Origin: Paecilomyces variotii | Taxonomy: Eukaryota | NCBI GenBank assembly: GCA_004022145.1 | Contig: RCNU01000001.1 | Reading direction: 5' to 3' (one strand) | Length of the DNA stretch: 64,000 nt | In this document: positions 1-64,000 of the stretch, piece after piece | Position numbering within the stretch: position 1 is the stretch's first letter | Layout: every line of letters starts with the position of its first letter | Translations under genes and position numbers: made by a program | Notes under the pieces: model-generated | Seen by the model: the letters and a program-made list of their open reading frames with translations, nothing else | Databases searched by the model: none | What the model was told of the DNA's origin: nothing

Positions 1-2237
1 AATACTCTATATTTAACTTAGCTAAAGTTATCTTAAAGTATAATAATATAAGTCTTTCCCTTATTAAGCAGTATAATCTTATAAATATCTAGGTATAGTT
101 TTAATCTCCTTAGTAAAATAAATATTAATTATAAAACTTTTTTTATATATTCTTTATTAGCTTTTTAATATTTATTATATATCTTTATTTATCTGGCAAT
201 ATATTTATATAGGCCTTTTTACTAATATTAATTAGCTACTTTCCTATATATTACTTTATATTTCTAATATTTATATTCTTTATAAAAGGTAATAAGGATC
301 TCTTTTTACTTTTCTTTATTATTAATAACTATTTAATAAGGCTAATTTTATTATACTCTCTAAAAAAGAATATTATCTTATATTATATATTTTATAGCCT
401 TCTTCTTAAACTTAGCATATTATCCCCAGTCTATATTATTTAATTTTATTATAGTTTATAACTATTCTATAATTAATAAAGACTTTTTTTAACTAATATA
501 ATATAGGCGTTAACTAAGGGATATTATTTAATTTTACCTCTTATATGCTAGTATAATAGACTATATAAAACTATAGGTTTAAGAATTTCTTTATATTATT
601 ATCTTTTGCCTTTTTTAAGTCTTACTCTATTATTAGCTTTTAAAATAATTTATCTATAACTAAGTTCTTTTTTCCTAATATATAAATAATATTAAAGTTA
701 AATAACTAAATCTAAGCAATCTATTAAATAATTATTAACTTAAGGAAGTTTATAGCTGTTCTATTTAATTATATAATTAGAGTTTTTATATCTATCTTTA
801 GTTAAAAGTATATACTATATAGATATATTTTAAATTTATAAAGAGCCTTTAGTACTGCCCTATACTCTAGCTTTTCTCTATTATATTACCTCTTTACTTG
901 CATCTATACTCTATTTTTATATTTAGCTAAATATCTCTTATTAGATTTCTTTTTTTTTAAGTAAATTATACTCTCTATTTATTACTACTAATATTTATAT
1001 TAATAATAATTATCCTTTTTTTTTTATAGTTAATTAACTTAAGTGCTAGGGTTATTATTAAAGTTATTTTTAGGGTATTTATTAAGTCCTATTAGTCTAG
1101 TCTCTAAAGAAAGTCTTATTCCTTTCTTAATATTAAGTATATTAGTTTAGCCTTAGTAATATATCCTTTAATCTATATTCGGTAGTAGGCTATAATTCCT
1201 AAGAATTTTCTTATTTCTTATAGGTTTTAATATAGTAGCTATTCTAGGATTTTAATTATTTTTATAGATTCTAGGTGCTTCTCTTTTATATTATATATAT
1301 ATTTTACTACCTTAATCCCTAGAACTATAAATTATAATTTCTCTTTAGTAATAGTTAGACCGGCAAGTTTAAAACTATATAGTACCTTGTTAATATTTTA
1401 AATATATTTAAATATAAATCTTTTAATTCTAAGTAGTACTTCCTCTTTTCTATAGTTAGTCTTAAGGCCTTATATTAGAGCATTATTTAAAAATATATTA
1501 TAGATATTAGGGATATTATTAGTAAGCGCCCTTATAACCCCGCGCATAAATTTTAATATTATATTAATTTATTCTTGCGGTAGTCTAGCTTAGCAAACTA
1601 AATTAATTCTAAATATATAGAAAGCTATTAAGTCGCGTAACTCTTTTACTAATCCTAACTAATTATACCTAAAGAATAAATCTATTAATATAAATACTAC
1701 TATTCTGCTAAATTTTTCTAAGAATTTATTAATTAAGGGGGGCAAGTTAATATCTTATATTATTATTTAATTAACTTCTATTGCTATATTAATTAATTAA
1801 TATTTACTATTTTTCTTTTTTATAAAAATTAAAGGTTCTTATAGGGCCTTTAACTCCGTTTAAGGATTTTAACCTCTATTTTTTCCTTTACTATTACTTA
1901 TACTATATTATAAAGTGCCTTTAGTATTAAAAAGCTCTTAGCCTGCTATAGCTTATACTATATAATTTAAATAATAATTAAAGATATAACTTCTAGGCGC
2001 ATTTATTTAATCTCCTTAAAAGTTTATATAAGGGCTATTTCTCTAGCGAAGAGCACCTTTATTAATAATTCTTTCTCTCTTAGCTATAAGTCCTCCCCTA
2101 TAATAAGATTTTTTAAGTATTTTAAAGTTAGCCTTATTCCTCTTACTATATCTAAGATCTTTAGCTAAATATAATTAGTAAATCCTTCCTATATCTCTTT
2201 TATATTCTCTTAAGAATTTATATAATAGCGCTCCTAG

Positions 2238-2578
2238 TATTATAAGAAAGGGTATCGAGACTTAGCAGTAAGTCTTAGAGCATAAGAATATAGAAGAAGG
2301 GAAGAATAGCTTAGGTCTTTAGGCCCTAAAATAGAGCTAGAAAAAAAGCTTAAAGAATAAAATAACATAATAAAAGAGAGGCTGCTTTAATACTAAACTA
2401 ATATTAAAATATAACTAAAAGGGGATTATTTATTCTATTCTGTATTAACTAACTAATTAATGCCCTTCTTCCCCTTGCACCTTATTAGAAGTATTTAAGC
2501 TACCTCTTCTAATAATAGCACATAATTTACTGACCTAATTATATCCTTAAAACCTCCCTATTATTTCCTTCTACTATA
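2238..2578 (-). repeat. 3' LTR of A1
   Basis: tattataagaaaggg...ctactata; same 341-bp unit as six other copies; abuts the PPT. Confidence 0.93.
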
Positions 2579-2594
2579 TAGCCTCCCCTCCTTT

Positions 2595-5500
2595 ATATAT
2601 AGATATCCCTATTTACTTTTTTTAATTATTATAATTTATATTATCTCCTCTTTTTAATATTATAAATTATTCTTAAAGCAGGAATACTCTAGTTTTTAAT
2701 ATTATATATACTTTAAAACCCTTAATTTATAAAGCTAAGTTTCTTTCCTTTGCAGATAATCTTAAACTAATAATATATTTTATTTTAATATAAAATATAG
2801 CTTTATTTTAACTTTTAAACAATTTTAATTTAGCTAACTAAGTATTACTCTACCTATAACTATAACTCTATTTATTTAGATATTAAAAGGCCTAGATTCT
2901 CTTTAATTAAATCTTATCTTATTTTATTCTCTATAATTAAAACAGCAAATATTATTAAAATCTATTCTTTAATTCTTTAATACTAGCTAATGCAGATTAT
3001 TAATAAAGGTTACTTCTCCTTACCTAAATATAATATCTTTTAAGCCTATAGTTTTCTTAGACTTATTTTTAATAATTAGTCTAGTCTTTAGAATTATAAA
3101 GCCCTAGCCTATTCTTCCTTTAGAAATCTTAGTCTTTATATTTAATACTCTTAGCTTATATCCCCTAAGATATTAAACCTATAATTTATATTTATTATAA
3201 CTATATAATGCTAACCAGATTAAATAAACCTAGATATCTTATATAATAATCTTCTAGAGAATATTTTAAGATAAGTTTTTAAGCCTTATTAATCCTTTAT
3301 TTTTTTTTATAATAAAGGGCTACTTTTACTTCTATAATAATATATTATAATATCTCTTTTACTAGTTTCTCTTTAAAGAATATAATTTAAAAAATCTTAT
3401 TTGCTTTCTAATAGTTAAAGTCCTTCCTTATTATAATATTTAATTAAATATATTAATCTTATATTTTATTTAGAGTAAAATCTTCTTTACTTAGGTTAAA
3501 CTATTTTCTGTTTCTATATTTAAATTTAGGATACTCTTTAGCCCTATATAGATTATTTTAAGCTTTATAGTATAAGCTGCTAAATATATTACTAAAAATA
3601 TTTATATTAATTAACTTAAAATCTCTAAACAATTAAATTATCTCTAATACTAGGGATTTCTTAGGAAAAAGGTCTTTAGATAAGGTTTCTTTAACTTTTA
3701 TATTATCTTTATCTTTTATACTTTTAGGACTTCTTAAAATAGGACTTTTTATTTTTTTTTTAACTTAGCTATTGCTAAGTATATCTAGTGTTTATTTAGC
3801 CTCTAAGTTATTTTTAAATTATATAGTTTTAGCATTCTATATATCTTTTAAGTGCCTAATTTCTTTCTTAATAAAGGGGTTTTCTAGATTTATTATAGAA
3901 AAGGAGGGCTTTTTAAGATTTTTTTTATCTTCTAGTTTATTAATTTAAATTACTAGAGGTGCTTATTTAAATTTAATATTATTTAAAGAGTTCTGCAGCC
4001 GCTCTTCTAATAATATCTTTAATAAATAATATATACTTCTAAAAAAGGCTTTTATTTATTGTTTTATAATTACTAGTATTATCTTAATTACTGCTTTTAA
4101 AACTTCCTTAGTATTTCTAGCTAATACTTCTTTTTTTACCCCTATTATACCCGCTAAAAAACATATATAGGGTTTATAAATCTCTTAAAGCCTCTTTAAT
4201 ATTAACTAATATAATACCTCCTTAATATTCTTTTTTATTATTAATTTGCTACTAATCTAGCTTTATTATAATAAATTATCTTTATCTTTATAATTATAGT
4301 CCTTAAAAGATATATCTAAATAAAAGCTATATTAAAACTACCTCTAGTATTTATTATATATTAATAGGTTATAAAGATTATTATTGCTCTTAGTAAATAC
4401 TTTTAGTCTTCTTTTTAATAATTTTTCTTCTACTATATATATACTTAAAATTGCCTAAATCTTATTAGTATACTTATAACAGAGTTTATTAATATTAATT
4501 CCCCCTTATTAAAGGCTGCTTATAACTTCTTTATCTTCTTAACTAAAAAACGCCTTTTTAAATAATTCTAATATCTTAGTTTTATAATTATAGCCTTCCT
4601 TTGCCTGCTTCCCCTTTCTTTATATTTTAATTTTTTTCTTATTTTTAGGTTTTTTAAGGCTTTTTATTTTTTTTTATCCTTCTCCTCTTTTTTTATCTTA
4701 TTATTTTTTTTATTGCTAATAGTAAGGTTAATTAATAAGCTTTTTTTTAGGTCTTTAATTATCCTCTCTGCTTTATATTCTAAAATCTCTTTTAAAAAAA
4801 AGTCTTCTCTAATCTATATATTAATTAATTAAAGCTCTACTTTTATTATTTTAAATAAAAACTATCTGCTCCTATTAATTATTCTCTTTAAAAAGTCTTT
4901 TACTCTTTTAATATCTATTAATAATAAATTTTTTTCTAGCTATATACTAGGCTTTCTAATATTTAATAATTTATTTATTTAAGCTTATATTAAATAAATA
5001 GCCGCTACTCTTTATTTCTTAGTTTATTTTATAATTTCTTTTAAAGCTACTAAGATTTAATAACTTTTTTTAGCTTATATTATTAGTTAGCTAACTACTT
5101 ATTCTTCCTATATCTCTATTGCTATTATATATCTCTTATTTATATAATTCTTATTCTCCCTTACTCTTTTTATTAATTTTTTAAGTTCCTTAATAACTCT
5201 TTTCTCCTTAACTTAAGCTTTTTTTAAAAGCTTTTATTATTTTAGGAACTTATAATAGTCTATCGCAGCCTTATTTTATTTAATTTAAAATTTTATAATA
5301 ATAGCCGCTATTCTAGTTATAAATTTAACTTTTTTTAGTTTATCTTTTATTATAGTAATTACTCTTTTTATAAGATTATAGATCTCTTTTATAATTATAT
5401 AAATACTTATATTAAATTTTAGCAACTGTTCCTATAGGATAATATTTTAAATTTAAAGTATATTTTTTTCTATTTTAGCTTAGTAAAATTATATAGCAGT

Positions 5501-5950
5501 TTTAGTCTAGTAATATTTAGTATAAAAAGGGGGTATAAAATAATTAGACTTAAGTTTTCTAATAGTATTTATAAATAAAAAAATAAGGTTCTTAATATAA
5601 AATAAGATTTCTTTATTATTATTTTATATTCTTTATCTGATATTTTTTTTTTAGTAATTAAAAGAGTCTAGCCTTACTCTTCTAATAATATATATATGTT
5701 CTTTTATTTTACTTATCCTTAAGTTCTTCCCCTCTTCTAAAAAATTTAAGTACTTCTATTTTTAATTTATCTGCTCTCTTTTATTTTAAGCTAAACTTTT
5801 ATTTAATATTAAACTTACTTTATTATTAGCCTTTTATTTCTCCTTCTTTTAAGCTAATATTTTTAAAAAAAGGGTACTAGGACTATAACTATATATATTA
5901 ATTTAAGTAATATTTAGTCTATATTATCTTTATTATTATTTATTTGCTAA
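2595..5950 (-). pseudogene. Extra 3' region of family A downstream of integrase (probable additional ORF relic, function unknown)
   Basis: ~3.4 kb between integrase end and PPT, conserved in A4 (25450-29030) and A6 (57545-60900); purine-rich, coding-like on element sense strand. Confidence 0.5.
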
Positions 5951-8900
5951 TCTTCTTACTTAGGTTTTATATTATTATTTGCCGCTAATATATCTTCTTA
6001 ATTATCTTATAAATAATAGCCTTTTAAACAATTTTTATAGATTAGATTTTAAAAAGCTATACTATTTAATTTTTTAAGCTTATAAGAATCTTTCTAAAAG
6101 ACTTTTTTAATTTAATATAATTTAAGCTAGCAATATACTAATTTAGTAAAATAAGATATTTTAAGCTTTATATTATAAAGTAAAATAAGTTATTCTTTAA
6201 TTAGCTGCTCCTTATAAAGTTGCTTTTTATTATTAAAGGCTTTTTTACTAGCTTCTTTTATATACTAAATATAAAGCTATATTTTTTCTATATCTTAATC
6301 TCTAAGTTCTATTTACCTTATATAAAGAAGAAGAAGGTCTTCTATAATTTTAACTTTATCTTATGCTAATATCTTCTAAGTAAATATTTTTAGTTTAATT
6401 AGCAATATTATATTATATCCTATAATTGCTTTAAATAGCATTAAATTAATAAAGGTCTTAATTATATCCTTATTTACCTAGATTATAGCTAATAAATAGT
6501 TTACTTAATTTACTCTTATTCTTTTTATAAGTTTCTTAATACTATATATAAAAGACTTATATATAACTTTAACTGCTTTATTTGCTTGCAGATTATATAG
6601 CAAGACTTTAATATAATTAATTTTATATTTTTATACTAATACATTAACTATAGCTTTATTCTCTAGTCTTTTATTATTAATAAGAGTCTCTATTATTCCC
6701 TAGTAATAAATCTAGTCTTCTTATAAAAACTTAGTAATAGCTTTTAAAATAGGGCTATTAAATATTCTATATTTAATCTAGCTAAAGTTATCCTAAAGTA
6801 TAATAATATAAGTCTTTCTTTTATTAGGTAGCATAATCTTATAAATATTTAAGTATAGTTTTAATCTCTCTAGTAGAATAAATATTAATTATAAAACTTT
6901 TTTTATATATTCTTTATTAGCTTTCTAATACTTATTATATATCTTTACCTATTTAATAATATATTTATATAGGCCTTTCTATTAATATTAATTAGCTACT
7001 TTCTTATATATTGCTTTATATTTCTAATATCTATATTCTTTATAAAGGGTAATAAGAATCTCTTTTTATTTTCTTTTATTATTAACAACTATTTAATAAG
7101 GCTAATTTTATTATATTCTTTAGAAAAGAATACTATCTTATATTATATACTTTATAGCCTCCTTTTTAAACTTAGCATATTATTCTTAATTTATATTATT
7201 TAGTTTTATTATAGTTTATAACTATTCTATAATTAGCAAAGACTTTTCTAACTAATATAATATAGGCGTTAACTAAGAGATACTATTTAATTTTACTTCT
7301 TATATATTAGTATAATAGACTGTATAAAACTATAGATTTAAGAATTCCTTTATATTATTATCTTCTGCCTTTTTTAGGTCTCGCTTTATTATTAGCTTCT
7401 AAAATAATCTATTTATAACTAAGTTCTTTTTCCCTAATATATAAATAATATTAAAGTTAAATAGCTAAATCTAAGTAATCTATTAAATAATTATTAACTT
7501 AGGGAGGTTTATAGCTATCTTATTTAATTATATAATTAAAGTTTTTATATTTACCTCTAGTTAAAAGTATATATTATATAAATATACTTAGAATTTATAA
7601 AGCGCCTTTAGCACTACCCTATATTTTAATTTTCCTTTATTATATCGCTTCTTTGCCTATATCTATATTTTACTTTTATATCTGGCTAAGTATCTTTTAT
7701 TAGACTCCTTTTCTTTTTAAGCAAATTATATCCCCTATCTATTGTTATTAGCATTAATATTAATAATAATTATATCTCCCTCTCTATAATTAATTGGCTT
7801 AAATGCTGGTATTATTATTAAAGCTATTTTTAAAATATTTATTATTTTTTATTATTCTAGCCTTTAAAAGAAGTCTTATCTCTTTTTTAATATTAAGTAT
7901 ATCGGTTCGGCCTTAGTAATATATTTTTTAATCTATATCTAATAATAGGCTATAACTCTTAAAAATTTTTTTATTTTTTTTAAGTTTTAATAAGGGAGCT
8001 ATTTTAAGATTTTAATTATTTTAGCTAACTTAAGATATTTCCCCTTAGTATTATATATATAGCCTACTACTTTAATTTTTAGTACTATAAATTATAATTT
8101 CTCCCTAATAATTATTAAACCTATAAGTTTAAGACTATATAATATCTTATTAATATTTTAAATATATTTAAATATAAACCTTTTAATTTTTAATAGCGTC
8201 TCTTCTCTTCTATAATTAGTCTTAGGTCCTTATATTAGTATATTATCTAGAAATATATTATAAATATTAGAAATATTATCTGCTAATACTCTTATAACCC
8301 CTTATATAAACTCTTATATTATATTTATCTATCTTTAGAGTAGTCTAGCTTAATAAACTAAACTAATTTCTAATATATAAAAAGCTATTAAGTCCTGTAA
8401 TTCTTTAGCTAATTCTAACTAATTATACCTAGAGAATAAGTCTATAAGTATTAATACTAGTATTTTACTAAACTTTTCTAAGAACTTATTAGCTAAAGAA
8501 GGTAGATTAGCGTCTTATATTATTACTTAATTAATTTTTATAGCTATATTAATTAGCTAATATTTATTATTTTTCTTTTTTATTAGGAATTATAGATTTT
8601 AGTAAAGTCCTTAATTATATTTAAAGATCTCCATATTTATTTTTTTTTCACTATTTCTTATATTATATTATAGAGTACCTTTAATACTAAGAAGCTCTTT
8701 ACCTGCTATAGTTTATAATCTATAGTCTAAATAATAATTAGAGGTATAACTTTTAGGTATATTTATTTAATCTCTTTAAAGGTCTAGGTAAAGGCTGCTT
8801 CTTAGATAAAAAGTATTTTTATTAATAATTCTTTCTCCTTTAGCTATAGATTATCTTTTATAATAAGGTTCTTTAAACAGTCTAATATTAGTTTTATTTT

Positions 8901-11900
8901 TTTCTTAATATTTAATATCTTTAGCTAAATATATTTAGCAAATCTTTTATATATTTTTTTTTATTTTTTTAGGGGTTCTTATAATAATACTCTCTAATAA
9001 TTTTTTTTATTTTAATAACCCCTTTAGAGCTGCGGTAGGTCTATTTAATATATTTATTAAATAAACCTTTTTATATTTCTTCTTATACTATATATTAATA
9101 AAATATTTTATTTTTATAATAAAAAAGTTATACCTTTTAAACAGTCTGTATCCCTATAATCTTCTAACTTCTTTATTTAATTTAGTAAGTTTAAATATTC
9201 TTACCCCTTTACTTTTAATTTCCTCGCTTGCTTTAAAACTAATATTATTTATTAAATATAGCTCCTGCAGGCCTTCTCTATTCTTAGTCTAATATTTATT
9301 ATTTTTTTTTAGCTTTAATTTAATAACTCTTATACTTAAGATAATAGATTACATAATATTTCTTTTCTTAACTTATTTTTTAAGTTATTTATTAAAAATA
9401 TTTATACTACTATCTAATTCTTCTAGTTTATAAAATAAATTATATTCTCTATTATCTTATTTAATAGAGTAATATACTGTAAATATGCTTAATGCTTAAA
9501 AGGACATCCTAAGATATAATTATAGTTAATCTTATTATTTACTATAAAGAAAGAAACTTTATAATAAAAAGATCCTATCTATATAAGTACTTTTTTATAG
9601 AGACCTATAAAAGGGGTCTAGCTACTATCTGCCAATATTATATTACCTTTAAATTTTTAGCTTATAATAAGCTTATAATAATTTACTATATCTCTATATA
9701 TTATATTAATTTTGGCTCTACTATTTATTATAATATTTTAAGCCTTCTTATAATTATTAATCTAGATTAGCAACTTTAGAGTTATAGCTATATATAGTAT
9801 TTTATCTTTTTTAAAAGGCTTAAATTATAAAGATATATAAGTATATTAATCTGCACTATTTACTATATACTCTATATTTAATATAGAGATATTAAACTAT
9901 ATTCTTTTAATATTATAAAAAACTGCTTTTATTATTACTTACTATAGTTATAATATAAATAAGGCCTTATATAGACTAGGAGATAGACTAATAAGGTCTT
10001 AAATTAATATCTAAACTTTAGTATTTAATATCTAATATATAACTCTTATTATATTAATAGTCTCTTTTAGCTTATTTATAATCTTAAATCTCTTTAATTT
10101 CTATCTCTCTTTTATTTTAATAACCTTTTTATTCTTATTTTATTTAAGTATATCCTTTATTTCTTCTTTAACTATCTTTATTTCCTCTATTATACTCAGA
10201 GGCTAATAATTATTAAATTAATTTATTTTAACTAAAAGAAATTTTTACTTCCTTTTAATTGCTTTTTATAATTTTTTTTTATATAATTATTTAGTCTCGC
10301 TTTACTTTTTCTTTATTTTTTAGGGTTTATTTAATCCTATTATATTAACAAAATAATAGTTTTTTATAATATCCCCTACTTCTTCCTTTAAGCTTAAGTT
10401 ATCCCCAGGTTGCCCCAGCATAATTAACTAGATATTATATTTAATTAAGCTAATATTCCTTTATTCTTCTTTTAGTCTCTGCTTAATAATCTCCTTTTAT
10501 AATATATTTCCCTATATAAAATAAATAATTTCTCTATTCTATTTTTTTAGTTTAAAGTAAAGTTTATAGTCTTCTTTCTAATAAATAAATTTCTAATTTA
10601 GGAGACTCTTTAAGTTTAGGCAATAAAATTAAATATAATTAAAAGCCTAGCAGAAGTTATATAAATTTAAAAATATTCTTAATCCTTTAACTAGGTTAAA
10701 TCCTAAAGGCGCCCTAGCTTATATATTTATATTAATATTAGGTATATTACTATTAAGCCTCCTTATATACTATATACTATATAGTTTTAACTTTTTAAAC
10801 TCTTTTATTAATTAATTAATCTATAACTACTCTATTAACTTTACTTTAATACTCTATTATTTAATCCTACTCTTATTCTTATTTAAATAAGTTCTATTAG
10901 ATTTAATAAGAAATTATATATTATCTTCTTTAATTATCTTCTCCTTTAAAGCTGCTATATCTTAATCTTTTTCTAGTTCTCTATTATTAAAGTAGTAAAG
11001 GGTTTTAATTATTCTTATTCTATCTATTACCTTCTTATAGAAATTAATATATTTAATAATAGACAGAATATAGTAGTTTATATTTAACTCTTAAACCTCC
11101 TATTGCTTAAGCTTTTCTAAAAATCTTTAAAAATATTAAACTCTCTATAAGTATTGGCTTAATTTATCTAAAGTTATTAATGCTTTTAATATAGCTTAAT
11201 ATTCTTAGTTATACTTCTTTAAGTCCTTAGAGCTATTATATTTTATATTTTTAAACCTTTTTAGCTATTAGATATTATATTTTCTTTAGTATTTATTATA
11301 ATAGGCATATTTTTATTTAATTGCTTCTGCTAGTTTTAGGTAGTTCTTCTCTTTATATTTAGGTTAAGTACTTATTTATAATAATACTAATAGGCTATAA
11401 TAGTCTATAAACTATTTAATTTTTTCCTCTTTTAAGAATTAATTTGCCTTATATAGCCTCTTAAAAAGCCTTAAGTAATAAATAATATTATCCTCTTTAA
11501 AATAAGATATTTTAAGATTTTTAAGCATTAGTATCTGTAGAGCTAATATAACCTAGATTAATTATACTATTAATAGTCCTATATTTTTAAATGCCTAAGC
11601 TATTTATACCTTTAGACCTAATAATATTAAGAAGCTAAGAGTTCTTCTATTTTAATTAATGCTAAAAAGATTAGTGCTTTTTTTTATATTTTTCTAAAAG
11701 AATAGTAATAAAGATAATAATAAAAAGTTCTTTTACTTTTTAATAAATAGTTCTTACTTAATAATTTCTTATTTCTTTTAAATTTTTACTTCCTTTTTAT
11801 ACCTATTAAGTTCTTTCTTATATTTAGCAATTTTTTCTTTCTTTTATTATTAGTATATATTTTTGCCTTATATTATATTTACTGTCTCTACTAATTTATA

Positions 11901-12000
11901 AAATATATTTATCTTTTTTTATTTATAATAATAATCTCTTTTAGCTATTTTATTTATCTTTTTACTGCTTCTTATCTCTTTTTTTAGCTTTTATCTTAAC
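5950..12000 (-). pseudogene. gag-pol relic of A1
   Basis: De-RIPed motifs: protease IDSGAEINI (~9704-9730), RT FLDD (~8241-8255), RNase H and integrase collinear with A4; many RIP stops; ends approximate. Confidence 0.85.
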
Positions 12001-12072
12001 CTTAGCTTCTAATTTTCTTTTCTTCTTTATTTCTGTTTAATATTTTAATGCCCCCTATATTTAGCTCTAATT

Positions 12073-12413
12073 TATTATAAAAAAGGGTGTTAAAACTTAG
12101 TAATAAGTTTTAAAGTATAAAGATATAAAAGAAGAGAAGAATAGCTTAAATCTTCGGGCCCTAAAATAAAGCTAAAAGAGAAGCTTAGAGAATAAAATAA
12201 TATAATAAAAAAAAGGCTGCTTTAATACTAAACTAATATTAAAATATAACTAAGAGGGGATTGCTTATTCTATTTTATATTAATTAACTAATTAATGCCC
12301 TTCTTCCCCTTATACTTTATTAGAAATATTTAAGCTACCTCTTCTAATAATAGCATATAACTTGCTAACCTAATTATATCTTTAAAACCTCTCTACTATT
12401 TCCCCCTACTATA
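12073..12413 (-). repeat. 5' LTR of A1
   Basis: 341-bp copy of the family A LTR; adjacent PBS-position motif ttagctctaatt at 12061-12072. Confidence 0.93.
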
Positions 12414-15400
12414 CTAAATAACTTCCTTTTATCTTAATAATTTCCCTAGCGCTATTATAGGTCTATTTGCTATATTTATTAAATAAATCTTCTTATACTT
12501 CCTCTTATACTAGGCATTAACTATATATTTTATTTTTATAATAAAAAAATTATATCTCTTAGACAGTTTATATCTTTATAAATCTCCTTTTTTTCTTGCA
12601 ATTTAATAAATTTAAATATTTTTATATCTTTCTCTTTAGTTCTCCTACTTAATCTAAAGTTAATATTATTTATTAAGTATACTTCTTATAAATCTTTTTT
12701 TTTAATCTAATACTTATCTTTTTTTTCTAGCTCTAATTTAATAACTCTTATATCTTTAATAAAAGATCTTATAAAACTTCTTCTCTTAACTTATTTCTTA
12801 AATTATTTATTAAGAATACCTAAATAATAGCCTAATTCTTTTAGTCTATAAAATAAATTATACTTTTTATTATTTTATTTAATAGAGCAATATGCTATAA
12901 ATATACTTAATACTTAAAAGAATATCCTAAGATATAATTATAGTTAATCTTATTATTTACTATAAAGAAAGAAACTTTATAATAAAAAAATTTTATTTAT
13001 ATAGGTATTTTTTTATAAAAACCTATAAAAAAAGTTTGGCTATTATCTGCTAATATTATATTATCTCTAAATTTTTAGCTTATAATAAGCTTATAGTAAT
13101 TTGCTATATCTTTATATATTATATTAATTTTAGCTCTATTATTTATTATAATATTTTAAGCCTTCTTATAACTATTAATTTAAATTGGTAATTTTAGAGT
13201 TATAGCTATATATAGCATTTTATCTTTATTAAGAGGCTTAAGTTATAAAAATATATAAGTATATTAATCTGCACTATTTATTATATACTCTATATTTAAT
13301 ATAAAGGCATTAAATTATACTCCTTTAGTATTATAAAAGACTGCTTTTATTATTACTTACTATAGTTATAATATAAATAGGGCCTTATATAAACTAGGAG
13401 ATAGACTAATAAGGTCCTAGATTAATATCTAAACTCTAGTATCTAATATCTAGTTTATAACTCTTATTATATTAATAATCCTTTTTAGCTTATTTATAAC
13501 TTTAAATCTCTTTAATTTCTATCTCTTTTTTATTTTAATAGTCTTTTTACCCTTACTTTATTTAAATATATTCTTTATTTTTTTTTAATTATTCTTACTT
13601 CTTTTATTATATTTAGAGGCTAATAATTGCTAAATTAGTTTATCTTAATTAAAGGAAATCTTTACTCCTTTTTAATTACTTTTTATAGTTTTTTTTTATA
13701 TAATTGCTTAGTCTTACTTTATCTTTTTTTTATTCTTTAAGATTTATTTAATCTTATTATATTAATAAAATAATAATTTTTTATAATATCCCCTGCTTTT
13801 TCTTTTAAGCTTAAATTATTCTTAATTTACTCTAGTATAATTAACTAGATATTATGTCTAATTAAGCTAATATTTTTTTACTCTTTTTTTAGTCTCTGCT
13901 TAATAATCTCCTTTTATAATATATTTCCCTATATAAAATAAATAACTTTTTTATTTTATTCTTCTAGTTTAAAGTAGAGTTTATAGTCTTCTCCCTAATA
14001 AATAAGTTTTTAATTTAAAAGACTCTTTAAGTTTAAGCAATAAGATTAAATATAATTAAAAGCGTAATAGAAGTTATATAAGTTTAGAGATATTTTTAAT
14101 CTTTTAGCTGGGTTAAATTTTAAAGGCGCCTTAGCTTATATATTTATACTAGTATTAGGTATACTATTATTAGGCCTTCCTATATATTATATACTATATA
14201 GTTTTAACTTCTTAAATTTTTTTATTAATTAATTAATTTATAACTATTCTATTAACTTTACTTCTATATTCTATTATTTAATTTTACTCTTGCTTTTATT
14301 AAGGTAAATTCTATTAAATTTAATAAAAAGTTATATATTATTTTTTTTAGTTGCCTTTTTTTTATAAAGATTACTATATTTTAATCTTTTTTTAATTTGC
14401 TATTATTAAGGTAGTAAAGGGTTTTAATAATTCTTACCCTATTTATTATCTTCTTATAAAAACTAAAATATTTAATAATTAATAGAGTATAGTAATTTAT
14501 ATTTAACTCTTAAACTATTTATTACTTAAGTTCTTTTAAGAGTTTTTAAAAATATTAAACTCCTTATAAGTATTAGCTTAATTTATTTAAAGTTATTAAT
14601 ACTTTTAATACTGCTTAATATTTTTAATTATATTCCTTTAAGTTCTTAGAGCTATTATATTTTATATTTTTAAACCTTTTTAGCTACTAGATATTATATT
14701 TCTTTTAATACTTATTATAATAAATATATTTTTATTTAATTACTTTTGCTAGTTTCAGATAGTTCTTTTTTTTATATTTAAATTATATATTTATTTATAA
14801 TACTACTAACAGGCTATAATAGTTTATAAATTATTTAGTTTTCTTCTCTTCTAAAAGCTAATTTGCTTTATATAGCCTTTTAAAAAGCCTTAGGTAATAA
14901 GTAATATTATCCTCTTTAAAATATAGTGCCCCTAGATTTCTAGGTATTAGTATTTATAAAGCTAATATAACCTAGATTAATTATATTATTAATAGCTTTA
15001 TATTTTTAAATACCTAAGCTATTTATGCCTCTAAACCTAGTAATATTAAGAAGTTAAAAGTTTCTCTATCTTAGCTAATGCCAAAAAGATTAATATTCTT
15101 TTTTATATTTTTCTAAAGGAATAGTAATAAAGATAATAATAAGAAGTTCTTTTACTTTTAATAAATAATTCTTGCTTAATAATTTTTTATTTCTTTTAAA
15201 TTTCTATTTCTTTTTTATATTTATTAAGTTTTTTTTTATATTTAGCAGTCCTTCCTTTTTTTTATTGCTAGTATATATTTTTATTTTATATTATATTTAT
15301 TATCTCTGCTAAGCTATAAGATATATTTATCTCTTTTTATTTATAGTAATAATCTTCTTTAACTGTTTTACTTATCTTTTTACTATTTTTTATCTCTTTT

Positions 15401-15490
15401 TTTAGCTTTTATCTTAATTTTAATTTCTAATTTTTTTTTCTTCTTTATTTCTGCTTAATATTTTAATACCCCTTATATTTAGCTCTAATT

Positions 15491-15831
15491 TATTATAAAA
15501 AAAAGTATTAAGATTTAGTAATAAATCTTAGAGTATAAGGATATAAAGAAAGGGAAGAATAGCTTAGGTCTTTAGGCCCTAAGATAAAGCTAAAAAAGAA
15601 GCTCAGAGAATAAGGTAATATAATAAAAGAGAGGCTGCTTTAATATTAAACTAATATTAAAATATAACTAAGAGAAGATTGCTTATTTTATTTTATATTA
15701 ATTAATTAATTAATACCTTTTCTCCCTTTATACCTTATTAGAAGTATTTAAGCTACCTCTTCTAATAATAGTATATAACTTACTAACTTAATTATATCCT
15801 TAAAACCTCTCTATTATTTCCCCCTACTATA
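15491..15831 (-). repeat. 5' LTR of A2
   Basis: 341-bp family A LTR preceded by the same PBS-position motif. Confidence 0.92.
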
Positions 15832-18800
15832 ATAAGAACCTTTTTAAAGGACTTTCTTAATTTAATATAGCTTTAGCTAGCAATATACTAGTTTAGTAGA
15901 GTAAGATATTTTAAGCTTTATATTATAGAGTAGAATTAATTATCCTTTAATTAATTATTTTTTATAAAGCCGCTTTTTATTATTAAAAACTTTTTTACTA
16001 GCTTCTCTTATATGCTAGATATAAAGCTAAGCCTCTTTTATATCTTAATTTCTAAGCTCTATTTATCTTATATAAAAAAATAAAAAGTCTTCTATAGTCT
16101 TAACTTTATCTTATATTAATATTTTCTAAGTAAGCACTTCTAGTTTAATTAGTAATACTATATTATATCCTATAATTACTCTAAATAGTATTAAACTTAT
16201 AAAGTTCTTAATTATATTTTTATCCGCCTAAATTACTGCTAGAAAGTAATTTATCTAATTTATTTTTATTCCTTTTATAAGTTTTCTAATACTATATATA
16301 AAAGACTTATATATAACTTTAACTGCTTTATTTACTTATAGGTTATATAATATAACCTTAATACAGTTAATCTTATACTTCTATATTAATATATTAATTA
16401 TAGCTTTATTCTCTAGCCCTTTATTATTAATAAGAGTCTTTATTACCTTTTAGTAATAAATCTAGTTTTTCTATAAGAACTTAGTAATAGCTTCTAAAAT
16501 AGGGCTATTAAGCGCTCTATATTTAATTTAGCTAAAGTTATCCTAGAGTATAATAATATAAGTTTTTCCTTTATTAGGCAGTATAATCTTATAGATATCT
16601 AAATATAGTTTTAATTATCTTAATAAAATAAATATTAACTATAAAGCTTTTTCTATGCATTTTTTATCTATTTTTTAATATTTATTATATATCTTTACCT
16701 ATCTAGTAATATATTTATATAGGCCCTTCTATTAATATTAATTAGCTACTTTTTTATATATTGCTTTATATTTTTAATACCTATATTCCTTATAAAGGGC
16801 AATAAAAATCTCTTTTTACTTTTTTTATTGTCAATAACTATATAATAAGGCTAGTTTTACTATGCTCTTTAAAAAAGAATATTATCTTAAACTATATACT
16901 TTACCGCCTCTTTCTTAAACTTAGTATATTATTCCTTATTTATATTATCTAGTTTTATTATAATTTATAGCCATTCTATAATCTATAAAAATTTTTTTAA
17001 CTAATATAATATAAGTATTAGTTAAGAAATCTTATTTAATTTTACTTCTTATATATTAGTATAATAAACTATGCAAAACTATAGATCTAAGAATTTCTCT
17101 ATATTATTATCTTTAGCTTCCTCTAGATCTTATTTTATTGCTGGCTTTTAAGATAATCTATTTATAACTAAATTCTTTCTTCCTGCTATATAGATAATAT
17201 TAAAATTAAATAACTAAATCTAAATAATTTATTAAGTAATTATTAATCTAAGAAGATTTATAGCTATCTTATTTAATTATATAACTAGAGTCTTTATATC
17301 TACTTTTAGCTAAAAGTATATGCTATATAGATATACTTTAAACTTATAAAGAGCCTTTAATACTGCCCTATATTTTAGCTTTTCTTTATTATATTACCTC
17401 TCTACTTATATTTATATTTTACTTTTATATTTAGCCAGATATCTTTTATTAGATTTCTTTTCTTCTTAAATAAATTATATCCTTTATTTATTATTACTAG
17501 TATCTATATTAATAATAATTATTTCTCCTTCTTTATAATTAATTAACTTAAGTATTAGGGCTATTATTAAAGCTACTTTTAAGATATTTATTAAGTCTTA
17601 TTAGTCTAGTCTCTAAAAAAAGTCTTATCCCTTTCTTAATATTAAGTATATTAATTTAGCCTTAATAATATATCTTTTAATCTATATCTAATAATAGGCT
17701 ATAACTCTTAGGAATTCTCTTACTTTTTATAGGTTTTAATATAATAGCTATTTTAAGATCTTAATTACCTTTATAGATTTTAGGTGCCTTCTTTCTATAT
17801 TATATATATATTCTACTATTTTAATTTTTAAAACTATAAATTATAACTTTTCTTTAGTAATAGTTAGACTAGTAAGTTTAAAACTATATAGTACCTTATT
17901 AATATTTTAAATATATTTAAATATAAATCTCTTAATTCTAGGCAAAACTTCCTCTCCTCTATAATTAGTCTTAGGGCCTTATATTAAAGTATTATCTAAA
18001 AACATATTATAGATATTAGGGATATTATTAATAAGCGCTTTTATAACCCTATATATAAATTTTAGTACTATATTAGTCTATTCTTACAATAATCTAGCTT
18101 AGTAAACTAAATTAATCCTAAGTATATAAAAAGCCGTTAAATTATATAACTCTTCTATTAATTCTAACTAATTATACCTAGAGAATAAATTTATTAATAT
18201 AAATACTACTATTCTGCTAAACTCCTCTAAGAATTTATTAGCTAAAGGGGGTAAGTTAGTATTTTATATTATTATTTAGTTAACTTCTATTATTATATTA
18301 ATTAATTAATATTTACTATTTTTCTTTTTTATAAAAAACTAAGGATTCTTATAGGGCTTTTAACTTTATTTAAGAATTTTAACCTCTATCCTCTCTTTTA
18401 CTATTGCTTATATTATACTATAAAATATCTTTAATATTAAGAAGCTTTTAGCCTACTATAGCTTATATTATATAGTCTAGATAATAATTAAAGGTATAAC
18501 TTCTAGGTATATTTATTTAATCTCTTTAAAAATCTATATAAGGGTTATTTCTCTAGCAAAGAGTATTTTTATTAATAATTTTTTCTCTTTTAGCTATAAG
18601 TTTTCCCCTATAATAAGATCTTTTAAGCATTTTAGGGTTAGCCTTATTCCTCTTATTATATCTAAGATCTTTAGCTAAATATAATTAGCAAATTCTCTCT
18701 ATATCTTTTTTATGCTTCTTTAAGGGTTTATATAATAGCGCTCTTAAATAACCTCCTTTTACTCTAATAATCCCCCTAGCACTGCTATAGGTCTATTTAT

Positions 18801-21800
18801 TATATTTGCTAAATAAACCTTCTTATATTTCTTTTTATATTAGATATTAACTGTGTATTTTATTCTTATAGTAAAAAAATCGCATCTTTTAAATAGCTTA
18901 TACCCCTATAAATCTCTTTTTTCTTCTTATAATTTAATAGGTTTAAATATCTCTATATTTTTCTCTTTAATTCTCCTACTTAATCTAAAGTTAATATTAT
19001 TTATTAAATATACTTCCTATAGGTCTTCTCCCTTTTTAATTTAATATTTATCTTTTCTTCTTAGCTTTAATTTAATAACTCTTATATCTTTAATAAAAAA
19101 TCTTATAAAACTTTTTCTCTTAACTTATTTTTTAGATTATCTATTAAGAATATTTAAATAATAGCCTAATTCTTCTAGTTTATAAAGTAAATTATATTCT
19201 CTATTATTCTATCTAATAGAGCAATATACTATAAATATACTTAATACTTAAAAGAATATCCTAAGATATAATTATAGTTAATCTTATTATTTATTATAAA
19301 GAAAAGAACTTTATAATAAAAAGATCTTACCTATATAAGTATTTTTTATAGAGATTTATAAAAGGGGTTTAGCTACTATTTGCTAATATTATATTACCTT
19401 TAAATTTCTAGCTTATAATAAGCTTATAGTAATTTATTATATCTCTATATATTATATTAATTTCGGCTCTATTATCTACTATAATATTTTAAGCCTCTTT
19501 ATAATTATTAATCTAAATTAATAACTTTAGAGTTATAGCTATATATAGCATTTTATTTTTATTAAAAGACTTAAATTATAAGAATATATAAGTATATTAA
19601 TCTATATTATTTACTATATACTCTATATTTAATATAGAGGCATTAAACTATACTCTTTTAATATTATAAAAGACTACTTTTATTATTACTTACTACAGTT
19701 ATAATATAAATAGGGCCTTATATAGACTAGAAGATAAACTAATAAGGTCCTAGATTAATATTTAAACTCTAGTATCTAATATCTGATTTATAACTCTTAT
19801 TATATTAGTAGTCCCTTTTAGCTTATTTATAACTTTAAATCTCTTTAATTTCTGTTTTTCTTTTATTTTAATAGCCTTTTTACCCTTATTTTATTTAAAT
19901 ATATCCTTTATTTCTTCTTTAATTATCCTTACTTCCTTTATTATATTTAGAGGCTAATAATTGCTGAATTAGTTTATCTTAACTAAGAGAAATTTTTACT
20001 TCCTTTTAATTGCTTTTTATAATTTTTTTTTATATAATTATTTAATCCTGCTTTACTTTTTCTTTACTCTTTAAAGTTTATTTAATCTTATTATATTAAT
20101 AGAGTAGTAGTTTTTTATAATATTCCTTGCTTCTTTCTCTAAGCTTAAGTTATTCCTAAATTACCCTAATATAATTAACTAGATATTATATTTAATTAAG
20201 CTAATATTCTTTTACTCTTCCTTTAATCTTTATTTAATAATCTCCTTTTACAATATATTTCCCTATATAAGATAAATAACTTCTCTATTCTATTCTTCTA
20301 GTTTAAAATAGAATTTATAATTTTTTCTTTAATAGATAAGTTTTTAATTTAAGAGATTTTTTAAGTTTAAATAATAAGATTAAATATAATTAGAAGCTTA
20401 GTAAAAGTTATATAAATTTAGAGGTATTCCTAATCCTCTAGCTAGGTTAAATTCTAAAGGTACCTTAGCTTATATATTTATACTAATATTAGGTATATTA
20501 CTATTAGGCCTCCCTATATATTATATATTATATAATTTTAACTTTTTAAATTCTTTTATTAACTAATTAATTTATAACTGCTCTATTAACTTCACTTTTA
20601 TATTTTATTATTTAGTTTTACTCTTACTTTTATTAGGATAAGTTTTATTAGGTTTAATAAAGAATTATATATTATCTTCTTTAATTGCCTTTTTCTTTAT
20701 AAAGACTACTATATCTTAATCTTTTTTTAGTTTATTATTATTAAGGTAATAAAGGGTTTTAATAATTTTTACCCTATTTATTACCTTCTTATAGAAACTA
20801 AAATATTTAATAGTTAATAAAATAATTGTCTATATTTAACTTTTAAACTACTTACTGCTTAAATTTTTTTAAGAGTCCTTAAAGATATTAAACTCCTTAT
20901 AAGTATTAGCTTAACTTACTTAAAGTTATTAATATTTCTAATACTGCTTAATATTCTTAATTATATTTCTTTAAATCCTTAAAGCTATTATATTTTATAT
21001 TTTTAAACCTTTTTAGCTACTAGATATTATATTTCCTTTAATACTTATTATAATAAATATATTTTTATTTAATTACTTTTGCTAATTTTGGGTAGTTCTT
21101 TTTTTTATATTTAAATTATATATTTATTTATAATACTATTAATAGGCTATAATAATCTATAAATTATTTAGTTTTCTTCTTTTCTAAAAGCTAATTTGCT
21201 TTATATAGCCTCTTAAAAAGCCTTAAGTAATAAGTAATATTATTCCCTTTAAAATATAATATCCTTAGATTTTTAAGCATTAGTATTTATAGAGCTAATA
21301 TAACCTAGATTAATTATATTATTAGTGGCCCTATATTTTTAAATACTTAAGCTATTTATACCTCTAGACCTAGTAATATTAAGAAGCTAAGAGTTTTTTT
21401 ATCTTAGCTAATACTAAAAAGATTAATACTCTTCTCTATATTTTTTTAAAAGAATAATAATAAAGATAATAATAAGAAGTTTTTCTACTTTTTAATAAAT
21501 AATTCTTATTTAATAATTTTTTATTTCTTTTAAATTTCTATTTCTTTTTTATACTTACTAAGTTCTTTTTTATATTTAGCAGTTTTTTCTTTCTTTTATT
21601 GCTGGTGCATATTTTTATCTTATATTATATTTATTATCTCTGCTAATCTATAAGATATATTTATTTTTTTTTATTTATAGTAATAATCTCCTTTAGCTAT
21701 TTTATTTATTTTTTTATTATTTTTTATCTCTTTTTTTAGCTTTTATCTTAATCTTAGCTTTTAATTTTCTTTTCTTCCTTATTTCTGCTTAATATTTTAA

Positions 21801-22165
21801 TACCCCCTATATTTAGCTTTAATTTATTATAAAAAAGAATATTAAAACTTAATAGTAAGTCTTAGAGTATAAAGATATAAAAGAAGAGAAAAATAGCTTA
21901 GGTTTTTAAGCCCTAAAATAGAGCTAAAAGAGAAGCTTAAAAAATAAAGTAATATAATAAAGGAGAGGCTACTTTAATATTAAACTAATATTAAAATATA
22001 ATTAAAAGGAGATTGCTTATTCTATTTTATATTAACTAATTAATTAATGCGCTTTCTCCCCTTATATCTTATTAGAAGTATTTAAGCTACCTCTTCTAAT
22101 AATAGCATATAACTTACTGACCTAATTATATCCTTAAAATCTCTTTACTGTTTCCCCTTACTACA
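15832..22165 (-). mobile_element. Family A copy A3 (integrase to 5' LTR; host of A2)
   Basis: Starts abruptly at the A2 LTR end in sequence homologous to A1 ~6082; collinear INT-RH-RT-PR-gag relic; 5' LTR 21825-22165. Confidence 0.9.
21825..22165 (-). repeat. 5' LTR of A3
   Basis: 341-bp LTR with an un-RIPed terminus ...ctaca at 22161-22165. Confidence 0.92.
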
Positions 22166-25100
22166 GTAAGAGAACTAAAGAGAAAGGCGTAGGGATATTT
22201 AAACCTATTAAATTGCAAGAAAAAAAAGGAGATTTATAAGAATATAGGCTATTTAAGAGATATAATTTTTTTATTATAAGAATAAAGTATACTATTAATA
22301 CCTAATATAAAAAAAGTATAAGAAGATTTATTAAATAAATATAGTAAATAAACCTATAATAATACCAGGGGAATTATTAAGATAAAAAAAGGTTATTTAG
22401 GAGTATTATTATATAAACCCTTAAAAAAGTATAAAAGAGATATAAAAAGGATTTACTAATTATATTTAGCTAAAGATCTTAGATATAGCAAAAGAAATAA
22501 GGCTAATCCTAAAATACTTAAAAAATCTTATTATAGGGGAAGATTTATAGCTAAAAGAGAAAGAATTATTAATAGAAATATTCTTTATTAAAAAAGCAGC
22601 CCTTATATAGACTTTTAAGGAGATTAAATAAATATACTTAAAAGTTGCATCTCTAGTTATTATCTAGACTATATAATATAAGCTATAGTAGGCTAAGAGC
22701 TTCCTAATATTAAAGGTACTTTATAATATAATATAAGTAATAGTAAAGGAGAGAATAGAGATTAAAATCTTTAAATAAAATTAAGGGCCCTATAAGAACC
22801 CTTAGTTTCTTATAAAAAAAAATAGTAAATATTAATTAATTAATATAATAATAGAAGTTAACTAAATAATAATATAAAATATTAAGTTACCCTCCTTAAC
22901 TAATAAATTTTTAGAGAAGTTTAGTAGAATAGTAGTATCTATATTAATAGATTTATTCTCTAGATATAATTAGTTAGAATTAGCAGAAAAGTTATATGAC
23001 TTAATAGCTTTCTATATGCCTAAAATTAATTTAGTTTATTAAGCTAAACTGCTGTAAGAATAGACTAATATAGTATTAAAATTTATATATAAGGTTATAA
23101 AGGCGCTTATTAATAATATCCCTAATATCTATAATATATTTTTAGATAATATTCTAGTATAAGACCCTAAGACTAATTATAGAGAAGAGGAAGTACTACC
23201 TAGAATTAAGAGATTTATATTTAAATATATTTAAAATATTAATAAGATATTATATAGTTTTAAACTTACTAGTTTAACTATTATTAGAGAGAAGTTATAA
23301 TTTATAGTTCTAGGGATTAAGATAATAAGATATATATATAATATAGAAGGAAGATATCTAGAATTTATAAAAGTAATTAAGATTTTAAAATAGTTATTAT
23401 ATTAAAACCTACAGGAAGTAAAAAGATTCTTAAAAGTTATAGCCTACTATTAGATATAAATTAAAAGATATATTATTAAGGCTAAATTAATATACTTAAT
23501 ATTAAAAAAGATAAGACTTCCTTTAGGGACTAAACTAATAGAATATAATAAATATTCTAAAAATAGCTTTAATAACAGCCTTAGTATTTAAGTTAATTAA
23601 TTATAAAGAAGGAGAAATAATTATTATTAATATAAACGCCAGCAGTAATAGATAAAGAATATAATTTATTTAAAAAAAGAGAAATCTAATAAGAGATATC
23701 TAGCTAGATATAAAAATAAAATATAAATATAAGTAAAGAGGCAATATAATAAAAAAAAGCTAAAATATAGGGTAATACTAAAAGCTCTTTATAAGTTTAA
23801 AATATATCTATATAATATATACTTTTAGCTAGAAGTAGATATAAAGACTCTAATTATATAATTAAATAGAATAGCTATAAACTTTCCTAAATTAATAATT
23901 ATTTAATAAATTGCTTAAATTTAGCTATTTAACTTTAATATTATTTATATAATAGGAAGAAAGAACTTAATTATAGATAGATTATCTTAAAAGCTAGTAA
24001 TAGAGTAAGATTTAAAAGAAGCTAAAGATAATAATATAAAGAAATTCTTAGATCTATAGTTTTGCGCAGTTTATTATACTAATATATAAGAAATAAAATT
24101 AAATAGGATTCTTTAACTAATACCTATATTATACTAATTAGAAAAATCTTTATAAATTATAGAATAGTTATAAACTATAATAAAACTAGATAATATAAAT
24201 AGAGGATAATATGCTAAGTTTAAGAAGGAGGCGGTAAAATATATAGTTTAAAATAATATTCTTTTTTAAAGAATATAGTAAAACCAGCCTTATTATATAG
24301 TTATTAATAATAAAAAAAATAAAAAAAGATTCTTATTACCCTTTATAAGGAATATAGATATTAAAAATATAAAGCAATATATAGAAAAGTAGCTAATTAA
24401 TATTAATAAAAGGGCCTATATAAATATATTGCTAAATAGGTAAAGATATATAATAAATATTAAAAAGCAGATAAAAAATATATAAAAAAAGCTTTATAAT
24501 TAATATTTATTCTACTAAGATAATTAAAACTATATCTAAATATCTATAAGATTATGCCGCCTAGTAAAAAAAAAACTTATATTATTATACTCTAGGATAA
24601 CTTTAATTAAATTAAATATAGAGTATTTAGCAGCCCTACTTTAAGAGCTATTATTAAGTTCTTATAAAAAAACTAGATTTATTACTAAGAGGTAATAAAG
24701 ACTTTTATTAATAATAGAAAGCTAGAGAATAAAGTTATAATTAATATATTAGTATAGAAATATAAAATTAACTATATTAAGATTATACTGTATAATCTAT
24801 AAGTAAATAAAGTAATTAAAATTATATATAAGTCCTTTATATATAGTATTAGAAAACTTATAAAAGAAATAAAAATAAATTAAATAAACTATTTATTAGT
24901 AGTAATCTAAGCAAACAGAAATATAATTAAAAACTCTATAAATTTAATACTATTTAAAGCAATTATAGGATATAACACAGTACTACTAATTAAACTAAAA
25001 ATGCTTATTTAGAAGATATTAATATAAGATAAAGTTAGGACTATAAAAGACTTTCTACTCCTTTATATAAGGTAAATAAAGCTTAGTAATTAAGATATAG

Positions 25101-25440
25101 AGAAGGCTTAGCTTTATATTTAATATATAAAAAAAGCTAGCAAGAAAGTCTTTAATAATAAAAAATAGCTTTATAAAGAATAACTAACTAAAGAATAACT
25201 AGTTTTACTTTATAATATAAAGCTTAAGATATCTTACTCTGCTAAACTAGCATATTACTAACTAGGGCTATACTAAATTAAAAAAGTTCTTTAGAAAGAT
25301 TTCTATAAGCTTAAGAAGTTAAATAATATAGCTTTTAGAGACCTAATTTATAAAAATTACTTAAAAGACTATTATTTATAAGATAATTAAAGAGATATAC
25401 TAGCAATAAATAATAATATAAAACCTAAGCAAGAGAATTA
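22166..25440 (+). pseudogene. pol relic of A4 (RT-RNase H-integrase)
   Basis: De-RIPed: RLPQGWTN (~23045-23070), FLDD (~23139-23150), RNase H DAS (~23635), HHCC zinc finger (~24345-24460), YNPQANG (~24790), WTGPY (~25258). Confidence 0.88.
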
Positions 25441-28400
25441 GCAAATAAGTAAAGACAAAAATAATATAAATTAAATATTATCTAGATTAATATATATAAT
25501 TATAGTCCTAGTACCCTCCTTTTAAAAATATTAGCTTAAAAGAAGGAGAAGTAAAAGGTTAATAATAAAGTAAGTTTAATATTAAATAAGGGTTTAGCTT
25601 AGGATAAAAGAGAGCAGATAAACTAAAGATAAGAATATTTAAATTTTTTAAAAGAAGGGAGGGACTTAAGAATAAATAAAATAGAAGAGCATATATATAT
25701 TATTAAAAAAATAAGGCTAGACTCTTCTAATTACTAAAAAAAGAAAATATTAAATAAAAAACATAAAATAACAATAAAAAAATCTTACTTTATATTAAGA
25801 ACCTTACTTTTTTACTTATAAATACTATTAGAAAACTTAAGTCTAATTATTTTATACCCCCTTTTTATACTAAATATTGCTAGACTAAAACTATTATATA
25901 ATCTTACTAAGCCAAAATAAAAAAAAATATATTTTAAATTTAAAATATTATTCTATAGAAATAGTTACTAAAGTTTAATATAAATACTTATATAACTATA
26001 AGAGAAATCTATAATTTTATAAAGAGAGCAATTATTATAATAAAAGATAAACTAAAAAAGATTAAATTTATAACTAGAGTAGCGGCTATTATTATAAAAT
26101 TTTAGATTAAATAAAATAAGGCCGCGGCAGATTATTATAAGTTTTTAAAATAATAAAAGCTTTTAGAAGAAGCTTAAGCTAAAGAGAAGAGAGCTATTAA
26201 GGAACTTAAAAAATTAATAAAAAGAGTAAGAAAAAATAAAAATTATATAAATAAGAGATATATAATAACAGTAGAGATATAGAGAAAATAAGTAGTTAAT
26301 TAGCTAATAATATAAGCTAAGAAAGCCTATTAAACCTTAATAGTATTAAAAAAAATTATAAAATAAATTAAGAAATAGAGAATAACAGCTATCTACTTAA
26401 TATAAGCTTAAATAAATAGATTATTAAATATTAAAAAGCCTAGTATATAGCTAAAAAGGAATTTACTATTAATAGATATTAAAAGAGTAAAAGACTTTTT
26501 AAAGAGGATAATTAATAGGAGCAGATAATTTCTATTTAAAGTAATAAAAGCAGAGCTTTAATTAATTAACATATAGATTAGAGAAGACTTTTTTTTAAAG
26601 GAGATTTTAGAGTATAAAGTAAAGAGGATAATTAAAGACTTAGGAGAGAGCTTATTAATTAACTTTATTATTAGTAATAAGGAAGATAATAAAATAGAAG
26701 AAGAGAAAAAGGGTAAAAAAAAAAAAATAAAGAGCTCTAAGAAACCTAAAAGCAAGAAAAAAGTTAAAATATAAGGAAAGAGAAAGTAGGCGGAGGAAGA
26801 ATATAATTATAAGATTAAAATATTAGAATTGCTTAAAAAAGTACTTCTTAGCTAAAAAAGTAAAAAAATATTAAAATTTTTAAGGAAAGAAAGAATTAAA
26901 ACTGCTGCTATATATTAAGTCTATATTAAAAAAGTATAAAATATAATAAGATTAAGGAGTGTAAAAAATAATATCTTTAGAGAAAGGTTAAAAATACTTA
27001 TAGATAATAATAATAACCTTAAATACTAGAATATTAATATAAACTACTAGAAATAGTTCTAAGGGGGATAAAGATTTAATACTAACTTTAAAAATTATTA
27101 CTGCCTAAATAAGGAAAAAACTAAAATATAATCTTAGCTAAATAGACTAAATATAAGCGCTAAAAAAGTTAGAGAAGTCTTGTAATAAGTTAATTCTAAG
27201 AAGATTAATTTAATTTATAAGCTATATATATAATTATTAGCTAATATAATTAATATAAAAGAGAATATATCTATAAAAGAAGCTAGAAGAATATTAAAAA
27301 TAGTTAAAAATATAAAGTTAGTAATAATAAAGCAGCAGAAGAAAGGACTATTTAAAATAATAACTTATTCTTATAGAAGTTTATTTAAAGAAATTAAATA
27401 ATTTATAAGCAAAATTTTTAAAAATAAATAAGTAATAGAACCTCCTAGCAGAGCCTTAAAAACTAATATAAAGCTCTTCTTTTCTACAGTAAACCTAGAA
27501 GACTTTTTTATTAAAAAAGAAACCAGGCACTTAAAAAATATATTAAGAATATTATTAGAAGAGTAGCCGCAGAACTTTTTAAATAATATTAAATTTAGAT
27601 AAGCGCCTCTAGTAATTTAGATTAATAAACTAAAAGGTAAAAGAAGTCTTAATAGCACTTTATCTAAACCTATAAAAACTAAAGAATCTATTAATAATAT
27701 AAAATTAATAAAGCCCTCCTTTTCTATAATAAACTTAGAAGACCCCTTTATTAAGAAAAAAATTAAGCACTTAAAAAATATGCAAAATACTAGAACTATA
27801 TAATTTAAAGATAATTTAGAGGCTAAGTAAATACTAAGCATACCTAGTAATAACTAAGTTAAAAAAAGAATAAAGAGTCTTATTTTAAAAAGTCCTAAAA
27901 ATATAGAAGATAAAAATAATATAAAAGTTAAAGAAACCTTATTTAAAGACTTTCTCCCTAAAAAATCCCTAGTATTAGAGATAATTTAACTATTTAGAGA
28001 TTTTAGATTAATTAATATAAATATTTTTAATAATATACCTAGCAGCTTATATTATAAAGCTTAAGATAACCTATATAAGGCTAAAGAGTATCCTGAATCT
28101 AAATATAGGGATAAAAAATAGTTTAATTTAAATAAAGAAGATTTTACTCTAAATAAAATATAAGACTAATATATTTAGTTAAGTATTATAATAAGGGAAG
28201 ACTTTAATTATTAAGAAGAGAATAAGGTTTTCTAAATTATACCCTTTAAAGGAAAACTAATAAAAGAAATATTATAATATACTACTATAGAAGTAAAAGC
28301 AGCCCTTTATTATAAAAAAAAAAATAAAGAATTAATAAAGCTTAAGAATTTATCTTAGAGTATTTTTTAAAAGATTATTATATAAGATATCTAAGTCTAT

Positions 28401-29045
28401 TTAATCTAGTTAGTATTATATAGTTATAGCAAATATAAGTTACAAATCTAATATTTTAGAAAATATAAGCTAAGAGTATTAAATATAGAGACTATAATCT
28501 TTAAGAGAGAAATAGGCTGGGGCTTTATAACCCTAAAGATTAGACTAATTACTAGAAATAAGTCTAAGAAAACTATAGGTTTAAGAGATATTATACTTAG
28601 ACAGGGAGAAATAATCTTTATTAGCAATTTATATTAGCTAGTATTAAAGAATTAGAGAATAAATCTTAATAATATTTACTATTTTAATTACAGGGAATAA
28701 GATAAGATAAAATCTAATTAAGGAGGATCTAGGCCTTTTAATATTTAGATAAATAAAATTATAGTTATAGGCAGAGCAATACTTAATTAATTAAATTAAA
28801 ATTACTTAAAAGTTAAAGCAGAGCTATATTTTATATTAAAATAAAATATATTATTAGTCTGAGATTATCTGCAAAAAAAAGGAACTTAGCTTTATAAGTT
28901 AAGGGTTTTAAGGTATATATAATACTAGAAACTAGAATATTCCTGCTTTAGAAATAATTTATAATATAAAAAAAAGAAGATAGTATAAATTGCAATAATT
29001 AAGAAAGACAGATAAGGGCATTTATATATAAAGGAAGAGAGGCTA

Positions 29046-29393
29046 TATAATAGGGGGAAATAATAGGGAGGTTTTAAAGATATAATTAGGTTAGCAAGTT
29101 ATATGCTATTATTAAAAGAGGTAGCTTAAATACTTCTAATAAGGTATAAGGGGAGAAAGGGTATTATTAATTAATTAGTTAGTTAATATAGAATAGAATA
29201 AACAATCCCCTCTTAGTTATATTTTAGTATTAATTTAATATTAAAGCAGCCTTTCCTTTATTATACTATCTTATTCTTTAAGCTTCTTTTCTAGCTCTAT
29301 TTTAGGGCCCGAAGACCTAAGCTATCCTTCTCTTCCTCTATATCCTTATGCTCTAAGACTTACTACTAAGTCTTAATACCCTTTCTTATAACA
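29046..29393 (+). repeat. 3' LTR of A4
   Basis: Reverse complement of the 341-bp LTR with a small insertion; follows the PPT. Confidence 0.92.
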
Positions 29394-31853
29394 CTACTAT
29401 TAATAGATATTAAAAAAATAAAAGACCTTTTAAAGAAGATAATTAATAAAAATAAATAGTTTTTATCTAAAGTAATAAAAGCAGAGCTTTAATTAATTAA
29501 TATATAAATTAGAGAGGACTTTTTTTTAAAAAAGATTTTAGAGTATAAAGTAAAGAGGATAATTAAAAATTTAGAAAAGAATTTATTAGTTAATCTTACT
29601 ATTAGCAATAAGGAAAATAGTAAAATAAAAAAAAAAGGGTAAAAAAAGAATAAAGAGCCCTAAAAAACTTAAAGACAAGAAAAAGATTAGAATATAAAAA
29701 AAAAAAAAGCAGGCAGAAAAAGGCTATAATTATAAGACTAAAATATTAAAATTACTTAAAAGGGCGCTTTTTAACTAGAAAGATAAAGAAGTTATAAATA
29801 GCCTTTAATAAGGGGGAACCGATATTAATAAACTCTGTTATAAGCATATTAATAAGATTTAAGTAATACTAAGCATATATATAATAAAAAAAAATTATTA
29901 AAAAAAAGACTAAAGGTGCTTACTAAAAGTAATAATAATTTCTATAATCTATTAATATATAATAAATATTAAAGGTAGTTTTAATATAGCTTTTATTTAA
30001 ATATATTTTTTAAGAATTATAATTATAATAATAAAAATAACTTACTATAATAAAGCTAGATTAGTAATAAATTAATAATAAAAAAGGATATTAAAGAAGT
30101 ATTATATTAGTTAATACTAAGGAAGCTTTAAAAGATTTATAAACCTTATATATGCCTTTTAGCGGGTATAATAGAGGTAAGAAAAGAAATATTAGCTAGA
30201 AATGCTAGAGAAGTTTTAAAAATAATAACTAAAATAATGCTAATAGTTATAAAGTAATAAATAAAGGCCTTCTTTAGAAATATATATTATTTATTAAGAA
30301 TATTATTAGAAGAGCGGCTATAAAACTCTTTAAATAATATTAAATCTAAATAAGCGCCTTTAGTAATTTAGATTAATAAACTAGAAGGTAAAAGAAGTTT
30401 TAATAATATTTTACCTAAATTTATAGAAACTAAAGAATCTGCTAATAATATAGAATTAGAAGAGCTCTTTATTAATATAAACCCTTAGAGTAATAATAAA
30501 TAAGCTAAAAAGCTTTTTAATAAGATAGATAGTAATATAATTAGGGAAGCTATAAAGTTTCTTATAGGTAAAAAAAAATATCTAACCTTTTATTTAAAGT
30601 TTGCTATAGACTTTTATCTAAAACCTAAATACTTTATTTAGTTATATTTATAAAAAAGATATATAGCCCTAAGATTAGCTTTAGAGAAAGATTTTATATA
30701 ATAGGAGCTTTTAAGATAATTTTATATTTTTATATTTTAAAGTAAGAAAGGACTTAATTTATAATACCCTATGCAAAAAACAGAAGTTATATTATATTAT
30801 AAAAAGGAAGTAAATAATAAAACTGCAGGGGTAAAGAATATATTTTAAAATATTTTATAAAAAATTATTAAATAAGATATAAGATATTACTTTATTTAGC
30901 TAGCTCTCTTTAGTAAGTAAAATTATTATTTATAAGTTTATTATAAATAAGAATATATAGAAGGAGATAAAGGAAAAAAGATTATAATCTTAAAAGGTAT
31001 ATAGAGATAGAGCTTAATACCTTTATATTATAAAGCTATTATAAGAGAGCCTTTTAAAAAGAATAATATTACTTTAGAGTAAGAGTAAATATTAATATTA
31101 GATAACTAGAAAATAGTAATATTTAGGGAAAGAAGCTTTAATATAATTAGAATTTATTTCTTTAACTTTAAAGAAGTTAATAAGATAAGAGAAGACTAAA
31201 GGAGAGAAAACCCCTTAAACTTTTTTATCTATAGGGTAACTGCAATTAAAAAGGCTTTTTTTAGGTAAGCTTTATAGGACTCCGCGGAAATATAGGCAGA
31301 GTTATATTTTATATTTATTTAAGATTTAGAAGCTATTAAGCTTTTTTTATAGGACTAATAATAATAGCTTATAAACCTAGCAGTTATTAAATATAAGGTA
31401 TATAAAATATTAGAGAAATCTTATTTTAGGAAGTATTTATAATATAAATAGAAAGAGATTAAGTAAATTAAAATATTAAGATAAAGCAGATAAGAGCATC
31501 TATATATAGAGAAGAGAAAGCTATATAGTAAGGGGAAATAATAGGAAGGTTTTAAAGGAGAGACTGCTTTAATATTAAACTAATATTAAAATATAACTAA
31601 GAGGAGATTATTTATTTTATTCTATATTAACTGACTAATTAATACTCTTTCTCCTTTTATACTTTATTAGAAGTATTTAAGCTATTTCTTTTAATAATAA
31701 TATATAACTTGCTGACTTAATTATATCCTTATATTTTTTAAGCTTCTCTTTTAGCTTTACTTTAGGGCCTAAAGACTTAAGCTACTCTTTTTTTCCTCTA
31801 TATCCTTATACTCTAAGACTTATTACTAAGTCTTAATACCCTTTCCTATAATA
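29394..31853 (+). mobile_element. Family A copy A5, 3' end (variant 3' region; host of A4)
   Basis: Begins in sequence homologous to A4 ~26464; unique block ~30475-31495; PPT gaagagaaagcta; 3' LTR 31524-31853. Confidence 0.87.
31524..31853 (+). repeat. 3' LTR of A5 with internal inversion
   Basis: Ends match 29046-29393 but ~31554-31731 reads in the opposite orientation. Confidence 0.85.
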
Positions 31854-34800
31854 ATAGGATAATATTTCTTTTACTTAAAGGTAATATTTTTATTTATTAT
31901 TAGAGTAAATTAAAATATTATTTAAATAAATACTTATATAGTTATTTAGCAGGTTAAAGAAGAGATTATTTATATATTATTAGAATATAGCCGGTCTATT
32001 AGTAAGCTTAAAAGGAAGTATATAATATTTATAAGTCCTATATCTTATATAGAAGGTTATTAGAGCTTCTAAACTAAGATTTATCTAGATCTTATAAAAT
32101 ACTTATTAAATATTTAACTTTATAAAGATCTTAGCTTAACTAACTCTAGCTAGGGTTTTATTAATTAATAGTAAGGGGTAATAATCTTTCTTTATAATTA
32201 TATTTAGGCGGTAATAATTAATATAGAATTATAGTTCTTTATCTGCTTTCTTTATAAAAAAAATTAATAAAGCAAAGAACTTCTAGCTAGGCGAGATAAA
32301 ATCCTTCTTTAAGTTATTAATTAAATATACTTTAAGTATTTATAGCTTCTCCAGCAATTATTTATAAAGGGGTTAATATTTTAAGGGAATTTCTCCTTTA
32401 AGGTCTATCTTATAGTTATAGGGCCAGTAAAGAGGCAGTTTGTTAAATGCTTATTTAAAAAAGATATTAGAAAAGTTTTTATAGACTATAAAAAGATACT
32501 TATAAATTAGCTTTAAAAGTTCTTATTTTTTTAGCACAGTTAGAGACTTCTATTTAATAATCTTATTAATCTTATATAGGCTAATAGTAAAGACCTTTAT
32601 ATTTTTCTTATATAATACTTATTAAAATCTCTTAGCTCTAATATATATAATATTTAATATTGCCTTAATATTTATCCCTAGGAGATATAGTTTTATAATT
32701 ATTAAAGGCGGAGAATTAAATTAGTCTTTTAATTTATATTATATTTTTATTAGAGCTAATTAGGTATTAACTTATTTAATTTATAGAGGTTAATAATAGA
32801 GAGAATTTTCTTATTTTAAGATTTAAATCTATTTCTCTATCTATAGGTCTCTTCTATTAGCATCTTATTAATATTTAAGATTAATAAGTAGCCTTATTAG
32901 ATTCTCCTTTATAGTAACTAGCTCCTATTAAAATTAATAAGTTTATAGATTATTATATAGCTAAATTAATTATTAGTTTTAAATATTTAAAAGAATAGAT
33001 TTCTCGGCTATTTATTTTTATTTAAAGATTAAGTTATAATAATCTAGGTTAATAATTAATATAAGTAAGTTTAGACAGATTCTCCTATTAATCTTTAAAT
33101 TAATAATAAGAATATAGTTTATCTATTCTCTAATTTGGTTGTTATAGCTGTTAATAAATATAGGTTAATATAGAGGTTCTAGGGAGGCGTTTAAGAACTA
33201 GGTAATTAATAGGACTAATAAGTAATTAAGAAAATAAAGCCTATTTACTTTAAAATTTAGCAGGGTAGAGAGCTTAATACTATATCTATTTTTATAAATT
33301 ATACTAGACTTAATAAAGTAGTTATCCCTTAAAAAGCGACTAAGATTAATCTCTACTAGGTCTTTATTAACCCTTAGGTTAAAGTCTTAATCTAGGGGTT
33401 AGCTTTTTCTAAGTCTTATTTATCTTCCTTTTTTTTAATCTCTAAGTTTTTAATATCTACTATTACTTTCTTTAATAGGCAGTTAATAGCTAGATATCTC
33501 TTTGCCTTATAAAAGAAATACTTCCCTTCTTTTATAAATATCTTACAGTTAGTAGTAAATAACTTAATATTAATTTTAAAAATAAATAAACTACCGCTAG
33601 ATTAGTTAGAAAAAATTTAAAAAAAAGTTTTAATATTTAAGTTCTTATTTTAGCCGGCCTTATAGTTATTTTTATTATTTTTTTAAAGGGTATAAGTAGC
33701 TTAGTAATAAATATCTTTAAAATTATTAAAATCTTTAAATTAGTAATATTAGCTAATAATAAGGCTTTTAAAAAAGGGAGTAATCTTATTATATATCTTA
33801 GTTTAGTAATTATTAGGGTATATACTTACCTTACCTGCTAGTCTTATAAACTCTATATAAAGAGCTAGGGTAAAGAAGCTCTTTAATCGGGGGTAACTAG
33901 CGGACTAGTTAAACAGAATATAAGATAAGAGGTTAAGATATAGGCAAGTAGTAATTTACGCGTAGTAGAGTTAAAGGTCTAGTTTAGGGGTAATTAAAAC
34001 AAATTACTAATCTGTCTAACTTTTATTTCTTTAGGAGGTTTTTATCTATCTATCTAGTCTACTAAATTATTTAAATAACCTAGTCTTAATAGCTCTATCT
34101 ATAACTTAGCTAATCTAACTATTATATATAGATCTAGTTATCTTATTATCTTGCGTTCTTTATCTTAAGTCTTAGCAGGTCTATAATATTAAGTATAGTA
34201 GCCCTTATTTATAATAATATTCTCCTCCTTTAAAAGGCTTATTTTAAGCTGTATAAAGTTTATTATATAGATCTAGATATTTAGCGTAGCTGTAGTAATA
34301 ATAGTAAGTTATTATTAAAGTATGCTTATTATATAAATTTATCTAATATTAGCTTTATTTTAATATTTTTATCTGGGAGATTAGGAGTATTTCTCTTCTT
34401 TGCTAACTAATTCTTATCCTTTTACTTATATATTAAGCTATCTTTTTCCTATTTCTGTAGCTTGTTTAGTGCTGTTTTTAATAATCTAAATATAAAAAGT
34501 GCTAATAATTATATAAGTATATTAAAAATAAGATTTTTAAGTTATTTTCTTCGCAGGTCCTATATATGCGCTTAATATAAGTTATAATCCTTTAAGTTTA
34601 TATAATAGTATTAATTAGTCTAGTAATACCTTCTAAGTGCTTTAAGTGCGTTTTATTTTTTCTAGGCTCTTTTAATAAGACTCTTATACCTGCCTTTATA
34701 ATAGCTAAAGCCTAGCTCTTCTATAGCTAGTTTAATAAGAATAAGAAGTAGCTTAATTTAATTTTTTTTTTATATCTTTAACTGCCGCTGTAATATCAGA

Positions 34801-34951
34801 ATAAATAACTCCTTTTTTACAGATTATACTATTTACCGCTATTAATAATAATAGTAAAGTATTTTTACTAAGGGTATCTATAAAAGATCTCTTAGTAGAA
34901 GAATATTTCTTACTTAAGATACGTTAAGATTAATTTATATCTAGTAATATA
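31854..34951 (-). mobile_element. Ty3/Gypsy element B, 5' half (gag-protease-RT), interrupted by A5
   Basis: Minus-strand de-RIPed motifs: YLDDILIYS (~31900-31930), protease LLDSGANG (~33240-33265), CCHC knuckle GKCFFCKAKGHLA (~33489-33528); right boundary uncertain. Confidence 0.8.
34789..34951 (-). repeat. Putative 5' LTR of B
   Basis: Starts tgtaatatcaga (TG terminus) just upstream of gag; no second copy in window, so right end is a guess. Confidence 0.35.
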
Positions 34952-35816
34952 ATTTCTCTTATATATAAGGAGGTGCAGGCTTATTTATTATATCTTTTTA
35001 AGAGATTAAAATATAGTTATAATAACGCTGCTCTTGCTATACCTATAATAAAAAAAACTCTTACTTAATTAGCTAAGAAACTATAAAAGAGATTAAAAGT
35101 AAAGAAGGTCTTTAATATAAAGACCTAGGGAACCTAAGATGCTATTATAACTCCTATTCCTAGAATTAAAGCTATTATTAAGATACTTCCTTCCTAGATT
35201 AATTTAGCTCTTATAGAGATAGTAATATTAATTATTATTATTAATACTAATATAGTAAAAGATTATTTTACTACCTTTAAGGCAGACCCTATTATAGATT
35301 CTTTTAGCTTAAAGAGTTTAATTAAGGACTTTCTTTTTATCTTATAGGAGATATATTTTTACTATTTAAAAGCCTTAATATAAGATTTAAAGTAATAGTA
35401 TATCTGTCCTTATATTAATATAAAGTATCTTTATTATAAGGGCTTTTATAAGCTATATATTCTTATGCTGCCGGCATATAAGGCTAAATTAACTTATATC
35501 TAGAGTTTTAGCTAAAAGGCTTACCTCTTAGGTAATTTAGAGTTTTTTAATAAGGCTATAAATATATATATCTTTTTTATAGAGGCGTATATATAGAAAT
35601 CTATATTTAAGACTATTAAATATTAGCTTAGTACTGCTACTATCTTACTAACCCTATTATATTTTAAATTAGAGTTATTATATCTCCTTTAGGAGTTATA
35701 TTAAACACTCTATTTATTAAACTATAACCTCTTATATATAGGTAATATATTTACTTAGTTATAGGGACTGCCTCCGCTCTTTAATAAAAAAAAGAAAGAG
35801 GTTATTAAGGGGTTTT
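34952..35816. other. Host segment continuous with 55855-57187 (3' region of element F); coding-like on plus strand
   Basis: Joined to 55855 onward by the GTTTT TSD of C; no recognisable domain. Confidence 0.45.
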
Positions 35817-35963
35817 TATTATGGAGAAGACCTGCGGTCTTACTGCCTTTAGGGCTTACCGCCTTATTTTACTAGTTATAGCATATATATTAGCAACCCC
35901 GCTCCTCGCGGGACTTAGTAGAATTTAACCTTCTTATACCTTTATTTCGTAATGCGGCTAATA
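35817..35963 (+). repeat. 5' LTR of C
   Basis: Near-identical to 55703-55849. Confidence 0.94.
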
Positions 35964-36099
35964 ATTTAATAGCATATCTAGTCTTTCTAAGGCCTAACTA
36001 GAACTAGAACTATTTCTATCTAAGCTTTAAATATTATTTTACTCGAGTCCTAAGTTTTAACAGTTTATAATAATACGCTATAGTTTAATAATATATTAT

Positions 36100-39000
36100 A
36101 TTAAATTAGAATATAGCAGTAATCTGTCTACCCTCCCTCCTAATCTCCCTTATTTTAATAGCGTTTTAATTTACTGCCTTTAGGCAAGATAATAAACTAT
36201 TAAGCTATAAAGATTAGTTTCCCCAGAATATTTTATCGCTTATTAATTTTATTATTACCTTTTACCTTACTCTAAGATTACTCTTAATATTAGCCCTCTT
36301 TATAGTAAATATAATATCCCTAAGAGGAGGACTACTAAGAACAGGCACTTTCTCTTACCCTATAAAATAGACAATTAACTAGTTAACTTTTAACTAGATA
36401 ATAAGCACTTTCTATAAGGCAGCAAGGGATTTATTTAATAATCTTATCTTCTTATCCTAATAAAAAGGATATATTAATATTCTTAAATATAAAGGTATAG
36501 TTAAGCCTGTAAATCTGTTAAGATATACGCGTTTAAGGGTATTATTATTATATACAGACAGTTAAGCACTATTTTCCCCTATTAAATGCCCCTCCTCTTT
36601 TATTAAAAACCCTCCCTCCCCTATTAAACAGCTCTCTTCTTCTTAATAAAATTTCTCTTTTTTAGAAGAGAGCTATTTACCTAGCCTCTTACCTATAAAA
36701 TATCTATTAAAACTATCCTTTCTTTTATTAAAGCTATCTAAATTTCCTCTTAGGCTATTAAAACTACTGCTTTTAAGTATATATAAATCCTTACTTTTTA
36801 CCCCTAAATACCTACTTTTAAGTAGAAACTTAAAGTAGAAATAAAAGCAGAAAGATAAAAATATAATATAGCCTAAATCTAATATTATAGCATTAAATGC
36901 TGGGCCCTTAAATAATATTTTAAATATTAACTTACTATTAGTGCAAATGCTTAAAGAGATTAAAGAATTATTTTAATAAAATTAAGGCATTTTACAGCAG
37001 TTAAGTAAATATCCTATATTAAATAAGGGTATAAAATATGCAAGATAATTAGAACAGGGACAGAATATCGACTATAATAAATCTTATAATAAAATAAGAT
37101 TACTATAAAATACTATAAAATAACTAAAATAAAGATAAGGACAATATATTAATCTTAATAATATATAAGATACTGCCGCAATACCGTTTACAATAATATT
37201 TATAACTTATATAAATAACTTATAAAAGTAAGAAGAACTGGGTTTCTTTTAGCTAGACCTTAGAGATTATAAATATATTAGAATAGGATTTATTATTACT
37301 ATTAGTAATTAGATATACTATAAAAATATTTACTTTTTTATAGAATATATTTAGGACTTTATTTTTATAAAAAGAGAAGAGTAAGTAAGGCTATAAATTT
37401 ATACTTTATTTAAGGGCTAAGCACTTTAATAATACAGCGCAGAGCTATCTAACTTTAAGTAAGATAATTTAAGGGAATATCTAGTTAATAACACCTAAAT
37501 TCTATTATTATTATATTATTTTAAAATAAGCGCTGCTATAATAATTTAAGAGCTTAAAAAACTTAGTTACTTAATAGATAATATTAAAAAAAGGATAATA
37601 TTATAGGCCTTTATCTAAATAATTATTTAACTCTATAAGGCTATAGGAACTTTAAGCTTATATAACTAGCTTCTCTTAGCTTAAAATAAGTTTTTACTAA
37701 GTCTATACTATAATATTATATATTTAAAAGAATATATAATACTGGCATAATTTATTAATTCTATTAATAATGCCTTTATAATTTAGCAAGACTAGGCTAA
37801 CCTTAAAAAGAGTTATTAAAACTAAATATTATAGTACTAACTGCAATACCGCTATTATTAATAGAATTACCCTTATTATAAAATATAATATATAAATAGA
37901 GAGCAGTAGTAAAATTACCCCTATTATAATACTTTTAAACAGTAGACTCTTTCCTAGAGATAATTCCCTAATAATTCTAAGCTAGCTAATAATACTTAAT
38001 AAGAACCGAATAGATATTAGAATAAATATAAATAAAAAGGTTATTTCCTAACTCCCCTAAAATAGCCTTTTACCCTACTATAATAGCTAATTGCAATAAA
38101 ACCCCTAAACTAAGAGTGTCTATAATATATATTTAATATATTTATTAAAAAACCGTTTATAAATATTACAGAGTAAGAATTAAAAGCAGCTAATAATACC
38201 TTATTTAATAATAATCTATATGCTAATAGATTTTACTATAATATATACTTTGCGCAATATAAAGAAGATATTAAAAATAGCTAATATCCTGTTAATAATA
38301 TAAACTATAGATATAATAATATTAGCTACTTTGCCTACTATAGTATTATAAAAGTCTAAACTTATATTTACCGCATTTATAATAGTTTATTTATATTAGG
38401 CAATACCTTATACTGGCATTTAAAAGAGATAAATTTTAAATATTGCAATTCTATTATAATTATAAGAAAAACCCTATACTTGCTATCTAAGATATTAAAA
38501 TATACCCTTATTATAATAGAATAGGGGTTAGCTAAAAGATCTCTAGAAGCAGATAATAAGGGGACTAGAACTAAGCTAATTAAAACTATAATAAGTTAAA
38601 AGAGGAGTATAATAGCCTAAGAAGTTAACCCTAAAGAGATTATAATCTAGGATATTAAATCTATATTAAGCTAGATTATAAACTGACCTACTCTAATAAT
38701 AGGCTAAATTAGCTTTAGAATAAATATTACCCTAAATATAATACTACTAATAGCCAAACTAATAGAATCTATATTACTTAAAATAATGCTTAACTTTACA
38801 GATAGAAAAGAGCCTAGTAATATAAAGGTACCTTTAGATTTAAAGGATAATTGCAATAAAACTTTAATAGTACTATTATTGCTATTTATAAGAATATTAT
38901 AATTAATTTAATTAACAGCAGCTCCTTAACCGCAGAGATTTAAATACTCCTTTTAGAGATAGCACTATATTAAAGCTAATACCTATATTATTAGGTTTAA

Positions 39001-42000
39001 ACTAAGTATAATTTATCTTAATAGCAGATGCTCAATAATAATAATTAATAGATACTTTTTACAGCAGTATATACTATATATACTACTCTAAAATACCGCT
39101 AAAATTATAATGCGAGATATTAGAGGCATTATACTTTGTTTAATATAATTTATTTAACTTTTAATAAAGCTTCTTATAAAAGTTAGCGGATAACTAGTAA
39201 GAATAAAATTAGATATTAAAATATATCTTATTAATAATTTAAAAGCCAATATATTATTAGGCAATAATACTCTTAGTCTATATAGCTTTATTCTAAATAT
39301 AAGAACAGGCATAGCTATTATTAAAGTATATAAAGGAATAAAACTTCTAATTAAAGTAATAGTAAAACTAAGGCACTATATATTATAATTATTATACTTA
39401 GCTAAGCAAATTATCTTACCCCTAAGAATAAATATATAATTACTAGTTCGCGTTAAAAGCGCATTTAAAGATAATAAAGATTATCTCTTTAAACTATATT
39501 ACACATATATTATATTATTTGCGCATATTATTAATATTAATATATCCTTTATTTAAGCTAGCAACCTTTTAGATTAGCCCTAGGCAATTCTAAAGAAAAC
39601 GCGTCTAGGTATATTAAATAAAATAGCTAATATAAAAGCACTATTACTTAATTCTGCCGTAGCCCTACTTATACAGACTCTATAAACTAAGATTAAATAG
39701 AGTAAGCCAGCTCTTAAGACAATCTAACAATTTAAGCTTAAACAATAAATATTAAATAAAACAACTATATTTAGTAAGCTAGATATTATAAACCGTCTAC
39801 AAAAAATCCTCAATAAATATAATATTTAGGAAAATTACAATTTTATAAATATCCTAAAAGATTAGTAAATAAGAATACTGCTTAAAGAAGAATAAAAAGG
39901 ATATTTACTACGCTATAATAAGGTCTATCCTCTTAATCCTAAGGATAAGAAAATTATTAATTAAATATTTAATAAACTCTATAAATAAGGGCAAATATTA
40001 TAGGCAGAAGGTTATACGCCTAATAAATACCCTATATTTATTATTTAGAAGACAATTAAGAAAGACAGTATCTAGACATATAAAAGATATATTATAATTA
40101 ATATCAGACTGCTAAACTATAAGATAAAACTAAATATCTACCTAATCCTAATTTAAAATAATATTCTCGCAATAATTAAAGGATATATATATATCTTTAT
40201 TTTTAATACTATTTCATTTTTCTACCAGTAGCGAGTTTTTCCTCTATATTAACTAAGACTAGCTATTATAATATATTGCGGATAAGAAATCTTTAATATT
40301 ATAATAATAAGATTCTATAATATACCTATTTATATATAATAGCTAATAAATTTCTACTTAAAAAAGCTTTATAAATTTATGCAAATTTATATTAATAACC
40401 TTATTATTGCCTCTTAAATACTAAAATAATATAAGAAGCATTTATATACTATCTTCTCTATCTTACAGAATTTAAATATTGCCCTAAATTTAAAAAAGTT
40501 ATTTATTAGATTTCTGTTAATAACTTTATTAAGCAAATATATTAACGCGTTTAGCATAGCAACCTTAAAAAACAAGATTAAAGTAATTATTAAGCTACCC
40601 TTTCCTATAACTCTTAAAGACTTAAAATATTTTCTTACCTTAATAAGATAGTTTTACTAATATATTCCTAGCTATATTATTATTACTAGACCCTTATAGA
40701 ACTATAAAATACTGCTAATAAAAGCAGGACTAATTAAAAAAAAACTATATTAGAAGTTTATAGCTATAATATAAGTTAATCTTCTAATAATAAATAAACT
40801 TAAATTATTTATAAAGCTAAAGCAGCACTTTTATAATCTATCTTTTTTATCGTACTTTTCTTTAAATAAAACGCTATATATTAATCTAGACACAGCTAAT
40901 AGCTTAAGAGCTAAAATACTATATCGCAGAATAAAAGCCATAATATACTATATTTATAATAAGAATTGTGCAGATAAATAATACTTATTTTTATTAAGCC
41001 TTTTAGCTAAGGCTATATTTAATAAACAGAAAATATAACCTATTCTATTCCTATTATATTAATTAAATATAGCAGAAACTAGGTACTAGCTAATAAAACT
41101 AAAAATTATATATTTAGTTTAAATACTTTATAAGATCCGGCACTTAATAAAAGCGTCTAAAGGACCTACTATAATATATATAGACTATAGGGCTATACTT
41201 GCTATTATAAAATAAATATCCTTAAAATCTAGTTCTATAGAAAGGATAAACCTATAACTTATATTAGCTAGCTAATATATTTAATACTTTAACTTAAATA
41301 TACAGCATAAGCCCAGCAAAGTAAATATAATTTTTAATATATTCTTATGCCTACTATTTATAATAGTAGAGCCCTATATACTTCTGCTTAAAGATATTAG
41401 AGACCCTATTATCTTTTATAGTAATAGCAATAATATAATAATAATATACTAGAATAATATAATAACTGCTAAAAAAGCAGAAATAATAAATAAGACTGCT
41501 AGGACAATAACCTAAAAGGATAAGATAATCTAGTAAAATATAGATTAAATAAATAGGAGTACTAGATTAATACCCCCTACTAGTACTAGACCAACTAATA
41601 GTATAGGGTTAAAACCTAGACAGAAATATACCGATAGGACTAATAACCTAAATAATAATTAGACCTATATACAGAGGAATACTATTAGTACTAATTTAAA
41701 TAAAAAAATAGATTAAGATAAGCTTAAATAAATAGCATTACTAATTAAAGTTAATAATAATTTTAAAAAAAAGCTAGCATATAAATATAGCAATAACTAA
41801 AGATAATTATAAGTTATAGATATTATCCGGTTAGATAGTAAAACTATACTTCTTTATAAAATAAGGGACAAACTCTTATATTCGCTTAATTGCTATAGCA
41901 GTTATATATATCTTTATATTCCTATATCTATAGCGGGAGAAATTTTTTACCTTACTTATAATAAAGCCAGCCACTTAAGAATTAATAAAATACTTAATAG

Positions 42001-42440
42001 ACTTAACAGCCTTATAATTTATAAAAAAATTAAGCTCCTATACTATTATATTAAACACTGCCTATAATATATTATTAATAGAACTAGGAGATATAGACTA
42101 TATAGCTCTATATAGCTAATCCTTATGCCTTTAATTCTATTTTATACTATTATAATTAATTTTATACTTAGACTATTAATTATAAAAGAATAATAGAAAG
42201 ATTATAACTACTATATATCTATTACATATAAATTTACTAAGCATATTATATTTATCTAAGATATTACAATATAGACAGTATAATAATAAGATATTATACT
42301 TTTAAATAAACTGCGTCTCGCAGATTAGGGACTGCTATATTAGATAATATCTAATAAAGATTAAAAGTTCCTTTTAAAGCTTTAAAGAGTATTATTTATA
42401 AAACTAGGTATTAATTTATTCTATTTAACTGCCTACTACC
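36100..42440 (+). pseudogene. gag-pol relic of C, part 1
   Basis: De-RIPed: C2H2 finger (~38369-38422), protease LDSGCS (~39017), RT IYIDD (~40385-40400), RNase H (~40870-41330), integrase to STAY at 42440; start approximate. Confidence 0.85.
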
Positions 42441-42566
42441 TGATAGGGTTAGGGGATAAAGAAGTTGTCTTCTATTAGCTACGTAAGGAAGTAACTATAT
42501 AGCTAAGTCGTTGGCCTGAGGCTCCCATACCTCGCACCTTCGTGCCCCACTAACGTGGCAGGCAGG
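42441..42566 (-). repeat. Truncated 3' LTR of D1
   Basis: Matches 54654-54779 then stops; intact TG terminus. Confidence 0.88.
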
Positions 42567-42705
42567 GCTGCCAGCGATATATGCTTTCGCCATAGCGTAA
42601 TGCCATCCGCGAAAGGCGTGGCCAGGAGGTGCTTACTCGACTAGGGACTCAGCAACAACAAGTTATAGCATTATATGCTGCGGTGCTGCTATAGTTGCGC
42701 CTGTA

Positions 42706-42768
42706 GCAACGGGTAACATAATATTGGCAACGGGTAACGCGATGTTGGCAATAGGTAACGCGATATTA
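42706..42768. repeat. 21-bp tandem repeat x3 (gcaacgggtaacgcgatgttg-like) in D1 coding relic
   Basis: Direct reading. Confidence 0.8.
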
Positions 42769-43544
42769 AATATCGCGGCCTTAAAGAGTTTAATGTTAAG
42801 GAAACGCAGGGTTAATTTTTGATAGTAATCTGCATTGCGCAGATAATTATAGAGCTTATTATTTAATTAGAAGATTGTCTAGTACAGCTAATATTTAAAT
42901 ATAGGAGCAATCTGTGTAGTATAGTTAGCATAGGTGTTATAGTTGTTATCGCCGTATTCTATATACTAAGGGTCGTTATATCCAGCTTAATAGCTGTCTT
43001 AGTAGTAACTCTTATATTCCTCAGAAAAATTAATTAGATTAGGGGTCTGATCTAGGGCTGCTGTATTATATATTTCTAACTTATAAGTATTATAATTGCC
43101 TTACTGCCTATAGTTCCCTTCTGCAATATCTATAGATTGCCCTATTTTAGCACTTGTATAGGCCGCAGCTTAAGGCTATACTAGAAAAGGAGGGCCTTAA
43201 TTGCTAGTATTATTTATATATTATTATAAGTAGGTCCTGTTTAAAGCTTATTAGTTCTAATTATTATATTAGTTCTAGCTATTATATTATAGGAACTAGC
43301 GTAATTATACTAGGGGTTAGCCTAGATTTTAAGTCTAGCGCTATAGCGTCTAATACTGCTGTACCTAAGCCGGTTAATATAATATTAAATAATTAGGATA
43401 GTTATAGCCTTAATAGTTCCTATTCTGTATAAACTATTATAAGGCTTTATCTCTAGTCTGGTTAGTATTATTAGTACTATCTTAGTTCTGCCTTAAGGAA
43501 TTTAAGAAGGGAGAATAATAGGAAAAGGTAGACTAGTTATATAG

Positions 43545-43750
43545 GTAGTTCGGTTCGGTTTGGGGGAGGGTTGGACCGCCTATAGCGGGTTTTAGTTTAG
43601 GGCAGAAAAACCATACCTAAACTGAACTGTATTCTGGCGGTTTAGTTTAAAACTAAAAAAACCAAAATATTCGCCAAGACCGGGCGCTAAACTAACTTAA
43701 GTTAGATTTTTCTTAAACGGTTTAATTTAAATGGTTTATACGGTTTACAG
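43545..43750. repeat. Left subterminal repeat array of E (cggtt/aaccg/aacta units)
   Basis: ttcggttcggtttg, gcggtttag, acggttta etc.; typical hAT transposase-binding repeats. Confidence 0.75.
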
Positions 43751-45799
43751 TGTTAAAGGTATTAATATTCTATATTATTTTATATTATTATTAAATTTAT
43801 ATCCTTTTAAATCTATAGCTAAAAAATAGTTTAGATATAATATTATTATATTAAATCTAAAAGTATAAAGATAGTCTTTTAAGATATTATTAAATATTAA
43901 TATAGACTTTAAAATAATTGTTATAGAAATATATATATATATTTATAAACTATAGTGCTAATAGAGTATTATTAAACAATATATATAATTTATTATAAAA
44001 GCTAAAGTTATTAAACTAAAGAATAGATTTTATTTACTATTATTATTCTTAATAGAAAGTAATTTCTAGATTATTCTTTTAATAAATTAACAATAAAATC
44101 TATATATAATTAGTAAGTTATAACTTCTACAGAAAATATATAAATTCTATATATTTATAAAGCTTACTAAAATTCTAACTTAAGTTTAAACTATTAAAAT
44201 TATATTATTCTTATAGCTATTTTTTTTTTATCTGGATATAGTTTTTAAGTCGAATATTATTTTTTTGTAATAGATAATCCCCCAATTAAACTATTTAATA
44301 TAGCCATTCTATTGTAAATTACAGATACTTATTTTACCTTAATTTGGCTCTATTAATATAATACTATAATAATAAAACTAAGGTCTTTTTTTTTACTAAT
44401 TTTAAGAAATAATTCTATGCTAGAAGAAGAAATTAATATAGTTATTTTTAGCCAAGATCTTGTAGATTATAATCCTAAATTATAAGATACTTTCCCTTAC
44501 TATTTAAGGAAGCAATTAAAGTAATCCCCTAAATATGCTAGAATTATTTATCTTAAATTAGATTAGCTACCTATATTTTTATTAGCATACTAAATATAAT
44601 AAGCTAGGTTGCTTAGTGTTTTTTTACGGTAAACTATAAGTAGAAATATATATCTTACATATTAATATTGGGCAATAAAATTTACTAATTTACCTTTTAA
44701 ATAGTATTAGGAAAAGAAAGAAAGCAAGGATAAATATAAGGGTATCCCTTAATCTTATTAAGCTAAATAAGAAATATAGCAATTTTAGATAAAGTAGCTT
44801 TAAGATTAGTAAAGATATCCTTAGGAATAATTAGATTAATCTTAACAGTAACTATTATAACCTAGGGCTAATATCTTTCTTTTCTAAAGGCGAATTAAAT
44901 AAGATAGTTTTAAAAGAGAAATATTAAGATTTTATAAAGTAATAATTAAAAGAAATTATAAGTTATTTATTATTATAATAGCTCTAGGTGCAGAGGGCAG
45001 TTTAAATAAATAATCTAAGCTAGAAAAGAGCATTTTAACTTAAGTTAGAATATACTAGAAGGTTATATTTAAAGTATTTAGTATTACTTTAGCTATATTA
45101 CCAAATAAACTAACTGTCGCCTATATATAATTTGGCCTATAGAGGAATAAGATAAATAATAAATATTATATGCTAATCTTTTAATTAAATATATCTAACT
45201 AAAACCTAAGAATCTAAAGCGCCTTTAAGATACTACTATAAACTATTAAGAAAGAAATATAAGCAGTAAGTTATTATAAGATATTACCGATAGTAAAGAT
45301 AATAACAAATTAAATATATAATAGACCTACTTATAATTTAACTTAAGTTAGAATTTATAAGTTTAGTCTCTAAAAAATAGGTAAGGCTTACTTATTTAAT
45401 TAGCAATAATCTTACTAGTAATAGTTAATTAGAGCAGTAATAGAATAATTAATAAGGGAGCCTAGGGAGTCTCTAATATTATATACCTATATATATGCGA
45501 TTTCTTAATTAGGTATAGTCTATATTAGGAGTATATATATTATATTATTTTTTCTTTTACTATATTTATTTTTTTCACTAAATATACTCTTTAATAAAAA
45601 GAGTGGATTTTAATCTAGTTAGAATTCAATTAAAGAATTCTAGGTAAGGAATAACGCATAGACTAGATAACAATTTAACTTAAGTTAGATTATTTTTAAG
45701 GATATAAGGGAAGATTATTATATATTATTATAAGTCACTAACCCTACTATAATTAAAATTCTAACTTAAGTTAAAGGCTTTATAACTTTACTTATTAGA

Positions 45800-48700
45800 G
45801 AGATAGCACAAATAATAAAAGCATCTATTAGATAATAAGGCAAACTCTCTAAGATTTTAGTGTAAAAAACCCAGCTAAAAGTATTAATAAAAGAGACCCA
45901 AGACTTATAATTATAGCAATTCTATAGAACCCTATTTAGATTTTAAGCCTATTTAGATTAATATATTATATAGGCTAAAGGCCTGCATAGCTAAGGCTAA
46001 AGTCTTTTTAATAATAAGAGATAATATAATCCGCGCAGAGCTCAAGAATAAATATCTAGAAATATTATATATAGATATAAAGAAGCTTAAAATATCTTAG
46101 AAAGATATAGAATACAATTAAGATATTAATACCAATTATATTAAGAATTTAAAGAATAAGTTCCGCATTAATATGCGGAGATTCGATGTTAATATATAAA
46201 TAAAAGCGACCCTAAGCATTAAAGACTTTAACCTAGCATTACAGGCATATATAGCAGAATTATTAAAATTAATAGATATTAGCAATATCTACAATCTCTT
46301 AAGGCAGCGGCAGGATAAAAATAGCAATTTTTTTATCTACCTAGAGAAATAACTAAAAGGGCTCGCGTTACTAATATTATAAGCCGGGCAATATTATTAT
46401 ACAGCTCTTTTAAAGCTGCTAACTAAGCAGAAAGAAATAGCTGCTGCTAAAGCTATTAATTATAAAGGAAAGATAATTAAAAGACTATAGGCTAATATAT
46501 ATTCTTATTTTAATTTAAATTAGAATTTAGCTAATTAATCTATAGGCATATCTCTGGGTTATTAATCTCTATAATAAGGCAATATTATTAGAAGTTCTTA
46601 CAGCATTATAATCTAATTATAAAGATATTACTCGCATTAATACTAATAAAAAATATATGCTTTTACTTATTAAGGAGTAAGAAAAGAAACCTATAGATTA
46701 ATACAAGGAACTGCTAAAGAACTATAAAGAGTTTAAAAATTAAGCATATCTTATTATTAATATATTATTTAATTATACAGCTTATACTATAGCCCCTTTA
46801 TATAATAATATTTAGTTATAATATTTATAGGAGTATTTATAGACAGCTTATAATTACTCTTATTAGAACTATATATTAGGAGAGATAATTATAAACATAA
46901 AGCTAGATCAAGTATATTTAAGGATCTAATTTTAATTTTAATTTTCTAACTTAAGTTAGATCTAGATTATAAAGTTTAAGAAATTTTTTAGCTTTGCTAA
47001 GATAATCTTTATAGATAAGTAAAGCGGAATAATATTAGCAAAAAATTAAAAACTAATTACTAAATATTACTACAGCGCGAGCAACTATACCTTATATATA
47101 TTATTTTTTCCTTTGTAGGCAGATTATAAAAATAATAGACTTAAGCTATCTTTAAATCATAGGTAGTTTAATAAATAATTATTGCCTTACTTAAAGATTC
47201 TTATACTATCTCTTAAAAACTCTATTTAATAACTATCTTTCCTTATAACCCTGCTAGATAAAGTATATATATAAATATAGAAGAATATTTCAGAAAATAG
47301 AGAACTTAAGTTCCCCTTATAATAAGTTCTAACTTAAGTTAGATATAAAAATTAATTATAAACTAATTATTATAAGAGCTTATAAATTAATCTTAATAAT
47401 AAAATTAGTCTCTTATTAAAATCTATGCTAAAATATATTATATTTTAATATAATTTAAAATAACAGTATCCTGCTACAGCCTCTAAATATCTCTAAGAAT
47501 TTTAATAGATAAATAAACTTTAATATTTCCTCTTTTATAAATCTAATAATATATATATTGTTAAGGGCTTTATAGAAAAACTTATTAATAAGCTTTATAA
47601 AGACTCCCTATAAACCTAGGCAGATCTAAAGCATTATATAATAACCTTATTTAACTATAATTAGAATTAATACTAATATCTTTTAGCTGCTAAAACTATA
47701 TAGCAACCTCTGCTTCTAAAATATTAAAGAATAAAATAGTTATAACTAATAATATATATATCTTTCTTATTTTAAGCGGCATTATTAGGCCTATATCCTT
47801 TATATAACTTCTGAAGTAGTCCTACTTAACTTTAAGAGCATTATAAATTAATTTAATAATAAGAGCGAGATTATAAATCTAGACTATTCTAACTTAAGTT
47901 AAAACTAATATAATATAGGGTAAATAACTTTCTACCTTTACTATCTTTAGTAGTATTATATAATAAGCCCAATTCTAATATAATAATATAGTAAAGAACC
48001 TGAGAATCCTAAAAATTAACTAATATAAAGATAACTTAAAGATTTAATCTAATATTGCCAGGGCTCTATAAATATATTAATCTATTAAGAGAAACATAAT
48101 TTATATTATAAAGCTTAGCTTTTCTAAGACTAATAATTATAAAAAGGATTCTAAGGATCTTATTAAGACTAAGGTATATATACCACTAATTTAACTTAAG
48201 TTAGAAATTAACCTAATTTAAGAAAAATAATATTAGTGCTTACAGGCACTAAGAGAGGTTACCAATCTTTTAATTAAGTAGGACTAGGCTTTAAATATAA
48301 ATAATATAAATAAATATCTATAGCGCTTTACACTAGACTATAATCTTAAAATTAAGAATAAATATACTATTTAGAAAAAGTTATATACGCCTTTTTTAAC
48401 CTTATTAAACTAACTACTAATAAATAAATGCCCTTATAATAATAATAAAAAATAATATAAGCTAGAGAATTAGAAACAGCTCTAAGCCATTACTTTTAAT
48501 ACCCTAAAAAAGAAATAGAAAGTATTAAAGGATTCTATAGATAAATAAATTAATATATCTATTCTAACTAAAGTTAGAATAAGATTTAATTAAAATTCTA
48601 GATTAAGATGTAGAGACTAATAGGGCGAATAATATGCCTTAAAAGAATAATATAGATAATAATAATAAAGGTAAGTTATTTTTCTTACTAATTATATTAT
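45800..48700 (+). pseudogene. Multi-exon cargo gene relic, DUF3723-like / ParB-DGQHR-like protein
   Basis: De-RIPed reading ~46027-46420: IRAELKNKYLG...YNRDIDTNHVKNLKNKFR..MRRFDV...LVLQAGQHRxAALLEL; next exon ~46547 AYLWVIDLYD; family call by motif recall only; boundaries approximate. Confidence 0.55.
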
Positions 48701-49229
48701 TAAATAGTTATAATAATATTATTATTATAAGTATAAAAGCGGGGCTAAGTTTTTAATTTAAATTTAAGTTTTTTAGTTTAGCTCTAGGTAAGCTATCTTA
48801 ATAATATTTACTTAATATATAAGAAACTAATTTAAGTTAAAAGTAAAATAATTAGGTTTTTTTTAGACTAATAATATAATCTCTACTTTTAAGTTAAATT
48901 ACTTAAGAATAGTTTTCCTCTAGTAATAAGAACTTATATTATTTAAAAGCTTTATCTCTAACTTAAGTTAGAGTAGATTTTATTAATAAAACAGAAATTA
49001 GTTTTTAAAGATTTAATTTAAGTTAATATAGCTATTGCTTTTTATTTCTATTTTAAGATAATAATTAGAGATAAAAAAGTAAGACTGTAAAGATAGGGAC
49101 TATAGAATAGAAGAAAAAAACAATATATCTTAATAATTTAGGCTGGCTCTATAGTAACTTAAGATATAAATATATCTAAGCAAGAATCTAACTTAAGTTA
49201 AAATATTATAGATATTATACTGCCGCCAA

Positions 49230-52060
49230 TATTATTATCTTTAAATTTCTTTTTCTCCTTGCTTTATTTTAATAGAGATATATTAAGATTATCGGGTCCT
49301 TTATTATAGTTTTAGAATTATATTATTTATACTCTTACAGAGACCTATAAGACTTCTTTATTTTTAGATATTAATATTTAAGATATAAATTTTAATTATA
49401 ATCCTATTAAATAATATAAGCCCTAATCTAAAGCTAATACTCCTAACTTAACCGAACTTAAGATAATAAGATATAATTAAGGAAAGGCTATTATCTATCT
49501 AGCTCTTCTAGAACAGGTTTAGATTTTTAAATCTTAATAAAGTAAAATAGAGTTTATAAAATAGCAGTCTAAGTTTTAATAAATAAAAATAAAGACTTAA
49601 TTATATATATAGCAATATTATTAAGAAGTTACAAATAATATTTCTAGCGTCCCTTATATATAATATTTATATTGCTCTATATTTTTTTAATATCCTTATA
49701 AAAGAGGAAATAGCACTAGCTTAATAGCCGCCTATATAAAAAGAGCTATATACTAATCTAGAGATAAGACTCAGAAAAATAGCAATATTTAAAATATATT
49801 AATTATAAAGGTAAGAACTAGATAATTAATATAAACTTTATTACTGATATTTTCTTTAGAAAACTTTTAATCTAATATATATACCAGATATATTATATAA
49901 TTAGATTCTGTATTTTATTATAGGATATTGCCAATTGTTTTAAATAGTTAAATATATTTAGTTCTGCTATATATTATATATAGCTGCTGGTAATTTATAT
50001 CTAGAGTTACTTAACCAATATTAGATTTAAACACGCCTTTTTAAACTTAAGGAGATCAATTATATTAAAATACTGTTATATTTATTAGAATAAGGAAAGA
50101 TTTCTCTAGTATTAAATTATTAGACTAATTAAAATTAATATTCTTTTCTTATTATAACTAGGTATTTTATTAATATAAAATAAGTATATAGAGAAATATT
50201 TTTAACCTTTAATTCTGTTTATAGATTATATATTAGGAAAAACTTAGCTAAAATACTACTAAAGAATCTTTATTAATATAATCTATAATATTAGATCCTT
50301 ACTATTATTATAGATAATATAAGTAATAATACTACCCTAATAGCGAAGCTAGATAAAAGCCTAAGAGATAAGCTTAAAACAGATTTATTATTAGAAGATT
50401 TCTAAGATATAATATTAAGTTAACTTATTTTAAATCGCTATTATATTCTATATTTAGCATATATTTTATAACTTACAGTTAATACTTTGCTAAGCAAACT
50501 TTATATTAATACTTTTATTAATAATAGTATTAATTAAGATATAAAAAAGGATAGAGGCTTATTATATCTTTAGGGTATCCTAATATTATTAAAAAAAGTA
50601 TTCTCTATCTAACTTAAGTTAGATTAATACTAACAGATTTCTGTATAGGTTTATAAGATTACTAGATTTATTAATGTAAGCCCTTAGCATTGGGAATATT
50701 TCCTAATACTATAATAATCAAATACTAGTTAGCTAAAATTATTACTTCTTAATTGCCGGACATAATAGAATTTAATATATCTTATACTTATATATGCCCT
50801 TAAACTGCGTGCAGTAATTGGACGATTTATTATATTATAAGCTAATAAAGATATTTGTTTTCTAATATTATCCCCTACTAAATGGCGTCAGGTTAAATAT
50901 CTTATTAAGTTAACCTAGCTATTTTATAATCTTATTCTCGCTGTATTAAAGATAAACAGTCTATTAATTTATAGGGTTTTTAAAATCTATAATACTATCT
51001 TTAATTATCTTAATAATTATATAAAACATTTAAAATTAAAAAGAGCTATATAGAAGATCTAACTCCGAGATGCTTTATCTAAAGCTTATAATAAGTTACG
51101 AACTTATTATGCCAAAATATATGAATCTTAAGGATTTATATATACAATTATAACAATTTTTTACCCCAGCGCAAAACTTAAATATTTTAAAACTTAGGTC
51201 TAGTAAGATATAATAAAAAACTGGTATAATACTTATAAAAAGATTTTTTATAAGGTATTTTAATACTACAGTAATTAAAATCTAAATATTAAGATATAAT
51301 TAAGAACCTATTTATTAGTCTTAACCTTAGATTATATGCTTACACGATCTAAATATTATTATTTCTCTTTAAGTACTACTAGTACTTATTAAGAAATTTA
51401 GACTTATCTTACTAAAAGTAATGTTCTATCTAATATTATATCTAAATCACATAATATTATTCTAACTTAAATTGGATTAGGTTTATCAGAATTAGATAAT
51501 ATCCTTAACTATTAGAGAATTAATAAACACTAATTCCTAATTCTTATAATAATAGCCTGAGATTTTCTTATAATCCCATTAAATAGTATTAGTATAGAAC
51601 AATTATTTAATAATACTTAAGATATCTGCTATTATTAATATAGCTAATTACTTCTTAATATAATCTATACTTTAATACTTCTTATATATACTAAAAATTT
51701 CACTATTTAGCAGGAGTTTAAGGCAATAACTAATAATATAGATATAACACCTGATAATCAATAATTTAAAAGGGAGAAGATTAAATCGCCAAATCTAATT
51801 AGTAATAATAAAGATATAGATAATATATTAGAAGGAAAGATAAATATAGATAATAAAGATTATTAAATAGAGCAGTTTAGGGGTTAAGGTCTTTTAAATA
51901 TTTAAATAGATTAACCTATTATTAAGTCTACTTATAATAAAGGAGAATAATTAGATAAATTGCCTATACCTAGAGTTTCTATGTATCCTTGGAGAAACAC
52001 AGTAACTATAGATAAACCTAAGTCTTCTAGTTATTGCTTATACCAGATTAACTATATTAA
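49230..52060 (+). pseudogene. hAT transposase relic with introns
   Basis: De-RIPed: ILTITxDNASNN (~50295-50330), PCLAHILQL (~50447-50475), DCRTRWNSTYLML (~50750-50790), RDFLxIPxSGVGVERLFNSARDIC dimerisation domain (~51558-51630); introns ~50575-50648 and ~51418-51480. Confidence 0.88.
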
Positions 52061-52229
52061 AGGCTAATATAAATATTAAGAATCTAACTTAAGTTAGACT
52101 CTAATATTATATTCTAATATTATTCTACTAATTTTTAGTTAATATTTAGTAATAGATATTATAAAGAAATAAAAATCTAAATAGTTCTTAAAGATTAATA
52201 AGATTTATATAAAAATTCAGATTAATCTA

Positions 52230-52420
52230 AAGTAACTAAAAAAAACTAAAAAAACTAAATTAAACCAAAAAACCCAAAAAAACTAAACCTAAAAAAACTA
52301 TATAATGCACTATAAACTATCAGTTCGGTTTATAAAGTCTATAAACCGTTCCGGTTTATAAAATTATAAACCGAACTAAATTATAGGCAGTTCAGTTCGG
52401 TTTAGTTCGGTTTTTTTAGT
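52230..52420. repeat. Right subterminal repeat array of E
   Basis: aaaacta/aaacc/aaccg/ttcggtt units. Confidence 0.75.
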
Positions 52421-54653
52421 TTTCTATAACTACTCTAGGAAAAGGTTCTAATATTATTATAGTTATATTGTTAATAATAGTATTAATTCTCTTTTACCTA
52501 TTTTTGCTATACTATATAAGCTTTTTTAACTATTTAGATAAAGTCTAACACTGTAATATTTTCTTATAGCGCTTATATATCGCGCTTAAATAATAGGGAA
52601 AACCTGTTTTATACAGCTAAGAGTTAACTATATATTTCTTTTATTCCTATAGCGTTTAATAAATATAATACTTATTAAATAAACTCTTAAGGAATTTAGC
52701 CCGCTATAATGTCCTATATAATATAATATAAAGACTTAAGCTATTTTATAATAGCTACAGCATTAATCTTAAAATATTTTATAAGCTATAAAATCTAACC
52801 TTCTTTAATAAGACGCATATATAAAACTTTATAATTATAGTTAGATAGCTTAGCTATATATTATTATAGGGCTAAGCTATATAATAATACTTAAATATAG
52901 CTTTATATAATAGGTTCCTCTTTTATCGCAGCTAAATTACAGATCTAATTAATAAAAATATAGATATCCTTATAATAAGTATAACTTCCTATTATTATAA
53001 TAGGACCTATTCTAATATAGTCTTTATTACTTAAATTAAGGTAAAAATATTCTAGCTTTATTTGCTTCTATAGCATATTATTAACTATAGTACTTATTAG
53101 TATTCCTGAGGCAAATCTAGCATTTAAGTTTACTAAGAGATTATAGCTAAGAGTTTAGTTTTAAACTAATTACTGCTATTAGTCTTGCTATTATTAATAT
53201 TGCTATTATTAATGCTAGTATTAACTGTTATTTTAATCTATATCATTTTAAGCTATATTATTTTAAGCTATATTATTCCGATTTATAAGGTATTTTATTA
53301 TTTAGCGATTTTAGTCTAATATAGCCTTTATATTTTCTACTATTTACCAATTAGATTCTATTATTTATTAAAACATCTCTATTAATATAGTATTAGAGTC
53401 TATAGCCGGCAGTACCGGGGGTATAGCTGGGTTAATAATATTTACTATACTATTAATGTTTGCTGCTAGCTATATTAAGGTTTTATCTAAATAATATATT
53501 AGTAAATCTAGGAAGGAACGCGGTAGATTAAATAATAAAACCCTCTAATATTTAGCGCTCTAGCTCTAGAAAATAGAATTCTGAAGTCTAAGAACCAGAT
53601 TAAATAAAGCTAGGCAAGGAAGTATAGCAACTAGGATTTATAATCTAGGTTACTTCTGCTAGTATTTATCTTATAATAAAACTATAGAGGTACTATAAAA
53701 ATATATAAAATATAGTTTACTTAGCGGCTATATAGGTTCTATTATAAAATTAGCTAAGTCTGCTATATTAATCTGTTACTTCTAGAAGGCAGGGTGCTTT
53801 ATTAATATTAAGGTAAACTTAAGAAAGTCTTTAACAGTACTATAGAGTATAGATTAATTTATTACCTATAACACAAGAAATATAAATTATTTTATTTAAG
53901 GAGGAGATACCTATAGCTTAATCTAAAACACTTTAATATAGGCTAATAAGGTATACTTTAAGGAGTTATATTCTAGGTAATAGGATAAGATAAAATTAAT
54001 AAGATTAATAGTTTTATAGTTAAACTAATCCCTAAACTAAGAAGTTACTGTTTAAAACGCTGCTAAACTATATATAAGCTCTAATATTTTTTTAAATAGT
54101 GCAGGGAGATATTAGCTTTAATCTAAATATTAGCTCTAATCTATCTCCTCTAAAAGTTAGCTTATTATAGAGGCTTAACCTTAGCTTCTCTAGGCGAGAT
54201 GCCTAGTAGGGGAGACTAAAGCTAAATTATAATAATACTAGAGATAAAAATAATAAAACTAATAATAAAATACAGAATTCTAATAAAAAAAGTAGGGCTT
54301 TAAATATAAGTATTCTTAGCTAATCTATAATATCTCTAGGCGTAAGATATATAATAAAGTGGCTTAATATAAATAATTTCAATAATAGACATTAAATTAG
54401 GAGTAATAGAGGCAGAACTTAATAATATTAAGATAAATCTTAATAAAAAATAATATAAAGAATAGATAATATGAAGACTCTGCTAATAATAAATAACTTT
54501 ATATATAATAGAGAAGAGACTGCGGATAACCCGCTAGCGTTAAGAGCTAGCTTAAAATAATAATAATTAAATAATACAGCAGATTATTATAATAGTTTTT
54601 AGGATACTTCTAATAATAATTAAGCCCTAGATAACCTTAATATACTACTAAAT

Positions 54654-54817
54654 TAATAAGATTAGGGGATAAAGAAGTTATCTTCTATTAGCTATATAAG
54701 GAAGTAACTATATAGCTAAGTCGTTGGCCTGAGGCTCCTATACCTCGTACCTTTATACCCTACTAACGTAGCAGGCAGGCGACGCTAAGGTAGTATCGTA
54801 CGCTAGTATCTATGTTA
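54654..54817 (-). repeat. 5' LTR of D1 (164 bp)
   Basis: Homologous to 42441-42566 and 61224-61383; followed by TSD ctacc. Confidence 0.92.
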
Positions 54818-54822
54818 CTACC

Positions 54823-55600
54823 CCTAGATAGACGGCTAAAATAAATATATTAACTAATAGGCTAAAATAGCCCTCTGCTATTTACTTACTAATATAAAGA
54901 ATTCTATAAATTAGCTAGCAGTATTACCTATCCTTTAAAAAGTTATAAACTCTATAAAAAATATAATAACTGGCTATTCTCCCTATAAACTTATATATAG
55001 CATAAGATTACTAATAATAATAGGCCTATTATATAATTACCCTAGGGAATAAAGCTTTATATCTTAAATAAATATTAGGAAAGCTATTAATATTACTGCA
55101 ATAAATATAAAACATTTTTATAATAAAAAATACTAGTAAATATATTTTCTCCTAGATAATAAAATCCTCTTGCGGCTACACTATAGCTATAGTATTTTAT
55201 CTACAGCTATTTTAGGATAAAAGCTATCTGCTTAATATACTAGCCTATTTATAATCCTTAAATAAGTTAAAAAACTAGCATATATATTTAATCTCCTAGC
55301 ATACTAAAAAATATATAATATTATATTTATAGCCTATCTTAAACCTGTAGCGCATAATAAAAACCCCTTTAATTAAATACCCTTACTAGCTAAGCTAGTT
55401 AGCGTAGAATAAGATAATATAACAGAATATAAAATTAAGATATTAATTAATAAACGCGTCCAATACCGCCGCAGGCAATATATTATAGAGTATCTTATAA
55501 GATAAAAGGGTTAAAGACTAGAGTATAACATTTAATACAATATTAATAACTTAAACAGCGCTAAAAAATTAATAAAAGATTATAAGAAATAGTATAAATT
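54823..55600 (+). pseudogene. pol relic of C, part 2 (integrase C-terminus and chromodomain)
   Basis: PQTDGQ resumes after the TSD; chromodomain EYEIE..IDKR...EYLVRWKGWGPEHDIWY (~55425-55540). Confidence 0.88.
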
Positions 55601-55702
55601 ACTAGCAATTTAAGCAATATTAATAATAGTTTAAGCAGTAGTTTTAGCAGCAGATTAAGTAATAGCGCAGACGCTGTTTTTATTTTTATTAGGGGAGCAT
55701 AT

Positions 55703-55849
55703 TATTATAGAGAAAACCCGCGGTCTTACCGCCTTTAGGGCTTACCGCCTTATTCTGCTAGTTATAGTATATATATTAGTAACCCCGCTTCTCGCGGGAC
55801 TTAGTAGAATTTAACCTTCTTATACCTTTATTTCGTAATGCGGCTAATA
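55703..55849 (+). repeat. 3' LTR of C
   Basis: Near-identical to 35817-35963. Confidence 0.94.
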
Positions 55850-55854
55850 GTTTT

Positions 55855-57187
55855 ATAGTAATAAAGTAGCTAAATAGAAGGATTTTATAAGCCTATATTT
55901 AGAGCTTTAGCCGGGGCTAGTTTAATAAAATTAAATTATTCCTATTAAGATTCTTTTCTTCTATAGTTTATATTCTCTTTAAAACTCTTAAACCTAGTAA
56001 GAAAATAAAGAAAGAGTAATATATATAATAATATATTTAATAATAGTTAAAAAACTTAGTAGGAGAAAAAGTATTATTACTTATTTATCTTACTTTACTT
56101 TCTATTTTTTAGCTTTTTTTTATATTATCTTTACTTAGGCGGCTTATTTATATTAAAAGCCTTATTAGAGTTTTTACTGCAATACTCCTTTAAAGCTTTA
56201 GTTATATATAAGATCTTCTAATGGCTGCTATAAGTTCTTATATAAGGGATATTTTTTTTATTTTATTAGGAACTGTATTTTCCTATAAAAGGTTTATTTA
56301 TTAAAAATTTCTTCTATCTCCTATTTTTATTCTCTATTAATAAAAATTAGATCTAGCTATTTAGGTTTTATTCCTTTTTATTAATTATAGGGCTTTAGCA
56401 GAGATATATAGAATATTAAATATATCCTGCCTAGGCTCTTTAGCAGTTATAATTAGTATACTTACTTTTTAATTATTTTAATTATTTTATAGGGCCTAGA
56501 AAATCTGTAATTTAACTTCTTATTAGGTTAATTAGTTTATAGATTCTTTATTAATAAAAGAACTTTATCTCTTATTTTATATAACTTAGGCGTATACTTC
56601 TTATTATAGTATTTTACTTGCACCTTAATAGCGCATTATAAATATTTTTTTAACTTTACCTTAATATTTATTAATTCTTTAAGTTATTCCTTAATAGTAG
56701 GAATATTTAACCTTATTCTAGTATTATATTTATTTTAACTATTAGGATTAAAGCTATAAAGGGCTTTAAATAGCAAATATCTAATACTAGAATATTTTAT
56801 ATTATTATAAGTATATTCTGCTGTACTTAATAATAACGCCTAGTTATTTTAATAATAATTTATATATACCCTTAGGTAATACTCTAAGGTTTAATTCTAA
56901 TACTTTATCTGCCTATTTATCTGTAAATAAAAAGCAGTGCTTATTAATTAGGTAATCTATATATATTAATAAAGCTTAGTCTAGTATTTACTAATAAATA
57001 CTAATTCTTAATTAAAGATAATTAATATTAAAGGGCTAAATTAATAATATACCCTTTTTATAATTAGGTTAGCTAGGTCTTCTACTATAATTATTTCTTA
57101 AGTTAAGATATATAAAGCTATCTTAAAGTATTAGTCTACAACTATTAAGATTATATTATATTTAACTCTTTATTAAGTTAAAGATAA
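55855..57187 (-). mobile_element. Chromovirus F fragment (integrase core, GPY/F motif, chromodomain); host of A6 and C
   Basis: Minus strand de-RIPed: YDAILVVVDRYSK (~57125-57165), FLGPYKI (~56485-56503), FHVSLLEPY, chromodomain WEIEEI...FLVKWKGYP..ENSW (~56200-56330). Confidence 0.82.
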
Positions 57188-57528
57188 TATTATAAGAAAG
57201 GGTATTAAGACTTAGCAGTAAGTCTTAGAGCATAAGAATATAGAGAAAGGGAAGAATAGCTTAAGTCTTTAGGCCCTAAGATTAAGCTAGAAAAGAAGCT
57301 TAGAGAATAAGGTAGTATAATAAAAAAAAGGTTACTTTAATACTAAACTAATATTAAAATATAACTAAGAGGGGATTATTTATTTTATTCTATATTAACT
57401 AATTAATTAATGCCCTTTCTCCCCTTATATCTTATTAGAAATATTTAAGCTACCTTTTTTAATAATAGTATATAACTTGCTAATCTAATTATATTCTTAA
57501 AACCTCTTTATTATTTTCCCTTATTATA
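57188..57528 (-). repeat. 3' LTR of A6
   Basis: 341-bp family A LTR. Confidence 0.93.
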
Positions 57529-60500
57529 TAGCCTCCCCTTTTTTATATATAAATACCCCTATTTACCTTTTTTAGTTATTATAATTTATACTATTTCCTT
57601 TTTTTAATATTATAAATTATTCTTAAAACAGGAATATTCTAGTTTCTAATATTATATATATCTTAAAACCCCTAATTTATAAAGCTGAGTTCTTTTCTTC
57701 TGTAAATAATCTTAAACTAATAATATATCTTATTTTAGTATAAAGTATAGCTCTGCTTTAATTTTTAAGTAATTTTAATTTAGTTAATTAAGTATTGCTC
57801 TACCTATAGCTATAACTCTATTTACCTAAATATTAAAAGGCCCAGATTCTCTTTAATTAGATCTTATCTTATCTTATTTTCTATAATTAAAATAGCAGAT
57901 ATTATTAAGATTTATTCCTTAATTCTTTAATATTAGCTAATATAAATTGCTAATAAAGATTACTTCTCCTTGCTTAAGTATAATATCTCTTAAGCCTATA
58001 ATTTTCTTAAACTTATCTTTAATAATTAGTCTAGTCCCTAGGATTATAAAGCCCTAGCCTATTCTTTTTTTAAGGATTATAGTCTCTATGTTTAATACTC
58101 TTAGCTTATATTTTTTAAGATACTAGACCTATAATCTATATTTATTATAACTATATAATATTAACTAGATTAAATAAATCTAGATATTTTGCGCAATAAC
58201 CTTCTAAAAAATATTTTAAGATAAGTTTTTAAGCCCTATTAATTCTTTATCTTCCTTTTTATAATAAAGGGCTGCTTTTGCTTCTATAATAATATATTAT
58301 AATATTTCTTTTACTAATTTCTCTTTAAAAGGTATAATTTAAAAAACCCTATTTATTTCTTAATAATTAAAGTCCTCCCTTATTATAATATCTAATTAGA
58401 TATATTAATTCTATATCTTATTTAAAGTAAAGTTTTTTTTGCTTAAATTAAAATATTTTTTGTCTCTATACTTAGATTTAAGATATTTTTTAACCCTATA
58501 TAGATTATCTTAAGCTTTATAATATAAGCTGCTAGGTATATTATTAGAAGTATTTATATTAATTAACCTAAGATCTCTAAATAGTTAAACTATTCTTAAT
58601 ATTAGGGATTTCTTAGAGAGAAGATCTTTAGATAAGGTTTTTTTAATTTCTATATTATCTTTATCTTTTATATTTTTAAGACTTCTTAGAATAAGACTTT
58701 TTATTTTTTTTTAATCTGGCTATTGCTAGATATACCTAATATTTATTTAACCTCTAAGTTATTTTTAAATTATATAGTTTTAATATTTCTTATATTTTTT
58801 AAGTACCCAGTTTCTTTCTTAATAAAGGGATCTTTTAAGTTTACCGCAGAAAAGGAGGGCTTTTTAAGATTTTTTTTTATTTTTTAATTTATTAATCTAA
58901 ATTACTAGAGGCGCTTATTTAAATTTAATATTATTTAAAAAGTTCTGTAGCTACTCTTCTAATAATATCGCTAATAAATAATATATATTTTTAAAAAAGG
59001 CTTTTATTTACTGCTTTATAGCTATTAGCATTATTTTAGTTATTATTTTTAAAACTTCTCTAGTATTTCTAGCTAATATTTCTTTTTTTACCCTTATTAT
59101 ACCCGCTAAAAGGCATATATAGAGTTTATAAATCTCTTAAAGCTTCCTTAATATTAACTAGTATAATGCCTCTTTAATATCCTTTTCTATTATTAATTTG
59201 CTATTAATTTAGCTCTATTATAGTAAGTTATTTTTATTACTGCAGTTATAGTCCTTAAAAAATATATTTAGATAAAAGCCGTATTAAAACTACCTCTAAT
59301 ATTTATTATATATTAATAAGTTATAGAGATTATTATTATTTTTAGTAAATATTTTTAATCTTTTCTTTAATAATTTTTCTTTTATTATATATATATTTAA
59401 TATTATTTAAATCTTATTAGCATACTTATAATAGAGTTTATTAATATTAGTTCCCCCTTATTAAAGGCTATTTATAACTTTTTTATTTTTTTAGCTAAAA
59501 AGCGCCTTTTTAAGTAGTTCTAATATCTTAGTCCTATAATTATAGCCTTTTTTTATTTATTTTTCTTTTCCTTATATCTTAATCTTTTTCTTATCTTTAA
59601 GTTTCTTAGGGCTTTTTATTTTTTTTTATCCTTTTTTTCTTTTTTTATCTTATTATTTTCCTTATTGCTAATAATAAGATTAACTAATAAGCTCTTTTTT
59701 AGGTCTTTAATTATTCTTTTTGCTTTATATTCTAGAATCTCCTTTAAAAAGAAGTCTTCTCTAATTTATATATTAATTAATTAAAGCTCTATTTTTATTA
59801 TTTTAAATAAAAACTATCTACTCTTATTAGTTATCCTTTTTAAAAGGTCTCTTATTTTTTTAATATCTATTAGTAGTAAGTTTCTTTCTAGCTATATGCT
59901 AGATTTTTTAATATTTAATAATCTATTTATTTAAGCTTATATTAAGTAGATAGCTGCTGCTCTCTACTTCTTAATTTATTTTATAATTTCTCTTAATGCT
60001 ACTAAAGTTTAATAGGCTTTCTTAGCTTATATTATTAACTAGCTAATTACTTATTCCCCTTATACCTCTATTATTATTATATATCCCTTATTTATATAAT
60101 TCTTATTCTCCCTTACTTTCTTTATTAATTTTTTAAGTTCCTTAATAGCTTTCTTCTCCTTAGCTTAAGCTTTTTTTAAAAGCTTTTATTATTTTAAGAA
60201 CTTATAATAGTCTATTATAGCCTTATTTTATTTAATTTAAAATTTTATAATAATAGCTATTACTCTAGCTATAAACTTAATCTTTTTTAATCTATTCTTT
60301 ATTATAATAATTACTCTCTTTATAAAATTATAAATCTTTCTTATAGTTATATAAATATTTATATTAAACTTTAGCAACTATTCTTATAAGATAATATTTT
60401 AAATTTAGAATATATTTTCCTCTATTTTAGCTTAGTAAGATTATATAATAGTTTTAATTTAGCAATATTTAATATAAAAAGGGGGTATAAAATAATTAGA

Positions 60501-61223
60501 CTTAAATTTTCTAATAGTATTTATAGAGAAAGAAGTAAGATTCTTAATATAAAATAAGATTTTTTTATTGTTATTTTATATTCTTTATCTAATATTTTCT
60601 TTTTTTAGTAATTAAAAGAGTTTAGCCTTACTCTTCTAATAATATATATATATTCTTTTATTTTATTTATTTTTAAGTCCCTTCTCTCCTTTAAAAAATT
60701 TAAGCGCCCTTATTTTTAATTTATTTGCTCTTTTTTACCCTAAGCTAAATCTTTATCTAATATTAAACTTACTTTATTACTAGCCTTTTACTTTCTCTTT
60801 TTTTAAGCTAATATTTTTAAAAGGAGAGTGCTAAGACTATAACTGTATATATTAATCTAGGTAATATTTAGTTTATATTATCTTTATTTTTGCTTATTTA
60901 CTAATTCTTTTACTTAGATTTTATATTATTATTTATTGCTAATATACCTCTTTAATTATCTTATAAATAATAGCCTTTTAAATAATTTCTATAAATTAAG
61001 TTCTTAAAAGCTATACTATTTAACTTCTTATACTTATAAGAACCTTTCTAAAAGACTTTTTTAATTTAATATAGTCTTAGCTAGCAATATATTAGTTTAA
61101 TAAAATAAGATATCTTAAGCTTTATATTATAAAGTAGAACTAGTTATTCTTTAATTAGTTATTCTTTATAAAGCTGCTTTCTATTATTAAAGACTTCTTT
61201 ATTAGCTTCTTTTATATACTAGA
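57188..61223 (-). mobile_element. Family A copy A6, 3' part (interrupted by D2)
   Basis: 3' LTR 57188-57528, PPT complement tagcctcccc, collinear with A1 2238-~6270. Confidence 0.92.
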
Positions 61224-61383
61224 TAATAGAGTTAGGGGATAAAGAAGTTAATTTCTATAAGCTATATAAGGAAGTAACTATATAGCTAAGTCGTTGCCTA
61301 AGGCTTCTATACCTCATACCTCTATGCCCTACTAAGATAGCAGGCGGCGCTAAGATAGCATTATATACTCTGTATCCCTGTCA
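61224..61383 (-). repeat. 3' LTR of D2
   Basis: Homologous to the D1 LTRs. Confidence 0.9.
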
Positions 61384-64000
61384 GTATACCCCCTTCGAAA
61401 AAAATATCATCATCCTCAATAACAGAATATAGAAATATATATAGATATAGTATAAGATATAGTTAAACATTCCTATAGTTTACCCCCTTTTACGCTTAAT
61501 TAATAGGGTTATCTACAGTTCTATAGTTTAATATTATTTATAGGATTGTCTATATCTACATTTCAATAGCTTAGCTAGTAGTCTAAGATATTAGTTATAC
61601 TCCTAGATAAATTTATAAGCATTAGCTAAGTCCTTAAAATAATACCAGATATTATAATAAGCGCTATATCTCTTTTAGCAAACTAAGTACTTAATAATAG
61701 TCTTACCTTAAACTCGCCGGACGCAATAGCTAAATAGTGTCTTAATTTTATAATAACTAATATTAGTATCTTTTATATTAATATGCAGCGGCGGAATATT
61801 ATTAGAGGGTATAGGATATTTAAAAGGATTATTTATATAGTATAGCTCTAGATAAGCAATAAAGAAGATATTATAATATTTCTAATAAGCTAGGATATTT
61901 AACTAATATGCGAGACATTTAATCTTACGCTTAATTATAAGCGGTCCTACATATTATACTAATAACTTCCTTCTAAGAATAGCTATACTAGGGATATTAT
62001 ATTTATAGTATAACCTTAATAAGACCTTATTACTAGGGGTAAAATAGATTAGCCAGTAATTTTTATTATATACACACTTAATATTTATAGCAGCTAAGCG
62101 AAGTGCTTTACATATATTAAGTTATAAGGTAAAATCTTAGATTTCTCTGTTATAGAGGTTTATAGCATTACCTAGTTAAGTACTATATATTAAATTATAT
62201 AGGGACCTTATTATAATAGATAATAGGCTAGAGTTTAATACTAATTGCATTAATAATAGAACCTTAGGCTAAGCTATAATATTTTTTAAAGCAACTAAGT
62301 AGTACTATAGAGTAATTTTAGCTATTTAATTTATTTACTCTAACTGCCTATCTATTTATAAGTAATATACTATTAAATATAGTAATTTAGTATTAAGATA
62401 CTTAAATAGGCCTTTCTATAAATTTAATAGAAACTTTAAATTACGATTTAATAGGATTACTAATAGAATGCCTTAATTATTAATCTGAAATTATTTAAAT
62501 AATACTAAAGCCCAGTCTTTAGCTGTCTATATATCTTGCCCCGGTATAAATATAACTTGCTTTATAAATTTGCAAGTAATAGTTAAGATTTAATTATATA
62601 GCCTTATATTTAGTAATCTTATGATAAAGTCTATAGTAATTATATAAAAAGGGATATTTAGTATAAGGATAGGCTAATAGCTGCTATAAGGTACATAATA
62701 ATATATTTAATTTATCTGACATAAATAGCAATGTTTAATATATATTTTAATTTACTTTATAAGTTTATAGATTATAAAGTCGCGAATATTAGCGATTATC
62801 TAGTAATACCCAGGGTATCTTATATTATTATAAGCTATTTTAAGTATATTCTTAAGGACTAACTGTAGTATATAGAGATATTACATATTATTAATATTAA
62901 TTATATAAAGGAGTTTATCGCAAATTATAAAAGGAAAATATGCAGAATTTATATTATCCTATAATATAGTAAGAATCTTAGACTAGTAAGAATTAGTTTT
63001 ATAGCCTTCTTTTAATTAGGTCTTAAATTTCTATAATAACTTAATAAGAGTTATATTATATTATAGCTTATCCTTAGTATTATTAGTATATGTAGTTCTG
63101 AGAAATATAGTAGCTAAATAGTATTTAATATCTTTTAGTATAGGGGCATATAGCTTAATAGAGAGTAATTTAAGATATAATAGCGCGTCTATAATAATAT
63201 TATTATATCTTAGCTTATATATAAGCATAATATTAAATCTCTGTATATATTGTAATATTAAGATAAGGTATAAGTTAATTTAATCTATAAATATTAATTA
63301 GAGAGATATCTGCTTAGTAATTATAATTATAGTGCTATAGTCTGTAAAAATAATTAATAGCTTTTAATAAGCTTTAATAATATAGTATATCTTATATAAT
63401 GCCTATATTAAATATACTATCTTTATTTTTATTAGCTAATATCTCTTTTTAGCTATATTAAGCTATTTTAAAAAGAATATAATTAGCTAAACTTTTAGTC
63501 GGTTAGATATAGCCTTAAGAAGCTTATAAACTGCGAAAAGATAGTAATTATCTAGCTAAGCCTTAGTATTATTATAAAGGTAATACAGTATAATACTAAA
63601 GCCGGAGATATTAGTATTAATATTAAAGTAAAGCTGGCGCTTCGAGTTATAGTATATAAGGAAAGATAAATTACTAAAATGCCTTTAAATAGCATTATAT
63701 ATATCTATCTTAGCTTATAATAGTAAAGCTAGGATTATATTTTTTATAAAACTTTACTATGCCTTTTTTTTTATAGGGGTTCTATTTAGAAATACTGTCT
63801 TCCAATCCTATAGGGGCTGTATAATCTTAGTATATTAAGGGATATATTGCTTAAACTATTCTATTAAGCTAAGGTATAATTTTAATATTTAGGCTATATA
63901 AGGGAATAGGATATTAATTATAGCCTTTACCTTCTTACTAACAGTACTTATTCTTAATAAGTTAATATAATAACCTAGTAGTTATATAGAGAGAAATCTT
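61224..64000 (-). mobile_element. Chromovirus D copy D2 (3' LTR, chromodomain, integrase, RNase H; continues beyond window)
   Basis: LTR 61224-61383 ending tgtca; PPT complement cccccttc just after; chromodomain EYLVRWKGYGAHHDIW (~61640-61695); integrase TAYHPQTDGQSE (~62335-62375). Confidence 0.88.

Follow-up and report, generated by a model that had tools for sequence, protein, structure and literature searches.

A hAT-type transposon of 8,909 bp, lying at 43529-52437 of the window (by which we mean the whole 64,000-nt stretch of Paecilomyces variotii contig RCNU01000001.1 that was analyzed), carries the perfect 16-bp palindrome TCTAACTTAAGTTAGA in about 18 copies, together with a second, intron-containing gene located upstream of the transposase and on the same strand. 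We propose, with a probability of about one in three, that these palindromes are cis-acting sites at which a dimeric protein encoded by the element reads double-stranded DNA, with the product of the second gene as the foremost candidate. An RNA splicing module is about equally likely, the binding-site reading being slightly ahead at most.

A RIP-inactivated copy of a mobile hAT transposon

The octamer GGAAAAGG, perfectly repeated on either side of the element, provides the 8-bp target-site duplication (TSD) typical of hAT transposons, and the short terminal inverted repeats (TIRs) have the consensus TAGA(C/G)TAGTTATA, with 13 matches over the first 14 bases when the right end is reverse-complemented and set against the left (table 1). 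CGGTTT forms Ac-like subterminal clusters: all eight copies in the 64-kb window lie at most 213 bp from the left end or at most 112 bp from the right end. The ends also emerge from contig pieces of other runs, aligned at 80% likeness or more (3,439 pieces in X1, 2,759 in X3, 3,030 in X6, and 390 in X20), which differ from the window copy almost solely by C>T, G>A, T>C, or A>G. The contigs of all four runs switch to dissimilar flanks exactly at 43529 and 52437, loose ends occur at these positions in X1, X6, and X20, as befits mobility as a discrete unit, and summed contig depth steps at both ends. In addition, several contigs join both flanks with one TSD-like octamer (joints 43509 to 52439 and 43516 to 52448), which corresponds to paralogous empty sites.

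For the transposase itself, a weak Pfam match to the hAT dimerization domain (PF05699) at nt ~51498-51617 on the + strand scored 13.7 bits where the cut-off is 21.4 (E 0.057), the query being a RIP-degraded frame in which stops were read as X. A word-based search for transposase homologs found none, and TRWN- and ILDPRxKL-like relics, which we take to be hAT-typical motifs, were read by eye in the translations of the region. The first-pass annotation had described a hAT element of 8.9 kb with a transposase, bounded by TSDs and TIRs, and its description is borne out by the duplications, inverted and subterminal repeats, contig breaks at the exact ends, and transposase relic, which together show that the element is one RIP-inactivated copy of a multicopy, autonomous-type hAT transposon.

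The whole window is RIP-mutated, with a G+C content of 17-33%. Differences from intact relatives are C>T/G>A and concentrate at CpA and TpG (and CpG), the per-context rates being 0.52 for CpA, 0.74 for TpG, 0.45-0.62 for CpG, and 0.03 for CpT. The 55 kb outside the element consist of RIP-degraded repeats throughout.

Table 1. Features of the hAT element, with positions in the window
Feature	Position	Strand	Basis or context
Left target-site duplication GGAAAAGG	43521-43528	none	octamer single in paralogous empty sites
Left terminal inverted repeat TAGACTAGTTATAT	43529-43542	+	contigs diverge exactly before 43529
Left subterminal region, GTTCGG/CGGTTT short repeats	43548-43746 (element positions 20-213)	none	motif count
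Palindrome, 1 mismatch	43691-43706		among left subterminal repeats, 162 nt from left end
Palindrome, 2 mismatches	44174-44189		TAG position 76 nt downstream of GTAAGT
Possible degenerate palindrome, 3 mismatches	44547-44562		one mismatch non-RIP-type
Palindrome, 1 mismatch	45034-45049
Palindrome, 1 mismatch	45337-45352		GTAAGT 86 nt upstream
Palindrome, 1 mismatch	45674-45689		GTAAGG 45 nt upstream
Palindrome, 1 mismatch	45760-45775		~190 nt upstream of accessory gene start
Accessory exon 1, 178 codons	45963-46496	+	tblastn of P0003/P0001; codon colinearity; RIP-type differences
Intron 1, 49 nt	46497-46545	+	gap between P0003 HSPs, frame shift of 1
Degenerate palindrome, 3 C>T/G>A mismatches	46509-46524		within intron 1
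Accessory exon 2, 122 codons	46546-46911	+	P0003 tblastn and colinearity
Intron 2, 48 nt, GTATAT...TCTAACTTAAGTTAG	46912-46959	+	P0003 reads LDQ/IWI across
Perfect palindrome	46945-46960		branch point plus acceptor of intron 2 (gene model)
Accessory exon 3, 68 codons	46960-47163	+	P0003 tblastn and colinearity
Perfect palindrome	47328-47343		GTATAT 80 nt upstream
Palindrome, 1 mismatch	47888-47903
Palindrome, 1 mismatch	48190-48205		minus-strand GTAAGC 53 nt away
Palindrome, 1 mismatch	48563-48578
Probable degenerate palindrome, 3 mismatches	48826-48841
Perfect palindrome	48957-48972
Palindrome, 1 mismatch	49187-49202
hAT transposase relic, approximate limits	49980-51900	+	lowest stop density, frame +2
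Perfect palindrome	50608-50623		in transposase region; then TACTAAC...TATAG
Palindrome, 2 mismatches	51461-51476		in candidate intron, just upstream of hAT dimerization domain
Perfect palindrome	52083-52098		downstream of transposase relic, 339 nt from right end
Right subterminal region, CGGTTT/AAACCG repeats	52323-52423	none	motif count
Right terminal inverted repeat	52424-52437	-	contigs diverge exactly behind 52437
Right target-site duplication GGAAAAGG	52438-52445	none	sequence reading

A second gene upstream of the transposase

The closest relatives of the second gene are three P. variotii hypothetical proteins (P0001, P0002, and P0003), of which an exhaustive phmmer search with one frame returned only P0001 (E 2e-33) and P0002, P0003 being found afterwards. 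The 368-aa P0003 can be followed codon by codon through three exons, over 368 of 368 codons and without indels, 232 codons being identical; C>T/G>A alone explains 133 of the 136 differences (null 23%), as well as all 19 stops of the relic. In exon 1, the start ATG is mutated to ATA, and the relic of the AGQHRR motif reads AGQYYY. This colinearity shows that the predicted gene is a real one, its intron boundaries following a gene model from another genome rather than RNA, and 47163 marking where the P0003 model stops rather than an established gene end. A second spliced gene is therefore present, as the first-pass annotation had it; of the further spliced coding relic, put there at ~4.5 kb, the comparison accounts for 1.2 kb only (368 codons and two introns), out of 5.8 kb upstream of the transposase.

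ParB proteins have an arginine-patch motif, defined as GxxR(R), with which the DGQHR motif can be compared, and residues 136-149 of P0003, LPILQAGQHRRAAL, include LQAGQHRRAAL, that is, such a GxxR(R) motif behind a hydrophobic strand. The DGQHR family TIGR03187 is the top NCBIfam match for both P0003 (22 bits, E 1.1e-4) and P0001 (19.4 bits, E 6.9e-4), under, and for P0003 far under, the curated cut-off of 58.85 bits; both alignments begin at the GQHR motif, and the RIP-degraded translation of the window itself gave no match to the same profile. In a protein-language-model search, the nearest clusters of P0001 and P0003 were DUF3723 clusters (scores 0.93-0.95, 144-169 of 256 features in common), in which 22%, 78%, and 97% of the members contain PF12520. 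A Pfam search of P0001 and P0003 at E<=10 returned no match to PF12520, to PF02195 or another ParB-clan family, to DndB, or to DUF262, and six-frame translations of the element had none to ParBc (PF02195); membership in PF12520 would thus be suggested by the language-model neighbors and not by Pfam.

Our own DGQHR profile, built from 35 distinct cyanobacterial DGQHR proteins (36 extracted, one duplicate dropped), scored the second-gene homologs at 5.6-7.6 bits in hmmsearch, covering the GQHR motif and the next helix only, and aligned over 14 columns with a probability of 3.8% in hhalign, short of a domain-length similarity. AlphaFold models made without a deep alignment reached a pLDDT of 39.5 at full length and 44.0 for residues 41-223, and profile searches identified no DNA-binding domain in the 368-aa protein. 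The models are too poor for use in judging the ParB/Srx fold, for which an HHpred- and AlphaFold-type check had been suggested. Of the ParB/DUF3723-like cargo first described, there remain the AGQHRR motif, the subthreshold TIGR03187 match, and the DUF3723 neighbors, set against the Pfam and hhalign results: these are weak pointers to a ParB, DGQHR, or DUF3723 likeness.

An array of palindromes confined to the element

At up to two mismatches, TCTAACTTAAGTTAGA occurs 16 times in the 64-kb window, always within 43691-52098 and never outside the element, which yet makes up only 14% of the window; this agrees with the at least 15 copies, none elsewhere, of the first-pass annotation. The chance expectation is 0.34 copies (100 dinucleotide-preserving shuffles, with a largest count of 2). 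At up to three mismatches, there are 21 copies, of which 19 lie within the element and 2 beyond it, versus 4.85 expected, and the core AACTTAAGTT is found 15 times inside and 0 times outside. The position-resolved copies sit only in noncoding places, namely the two mapped introns, the stretch that precedes the second gene, and the subterminal regions at either end, and copies are spaced by 86-1421 bp.

All 16 positions of the palindrome are conserved, including the central TTAA and position 16, and its half-sites alone show no excess over background. Among the 16 copies, no similarity connects the 150-nt flanks, except where they physically overlap, so that the repeat unit is truly 16 bp, and no target-site duplications surround the copies. 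An origin of the palindrome as a RIP product was rejected: positions T3/A14 are T/A in 31 of 32 cases, though CpA and TpG are mutated at only 52% and 74%, which implies that the ancestral motif already was TCTAACTTAAGTTAGA. Since this motif lacks CpA, TpG, and CpG, its survival in a RIPed copy requires no selection. It contains a stop codon in all six frames, as well as the fungal branch-point consensus CTAAC with a TAG at 10 nt; by our own estimate, ~0.4% of random palindromes hold CTAAC.

Comparison with known systems

The element resembles Ac and Restless in its 8-bp TSD, short TIRs starting with TAG, CGG-containing subterminal clusters, and putative C-terminal hAT dimerization region, but differs from them by its length of 8.9 kb, its second conserved gene, and its internal palindromes. 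The literature searched, PMC13004909 included, turned up neither a second conserved gene nor a palindrome array of this kind.

As in bacterial ParB/parS and DGQHR/DndB/DUF262 systems, a perfect palindrome of 16 bp is present in several copies on a single element that encodes a putative binder, and the second-gene protein shares with ParB and DGQHR proteins a GxxRR motif placed between a hydrophobic strand and a helix. In contrast to ParB/parS, however, all family thresholds were missed, no HTH or other DNA-binding domain was detected, the sites are about 18 over 8.4 kb rather than few and clustered, and the host is eukaryotic. The gene resembles the DUF3723 auxiliary genes of Starships in being fungal, transposon-borne, and without assigned function, with DUF3723 clusters nearest in the language-model search; according to the bioRxiv preprint 10.1101/2025.02.28.640899, P. 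variotii Starships carry such genes. It departs from them in lacking a PF12520 match at E<=10, in being known over 368 aa only, and in having a hAT element rather than a tyrosine-recombinase Starship as carrier.

Binding sites or splicing signals?

The earlier ParB/parS reading is complicated by new evidence from the introns. Each of the two introns mapped in the second gene holds a copy, and in the predicted gene model intron 2 ends exactly at the TAG of the palindrome, with CTAAC placed as branch point 10 nt upstream, a use which points toward a role at the RNA level. The palindrome may then, almost as plausibly as a binding site, be the branch point, and often the acceptor, of many short introns, with a hairpin pairing the two that could regulate splicing and the output of the transposase and accessory gene, or a signal that works in either transcript orientation; the output of P elements is regulated through intron retention. 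This is consistent with the ancestral, not RIP-made, state of TCTAACTTAAGTTAGA, with an exon-like copy spacing, and with a candidate in-frame intron of 63 nt (GTAATG at 51418 to TTAG at 51480), which in our reading surrounds the copy at 51461 and would restore a normal spacing before the hAT dimerization domain. Strict donors 40-110 nt upstream of copies are found on the + strand in 4 of 16 cases versus a background of 8% (P 0.038), and on the minus strand in 0 of 16; against this, a relaxed definition gives a nonsignificant 5 of 16 versus 15% (P 0.07), or 6 of 16 versus 32% on either strand. The hairpin has little stability (-4.6 kcal/mol, z -2.2), the boundaries come from another genome's gene model, and the copy of intron 1 lies mid-intron, with a branch-like GCTAAT and an AG beyond it. 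Splicing would moreover need only about 8 of the 16 positions and would explain neither the exactness of the dyad, nor TTAA at its center, nor the last A, exonic at intron 2, and introns are unlikely at 43691, among transposase-type repeats, and at 52083, past the transposase relic. Introner-like elements likewise place an identical splice-signal sequence in several introns of one locus, but here only 16 nt are common rather than whole introns (introns 1 and 2 share no more than their donor type and the palindrome, at differing offsets), and, within the window, a single transposon family holds all the copies, some of them where introns are unlikely.

Dyad symmetry and distribution would also fit with putative sites for the hAT transposase (e.g., its N-terminal zinc finger) or for a host factor, the second gene having an unrelated role. 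hAT transposases bind multiple internal or subterminal short motifs, and no DNA-binding domain was detected in the accessory protein; we nonetheless hold this to be unlikely, because classical Ac-like repeats are already present and confined to the element ends, the sites known for hAT transposases are short and asymmetric, and the absence of the palindrome, at up to two mismatches, from the other 55 kb speaks against a general host site, although that DNA is RIP-degraded throughout. That the palindromes are functionless, small insertions or repair products in a master copy of the family which survived only where harmless, in noncoding DNA or at coding positions where CTAAC...TAG let splicing remove them in either orientation, seems more doubtful still: their stops in all six frames, the one copy in each of two very short introns (48-49 nt), and a motif whose survival calls for no selection agree with it, whereas the copies lack flanking TSDs, have unrelated flanks, and do not occur at up to two mismatches in the surrounding 55 kb, and no known mechanism would insert one and the same 16-mer about 18 times over. 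As for chance, or a RIP-driven convergence between unrelated stretches of AT-rich DNA, which the low G+C of the window could favor, it is refuted by the shuffles (mean 0.34, 0 of 100 reaching 16) and by the restriction of all copies to 14% of the window.

A putative DNA-binding module on a eukaryotic transposon

In the binding-site reading, a protein encoded by the element would, as a dimer, recognize the palindromes in double-stranded DNA; the most plausible one is the second-gene product with its ParB/Srx-type (A)GQHRR motif and DUF3723 resemblance, the sites of the transposase itself probably being separate, in the CGGTTT subterminal repeats. Such binding could serve to coat the element, to bring about synapsis over its great length, or to control transcription or silencing. 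Besides the excess of copies and their confinement to the element, their unrelated flanks, and the lack of lone half-sites above background, two observations speak for it: position 16, exonic at intron 2, and the central TTAA are conserved, neither being required by splicing alone, and the outermost copies lie where introns are not expected. We propose that the coding density of the element accounts for the placing of sites in introns, and that they could easily evolve there because an intron 3' end with CTAAC...TAG is already a partial palindrome (CTAAC being the reverse complement of GTTAG); such an origin would explain how a site doubles as branch point and acceptor.

A more far-reaching version, which we consider rather unlikely, is that the element carries its own ParB/parS-like module on a eukaryotic cut-and-paste transposon, in which a DUF3723-related protein, with a GQHRR motif of the ParB/Srx type for binding nucleotides, would load at ~18 dyad sites and coat or bridge the element, with sites built from intron signals and one 16-mer serving both DNA and RNA roles. 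If this were true, the DUF3723 auxiliary genes of Starships would encode the same kind of DNA clamp.

Element Anatomy and Mobility

In the Paecilomyces variotii window, the stretch 43529-52437 (8,909 bp) belongs to the hAT superfamily by its target-site duplication (TSD), its terminal inverted repeats (TIRs), and its copy behavior. The window's eight CGGTTT motifs all cluster near the termini of the element, no farther than 213 bp in on the left or 112 bp in on the right, and this layout of TSD, TIRs, and subterminal motifs is that of Ac-like hAT elements. The element resembles these in its TSD, its TIRs, and the confinement of the CGGTTT motifs to its ends, but differs from them in adding a second gene and an internal palindrome array. 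Contigs from four public sequencing runs matched at 80% likeness or more in 3,439, 2,759, 3,030, and 390 pieces, nearly all differences from the window being C>T, G>A, T>C, or A>G. Some of these contigs break off precisely ahead of 43529 or after 52437 into flanks unlike one another, and several run straight from the left flank into the right one across a single GGAAAAGG-like octamer. Together, these ends and joints indicate that 43529-52437, single-copy within the window, belongs to a mobile family of multiple copies, and the joints further indicate that it was inserted into another repeat that also occurs without it. The perfect 8-bp TSD, the 13/14 TIR match, and the exact contig ends thus bear out the 8.9-kb hAT element bounded by TSD and TIRs that the first-pass annotation had proposed.

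The transposase claimed in the same annotation is recognizable as relics read by eye, its domain being weakly detectable after RIP. Indeed, a Pfam search of the six frames with X at stops gave a single match, to the hAT dimerization domain PF05699 (plus strand, ~51498-51617, E 0.057), which is below the cut-off. The same frame holds T-stop-stop-N (for TRWN) and IFYPSAKLKYF (for ILDPRxKL), relics of motifs that we take to be typical of hAT transposases. NCBIfam gave no match on the window's own translations, and a word-based homologue search returned no relative of the transposase frame, which is thus without an identified intact relative.

The G+C content of the window is 17-33% throughout, and the rest of it is a RIP-degraded repeat island without sign of intact genes, made of several copies, 78-91% identical and in both orientations, of other large repeats; those at 1-31700 and 57000-61400 are all 17-25% G+C. 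On a separate note, in contigs of two of the runs (X1 and X6), position 50601, which precedes palindrome copy 50608 by 7 nt, is followed after ATTCTC by a return to 44545, itself 2 nt short of the degenerate copy 44547; these contigs seem to represent a rearranged family member whose breakpoints adjoin two palindrome copies (copies are named by start position).

Features of the element
Feature	Position	Strand	Description
Target-site duplication	both sides of 43529-52437		perfect 8-bp direct repeat GGAAAAGG
Terminal inverted repeats	element ends		13/14 first bases match, TAGA(C/G)TAGTTATA
Second-gene exons	45963-46496, 46546-46911, 46960-47163	+	colinear with all 368 codons of P0003, no indel
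Intron 1	46497-46545 (49 nt)	+	degenerate palindrome copy 46509-46524 mid-intron, then GCTAAT and TATAG
Intron 2	46912-46959 (48 nt)	+	GTATAT...TCTAACTTAAGTTAG; in the P. variotii model LDQ is followed by IWI, the junction falling right at the TAG of the palindrome
Palindrome copies	45674, 45760		200-290 nt ahead of the second-gene start
Palindrome copy	43691		among left subterminal repeats
Palindrome copy	52083		beyond transposase relic

A RIP-Mutated Second Gene

An exhaustive phmmer search of 1.84 billion representative proteins with one plus-strand frame (44430-48029, stops given as X) matched only two, P0001 (238 aa, E 2e-33), a hypothetical protein of P. variotii, and P0002 (45 aa). A further search added P0003 (368 aa), from one more P. 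variotii strain, and P0004 (153 aa), from yet another. P0003, which tblastn placed on the window in two pieces, is identical to the window at 232 of its 368 codons, and C>T and G>A changes alone explain 133 of the 136 codon differences (23% for shuffled pairs) and all 19 in-frame stops of the window copy. By context, the mutated fraction is 52% at CpA, 74% at TpG, 45-62% at CpG, and 3% at CpT. From this colinearity and this pattern of changes, it follows that the window copy is a RIP-mutated version of the gene encoding P0003, so that P0003 shows what the window copy encoded.

The P0003 model ends at a stop also present in the window. P0004, a divergent P. variotii paralogue, follows P0003 to LDQIWV, that is, to the junction at palindrome 46945 (window ~46960-47000), then goes on without ~13 residues and with at least 16 residues beyond the P0003 model's stop, an extension that hints at a full protein longer than 368 aa. 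Scanning with P0001, P0003, or alignment A1, twice in metagenomes and once each in viral sequences and prokaryote genomes, gave no relative, and a word-based homologue search gave no longer relatives of P0001. Where about 4.5 kb of spliced cargo coding relic had been claimed, a spliced gene with two introns was recovered, with 1.2 kb of mapped coding sequence; at 43.7-45.9 kb and 47.2-49.5 kb, codon-position periodicity is too weak for mapping more exons, and stop density is uninformative after RIP. The stretch 47.2-49.5 kb may extend the second gene or hold one on the minus strand.

Does this gene encode a ParB- or DUF3723-like protein, as had been suggested? P0003 carries LPILQAGQHRRAAL, the pattern seen in both the ParB arginine patch and the DGQHR motif. 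Its best NCBIfam match is TIGR03187 (DGQHR domain), starting from G142 of GQHR, with an E-value of 1.1e-4 and 22 bits against a cut-off of 58.85 bits; the same family is the best match of P0001 (E 6.9e-4). In a protein-language-model search, DUF3723 clusters ranked first for both proteins (0.93-0.95), with 144-169 of 256 features in common, slightly below the level typical of true family members. Neither protein matched Pfam DUF3723, ParBc, DndB, or DUF262 at E≤10, and a PDB sequence search gave nothing relevant, its one hit being a chance GST match (E 1.5). When a DGQHR profile was built from 35 DGQHR proteins of cyanobacterial genomes, only GQHR and the next helix aligned with the second-gene proteins (hmmsearch, 5.6-7.6 bits; hhalign, 14 columns at a probability of 3.8%). 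Looking for a ParB/Srx fold with AlphaFold, as the first-pass annotation had proposed, yielded low-confidence models from two single-sequence runs without usable alignment (pLDDT 39.5 and 44). Because the TIGR03187 match is below cut-off, Pfam gives no match, and the profile alignment is limited to GQHR and a helix, the likeness to ParB, DGQHR, and DUF3723 is a motif-level lead, and membership of the protein in any of the three families is not demonstrable.

Two studies rank DUF3723 genes among the most regular cargo of Starship giant transposons and describe their function as unknown (PMC9156397; 10.1101/2025.02.28.640899), a description that a third also gives (PMC11162782). Our literature search found no paper connecting DUF3723 or Starships with ParB, and the eight that it returned on DGQHR were, by their titles and abstract openings, all prokaryotic.

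A 16-bp Palindrome Confined to the Element

The element also carries at least 15 copies of a palindrome absent from the rest of the window, as the first-pass annotation had noticed. At up to two mismatches, TCTAACTTAAGTTAGA has 16 matches in the 64-kb window, all at 43691-52098, against a mean of 0.34 and a maximum of 2 in 100 dinucleotide-preserving shuffles; its 10-base core AACTTAAGTT occurs 15 times inside the element and nowhere else in the window. Allowing up to three mismatches raises the total to 21, of which 19 fall within the element and 2 elsewhere in the window (4.85 expected). Of the three additional copies within the element, 46509 departs from the palindrome by C>T/G>A changes only, 48826 by two such changes and a first-base change identical to that in copy 43691, and 44547 may be a chance match. 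The 150-nt flanks of all copies, locally aligned in both orientations, share no similarity except where they physically overlap, so that the repeated unit is the 16-mer alone; this alignment rules out a longer unit or whole-intron repeats. No relevant tandem repeat and no Rfam family were found in the window. Excision footprints of the Tc1/mariner or hAT type were ruled out by reasoning as the origin of the palindromes, identical 16-mers standing at unrelated sites without flanking duplications. A second, different palindrome on the same core, GAGAACTTAAGTTCCCC (GAACTTAAGTTC), lies at 47306-47322, 6 nt upstream of the perfect copy 47328.

The 16 copies have 13 mismatches in total, 9 of them C>T/G>A. 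On the RIP rates by context, the present palindrome sequence is the ancestral one, which rules out the form TCCAAC...GTTGGA suggested by copy 51461. The 16-mer, as read, holds a stop codon in all six frames.

The exact 16-mer also occurs in at least 120 stretches of prokaryote genomes (e.g., L072:6221-6236, L113:115-130, and L113:6318-6333). Among the matches listed, at least 67 of 121 occurrences sit in one conserved ~100-nt repeat with the rough flank signature TTGATAGA..GTAGAAGGCTGGC-palindrome-ATCCGAATTTGATCGAAAGTACA..., and most of the 80 loci listed with the 16-mer are, by their titles, from filamentous cyanobacteria. Four of these prokaryote loci gave no Rfam family, and the neighbors in L113 are ordinary biosynthetic genes. 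The repeat looks like an undescribed cyanobacterial dispersed repeat; we judge it unrelated, and the identity with the fungal palindrome coincidental.

Palindromes in Introns

Within the mapped 1.2 kb of coding sequence, the second gene has exactly two introns, with boundaries taken from predicted gene models of another genome, and each holds one palindrome copy (table). In intron 2, the palindrome includes CTAAC, the consensus of fungal branch points, 10 nt ahead of the acceptor AG. At copy 51461, excising 63 nt (GTAATG...TTAG) preserves the frame as read, and this candidate intron would give ordinary spacing from an E..YL relic to the start of the hAT dimerization match. Strict donor-like hexamers stand 40-110 nt upstream of 4 of the 16 copies on the plus strand (8% background, P 0.038) and of none on the minus strand; with a relaxed definition, the counts are 5/16 against 15% (P 0.07), and 6/16 against 32% on either strand. 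Such an enrichment is suggestive at best; RIP destroys donors. Contigs of the RNA run X20 align colinearly, without splice joints, across copies 45760, 48563, and 48957 and across a portion of intron 1, and are uninformative on splicing because they may stem from DNA or from transcription of dead copies.

What the Palindromes May Do

Our preferred reading, to which we give a probability of about 0.3, is that a dimeric protein encoded by the element recognizes the palindromes as double-stranded sites. The best candidate binder would be the GQHR-motif accessory protein encoded by the second gene, since classical subterminal repeats of its own are already available to the transposase; that the transposase or a host factor binds the palindromes is less likely. 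A purely RNA-level role, as a shared module of branch point and acceptor or as a hairpin with a regulatory function, appears nearly as likely as recognition by a dimeric protein. Any account must cover two coincidences at once. One is that the 16-mer contains CTAAC and TAG at branch-to-acceptor distance; we estimate that ~0.4% of random palindromes contain CTAAC. The other is that the 16-mer is a perfect dyad, including the position that is exonic at intron 2 and a central TTAA, none of which splicing alone requires. Folded by itself as RNA, the palindrome forms a weak hairpin (-4.6 kcal/mol, z -2.2).

The palindrome lacks CpA, TpG, and CpG, the dinucleotides hit by RIP in this copy, so its survival here requires no selection; it is effectively RIP-proof, which may be chance or an adaptation of an element that lives in a RIP-proficient host. 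That the copies are tolerated insertions without function is rather improbable, and chance as the source of the array is refuted by the shuffles, 0/100 of which reach 16 matches. Under recognition by a dimeric protein, the sites would occupy introns on account of the element's coding density, and may have arisen from intron 3' ends, themselves partial palindromes in that CTAAC is the reverse complement of GTTAG. The results show the anatomy of the element, the mobility of its family, its RIP history, the identity of the second gene, and where the introns lie; for the accessory protein and the palindromes, binding, fold, and function are what we infer.

Among the papers that it covered, our literature search turned up no hAT family with such a conserved second gene and internal array of one palindrome. 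A small, high-copy hAT family with a DUF3723-like GQHR-motif protein and a defined 16-bp palindrome would offer a compact and testable system of one protein and one site. A single 16-mer that sits in every mapped intron and may act as branch point and acceptor would, moreover, be an unusual intron architecture, and such introns may bear on the origin or regulation of introns inside mobile elements.

Follow-up and report, generated by a model that had tools for sequence, protein, structure and literature searches.

A RIP-mutated hAT DNA transposon of 8,909 bp, element E (43529..52437, plus strand), lies within the 64-kb stretch of DNA analysed here (the window). Its limits were set by read and contig break points, an empty-site joint, and ends read from the sequence. 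In four runs, reads and contigs leave the element precisely at 43529 and at 52437 and continue into a wide variety of flanking sequences. Element E is multi-copy in the source organism. Raw reads also contain the empty-site joint, 43518->52436, with 11 letters shared between the two sides. The 8-bp target-site duplication GGAAAAGG, present at 43521..43528 on the left and at 52438..52445 on the right, is read from the sequence and consistent with this joint. Terminal inverted repeats occur at 43529..43544 (TAGACTAGTTATATAG, plus strand) and at 52422..52437 (minus strand, reverse complement TAGAGTAGTTATAGAA) and match at about 13 of 16 positions. Inside them are subterminal repeats, five copies of CGGTT/AACCG at 43551..43745 and six of AACCG/CGGTT at 52326..52412. 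An 8-bp target duplication, short terminal inverted repeats, and a transposase with a hAT C-terminal dimerisation domain and an RNase-H-like core identify the element as a hAT transposon.

RIP has strongly affected the entire window. Observed/expected ratios are 0.24 for CpA and 0.23 for TpG, TpA/ApT is 1.40, and (CpA+TpG)/(ApC+GpT) is 0.35. Of the variable places, 2249 in run X21 and 1812 in run X19, transitions account for 2105 and 1748, respectively.

The two genes of element E

The hAT transposase gene (49637..52079, plus strand) is RIP-inactivated, and was recognized by HMMER, tblastn, alignments, and PF05699 on P0006. HMMER gave 554 matches at E<=0.001. While the window's own translation matches PF05699 at E=0.08 only, P0006 matches it at E=3.3e-6 and P0001 matches PF14372 at E=1.5e-4; both map onto the window at 56-64% identity (tblastn). 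The N-terminal region, a putative BED-type zinc finger, aligns in a RIP-aware comparison with the N-termini of P0008/P0007 at scores of 44/47 versus shuffle maxima of 37/39 (60 shuffles); mutations have altered some of its metal ligands, and it matched no domain model. There are four exons (~49637-49810, 49860-50597, 50649-51417 and 51481-52079, plus strand), ending in a stop codon at 52077-52079. Intron 1 (49811..49859, 49 nt, GTAAGA...TAG) was mapped by a change of frame from pos%3=2 to pos%3=0 between 49792 and 49860. Intron C (50598..50648, 51 nt) appears as a 17-residue insertion relative to P0003, P0008 and P0009, and intron D (51418..51480, 63 nt) corresponds to alignment columns 701-723. 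All three are on the plus strand.

Upstream lies gene 1 (45963..47166, plus strand; exons 45963-46496, 46546-46911 and 46966-47166), delimited as annotated in its relative P0151 (368 aa) and also RIP-inactivated. It matches a hypothetical protein of Paecilomyces variotii in which DGQHR/ParB-DndB-like signals are weak. P0151 is 65% identical across 59% of the query, and tblastn places it on the window at 58-63% identity. Intron A (46497..46545, 49 nt, plus strand) was located by a frame change, with P0151 residues 180 and 179 at 46502 and 46546, and intron B (46912..46965, 48-54 nt, plus strand) by a 16-residue gap in the P0151 alignment. A probable extra exon (47383..47508, plus strand) matches P0153 residues 361-401, with a RIP-aware alignment score of 54 versus 34.6 +/- 3.7 in 60 shuffles (maximum 44).

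We describe gene 1 as ParB/DndB-like (DGQHR) on the following signals. P0151 matches TIGR03187 (DGQHR) at E=1.1e-4 and 22 bits, far under the curated cut-off of 58.85. A Pfam search of P0151 and P0153 matched no domain. Among protein-language-model neighbours, DUF3723 clusters come closest to gene 1 (score 0.94), and Pfam gave no DUF3723 match in the gene 1 protein at E<=10. With the DUF3723 clusters excluded, the listed neighbours include clusters with ParB_N (18% of members), GmrSD_N (51%) and DndB (92%), at scores of 0.86-0.88, values that the atlas itself rates as leads only (<0.9). An AlphaFold model of the gene 1 protein was unusable (mean pLDDT 38.6). The initial annotation of this DNA had included neither a ParB/DndB-like upstream gene nor the six-frame stop codons and the intronic and other non-coding placement described below.

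A 16-bp palindrome along the element

Sites related to the 16-bp palindrome TCTAACTTAAGTTAGA recur every 55-1400 bp along element E. The 16 copies listed in the initial annotation are all present, five of them exact, nine with one mismatch and two (44174, 51461) with two. The exact copies, at 46945, 47328, 48957, 50608 and 52083, are the only ones in the 64-kb window. Allowing <=3 mismatches gave 21 matches in the window versus 4.85 expected; 19 of these fall within 43691-52098, and the two outside the element, at 791 and 38660, are both 3-mismatch matches. The RIP-aware pattern TYTAAYTTAARTTARA at <=1 mismatch also gave 21 matches (2.28 expected), every one within the element between 43691 and 52098, and 0 in the remaining 55 kb. 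Its 2-mismatch class is background, with 2 matches within the element and 13 outside. The core 10-mer AACTTAAGTT has 15 matches (0.54 expected), all between 43694 and 52095. If C>T and G>A changes are allowed, 13 of the 21 sites are perfect and the other 8 carry one other change.

In so extremely RIPed a window, the palindrome might be a compositional artefact that RIP produces in A+T-rich DNA. We give this explanation next to no credence. Not one of 100 dinucleotide-preserving shuffles, the matched background called for in the initial annotation, contained an exact match. The DNA outside the element is equally RIPed, so an artefact should have appeared there as well. The initial annotation had named equal frequency in other RIPed AT-rich DNA as the outcome that would count against a maintained site, and the other 55 kb holds no site at all. 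Finally, an essentially un-RIPed copy of the element already has stop codons at motif positions. Within the 64-kb window, the shuffles, the lack of outside sites and the stops of the un-RIPed copy together refute a compositional origin.

The description of the palindrome as a discrete 16-bp site with unrelated flanks, rather than a segmental duplication, is also borne out, as are its distinctness from the AACCG/CGGTT subterminal repeats and the span of the array across both genes. The flanks cannot be aligned up to the motif edges, and similarity ends sharply there in all 16 strong sites, which points to constraint on exactly 16 bp, central TTAA included. Outside the 16-mer, the common signal is limited to a weak preference for A at -2 and for T at +2. 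The repeat families extend at ~70% identity, which is the chance level in 80% A+T DNA.

Non-coding placement and origin

The palindrome contains stop codons in all six frames, which restricts it to non-coding DNA, and it is confined to introns, the DNA past the transposase stop codon, the DNA between genes, and the left subterminal region. The sites occupy all three phases, ruling out a repeated peptide. Sites 1, 4, 5, 11, 12, 13 and 15 were found by both the mismatch and the RIP-aware scans, and sites 3, 8, 14 and 17 by the RIP-aware scan.

Site 1 (ACTAACTTAAGTTAGA, 43691..43706) lies in the left subterminal region. Site 2 (44174..44189) may lie in an intron, with an intact GTAAGT 61 nt upstream and TAG 24 nt downstream. 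The degenerate site 3 (TTTATCTTAAATTAGA, 44547..44562) is followed by sites 4 (45034..45049) and 5 (45337..45352), by site 6 (45674..45689), in a possible intron upstream of gene 1 with an intact GTAAGG 30 nt upstream, and by site 7 (45760..45775), which lies ~190 nt before gene 1 begins. Intron A holds the RIP-degenerate site 8 (TTTAATTTAAATTAGA, 46509..46524), and intron B has the exact site 9 (46945..46960) at its 3′ end, with 16 nt separating the CTAAC of the site from the 3′ splice site. Site 10 (47328..47343, exact) comes after the annotated end of gene 1 and before the further homologous coding stretch, and is likely surrounded by a fifth palindrome-bearing intron. Next come sites 11 (47888..47903), 12 (48190..48205) and 13 (TCTAACTAAAGTTAGA, 48563..48578), the degenerate sites 14 (48752..48767) and 15 (48826..48841), the exact site 16 (48957..48972), the degenerate site 17 (49012..49027), and site 18 (49187..49202), which precedes the putative zinc-finger exon of the transposase gene by ~450 nt. 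Site 19 (50608..50623, exact) starts 4 nt past the 5′ splice hexamer of intron C. Site 20 (TCTAACTTAAATTGGA, 51461..51476) is in intron D, its CTAAC 15 nt from the 3′ splice site, and site 21 (52083..52098, exact) follows the transposase stop codon by ~3-4 nt.

Four of the five mapped introns thus carry the palindrome, two in each gene, transposase intron 1 being the exception. Relative to other non-exon DNA, introns hold 4 sites versus 1.0 expected (Poisson p=0.02). This enrichment raises the possibility, which we consider rather unlikely, that the palindrome is an intronic RNA element, either a small pre-mRNA hairpin containing the branch point (UCUAAC-UUAA-GUUAGA) or a site for an RNA-binding protein, that would tune splicing or intron retention in transcripts of the element itself. 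CTAAC is the fungal branch-point consensus, and a CTRAC ~10-40 nt before the 3′ splice site is supplied by the motif in introns B and D. Site 10, within the gene 1 span, and several sites outside mapped introns, with an intact GTAAGT or GTAAGG upstream and YAG downstream, point the same way. However, in introns A and C the motif adjoins the 5′ splice site, 4-6 nt past the hexamer; intron C has a separate ACTAAC near its 3′ end, and intron A has only CTAAT there. Sites 1 and 21, in the subterminal repeats and past the stop codon, are in no known intron, and one normal intron of the transposase gene does without the palindrome. Folded as RNA, the palindrome forms a weak hairpin (-3.8 kcal/mol), and a branch point needs no perfect 16-nt palindrome with a fixed loop.

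The palindrome predates RIP. P0002 and P0001 are ORF fragments of the essentially un-RIPed copy, and both stop exactly at stop codons inside the motif, P0002 at the TAA in motif positions 3-5 of the site at 50608 (intron C) and P0001 at the TAA in positions 8-10 of the site at 51461 (intron D). From the TTGGA that ends the 51461 copy, the pre-RIP form had been proposed to be TCCAACTYRAGTTGGA (TCCAAC...GTTGGA). The two fragments do not support such an ancestor, as a C at position 3, or C/G at positions 8/9 (CAA or CGA), would have extended these ORFs. The TTGGA is best read as a single-site variant.

Intron D offers a view of how one site arose. It has the position and about the length of an intron retained in P0004, a distant relative that is 28.5% identical to the window translation (tblastn). 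The P0004 intron contains no stop codon, so it cannot contain the palindrome, and the matching lengths indicate that site 20 arose by substitution rather than by insertion of a 16-mer. This bears on two further explanations. A tiny foreign mobile element (MITE-like, or two joined 8-bp ends) that struck element E repeatedly, leaving footprints or minimal remnants behind, would account for the form of the palindrome, two inverted 8-mers, which is the one thing in favour of this origin. We think it very improbable, given that intron D is as long as its palindrome-free counterpart, that none of the 16 strong sites adjoins a target-site duplication, that the other 55 kb has no copy, and that introns of 33-38 nt would remain in three of four cases if 16 nt were taken out.

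A neutral copy-paste relic, spread by gene conversion or template switching anchored on intronic CTAAC and functionless until RIP, is doubtful. Such an anchor would yield an intron bias, and the palindrome of intron D was built around an older branch point with no change in length. Conversion tracts vary in length, though, while similarity ends sharply at the motif edges in 16 of 16 strong sites. Apart from RIP-type changes, 13 of 21 sites are perfect amid unrelated intron sequence, and sites also occur where no intron is known.

A candidate protein-binding array and its parallels

Our tentative preference, held with less than even confidence, is that the palindrome is a retained recognition site for a sequence-specific, probably dimeric DNA-binding protein, possibly the gene 1 accessory protein. 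This reading draws on the location of all 21 sites in the element, the perfect match of 13 of them once RIP-type changes are allowed, unrelated flanks, presence before RIP, and non-coding placement. The binding itself, the identity of the binder and its purpose are what we infer from these features; the individual sites were read in this one copy of the element. An active hAT ancestor would have kept ~21 palindromes across its full length, to be read on double-stranded DNA. The binder would most likely be encoded by the element, with the ParB/DndB-like (DGQHR) gene 1 product as the best candidate; the transposase or a host factor could also serve. A bound array could serve to coat, bridge or tether the 8.9-kb element; another possible role is to titrate a regulator according to copy number.

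Some observations run against protein binding. The intron enrichment fits a role in RNA or splicing at least as well, and the left half of the palindrome, TCTAAC, is a perfect fungal branch-point consensus, at branch-point distance in two of the four introns. Known hAT transposase-binding repeats are subterminal and not spread through the element. If the palindrome does act in RNA, this would be a transposon that equips its introns with a shared control element. Paecilomyces variotii strains appear to harbour un-RIPed copies, making the question directly testable.

Our literature search for the 16-bp motif found no paper containing it. A hAT element with ~21 copies of an exact 16-bp palindrome distributed over its full body and placed in nearly every intron is undescribed in the literature searched. 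DNA transposons are known to carry repeated protein-binding motifs at their ends. The hAT subterminal transposase-binding repeats, such as AAACGG of maize Ac, are 5-6 nt long, non-palindromic, and located in ~200 bp at each end. Element E resembles Ac in having a short, presumably protein-read motif many times inside one hAT element, and it has AACCG/CGGTT repeats as well, but its palindrome is 16 bp long and spread across 8.4 kb, reaching into introns of both genes. Two-protein DNA transposons, En/Spm with TNPA and its 12-bp motif and PIF/Harbinger with a Myb-like protein, likewise have a second gene beside the transposase and a repeated motif it could bind. They belong to different superfamilies, their motifs are subterminal, and we know of no ParB/DndB-like accessory protein in either.

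Introners of fungi and algae also place one sequence in many introns. They are whole introns, alike along their length, in many unrelated genes. Here only the 16-mer is common to introns that otherwise differ, at least one intron position predates the palindrome, and within the window no copy of the 16-mer was found outside element E. Large cargo-carrying fungal hAT elements such as ToxhAT are, like element E, unusually long and carry more than a transposase; the abstract describing them mentions no repeated internal palindrome (PMC12506042). DUF3723, the nearest protein-language-model neighbour of gene 1, is presented in passages of two sources as a conserved Starship passenger of unexplained function (PMC9156397; a 2025 preprint). 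Gene 1 differs from it in having no Pfam DUF3723 match, and its host is a hAT element, not a Starship. If the gene 1 protein is the binder, it would provide a first functional handle on an orphan fungal family resembling Starship DUF3723.

The closest bacterial parallels are the ParB-parS systems of partition and condensation and the DndB regulators. A parS site is a 16-bp palindrome that occurs in several copies and is bound by ParB, and DndB reportedly binds palindromic operator motifs. Element E is a eukaryotic nuclear transposon, gene 1 is a candidate member of the family, and the ParB-parS hallmarks (helix-turn-helix, CTP-binding motif, ParA partner) are not among the features seen here. 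What element E has in common with these systems is a perfect 16-bp palindrome in many near-identical copies (21 sites of ~16 bp) beside a gene with weak ParB-clan/DGQHR signals. It is unlikely, but conceivable, that element E carried a ParB/parS-like module in a eukaryotic cut-and-paste transposon, its DGQHR/ParB-clan protein recognizing ~21 palindromes in introns, untranslated regions and spacers so as to coat, bridge, tether or count copies. If the binder proves to be this ParB/DndB-like protein encoded by the element, a eukaryotic transposon would be employing a bacterial-style site-plus-clamp logic.

The palindrome and its confinement to one element

The palindrome TCTAACTTAAGTTAGA occurs in five exact copies in the window and in none of 100 dinucleotide-preserving shuffles, the kind of matched background that the initial annotation had proposed for judging enrichment. 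With up to three mismatches there are 21 matches where 4.85 are expected; 19 lie within 43691-52098, and the other two, both in the three-mismatch class, fall outside it. Because RIP changes C to T and G to A, the search was repeated with the RIP-aware pattern TYTAAYTTAARTTARA, allowing up to one mismatch. It finds 21 sites in the element, a RIP-mutated hAT DNA transposon (43529-52437), and none in the other 55 kb of the window. The two-mismatch class, with two in the element and 13 outside, is background, so the count is taken as 21.

The initial annotation had named equal frequency in other RIPed DNA as the finding that would make the motif a compositional artefact. The 55 kb without a site are equally RIPed, and an origin of the palindromes as a RIP artefact is effectively excluded. 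RIP extends throughout the window: GC content is 17-33%, CpA and TpG stand at 0.24 and 0.23 of expectation, and TpA/ApT is 1.40. At 13 of the 21 sites the departures from consensus are RIP-type changes only, and the other eight carry one other change each. The C and G that survive in the palindromes lie in CpT and ApG contexts, which are undepleted in the window, so selection is unnecessary to explain their survival through RIP.

All 16 copies listed in the initial annotation proved real (five exact, nine with one mismatch, two with two). Their flanks are unrelated, as had been claimed, apart from a faint prolongation of the symmetry (A at -2, T at +2). The sites occupy all three phases and thus encode no repeated peptide. 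A search of the literature outside subscription journals and supplements did not find TCTAACTTAAGTTAGA. Kinship of the motif with the element's own terminal repeats was considered and dropped, AGTTA alone being common to both. Another small palindrome, GAACTTAAGTTC, differs from the motif but shares its core. It is found at 47303-47312 (within 47301-47314), 25 nt upstream of the site at 47328, and holds the sole AACTTAAGTT core of the window outside the full 16-mer.

Two further features concern the window's composition. Just left of the element, 42480-42830 stands out as a short stretch with far more G+C (0.33 over 42001-43000); it seems to have been spared by RIP and contains three imperfect copies of a 21-nt unit resembling GGCAACGGGTAACGCGATGTT. 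GC and AT skew change sign together near 22 kb, both being negative in 1-22000 and both positive in 22000-32000, which suggests long RIPed repeats in opposite orientation.

The element and its copies

The element is 8,909 bp long, and it is multi-copy and RIPed. Its exact ends, 43529 and 52437, are where reads and contigs of four public sequencing runs depart into many different flanks. In a second strain the site is empty: raw reads join the flanks without the element, with 11 letters that fit both sides. The sequence itself reads as an 8-bp duplication, GGAAAAGG, at the element ends, with imperfect terminal inverted repeats that start TAGA and AACCG/CGGTT repeats lying within about 220 bp of each end. 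The 11-letter flank match, TAGGAAAAGGT (43521-43531 and 52436-52446), exceeds the 8-bp duplication, and its additional letters overlap the first and last bases of the element.

The copies are diverse. In run X21, 30,616 of 32,549 aligned reads are less than 95% alike, and transitions account for 2105 of 2249 variable places in that run and 1748 of 1812 in run X19. None of the 40 variable places listed (of about 2,600) falls in a palindrome, a count that has no bearing on conservation of the sites among copies. Reads and contigs of all four runs are about 1.5-2 times deeper over the transposase part (49233-52302) than over the left 5.7 kb (43400-49232), so shorter relatives or deletion derivatives without gene 1, the upstream gene, probably exist.

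Individual rearrangements were also seen. In one X20 contig and in 31 raw reads of X21, 20 other letters stand in place of the 1,614 bp of 44138-45751, so that five palindromes are missing from some copies; on its right, this gap ends 8 nt before the site at 45760. In run X21, 162 reads at 51173 and 124 at 51948 exit the element into single consistent flanks (agreement about 0.9), and an isolated 776-bp transposase fragment seems to lie at one other locus in that strain. By hand count among the joint rows listed, about 4 of 32 joint ends fall within 8 nt of a palindrome, a proportion near chance that gives no sign of the palindromes serving as breakpoints.

Palindromes in the introns of both genes

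In a full HMMER search, the stretch 48903-51899, translated with stops read through, had 554 hits at E<=0.001, among them full-length hAT transposases of fungi, P0003 of Penicillium taxi being one. P0001, P0002 and P0006, three short ORF fragments all recorded on Logan contigs (up to 8,358 bp), show 55-64% identity to the window translation. The W, H, D, E and G residues that the window has lost to RIP are intact in these fragments, which therefore derive from an essentially un-RIPed copy. A hAT dimerisation domain is present in P0006 (E=3.3e-6), and the hAT RNase-H-like region in P0001. Scanned against Pfam in six frames, with its stops ignored, the element itself gave only a weak hAT dimerisation match, and gene 1 none.

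The transposase gene comprises exon 1 at about 49637-49810 (a putative zinc-finger region whose RIP-aware alignment scores above all 60 shuffles), exon 2 at 49860-50597, exon 3 at 50649-51417 and exon 4 at 51481-52079, with the stop codon at 52077-52079. A frame change between exons 1 and 2 requires an intron, 49811-49859 (GTAAGA...TAG), which has no palindrome. One palindrome, at 52083, starts 4 nt past the stop codon.

The un-RIPed fragments show what happens at two further sites. P0002 ends in ...S-I, where the window reads TCT ATC TAA, and P0001 in ...I-L-T, where it reads ATT CTA ACT TAA; a stop within the palindrome thus closes each ORF, P0002 at site 50608 and P0001 at site 51461. Compared with the transposase relatives P0003, P0008 and P0009, the window shows 17 extra residues at 50608 in alignment A2; at 51461 it shares an insertion of about 21 residues with P0001 and with P0004, a distant relative. 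As read from sequence, these insertions fit introns of 51 nt (C, 50598-50648) and 63 nt (D, 51418-51480) with GT...AG ends.

The same two stops date the motif. At these sites, position 3 must already have been T, and positions 8-10 a stop, before RIP. The pre-RIP form proposed in the initial annotation, TCCAACTYRAGTTGGA, would turn positions 3-5 into CAA, exactly where un-RIPed P0002 stops, and is not supported. Nor is C at position 8 or G at 9, as positions 8-10 would then read as sense, CAA or CGA, exactly where un-RIPed P0001 stops. The pre-RIP stop may have been TGA in place of TAA. The TTGGA of the site at 51461 is best taken as a variant of one site.

P0004 bears on how the palindrome arose. 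Its intron has the position of intron D and nearly equal length, and its L-T pair aligns with the window's L-T (CTA ACT), which contains the palindrome's CTAAC. P0004 runs through this intron with no stop codon, so the palindrome, which has stops in all frames, cannot lie there. Intron D is therefore older than the palindrome, which came to be there by substitution around an old branch point and not by insertion. That the palindromes are footprints of a foreign micro-element is effectively excluded.

For gene 1, a read-through translation of 45600-46499 retrieved P0151, a 368-aa Paecilomyces variotii hypothetical protein (locus DTO169C6_6770; 65% identity across 59% of the query), as well as P0152, a shorter model. 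Tblastn places P0151 in two stretches, 45969-46502 and 46546-47163; the alignment shows a frame change and a gap of 16 residues. The frame change is read as a 49-nt intron (A, 46497-46545) containing the RIP-degenerate site 46509, and the gap as a 48-54-nt intron (B, 46912-46965) containing the exact site 46945. Our own RIP-aware alignment was validated on the known gene 1 exons (66 versus 32.4 +/- 3.0 in shuffles). With it, residues 361-401 of the Aspergillus relative P0153 match 47383-47508, scoring 54 versus 34.6 +/- 3.7 (maximum 44 in 60 shuffles), and residues 1-70, 286-350 and 401-471 align to the window no better than shuffles. The gene 1 coding sequence thus probably extends beyond the annotated stop, which would put site 47328 within gene 1 and hence in an intron.

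Four of the five mapped introns of the element contain the palindrome. These introns total 266 nt, in which 0.63 of the 21 sites are expected over the whole element (p=0.004) and 1.02 when non-exon DNA alone is counted (p=0.02). The remaining 13 sites lie in 43.7-45.9 kb and 47.5-49.6 kb, some of them preceded by an intact GTAAGT or GTAAGG and followed by YAG. Stop density per frame and RIP-invariant purine/pyrimidine periodicity point in the right direction on known exons and are too weak to call coding sequence in these two regions.

The intron bias raises the possibility that the palindrome acts as RNA, the main rival to a site on DNA. In its left half it matches a branch-point consensus perfectly, at branch-point distance in two introns; however, the motif adjoins the 5' splice site in two others, two sites lie outside any known intron, and the hairpin is weak (-3.8 kcal/mol). 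We consider a role as RNA rather unlikely. A combined branch point and 3' splice site was ruled out, as it would leave introns of 25-27 nt at 46509 and 50608. A neutral copy-paste relic anchored on CTAAC would also account for the bias but leaves the sharp motif edges unexplained, and we think it quite improbable.

A candidate recognition site and its candidate binder

Several observations argue for constraint on the 16 bp themselves. The unit is exact, with the central TTAA as part of it, and its edges are sharp. It recurs about 21 times, in one element family only; it was there before RIP; and in at least one old intron it was formed by substitution. Dimeric DNA-binding proteins classically have palindromic sites of this size. 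Our preferred reading, held tentatively, is that the palindrome is a candidate protein recognition site on DNA, which such a dimer would recognise. With stops in six frames, it could be accommodated only in introns, untranslated regions and spacers.

The binder may be encoded by the element itself, the product of gene 1 being the best candidate. A homologue search with P0151 returned three proteins only, a Pfam scan of the gene 1 relatives matched no family, a PDB sequence search with P0151 gave no meaningful match, and PADLOC on P0151 gave a weak UzuA match only. The sole locus in a metagenome scan with P0151 (25% identity, without the motif) was taken as unrelated. AlphaFold2 on the three-sequence alignment was unusable (mean pLDDT 38.6). 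The NCBIfam model TIGR03187 (DGQHR domain) matches gene 1 with E=1.1e-4 and 22 bits, below its cut-off of 58.85, and the match begins at a conserved AGQHR common to P0151 and P0153. In a protein atlas, the clusters nearest gene 1 are DUF3723 (0.94); without these, the neighbours listed include ParB_N, GmrSD_N and DndB clusters (0.86-0.88). The domain match and the atlas neighbours are weak, independent leads that point the same way. According to passages of PMC9156397 and a 2025 preprint, DUF3723 is conserved as a Starship passenger and its function is unknown. A literature search on Paecilomyces hAT elements or ParB-like proteins in fungal transposons found nothing on point.

We accordingly call gene 1 'ParB/DndB-like' as a lead, short of established family membership. 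That a lineage-restricted gene with these signals lies in the element makes a binder of the element's own attractive. We regard the specific pairing of the gene 1 protein with the palindrome as unlikely. ParB proteins, for their part, recognise 16-bp palindromes present in several copies.

What the first reader, a model, noticed from the sequence alone, without database searches (positions are those of the whole stretch)
45800..48700. DUF3723-like gene with an AGQHR motif inside a hAT rather than a Starship
Manual de-RIP gives KYLG..., R-D-I-D-x-N-H-V-x-x-L-x-x-x-F, RRFD, LQAGQHRxAAL (46371-46420) and WVIDLYD (~46550). This is the order of motifs I recall for the DUF3723 N-terminus (YLG...R.LD..NV.RL...F...RRLD...LHGQHR...WW.VDLY). 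If correct, this accessory family is shared between tyrosine-recombinase Starships and DDE transposons.
Basis: partly seen in the sequence, partly recalled or inferred. Interest (0 to 1): 0.7.

Follow-up and report, generated by a model that had tools for sequence, protein, structure and literature searches.

The report
ParB-fold passenger gene in fungal hAT
A mutation-killed fungal cut-and-paste transposon carries a second gene whose front end resembles the bacterial DNA-clamp protein ParB (as does the Starship protein DUF3723), and one 16-letter palindrome sits in nearly every intron of that gene even in a distant fungus, hinting at an untested protein-plus-binding-site module.

Summary
Observation confirmed, label only partly. 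The gene (about 45963-48670, +, at least 8 exons) lies inside an 8,909-bp hAT (43529-52437; 13-bp TIRs, 8-bp TSD, hAT dimerisation domain; 7 copies, all RIP-killed). It is not a PF12520 member: no Pfam hit, and profile homology to DUF3723 (83.9%, E 8e-6; controls at most 3.6%) covers only DUF3723 residues 15-166. A confident model of canonical DUF3723 shows that stretch is a ParB/Srx domain (Z to 8.7), so the shared unit is a ParB-fold domain, not the family. A 16-bp palindrome occurs 19 times in the element, 0 in the other 55 kb. Scanning metagenomes for the palindrome alone recovered 2 homologues (of 131 loci); the un-RIPed one (about 24% identical) has it in 7 of 7 introns, spelled TCTAACTCGAGTTAGA. 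Best reading (0.45): the protein binds the palindromes and coats its element (parS- or VANC-like). Binding is untested, and the hAT link is shown in this genome only. This scan noted the gene-plus-palindrome module earlier on other copies of the same element.

The parts
43529..52437 (.). hAT DNA transposon, 8,909 bp, RIP-inactivated; 6 further full-length copies in the genome at 89-91% identity
   Evidence: 2131 of 2143 polymorphic columns are transitions
43521..43528 (.). left 8-bp target site duplication GGAAAAGG
   Evidence: 8/8 in 5 of 7 copies, 7/8 in one, 3/8 in one
52438..52445 (.). right 8-bp target site duplication
43529..43541 (+). left terminal inverted repeat (13 bp, one mismatch to the right one)
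52425..52437 (-). right terminal inverted repeat
43551..43745 (.). left cluster of short subterminal repeats CGGTT/AACCG (likely transposase sites; inference)
52253..52412 (.). right cluster of the same subterminal repeats
44211..44900 (-). third gene (about 230 codons), unknown family, shared by both subfamilies; un-RIPed relatives elsewhere in the genome
   Evidence: no clear Pfam, PHROG or PDB hit
45963..46496 (+). exon 1 of the ParB-fold gene: most of the ParB/Srx-like domain, with the GQHRRAA motif (RIPed) at 46380-46409
46497..46545 (+). intron 1 with palindrome at 46509; same position in P0063, L044, L046, L086
46546..46911 (+). exon 2: WAVDLYD-type motif (46555), LRSN and DTDGE-type motifs
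46912..48670 (+). introns 2-7 and exons 3-8 of the same gene (boundaries inferred; 3' end uncertain); palindromes at 46945, 47328, 47888, 48190, 48563, degenerate in intron 4
   Evidence: homology to L086, L057, L043, L046
49218..51884 (+). hAT transposase (BED-like finger near 49650-49760, recalled pattern; C-terminal dimerisation domain from about 51500); 3 inferred introns, palindromes in two (50608, 51461), none in the first
43691..52098 (.). 19 copies of the 16-bp palindrome (RIPed form TCTAACTTAAGTTAGA): 43691, 44174, 44547 (degenerate, inside the left gene), 45034, 45337, 45674, 45760, 46509, 46945, 47328, 47888, 48190, 48563, 48826, 48957, 49187, 50608, 51461, 52083
   Evidence: 0 in the other 55 kb by the same rule

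Best explanation
SHOWN: this is a dead copy of a multi-gene hAT transposon. Its middle gene encodes a protein of roughly 800-900 residues whose first 230 or so residues are homologous to the N-terminus of DUF3723, and in DUF3723 that stretch folds as a ParB/Srx domain. A 16-bp palindrome (ancestral spelling TCTAACTCGAGTTAGA) is kept in the introns and spacers of the element and travels with this gene across lineages. INFERRED: the protein is a ParB-like, nucleotide-binding, dimeric DNA-binding protein, and the palindrome is its loading site. Sites about every 470 bp let it mark and coat its own element; introns are where sites can sit inside genes, and the palindrome's built-in CTAAC and TTAG make it tolerated there. 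The likely payoff is keeping the element expressed or mobile against host silencing, as VANC does for VANDAL, or compacting a long element for transposition. DUF3723 of Starships is a sister family with the same domain, not the donor of this gene.
For: hAT anatomy. Motifs real. Homology to DUF3723 15-166: hhalign 83.9%, E 7.8e-6, 149 columns; reversed 0.1%, 20 block shuffles at most 3.6%. ESM top hit DUF3723 cluster 0.93; TIGR03187 E 7e-4. DUF3723 model pLDDT 82.7; the 29 best VIA rows are all ParB/Srx superfamily, Z 8.7-5.7, next row 3.4; the unbiased search agrees (top 8 rows). Palindrome 19 inside versus 0 outside. It is present in un-RIPed relics (5 of 7 relic loci with at most 3 mismatches; L045 and L047 have none) and in 0 of 6 other un-RIPed loci. 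Motif-only scan found homologues in 2 of 131 loci; L086 has it in 7 of 7 otherwise unrelated introns. Precedent: VANC21 binds a short motif in introns and spacers of its own transposon (PMC5735166, passages).
Against: No binding data. The element protein itself could not be folded (pLDDT 39.7), so its fold rests on a profile link; single sequences score under 2%. ESM shared-feature count is 150, below the 170 typical of the same family, and a second ESM query was uninformative. A DNA-binding HTH is not established: the good structural fit stops at residue 156. ParB/Srx domains also serve as kinases and redox enzymes (Srx, SerK and SbnI score alike). The canonical DUF3723 of this genome has no repeated palindrome in 20 kb around it. 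RIP load is flat with distance from the sites, 0.34-0.39, so no local protection is seen. No transposase lies beside any relic or metagenome homologue (contigs 1.8 and 4.1 kb).
Confidence: 0.45

Rival explanations
1. The palindrome is read by the transposase or a host factor; the ParB-fold gene is passive cargo that has lived in the element long enough to collect sites.
For: Sites also lie in two transposase introns and near both ends; fungal hATs carry passive cargo (histone H3, PMC6710886 abstract; TET/JBP, PMC12730594 passages).
Against: A different short repeat clusters at the ends where hAT transposase sites are expected (expectation recalled). The palindrome is densest in this gene's introns and is conserved at about 24% protein identity. 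A host-factor site would be genome-wide, but of the 66 genome-wide sites the 50 listed fall mostly in or near copies of this family.
Confidence: 0.2
2. The palindrome acts in RNA: a hairpin over the branch point that controls splicing, perhaps autoregulated by the protein.
For: It contains CTAAC and TTAG and supplies the acceptor of intron 2 in the window, L043, L044 and L086; 7 of 7 L086 introns have it.
Against: 11 of 19 consensus sites lie outside mapped introns, most introns have a separate branch site downstream, the first transposase intron lacks it, and strand symmetry is not needed for this.
Confidence: 0.13
3. The ParB/Srx domain is an enzyme module (NTPase, kinase, DndB-like sensor or toxin) and the long C-terminal part does the work; the palindrome is only an autoregulatory operator or unrelated.
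For: Srx, SerK and SbnI match the DUF3723 model as well as ParB does; the weak family hits are DGQHR/DndB; about 600 C-terminal residues have no assignment.
Against: It does not explain 13-19 evenly spread sites per element.
Confidence: 0.17
4. One reading: a bona fide DUF3723 taken from a Starship into a hAT.
For: Motif order and the profile link; Starships are present in this genome.
Against: No PF12520 hit even for un-RIPed homologues; the L086 protein scores -2.5 bits on a DUF3723 HMM, below shuffles; intron pattern and palindromes are not shared with the canonical gene.
Confidence: 0.05

Closest known systems
DUF3723 (PF12520), auxiliary gene of Starships (10.1101/2021.12.13.472469, PMC11162782, PMC10104507, 10.1101/2025.02.28.640899; passages)
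   Same: Collinear N-terminal motifs (Y.G, R.I., RR.D, GQHR, W.V.LY, DGE) over DUF3723 residues 15-166; both ride in fungal mobile elements.
   Different: No PF12520 hit; about 35 extra residues around the GQHR motif; no secure similarity beyond about residue 170-250; hAT rather than tyrosine-recombinase element; intron palindromes absent at the canonical gene. Papers call DUF3723 function unknown or liken it to TIGR02168 chromosome segregation proteins; ParB is not named in the five Starship papers in which I searched the word.
ParB/Noc/KorB with parS/NBS/OB palindromes (PDB 7bnk, 7bnr, 6sdk, 7ol9, 8qa8; biology recalled)
   Same: ParB/Srx N-domain (shown for DUF3723, inferred for this protein), GxxRxxA-type motif (recalled consensus), 16-bp palindrome with a variable centre, many sites on one element.
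   Different: Eukaryotic, intron-rich, much longer protein; HTH and CTP use unshown; no ParA seen; element is integrated, not partitioned.
VANC21/VANDAL21 of Arabidopsis (PMC5735166, passages)
   Same: DNA transposon with an accessory protein gene and a short motif accumulated in introns, spacers and ends.
   Different: Mutator-like element, non-palindromic 9-mer in tandem arrays, unrelated protein, function shown by ChIP and EMSA; here single dispersed palindromes and no functional data.
Cargo-bearing fungal hATs: TET/JBP hAT7 (PMC12730594, passages), histone-H3 hAT (PMC6710886, abstract), ToxhAT (PMC6737239, passages)
   Same: hAT-type element with extra genes; the TET/JBP gene is shared among transposon superfamilies and lies upstream of the transposase in the same orientation.
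   Different: None of the passages I read reports a ParB-fold gene or a dispersed palindrome.

Membership tests
hAT superfamily | 8-bp target site duplication | tested here: met
   perfect in 5 of 7 copies, 7/8 in one, 3/8 in one
hAT superfamily | short terminal inverted repeats | tested here: met
   13 bp, one mismatch
hAT superfamily | transposase with PF05699 dimerisation domain | tested here: met
   24.4 bits (cut-off 21.4) in copy L024, 19.9 in L022, none in L021; window copy E 0.02
hAT superfamily | DDE catalytic triad and BED finger | tested here: inconclusive
   BED-like C/H pattern seen by eye (pattern recalled); triad not located through the RIP damage
DUF3723 (PF12520) | score over the Pfam gathering threshold (22 bits) | tested here: not met
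   no hit for window frames, P0063, relics or L086; canonical controls score 100-595 bits
DUF3723 (PF12520) | homology of the N-terminal motif region | tested here: met
   83.9%, E 7.8e-6, controls at most 3.6%
DUF3723 (PF12520) | homology across the helical remainder of the 508-position model | tested here: inconclusive
   extends to residue 252 at 49%; one search stops at 166; one search finds nothing further
DUF3723 (PF12520) | location in a Starship (DUF3435 captain) | tested here: not met
   gene is bounded by hAT ends in all 7 copies; PF11917 matches only on C45 and C5 (a RIPed captain could be missed)
ParB/Srx superfamily | ParB/Srx N-domain fold | tested here: inconclusive
   met for canonical DUF3723; for the hAT protein only through the profile link, own model pLDDT 39.7
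ParB/Srx superfamily | GxxRxxA arginine motif (consensus recalled) | tested here: met
   GQHRRAA or GQHRRQA in P0063, L045, L046, L086
ParB (partitioning type) | HTH DNA-binding domain after the N-domain | tested here: inconclusive
   Foldseek aligns about 244 columns of ParB at rmsd 11; low-rmsd fit covers residues 17-156 only
ParB (partitioning type) | CTP binding, clamp dimer, binding and spreading from a palindromic site | not testable with these tools
DGQHR/DndB (TIGR03187, PF14072) | curated cut-off | tested here: not met
   19.4 bits versus 58.85; 11.5 versus 29.1

The most novel reading that the evidence does not exclude
Fungal mobile elements use a eukaryotic ParB/parS-like system: a nucleotide-gated clamp that loads at palindromes parked in the element's own introns and coats the whole element, to resist silencing or to hold it together for transposition or transfer. 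Starship DUF3723 is the sister clamp, which would give the commonest unexplained Starship gene a testable mechanism.
Probability: 0.3. Interest if true: 0.9.

Novelty: new variant of a known kind. Interest (0 to 1): 0.68.

Why it matters
DUF3723 is one of four conserved Starship auxiliary genes and is described as of unknown function. A ParB/Srx fold makes it testable (nucleotide binding, clamp loading). The hAT-borne sister family comes with a candidate site, which Starship DUF3723 lacks here, so it offers a simple protein-plus-16-mer assay. If binding holds, it is a ParB-type module working on eukaryotic chromatin and a fungal parallel to VANC. The L086 contig supplies an un-RIPed domain and the ancestral site spelling.

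Tried and rejected
Pfam on 14 X-read window frames: no DUF3723, only a weak hAT hit. A home-made HMM from 57 canonical DUF3723 gave 9.5 bits at the right place, but the RIP-aware scan was marginal and un-RIPed fragments scored at most 3.4 bits. Word-seeded searches for long homologues found none among 6,703 and 7,998 candidates. Related-locus scans found none in metagenome contigs (596 pattern matches) or viral contigs; none in plasmids. PDB sequence, PADLOC and PHROG searches gave nothing significant. The P0063 model was too poor to search. Palindrome scans of viral (15 loci) and prokaryote (10 loci) collections gave no homologue. Reads and contigs of 4 runs cover all 30 bins with mostly transition differences and no piece spanning the element, so they neither show nor exclude an intact copy; run shares of 0.13-0.16 are not used as habitat evidence. 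Rejected: palindrome as a RIP artefact (present in 43-50% GC relatives); local protection from RIP. One search had exon 2 out of frame and is replaced. The non-coding placement P values (9e-7, 2e-8) are partly circular, because introns were located with help of the palindromes. Literature searches without a relevant hit for a ParB-fold gene in fungal transposons. Subscription papers, Repbase, InterPro and supplements were not seen and could hold a ParB assignment for DUF3723.

Full report
Setting. The whole window is RIP-damaged fungal repeat DNA (GC 17-33%) from a 30.1-Mb assembly. The closest annotated copy of the gene is labelled Paecilomyces variotii, so the host is probably that species or a near relative (inference).

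The element. A DNA search of the own genome gave six further full-length copies of 43529-52437 and many partial ones. The ends are 13-bp inverted repeats with one mismatch. The 8-bp flanks are identical in 5 of 7 copies (GGAAAAGG in the window), 7/8 in one and 3/8 in one. Of 2,143 polymorphic columns 2,131 are transitions. The right-hand gene (about 49218-51884) hits Dimer_Tnp_hAT over the cut-off in 1 of 3 copies tested, below it in a second and not at all in a third, and weakly in the window. This is a hAT. A second subfamily shares the transposase half from about 49167 but has a diverged left half that carries the same two genes. All full-length copies examined are broken by RIP.

The observation. 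From the window copy alone the match to DUF3723 is marginal: no Pfam hit, 4 of 300 shuffles reach the RIP-aware score, which is not the best tile in the window. The de-RIP was nonetheless right. A profile of seven X-read copies retrieved 2 proteins from 1.84 billion representatives. One, KAJ9400980.1, is a lightly RIPed copy reading LQAGQHRRAAL and splicing out the intron at 46497-46545. Un-RIPed relics in the genome (L043-L047, L057) read LQ[AS]GQHRR.AL, WAVDLYD and DTDGE.

Is it DUF3723? Not as a family member. PF12520 finds a canonical gene on C45 (595 bits), 29 kb from a DUF3435 captain, but no element copy, nor P0063, the relics or the metagenome homologue. The families are still related. 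An alignment of the element family against 57 canonical proteins gives hhalign probability 83.9%, E 7.8e-6, 149 columns, DUF3723 residues 15-166; the reversed control gives 0.1% and 20 block shuffles at most 3.6%. Own-genome sequences alone give 29.3% and single sequences under 2%. The tool version with an in-frame intron and RIPed rows gives 49% to residue 252. ESM features put a DUF3723 cluster first (0.93, 150 shared features; 23 of 30 hits were unnamed clusters, including basidiomycete and sponge ones). P0063 hits TIGR03187 DGQHR at E 7e-4, far below cut-off.

What the shared part is. A canonical DUF3723 (P0008, 46-sequence alignment) folded at pLDDT 82.7. Foldseek gave no match at E 0.001 or better, but its leading rows are ParB, Noc, KorB and PadC. 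The unbiased VIA search of 48,161 chains ranks eight ParB/Srx-superfamily chains first (Z 7.8-5.7, next 4.8). The second look gives Z 8.7 (rmsd 2.9, 100 residues) for pNOB8 ParB and 8.4 (2.8, 94) for Myxococcus ParB, 29 superfamily rows before a drop to 3.4, over model residues 17-156. Viral matches agree. Z near 8 is middling, but the consistency and the gap make the assignment credible. That range coincides with the hhalign range, so what Starships and this hAT share is a ParB/Srx domain. The hAT protein itself did not fold (pLDDT 39.7). The papers call DUF3723 unknown or liken it to TIGR02168 segregation proteins (passages); ParB occurs 0 times in the five Starship papers where I searched it.

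The palindrome. A 14-bp core occurs 17 times in the element and once elsewhere (chance mean 3.1); with a RIP-tolerant 16-bp rule 19 versus 0; mean spacing 466 bp. On the consensus 8 sites are in mapped introns (6 of 7 in the ParB-fold gene, 2 of 3 in the transposase) and 11 in spacers or unmapped DNA; one degenerate window site (44547) lies in the left gene. It is not a RIP product: it is in the introns of un-RIPed relics and absent from six other un-RIPed loci and from around the canonical DUF3723. The strongest test was blind to protein. An exact 18-mer scan of metagenome contigs gave 117 stretches. Of 131 metagenome and viral loci scanned, 2 encode homologues. L086 (4.1 kb, 43% GC) holds an 899-codon gene with one in-frame stop at codon 770, 24.5% identical to the consensus over 298 residues (E 3e-12). 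It has the palindrome in 7 of 7 introns that are otherwise unlike each other, and six more in the flanks; the spelling is TCTAACTCGAGTTAGA, whose central CG explains the TA of RIPed copies. L071 is an AT-rich, RIP-like relative with four sites, which suggests it too was repeated. Neither contig reaches a transposase, so the hAT link is shown only in the own genome. One intron present in the window and L057 is absent from L086 and carries a site, so intron gain or loss and the motif go together.

Mechanism. Shown: element, gene, homology, fold of the sister family, and co-inheritance of gene and palindrome. Inferred: the protein binds the palindrome as a dimer and spreads over its element. A ParB-type domain with an intact GxxRxxA-type motif (consensus recalled) and a co-inherited 16-bp palindrome is the ParB/parS layout (recalled). 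Against: no HTH shown, enzyme-type ParB/Srx domains fit as well, and RIP load does not fall near sites. I put this reading at 0.45, transposase or host site with passive cargo at 0.2, enzyme module at 0.17, RNA hairpin at 0.13, literal Starship DUF3723 capture at 0.05.

Novelty. Cargo in fungal hATs is known, as is a motif-guided accessory protein in a plant transposon. A ParB-fold accessory gene with intron-borne palindromes did not appear in my searches. Earlier agents of this scan reported the same module on other copies; my reading was recorded before I saw them, and their notes are not independent support. One says intact copies exist in a laboratory mould; I could not check that. What this report adds is the test of the DUF3723 label, the fold of DUF3723, and an un-RIPed homologue found by the DNA motif alone. 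Verdict: real, new variant of a known kind, interest 0.68.

Noticed in passing
window 44211-44900 (-); L044 6814-7468; L201 1501-2112: Third gene of the element, unknown family, with un-RIPed relatives elsewhere; one lies next to a long NLR-like gene with ankyrin-like repeats (by eye; L206-L209). A W-H...D...C spacing recalls a cysteine protease (recalled, no database support).
   Followed up: partly
L051, L052, L053, L037 (G000 C8, C27, C1): Second subfamily: same transposase half from window 49167, left half 65-78% identical, with its own version of the ParB-fold gene and palindromes; suggests module exchange. Read depth doubles over the transposase half in 4 of 4 runs.
   Followed up: partly
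L035 7401-7895; L052 3364-3858: About 495-bp non-autonomous derivative with both ends of this hAT and one palindrome.
   Followed up: no
L026 8942 to L027 6047 (G000 C56): One hAT copy is interrupted near window 51970 by a 6-kb insertion with LTR-like ends and an apparent 5-bp duplication.
   Followed up: no
L021 flanks (G000 C67): Full-length copy whose 8-bp flanks do not match (3/8): possible recombination between copies or a flanking rearrangement.
   Followed up: no
window 1-31700 and 57185-61335: Several direct and inverted copies of another long RIPed repeat; window 52438-53500 also matches a different multi-copy repeat, so the hAT landed in older repeats.
   Followed up: no
G000 C45 247542-278897 (L041, L049, L050): Intact canonical DUF3723 29 kb from a DUF3435 captain: an apparently un-RIPed Starship.
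   Followed up: partly
L190 3002-3165: A Bacteroidetes MAG contig has six copies of the same palindrome at 21-bp multiples; no homologue of the gene nearby.
   Followed up: partly
ESM clusters: Unnamed eukaryotic clusters (basidiomycete, sponge) score as high as DUF3723, hinting at a wider eukaryotic ParB-like group.
   Followed up: no
G000 C23, C42, C43: C42 matches C23 at over 99.6% and C43 gives the same protein hit: probably assembly duplicates.
   Followed up: no
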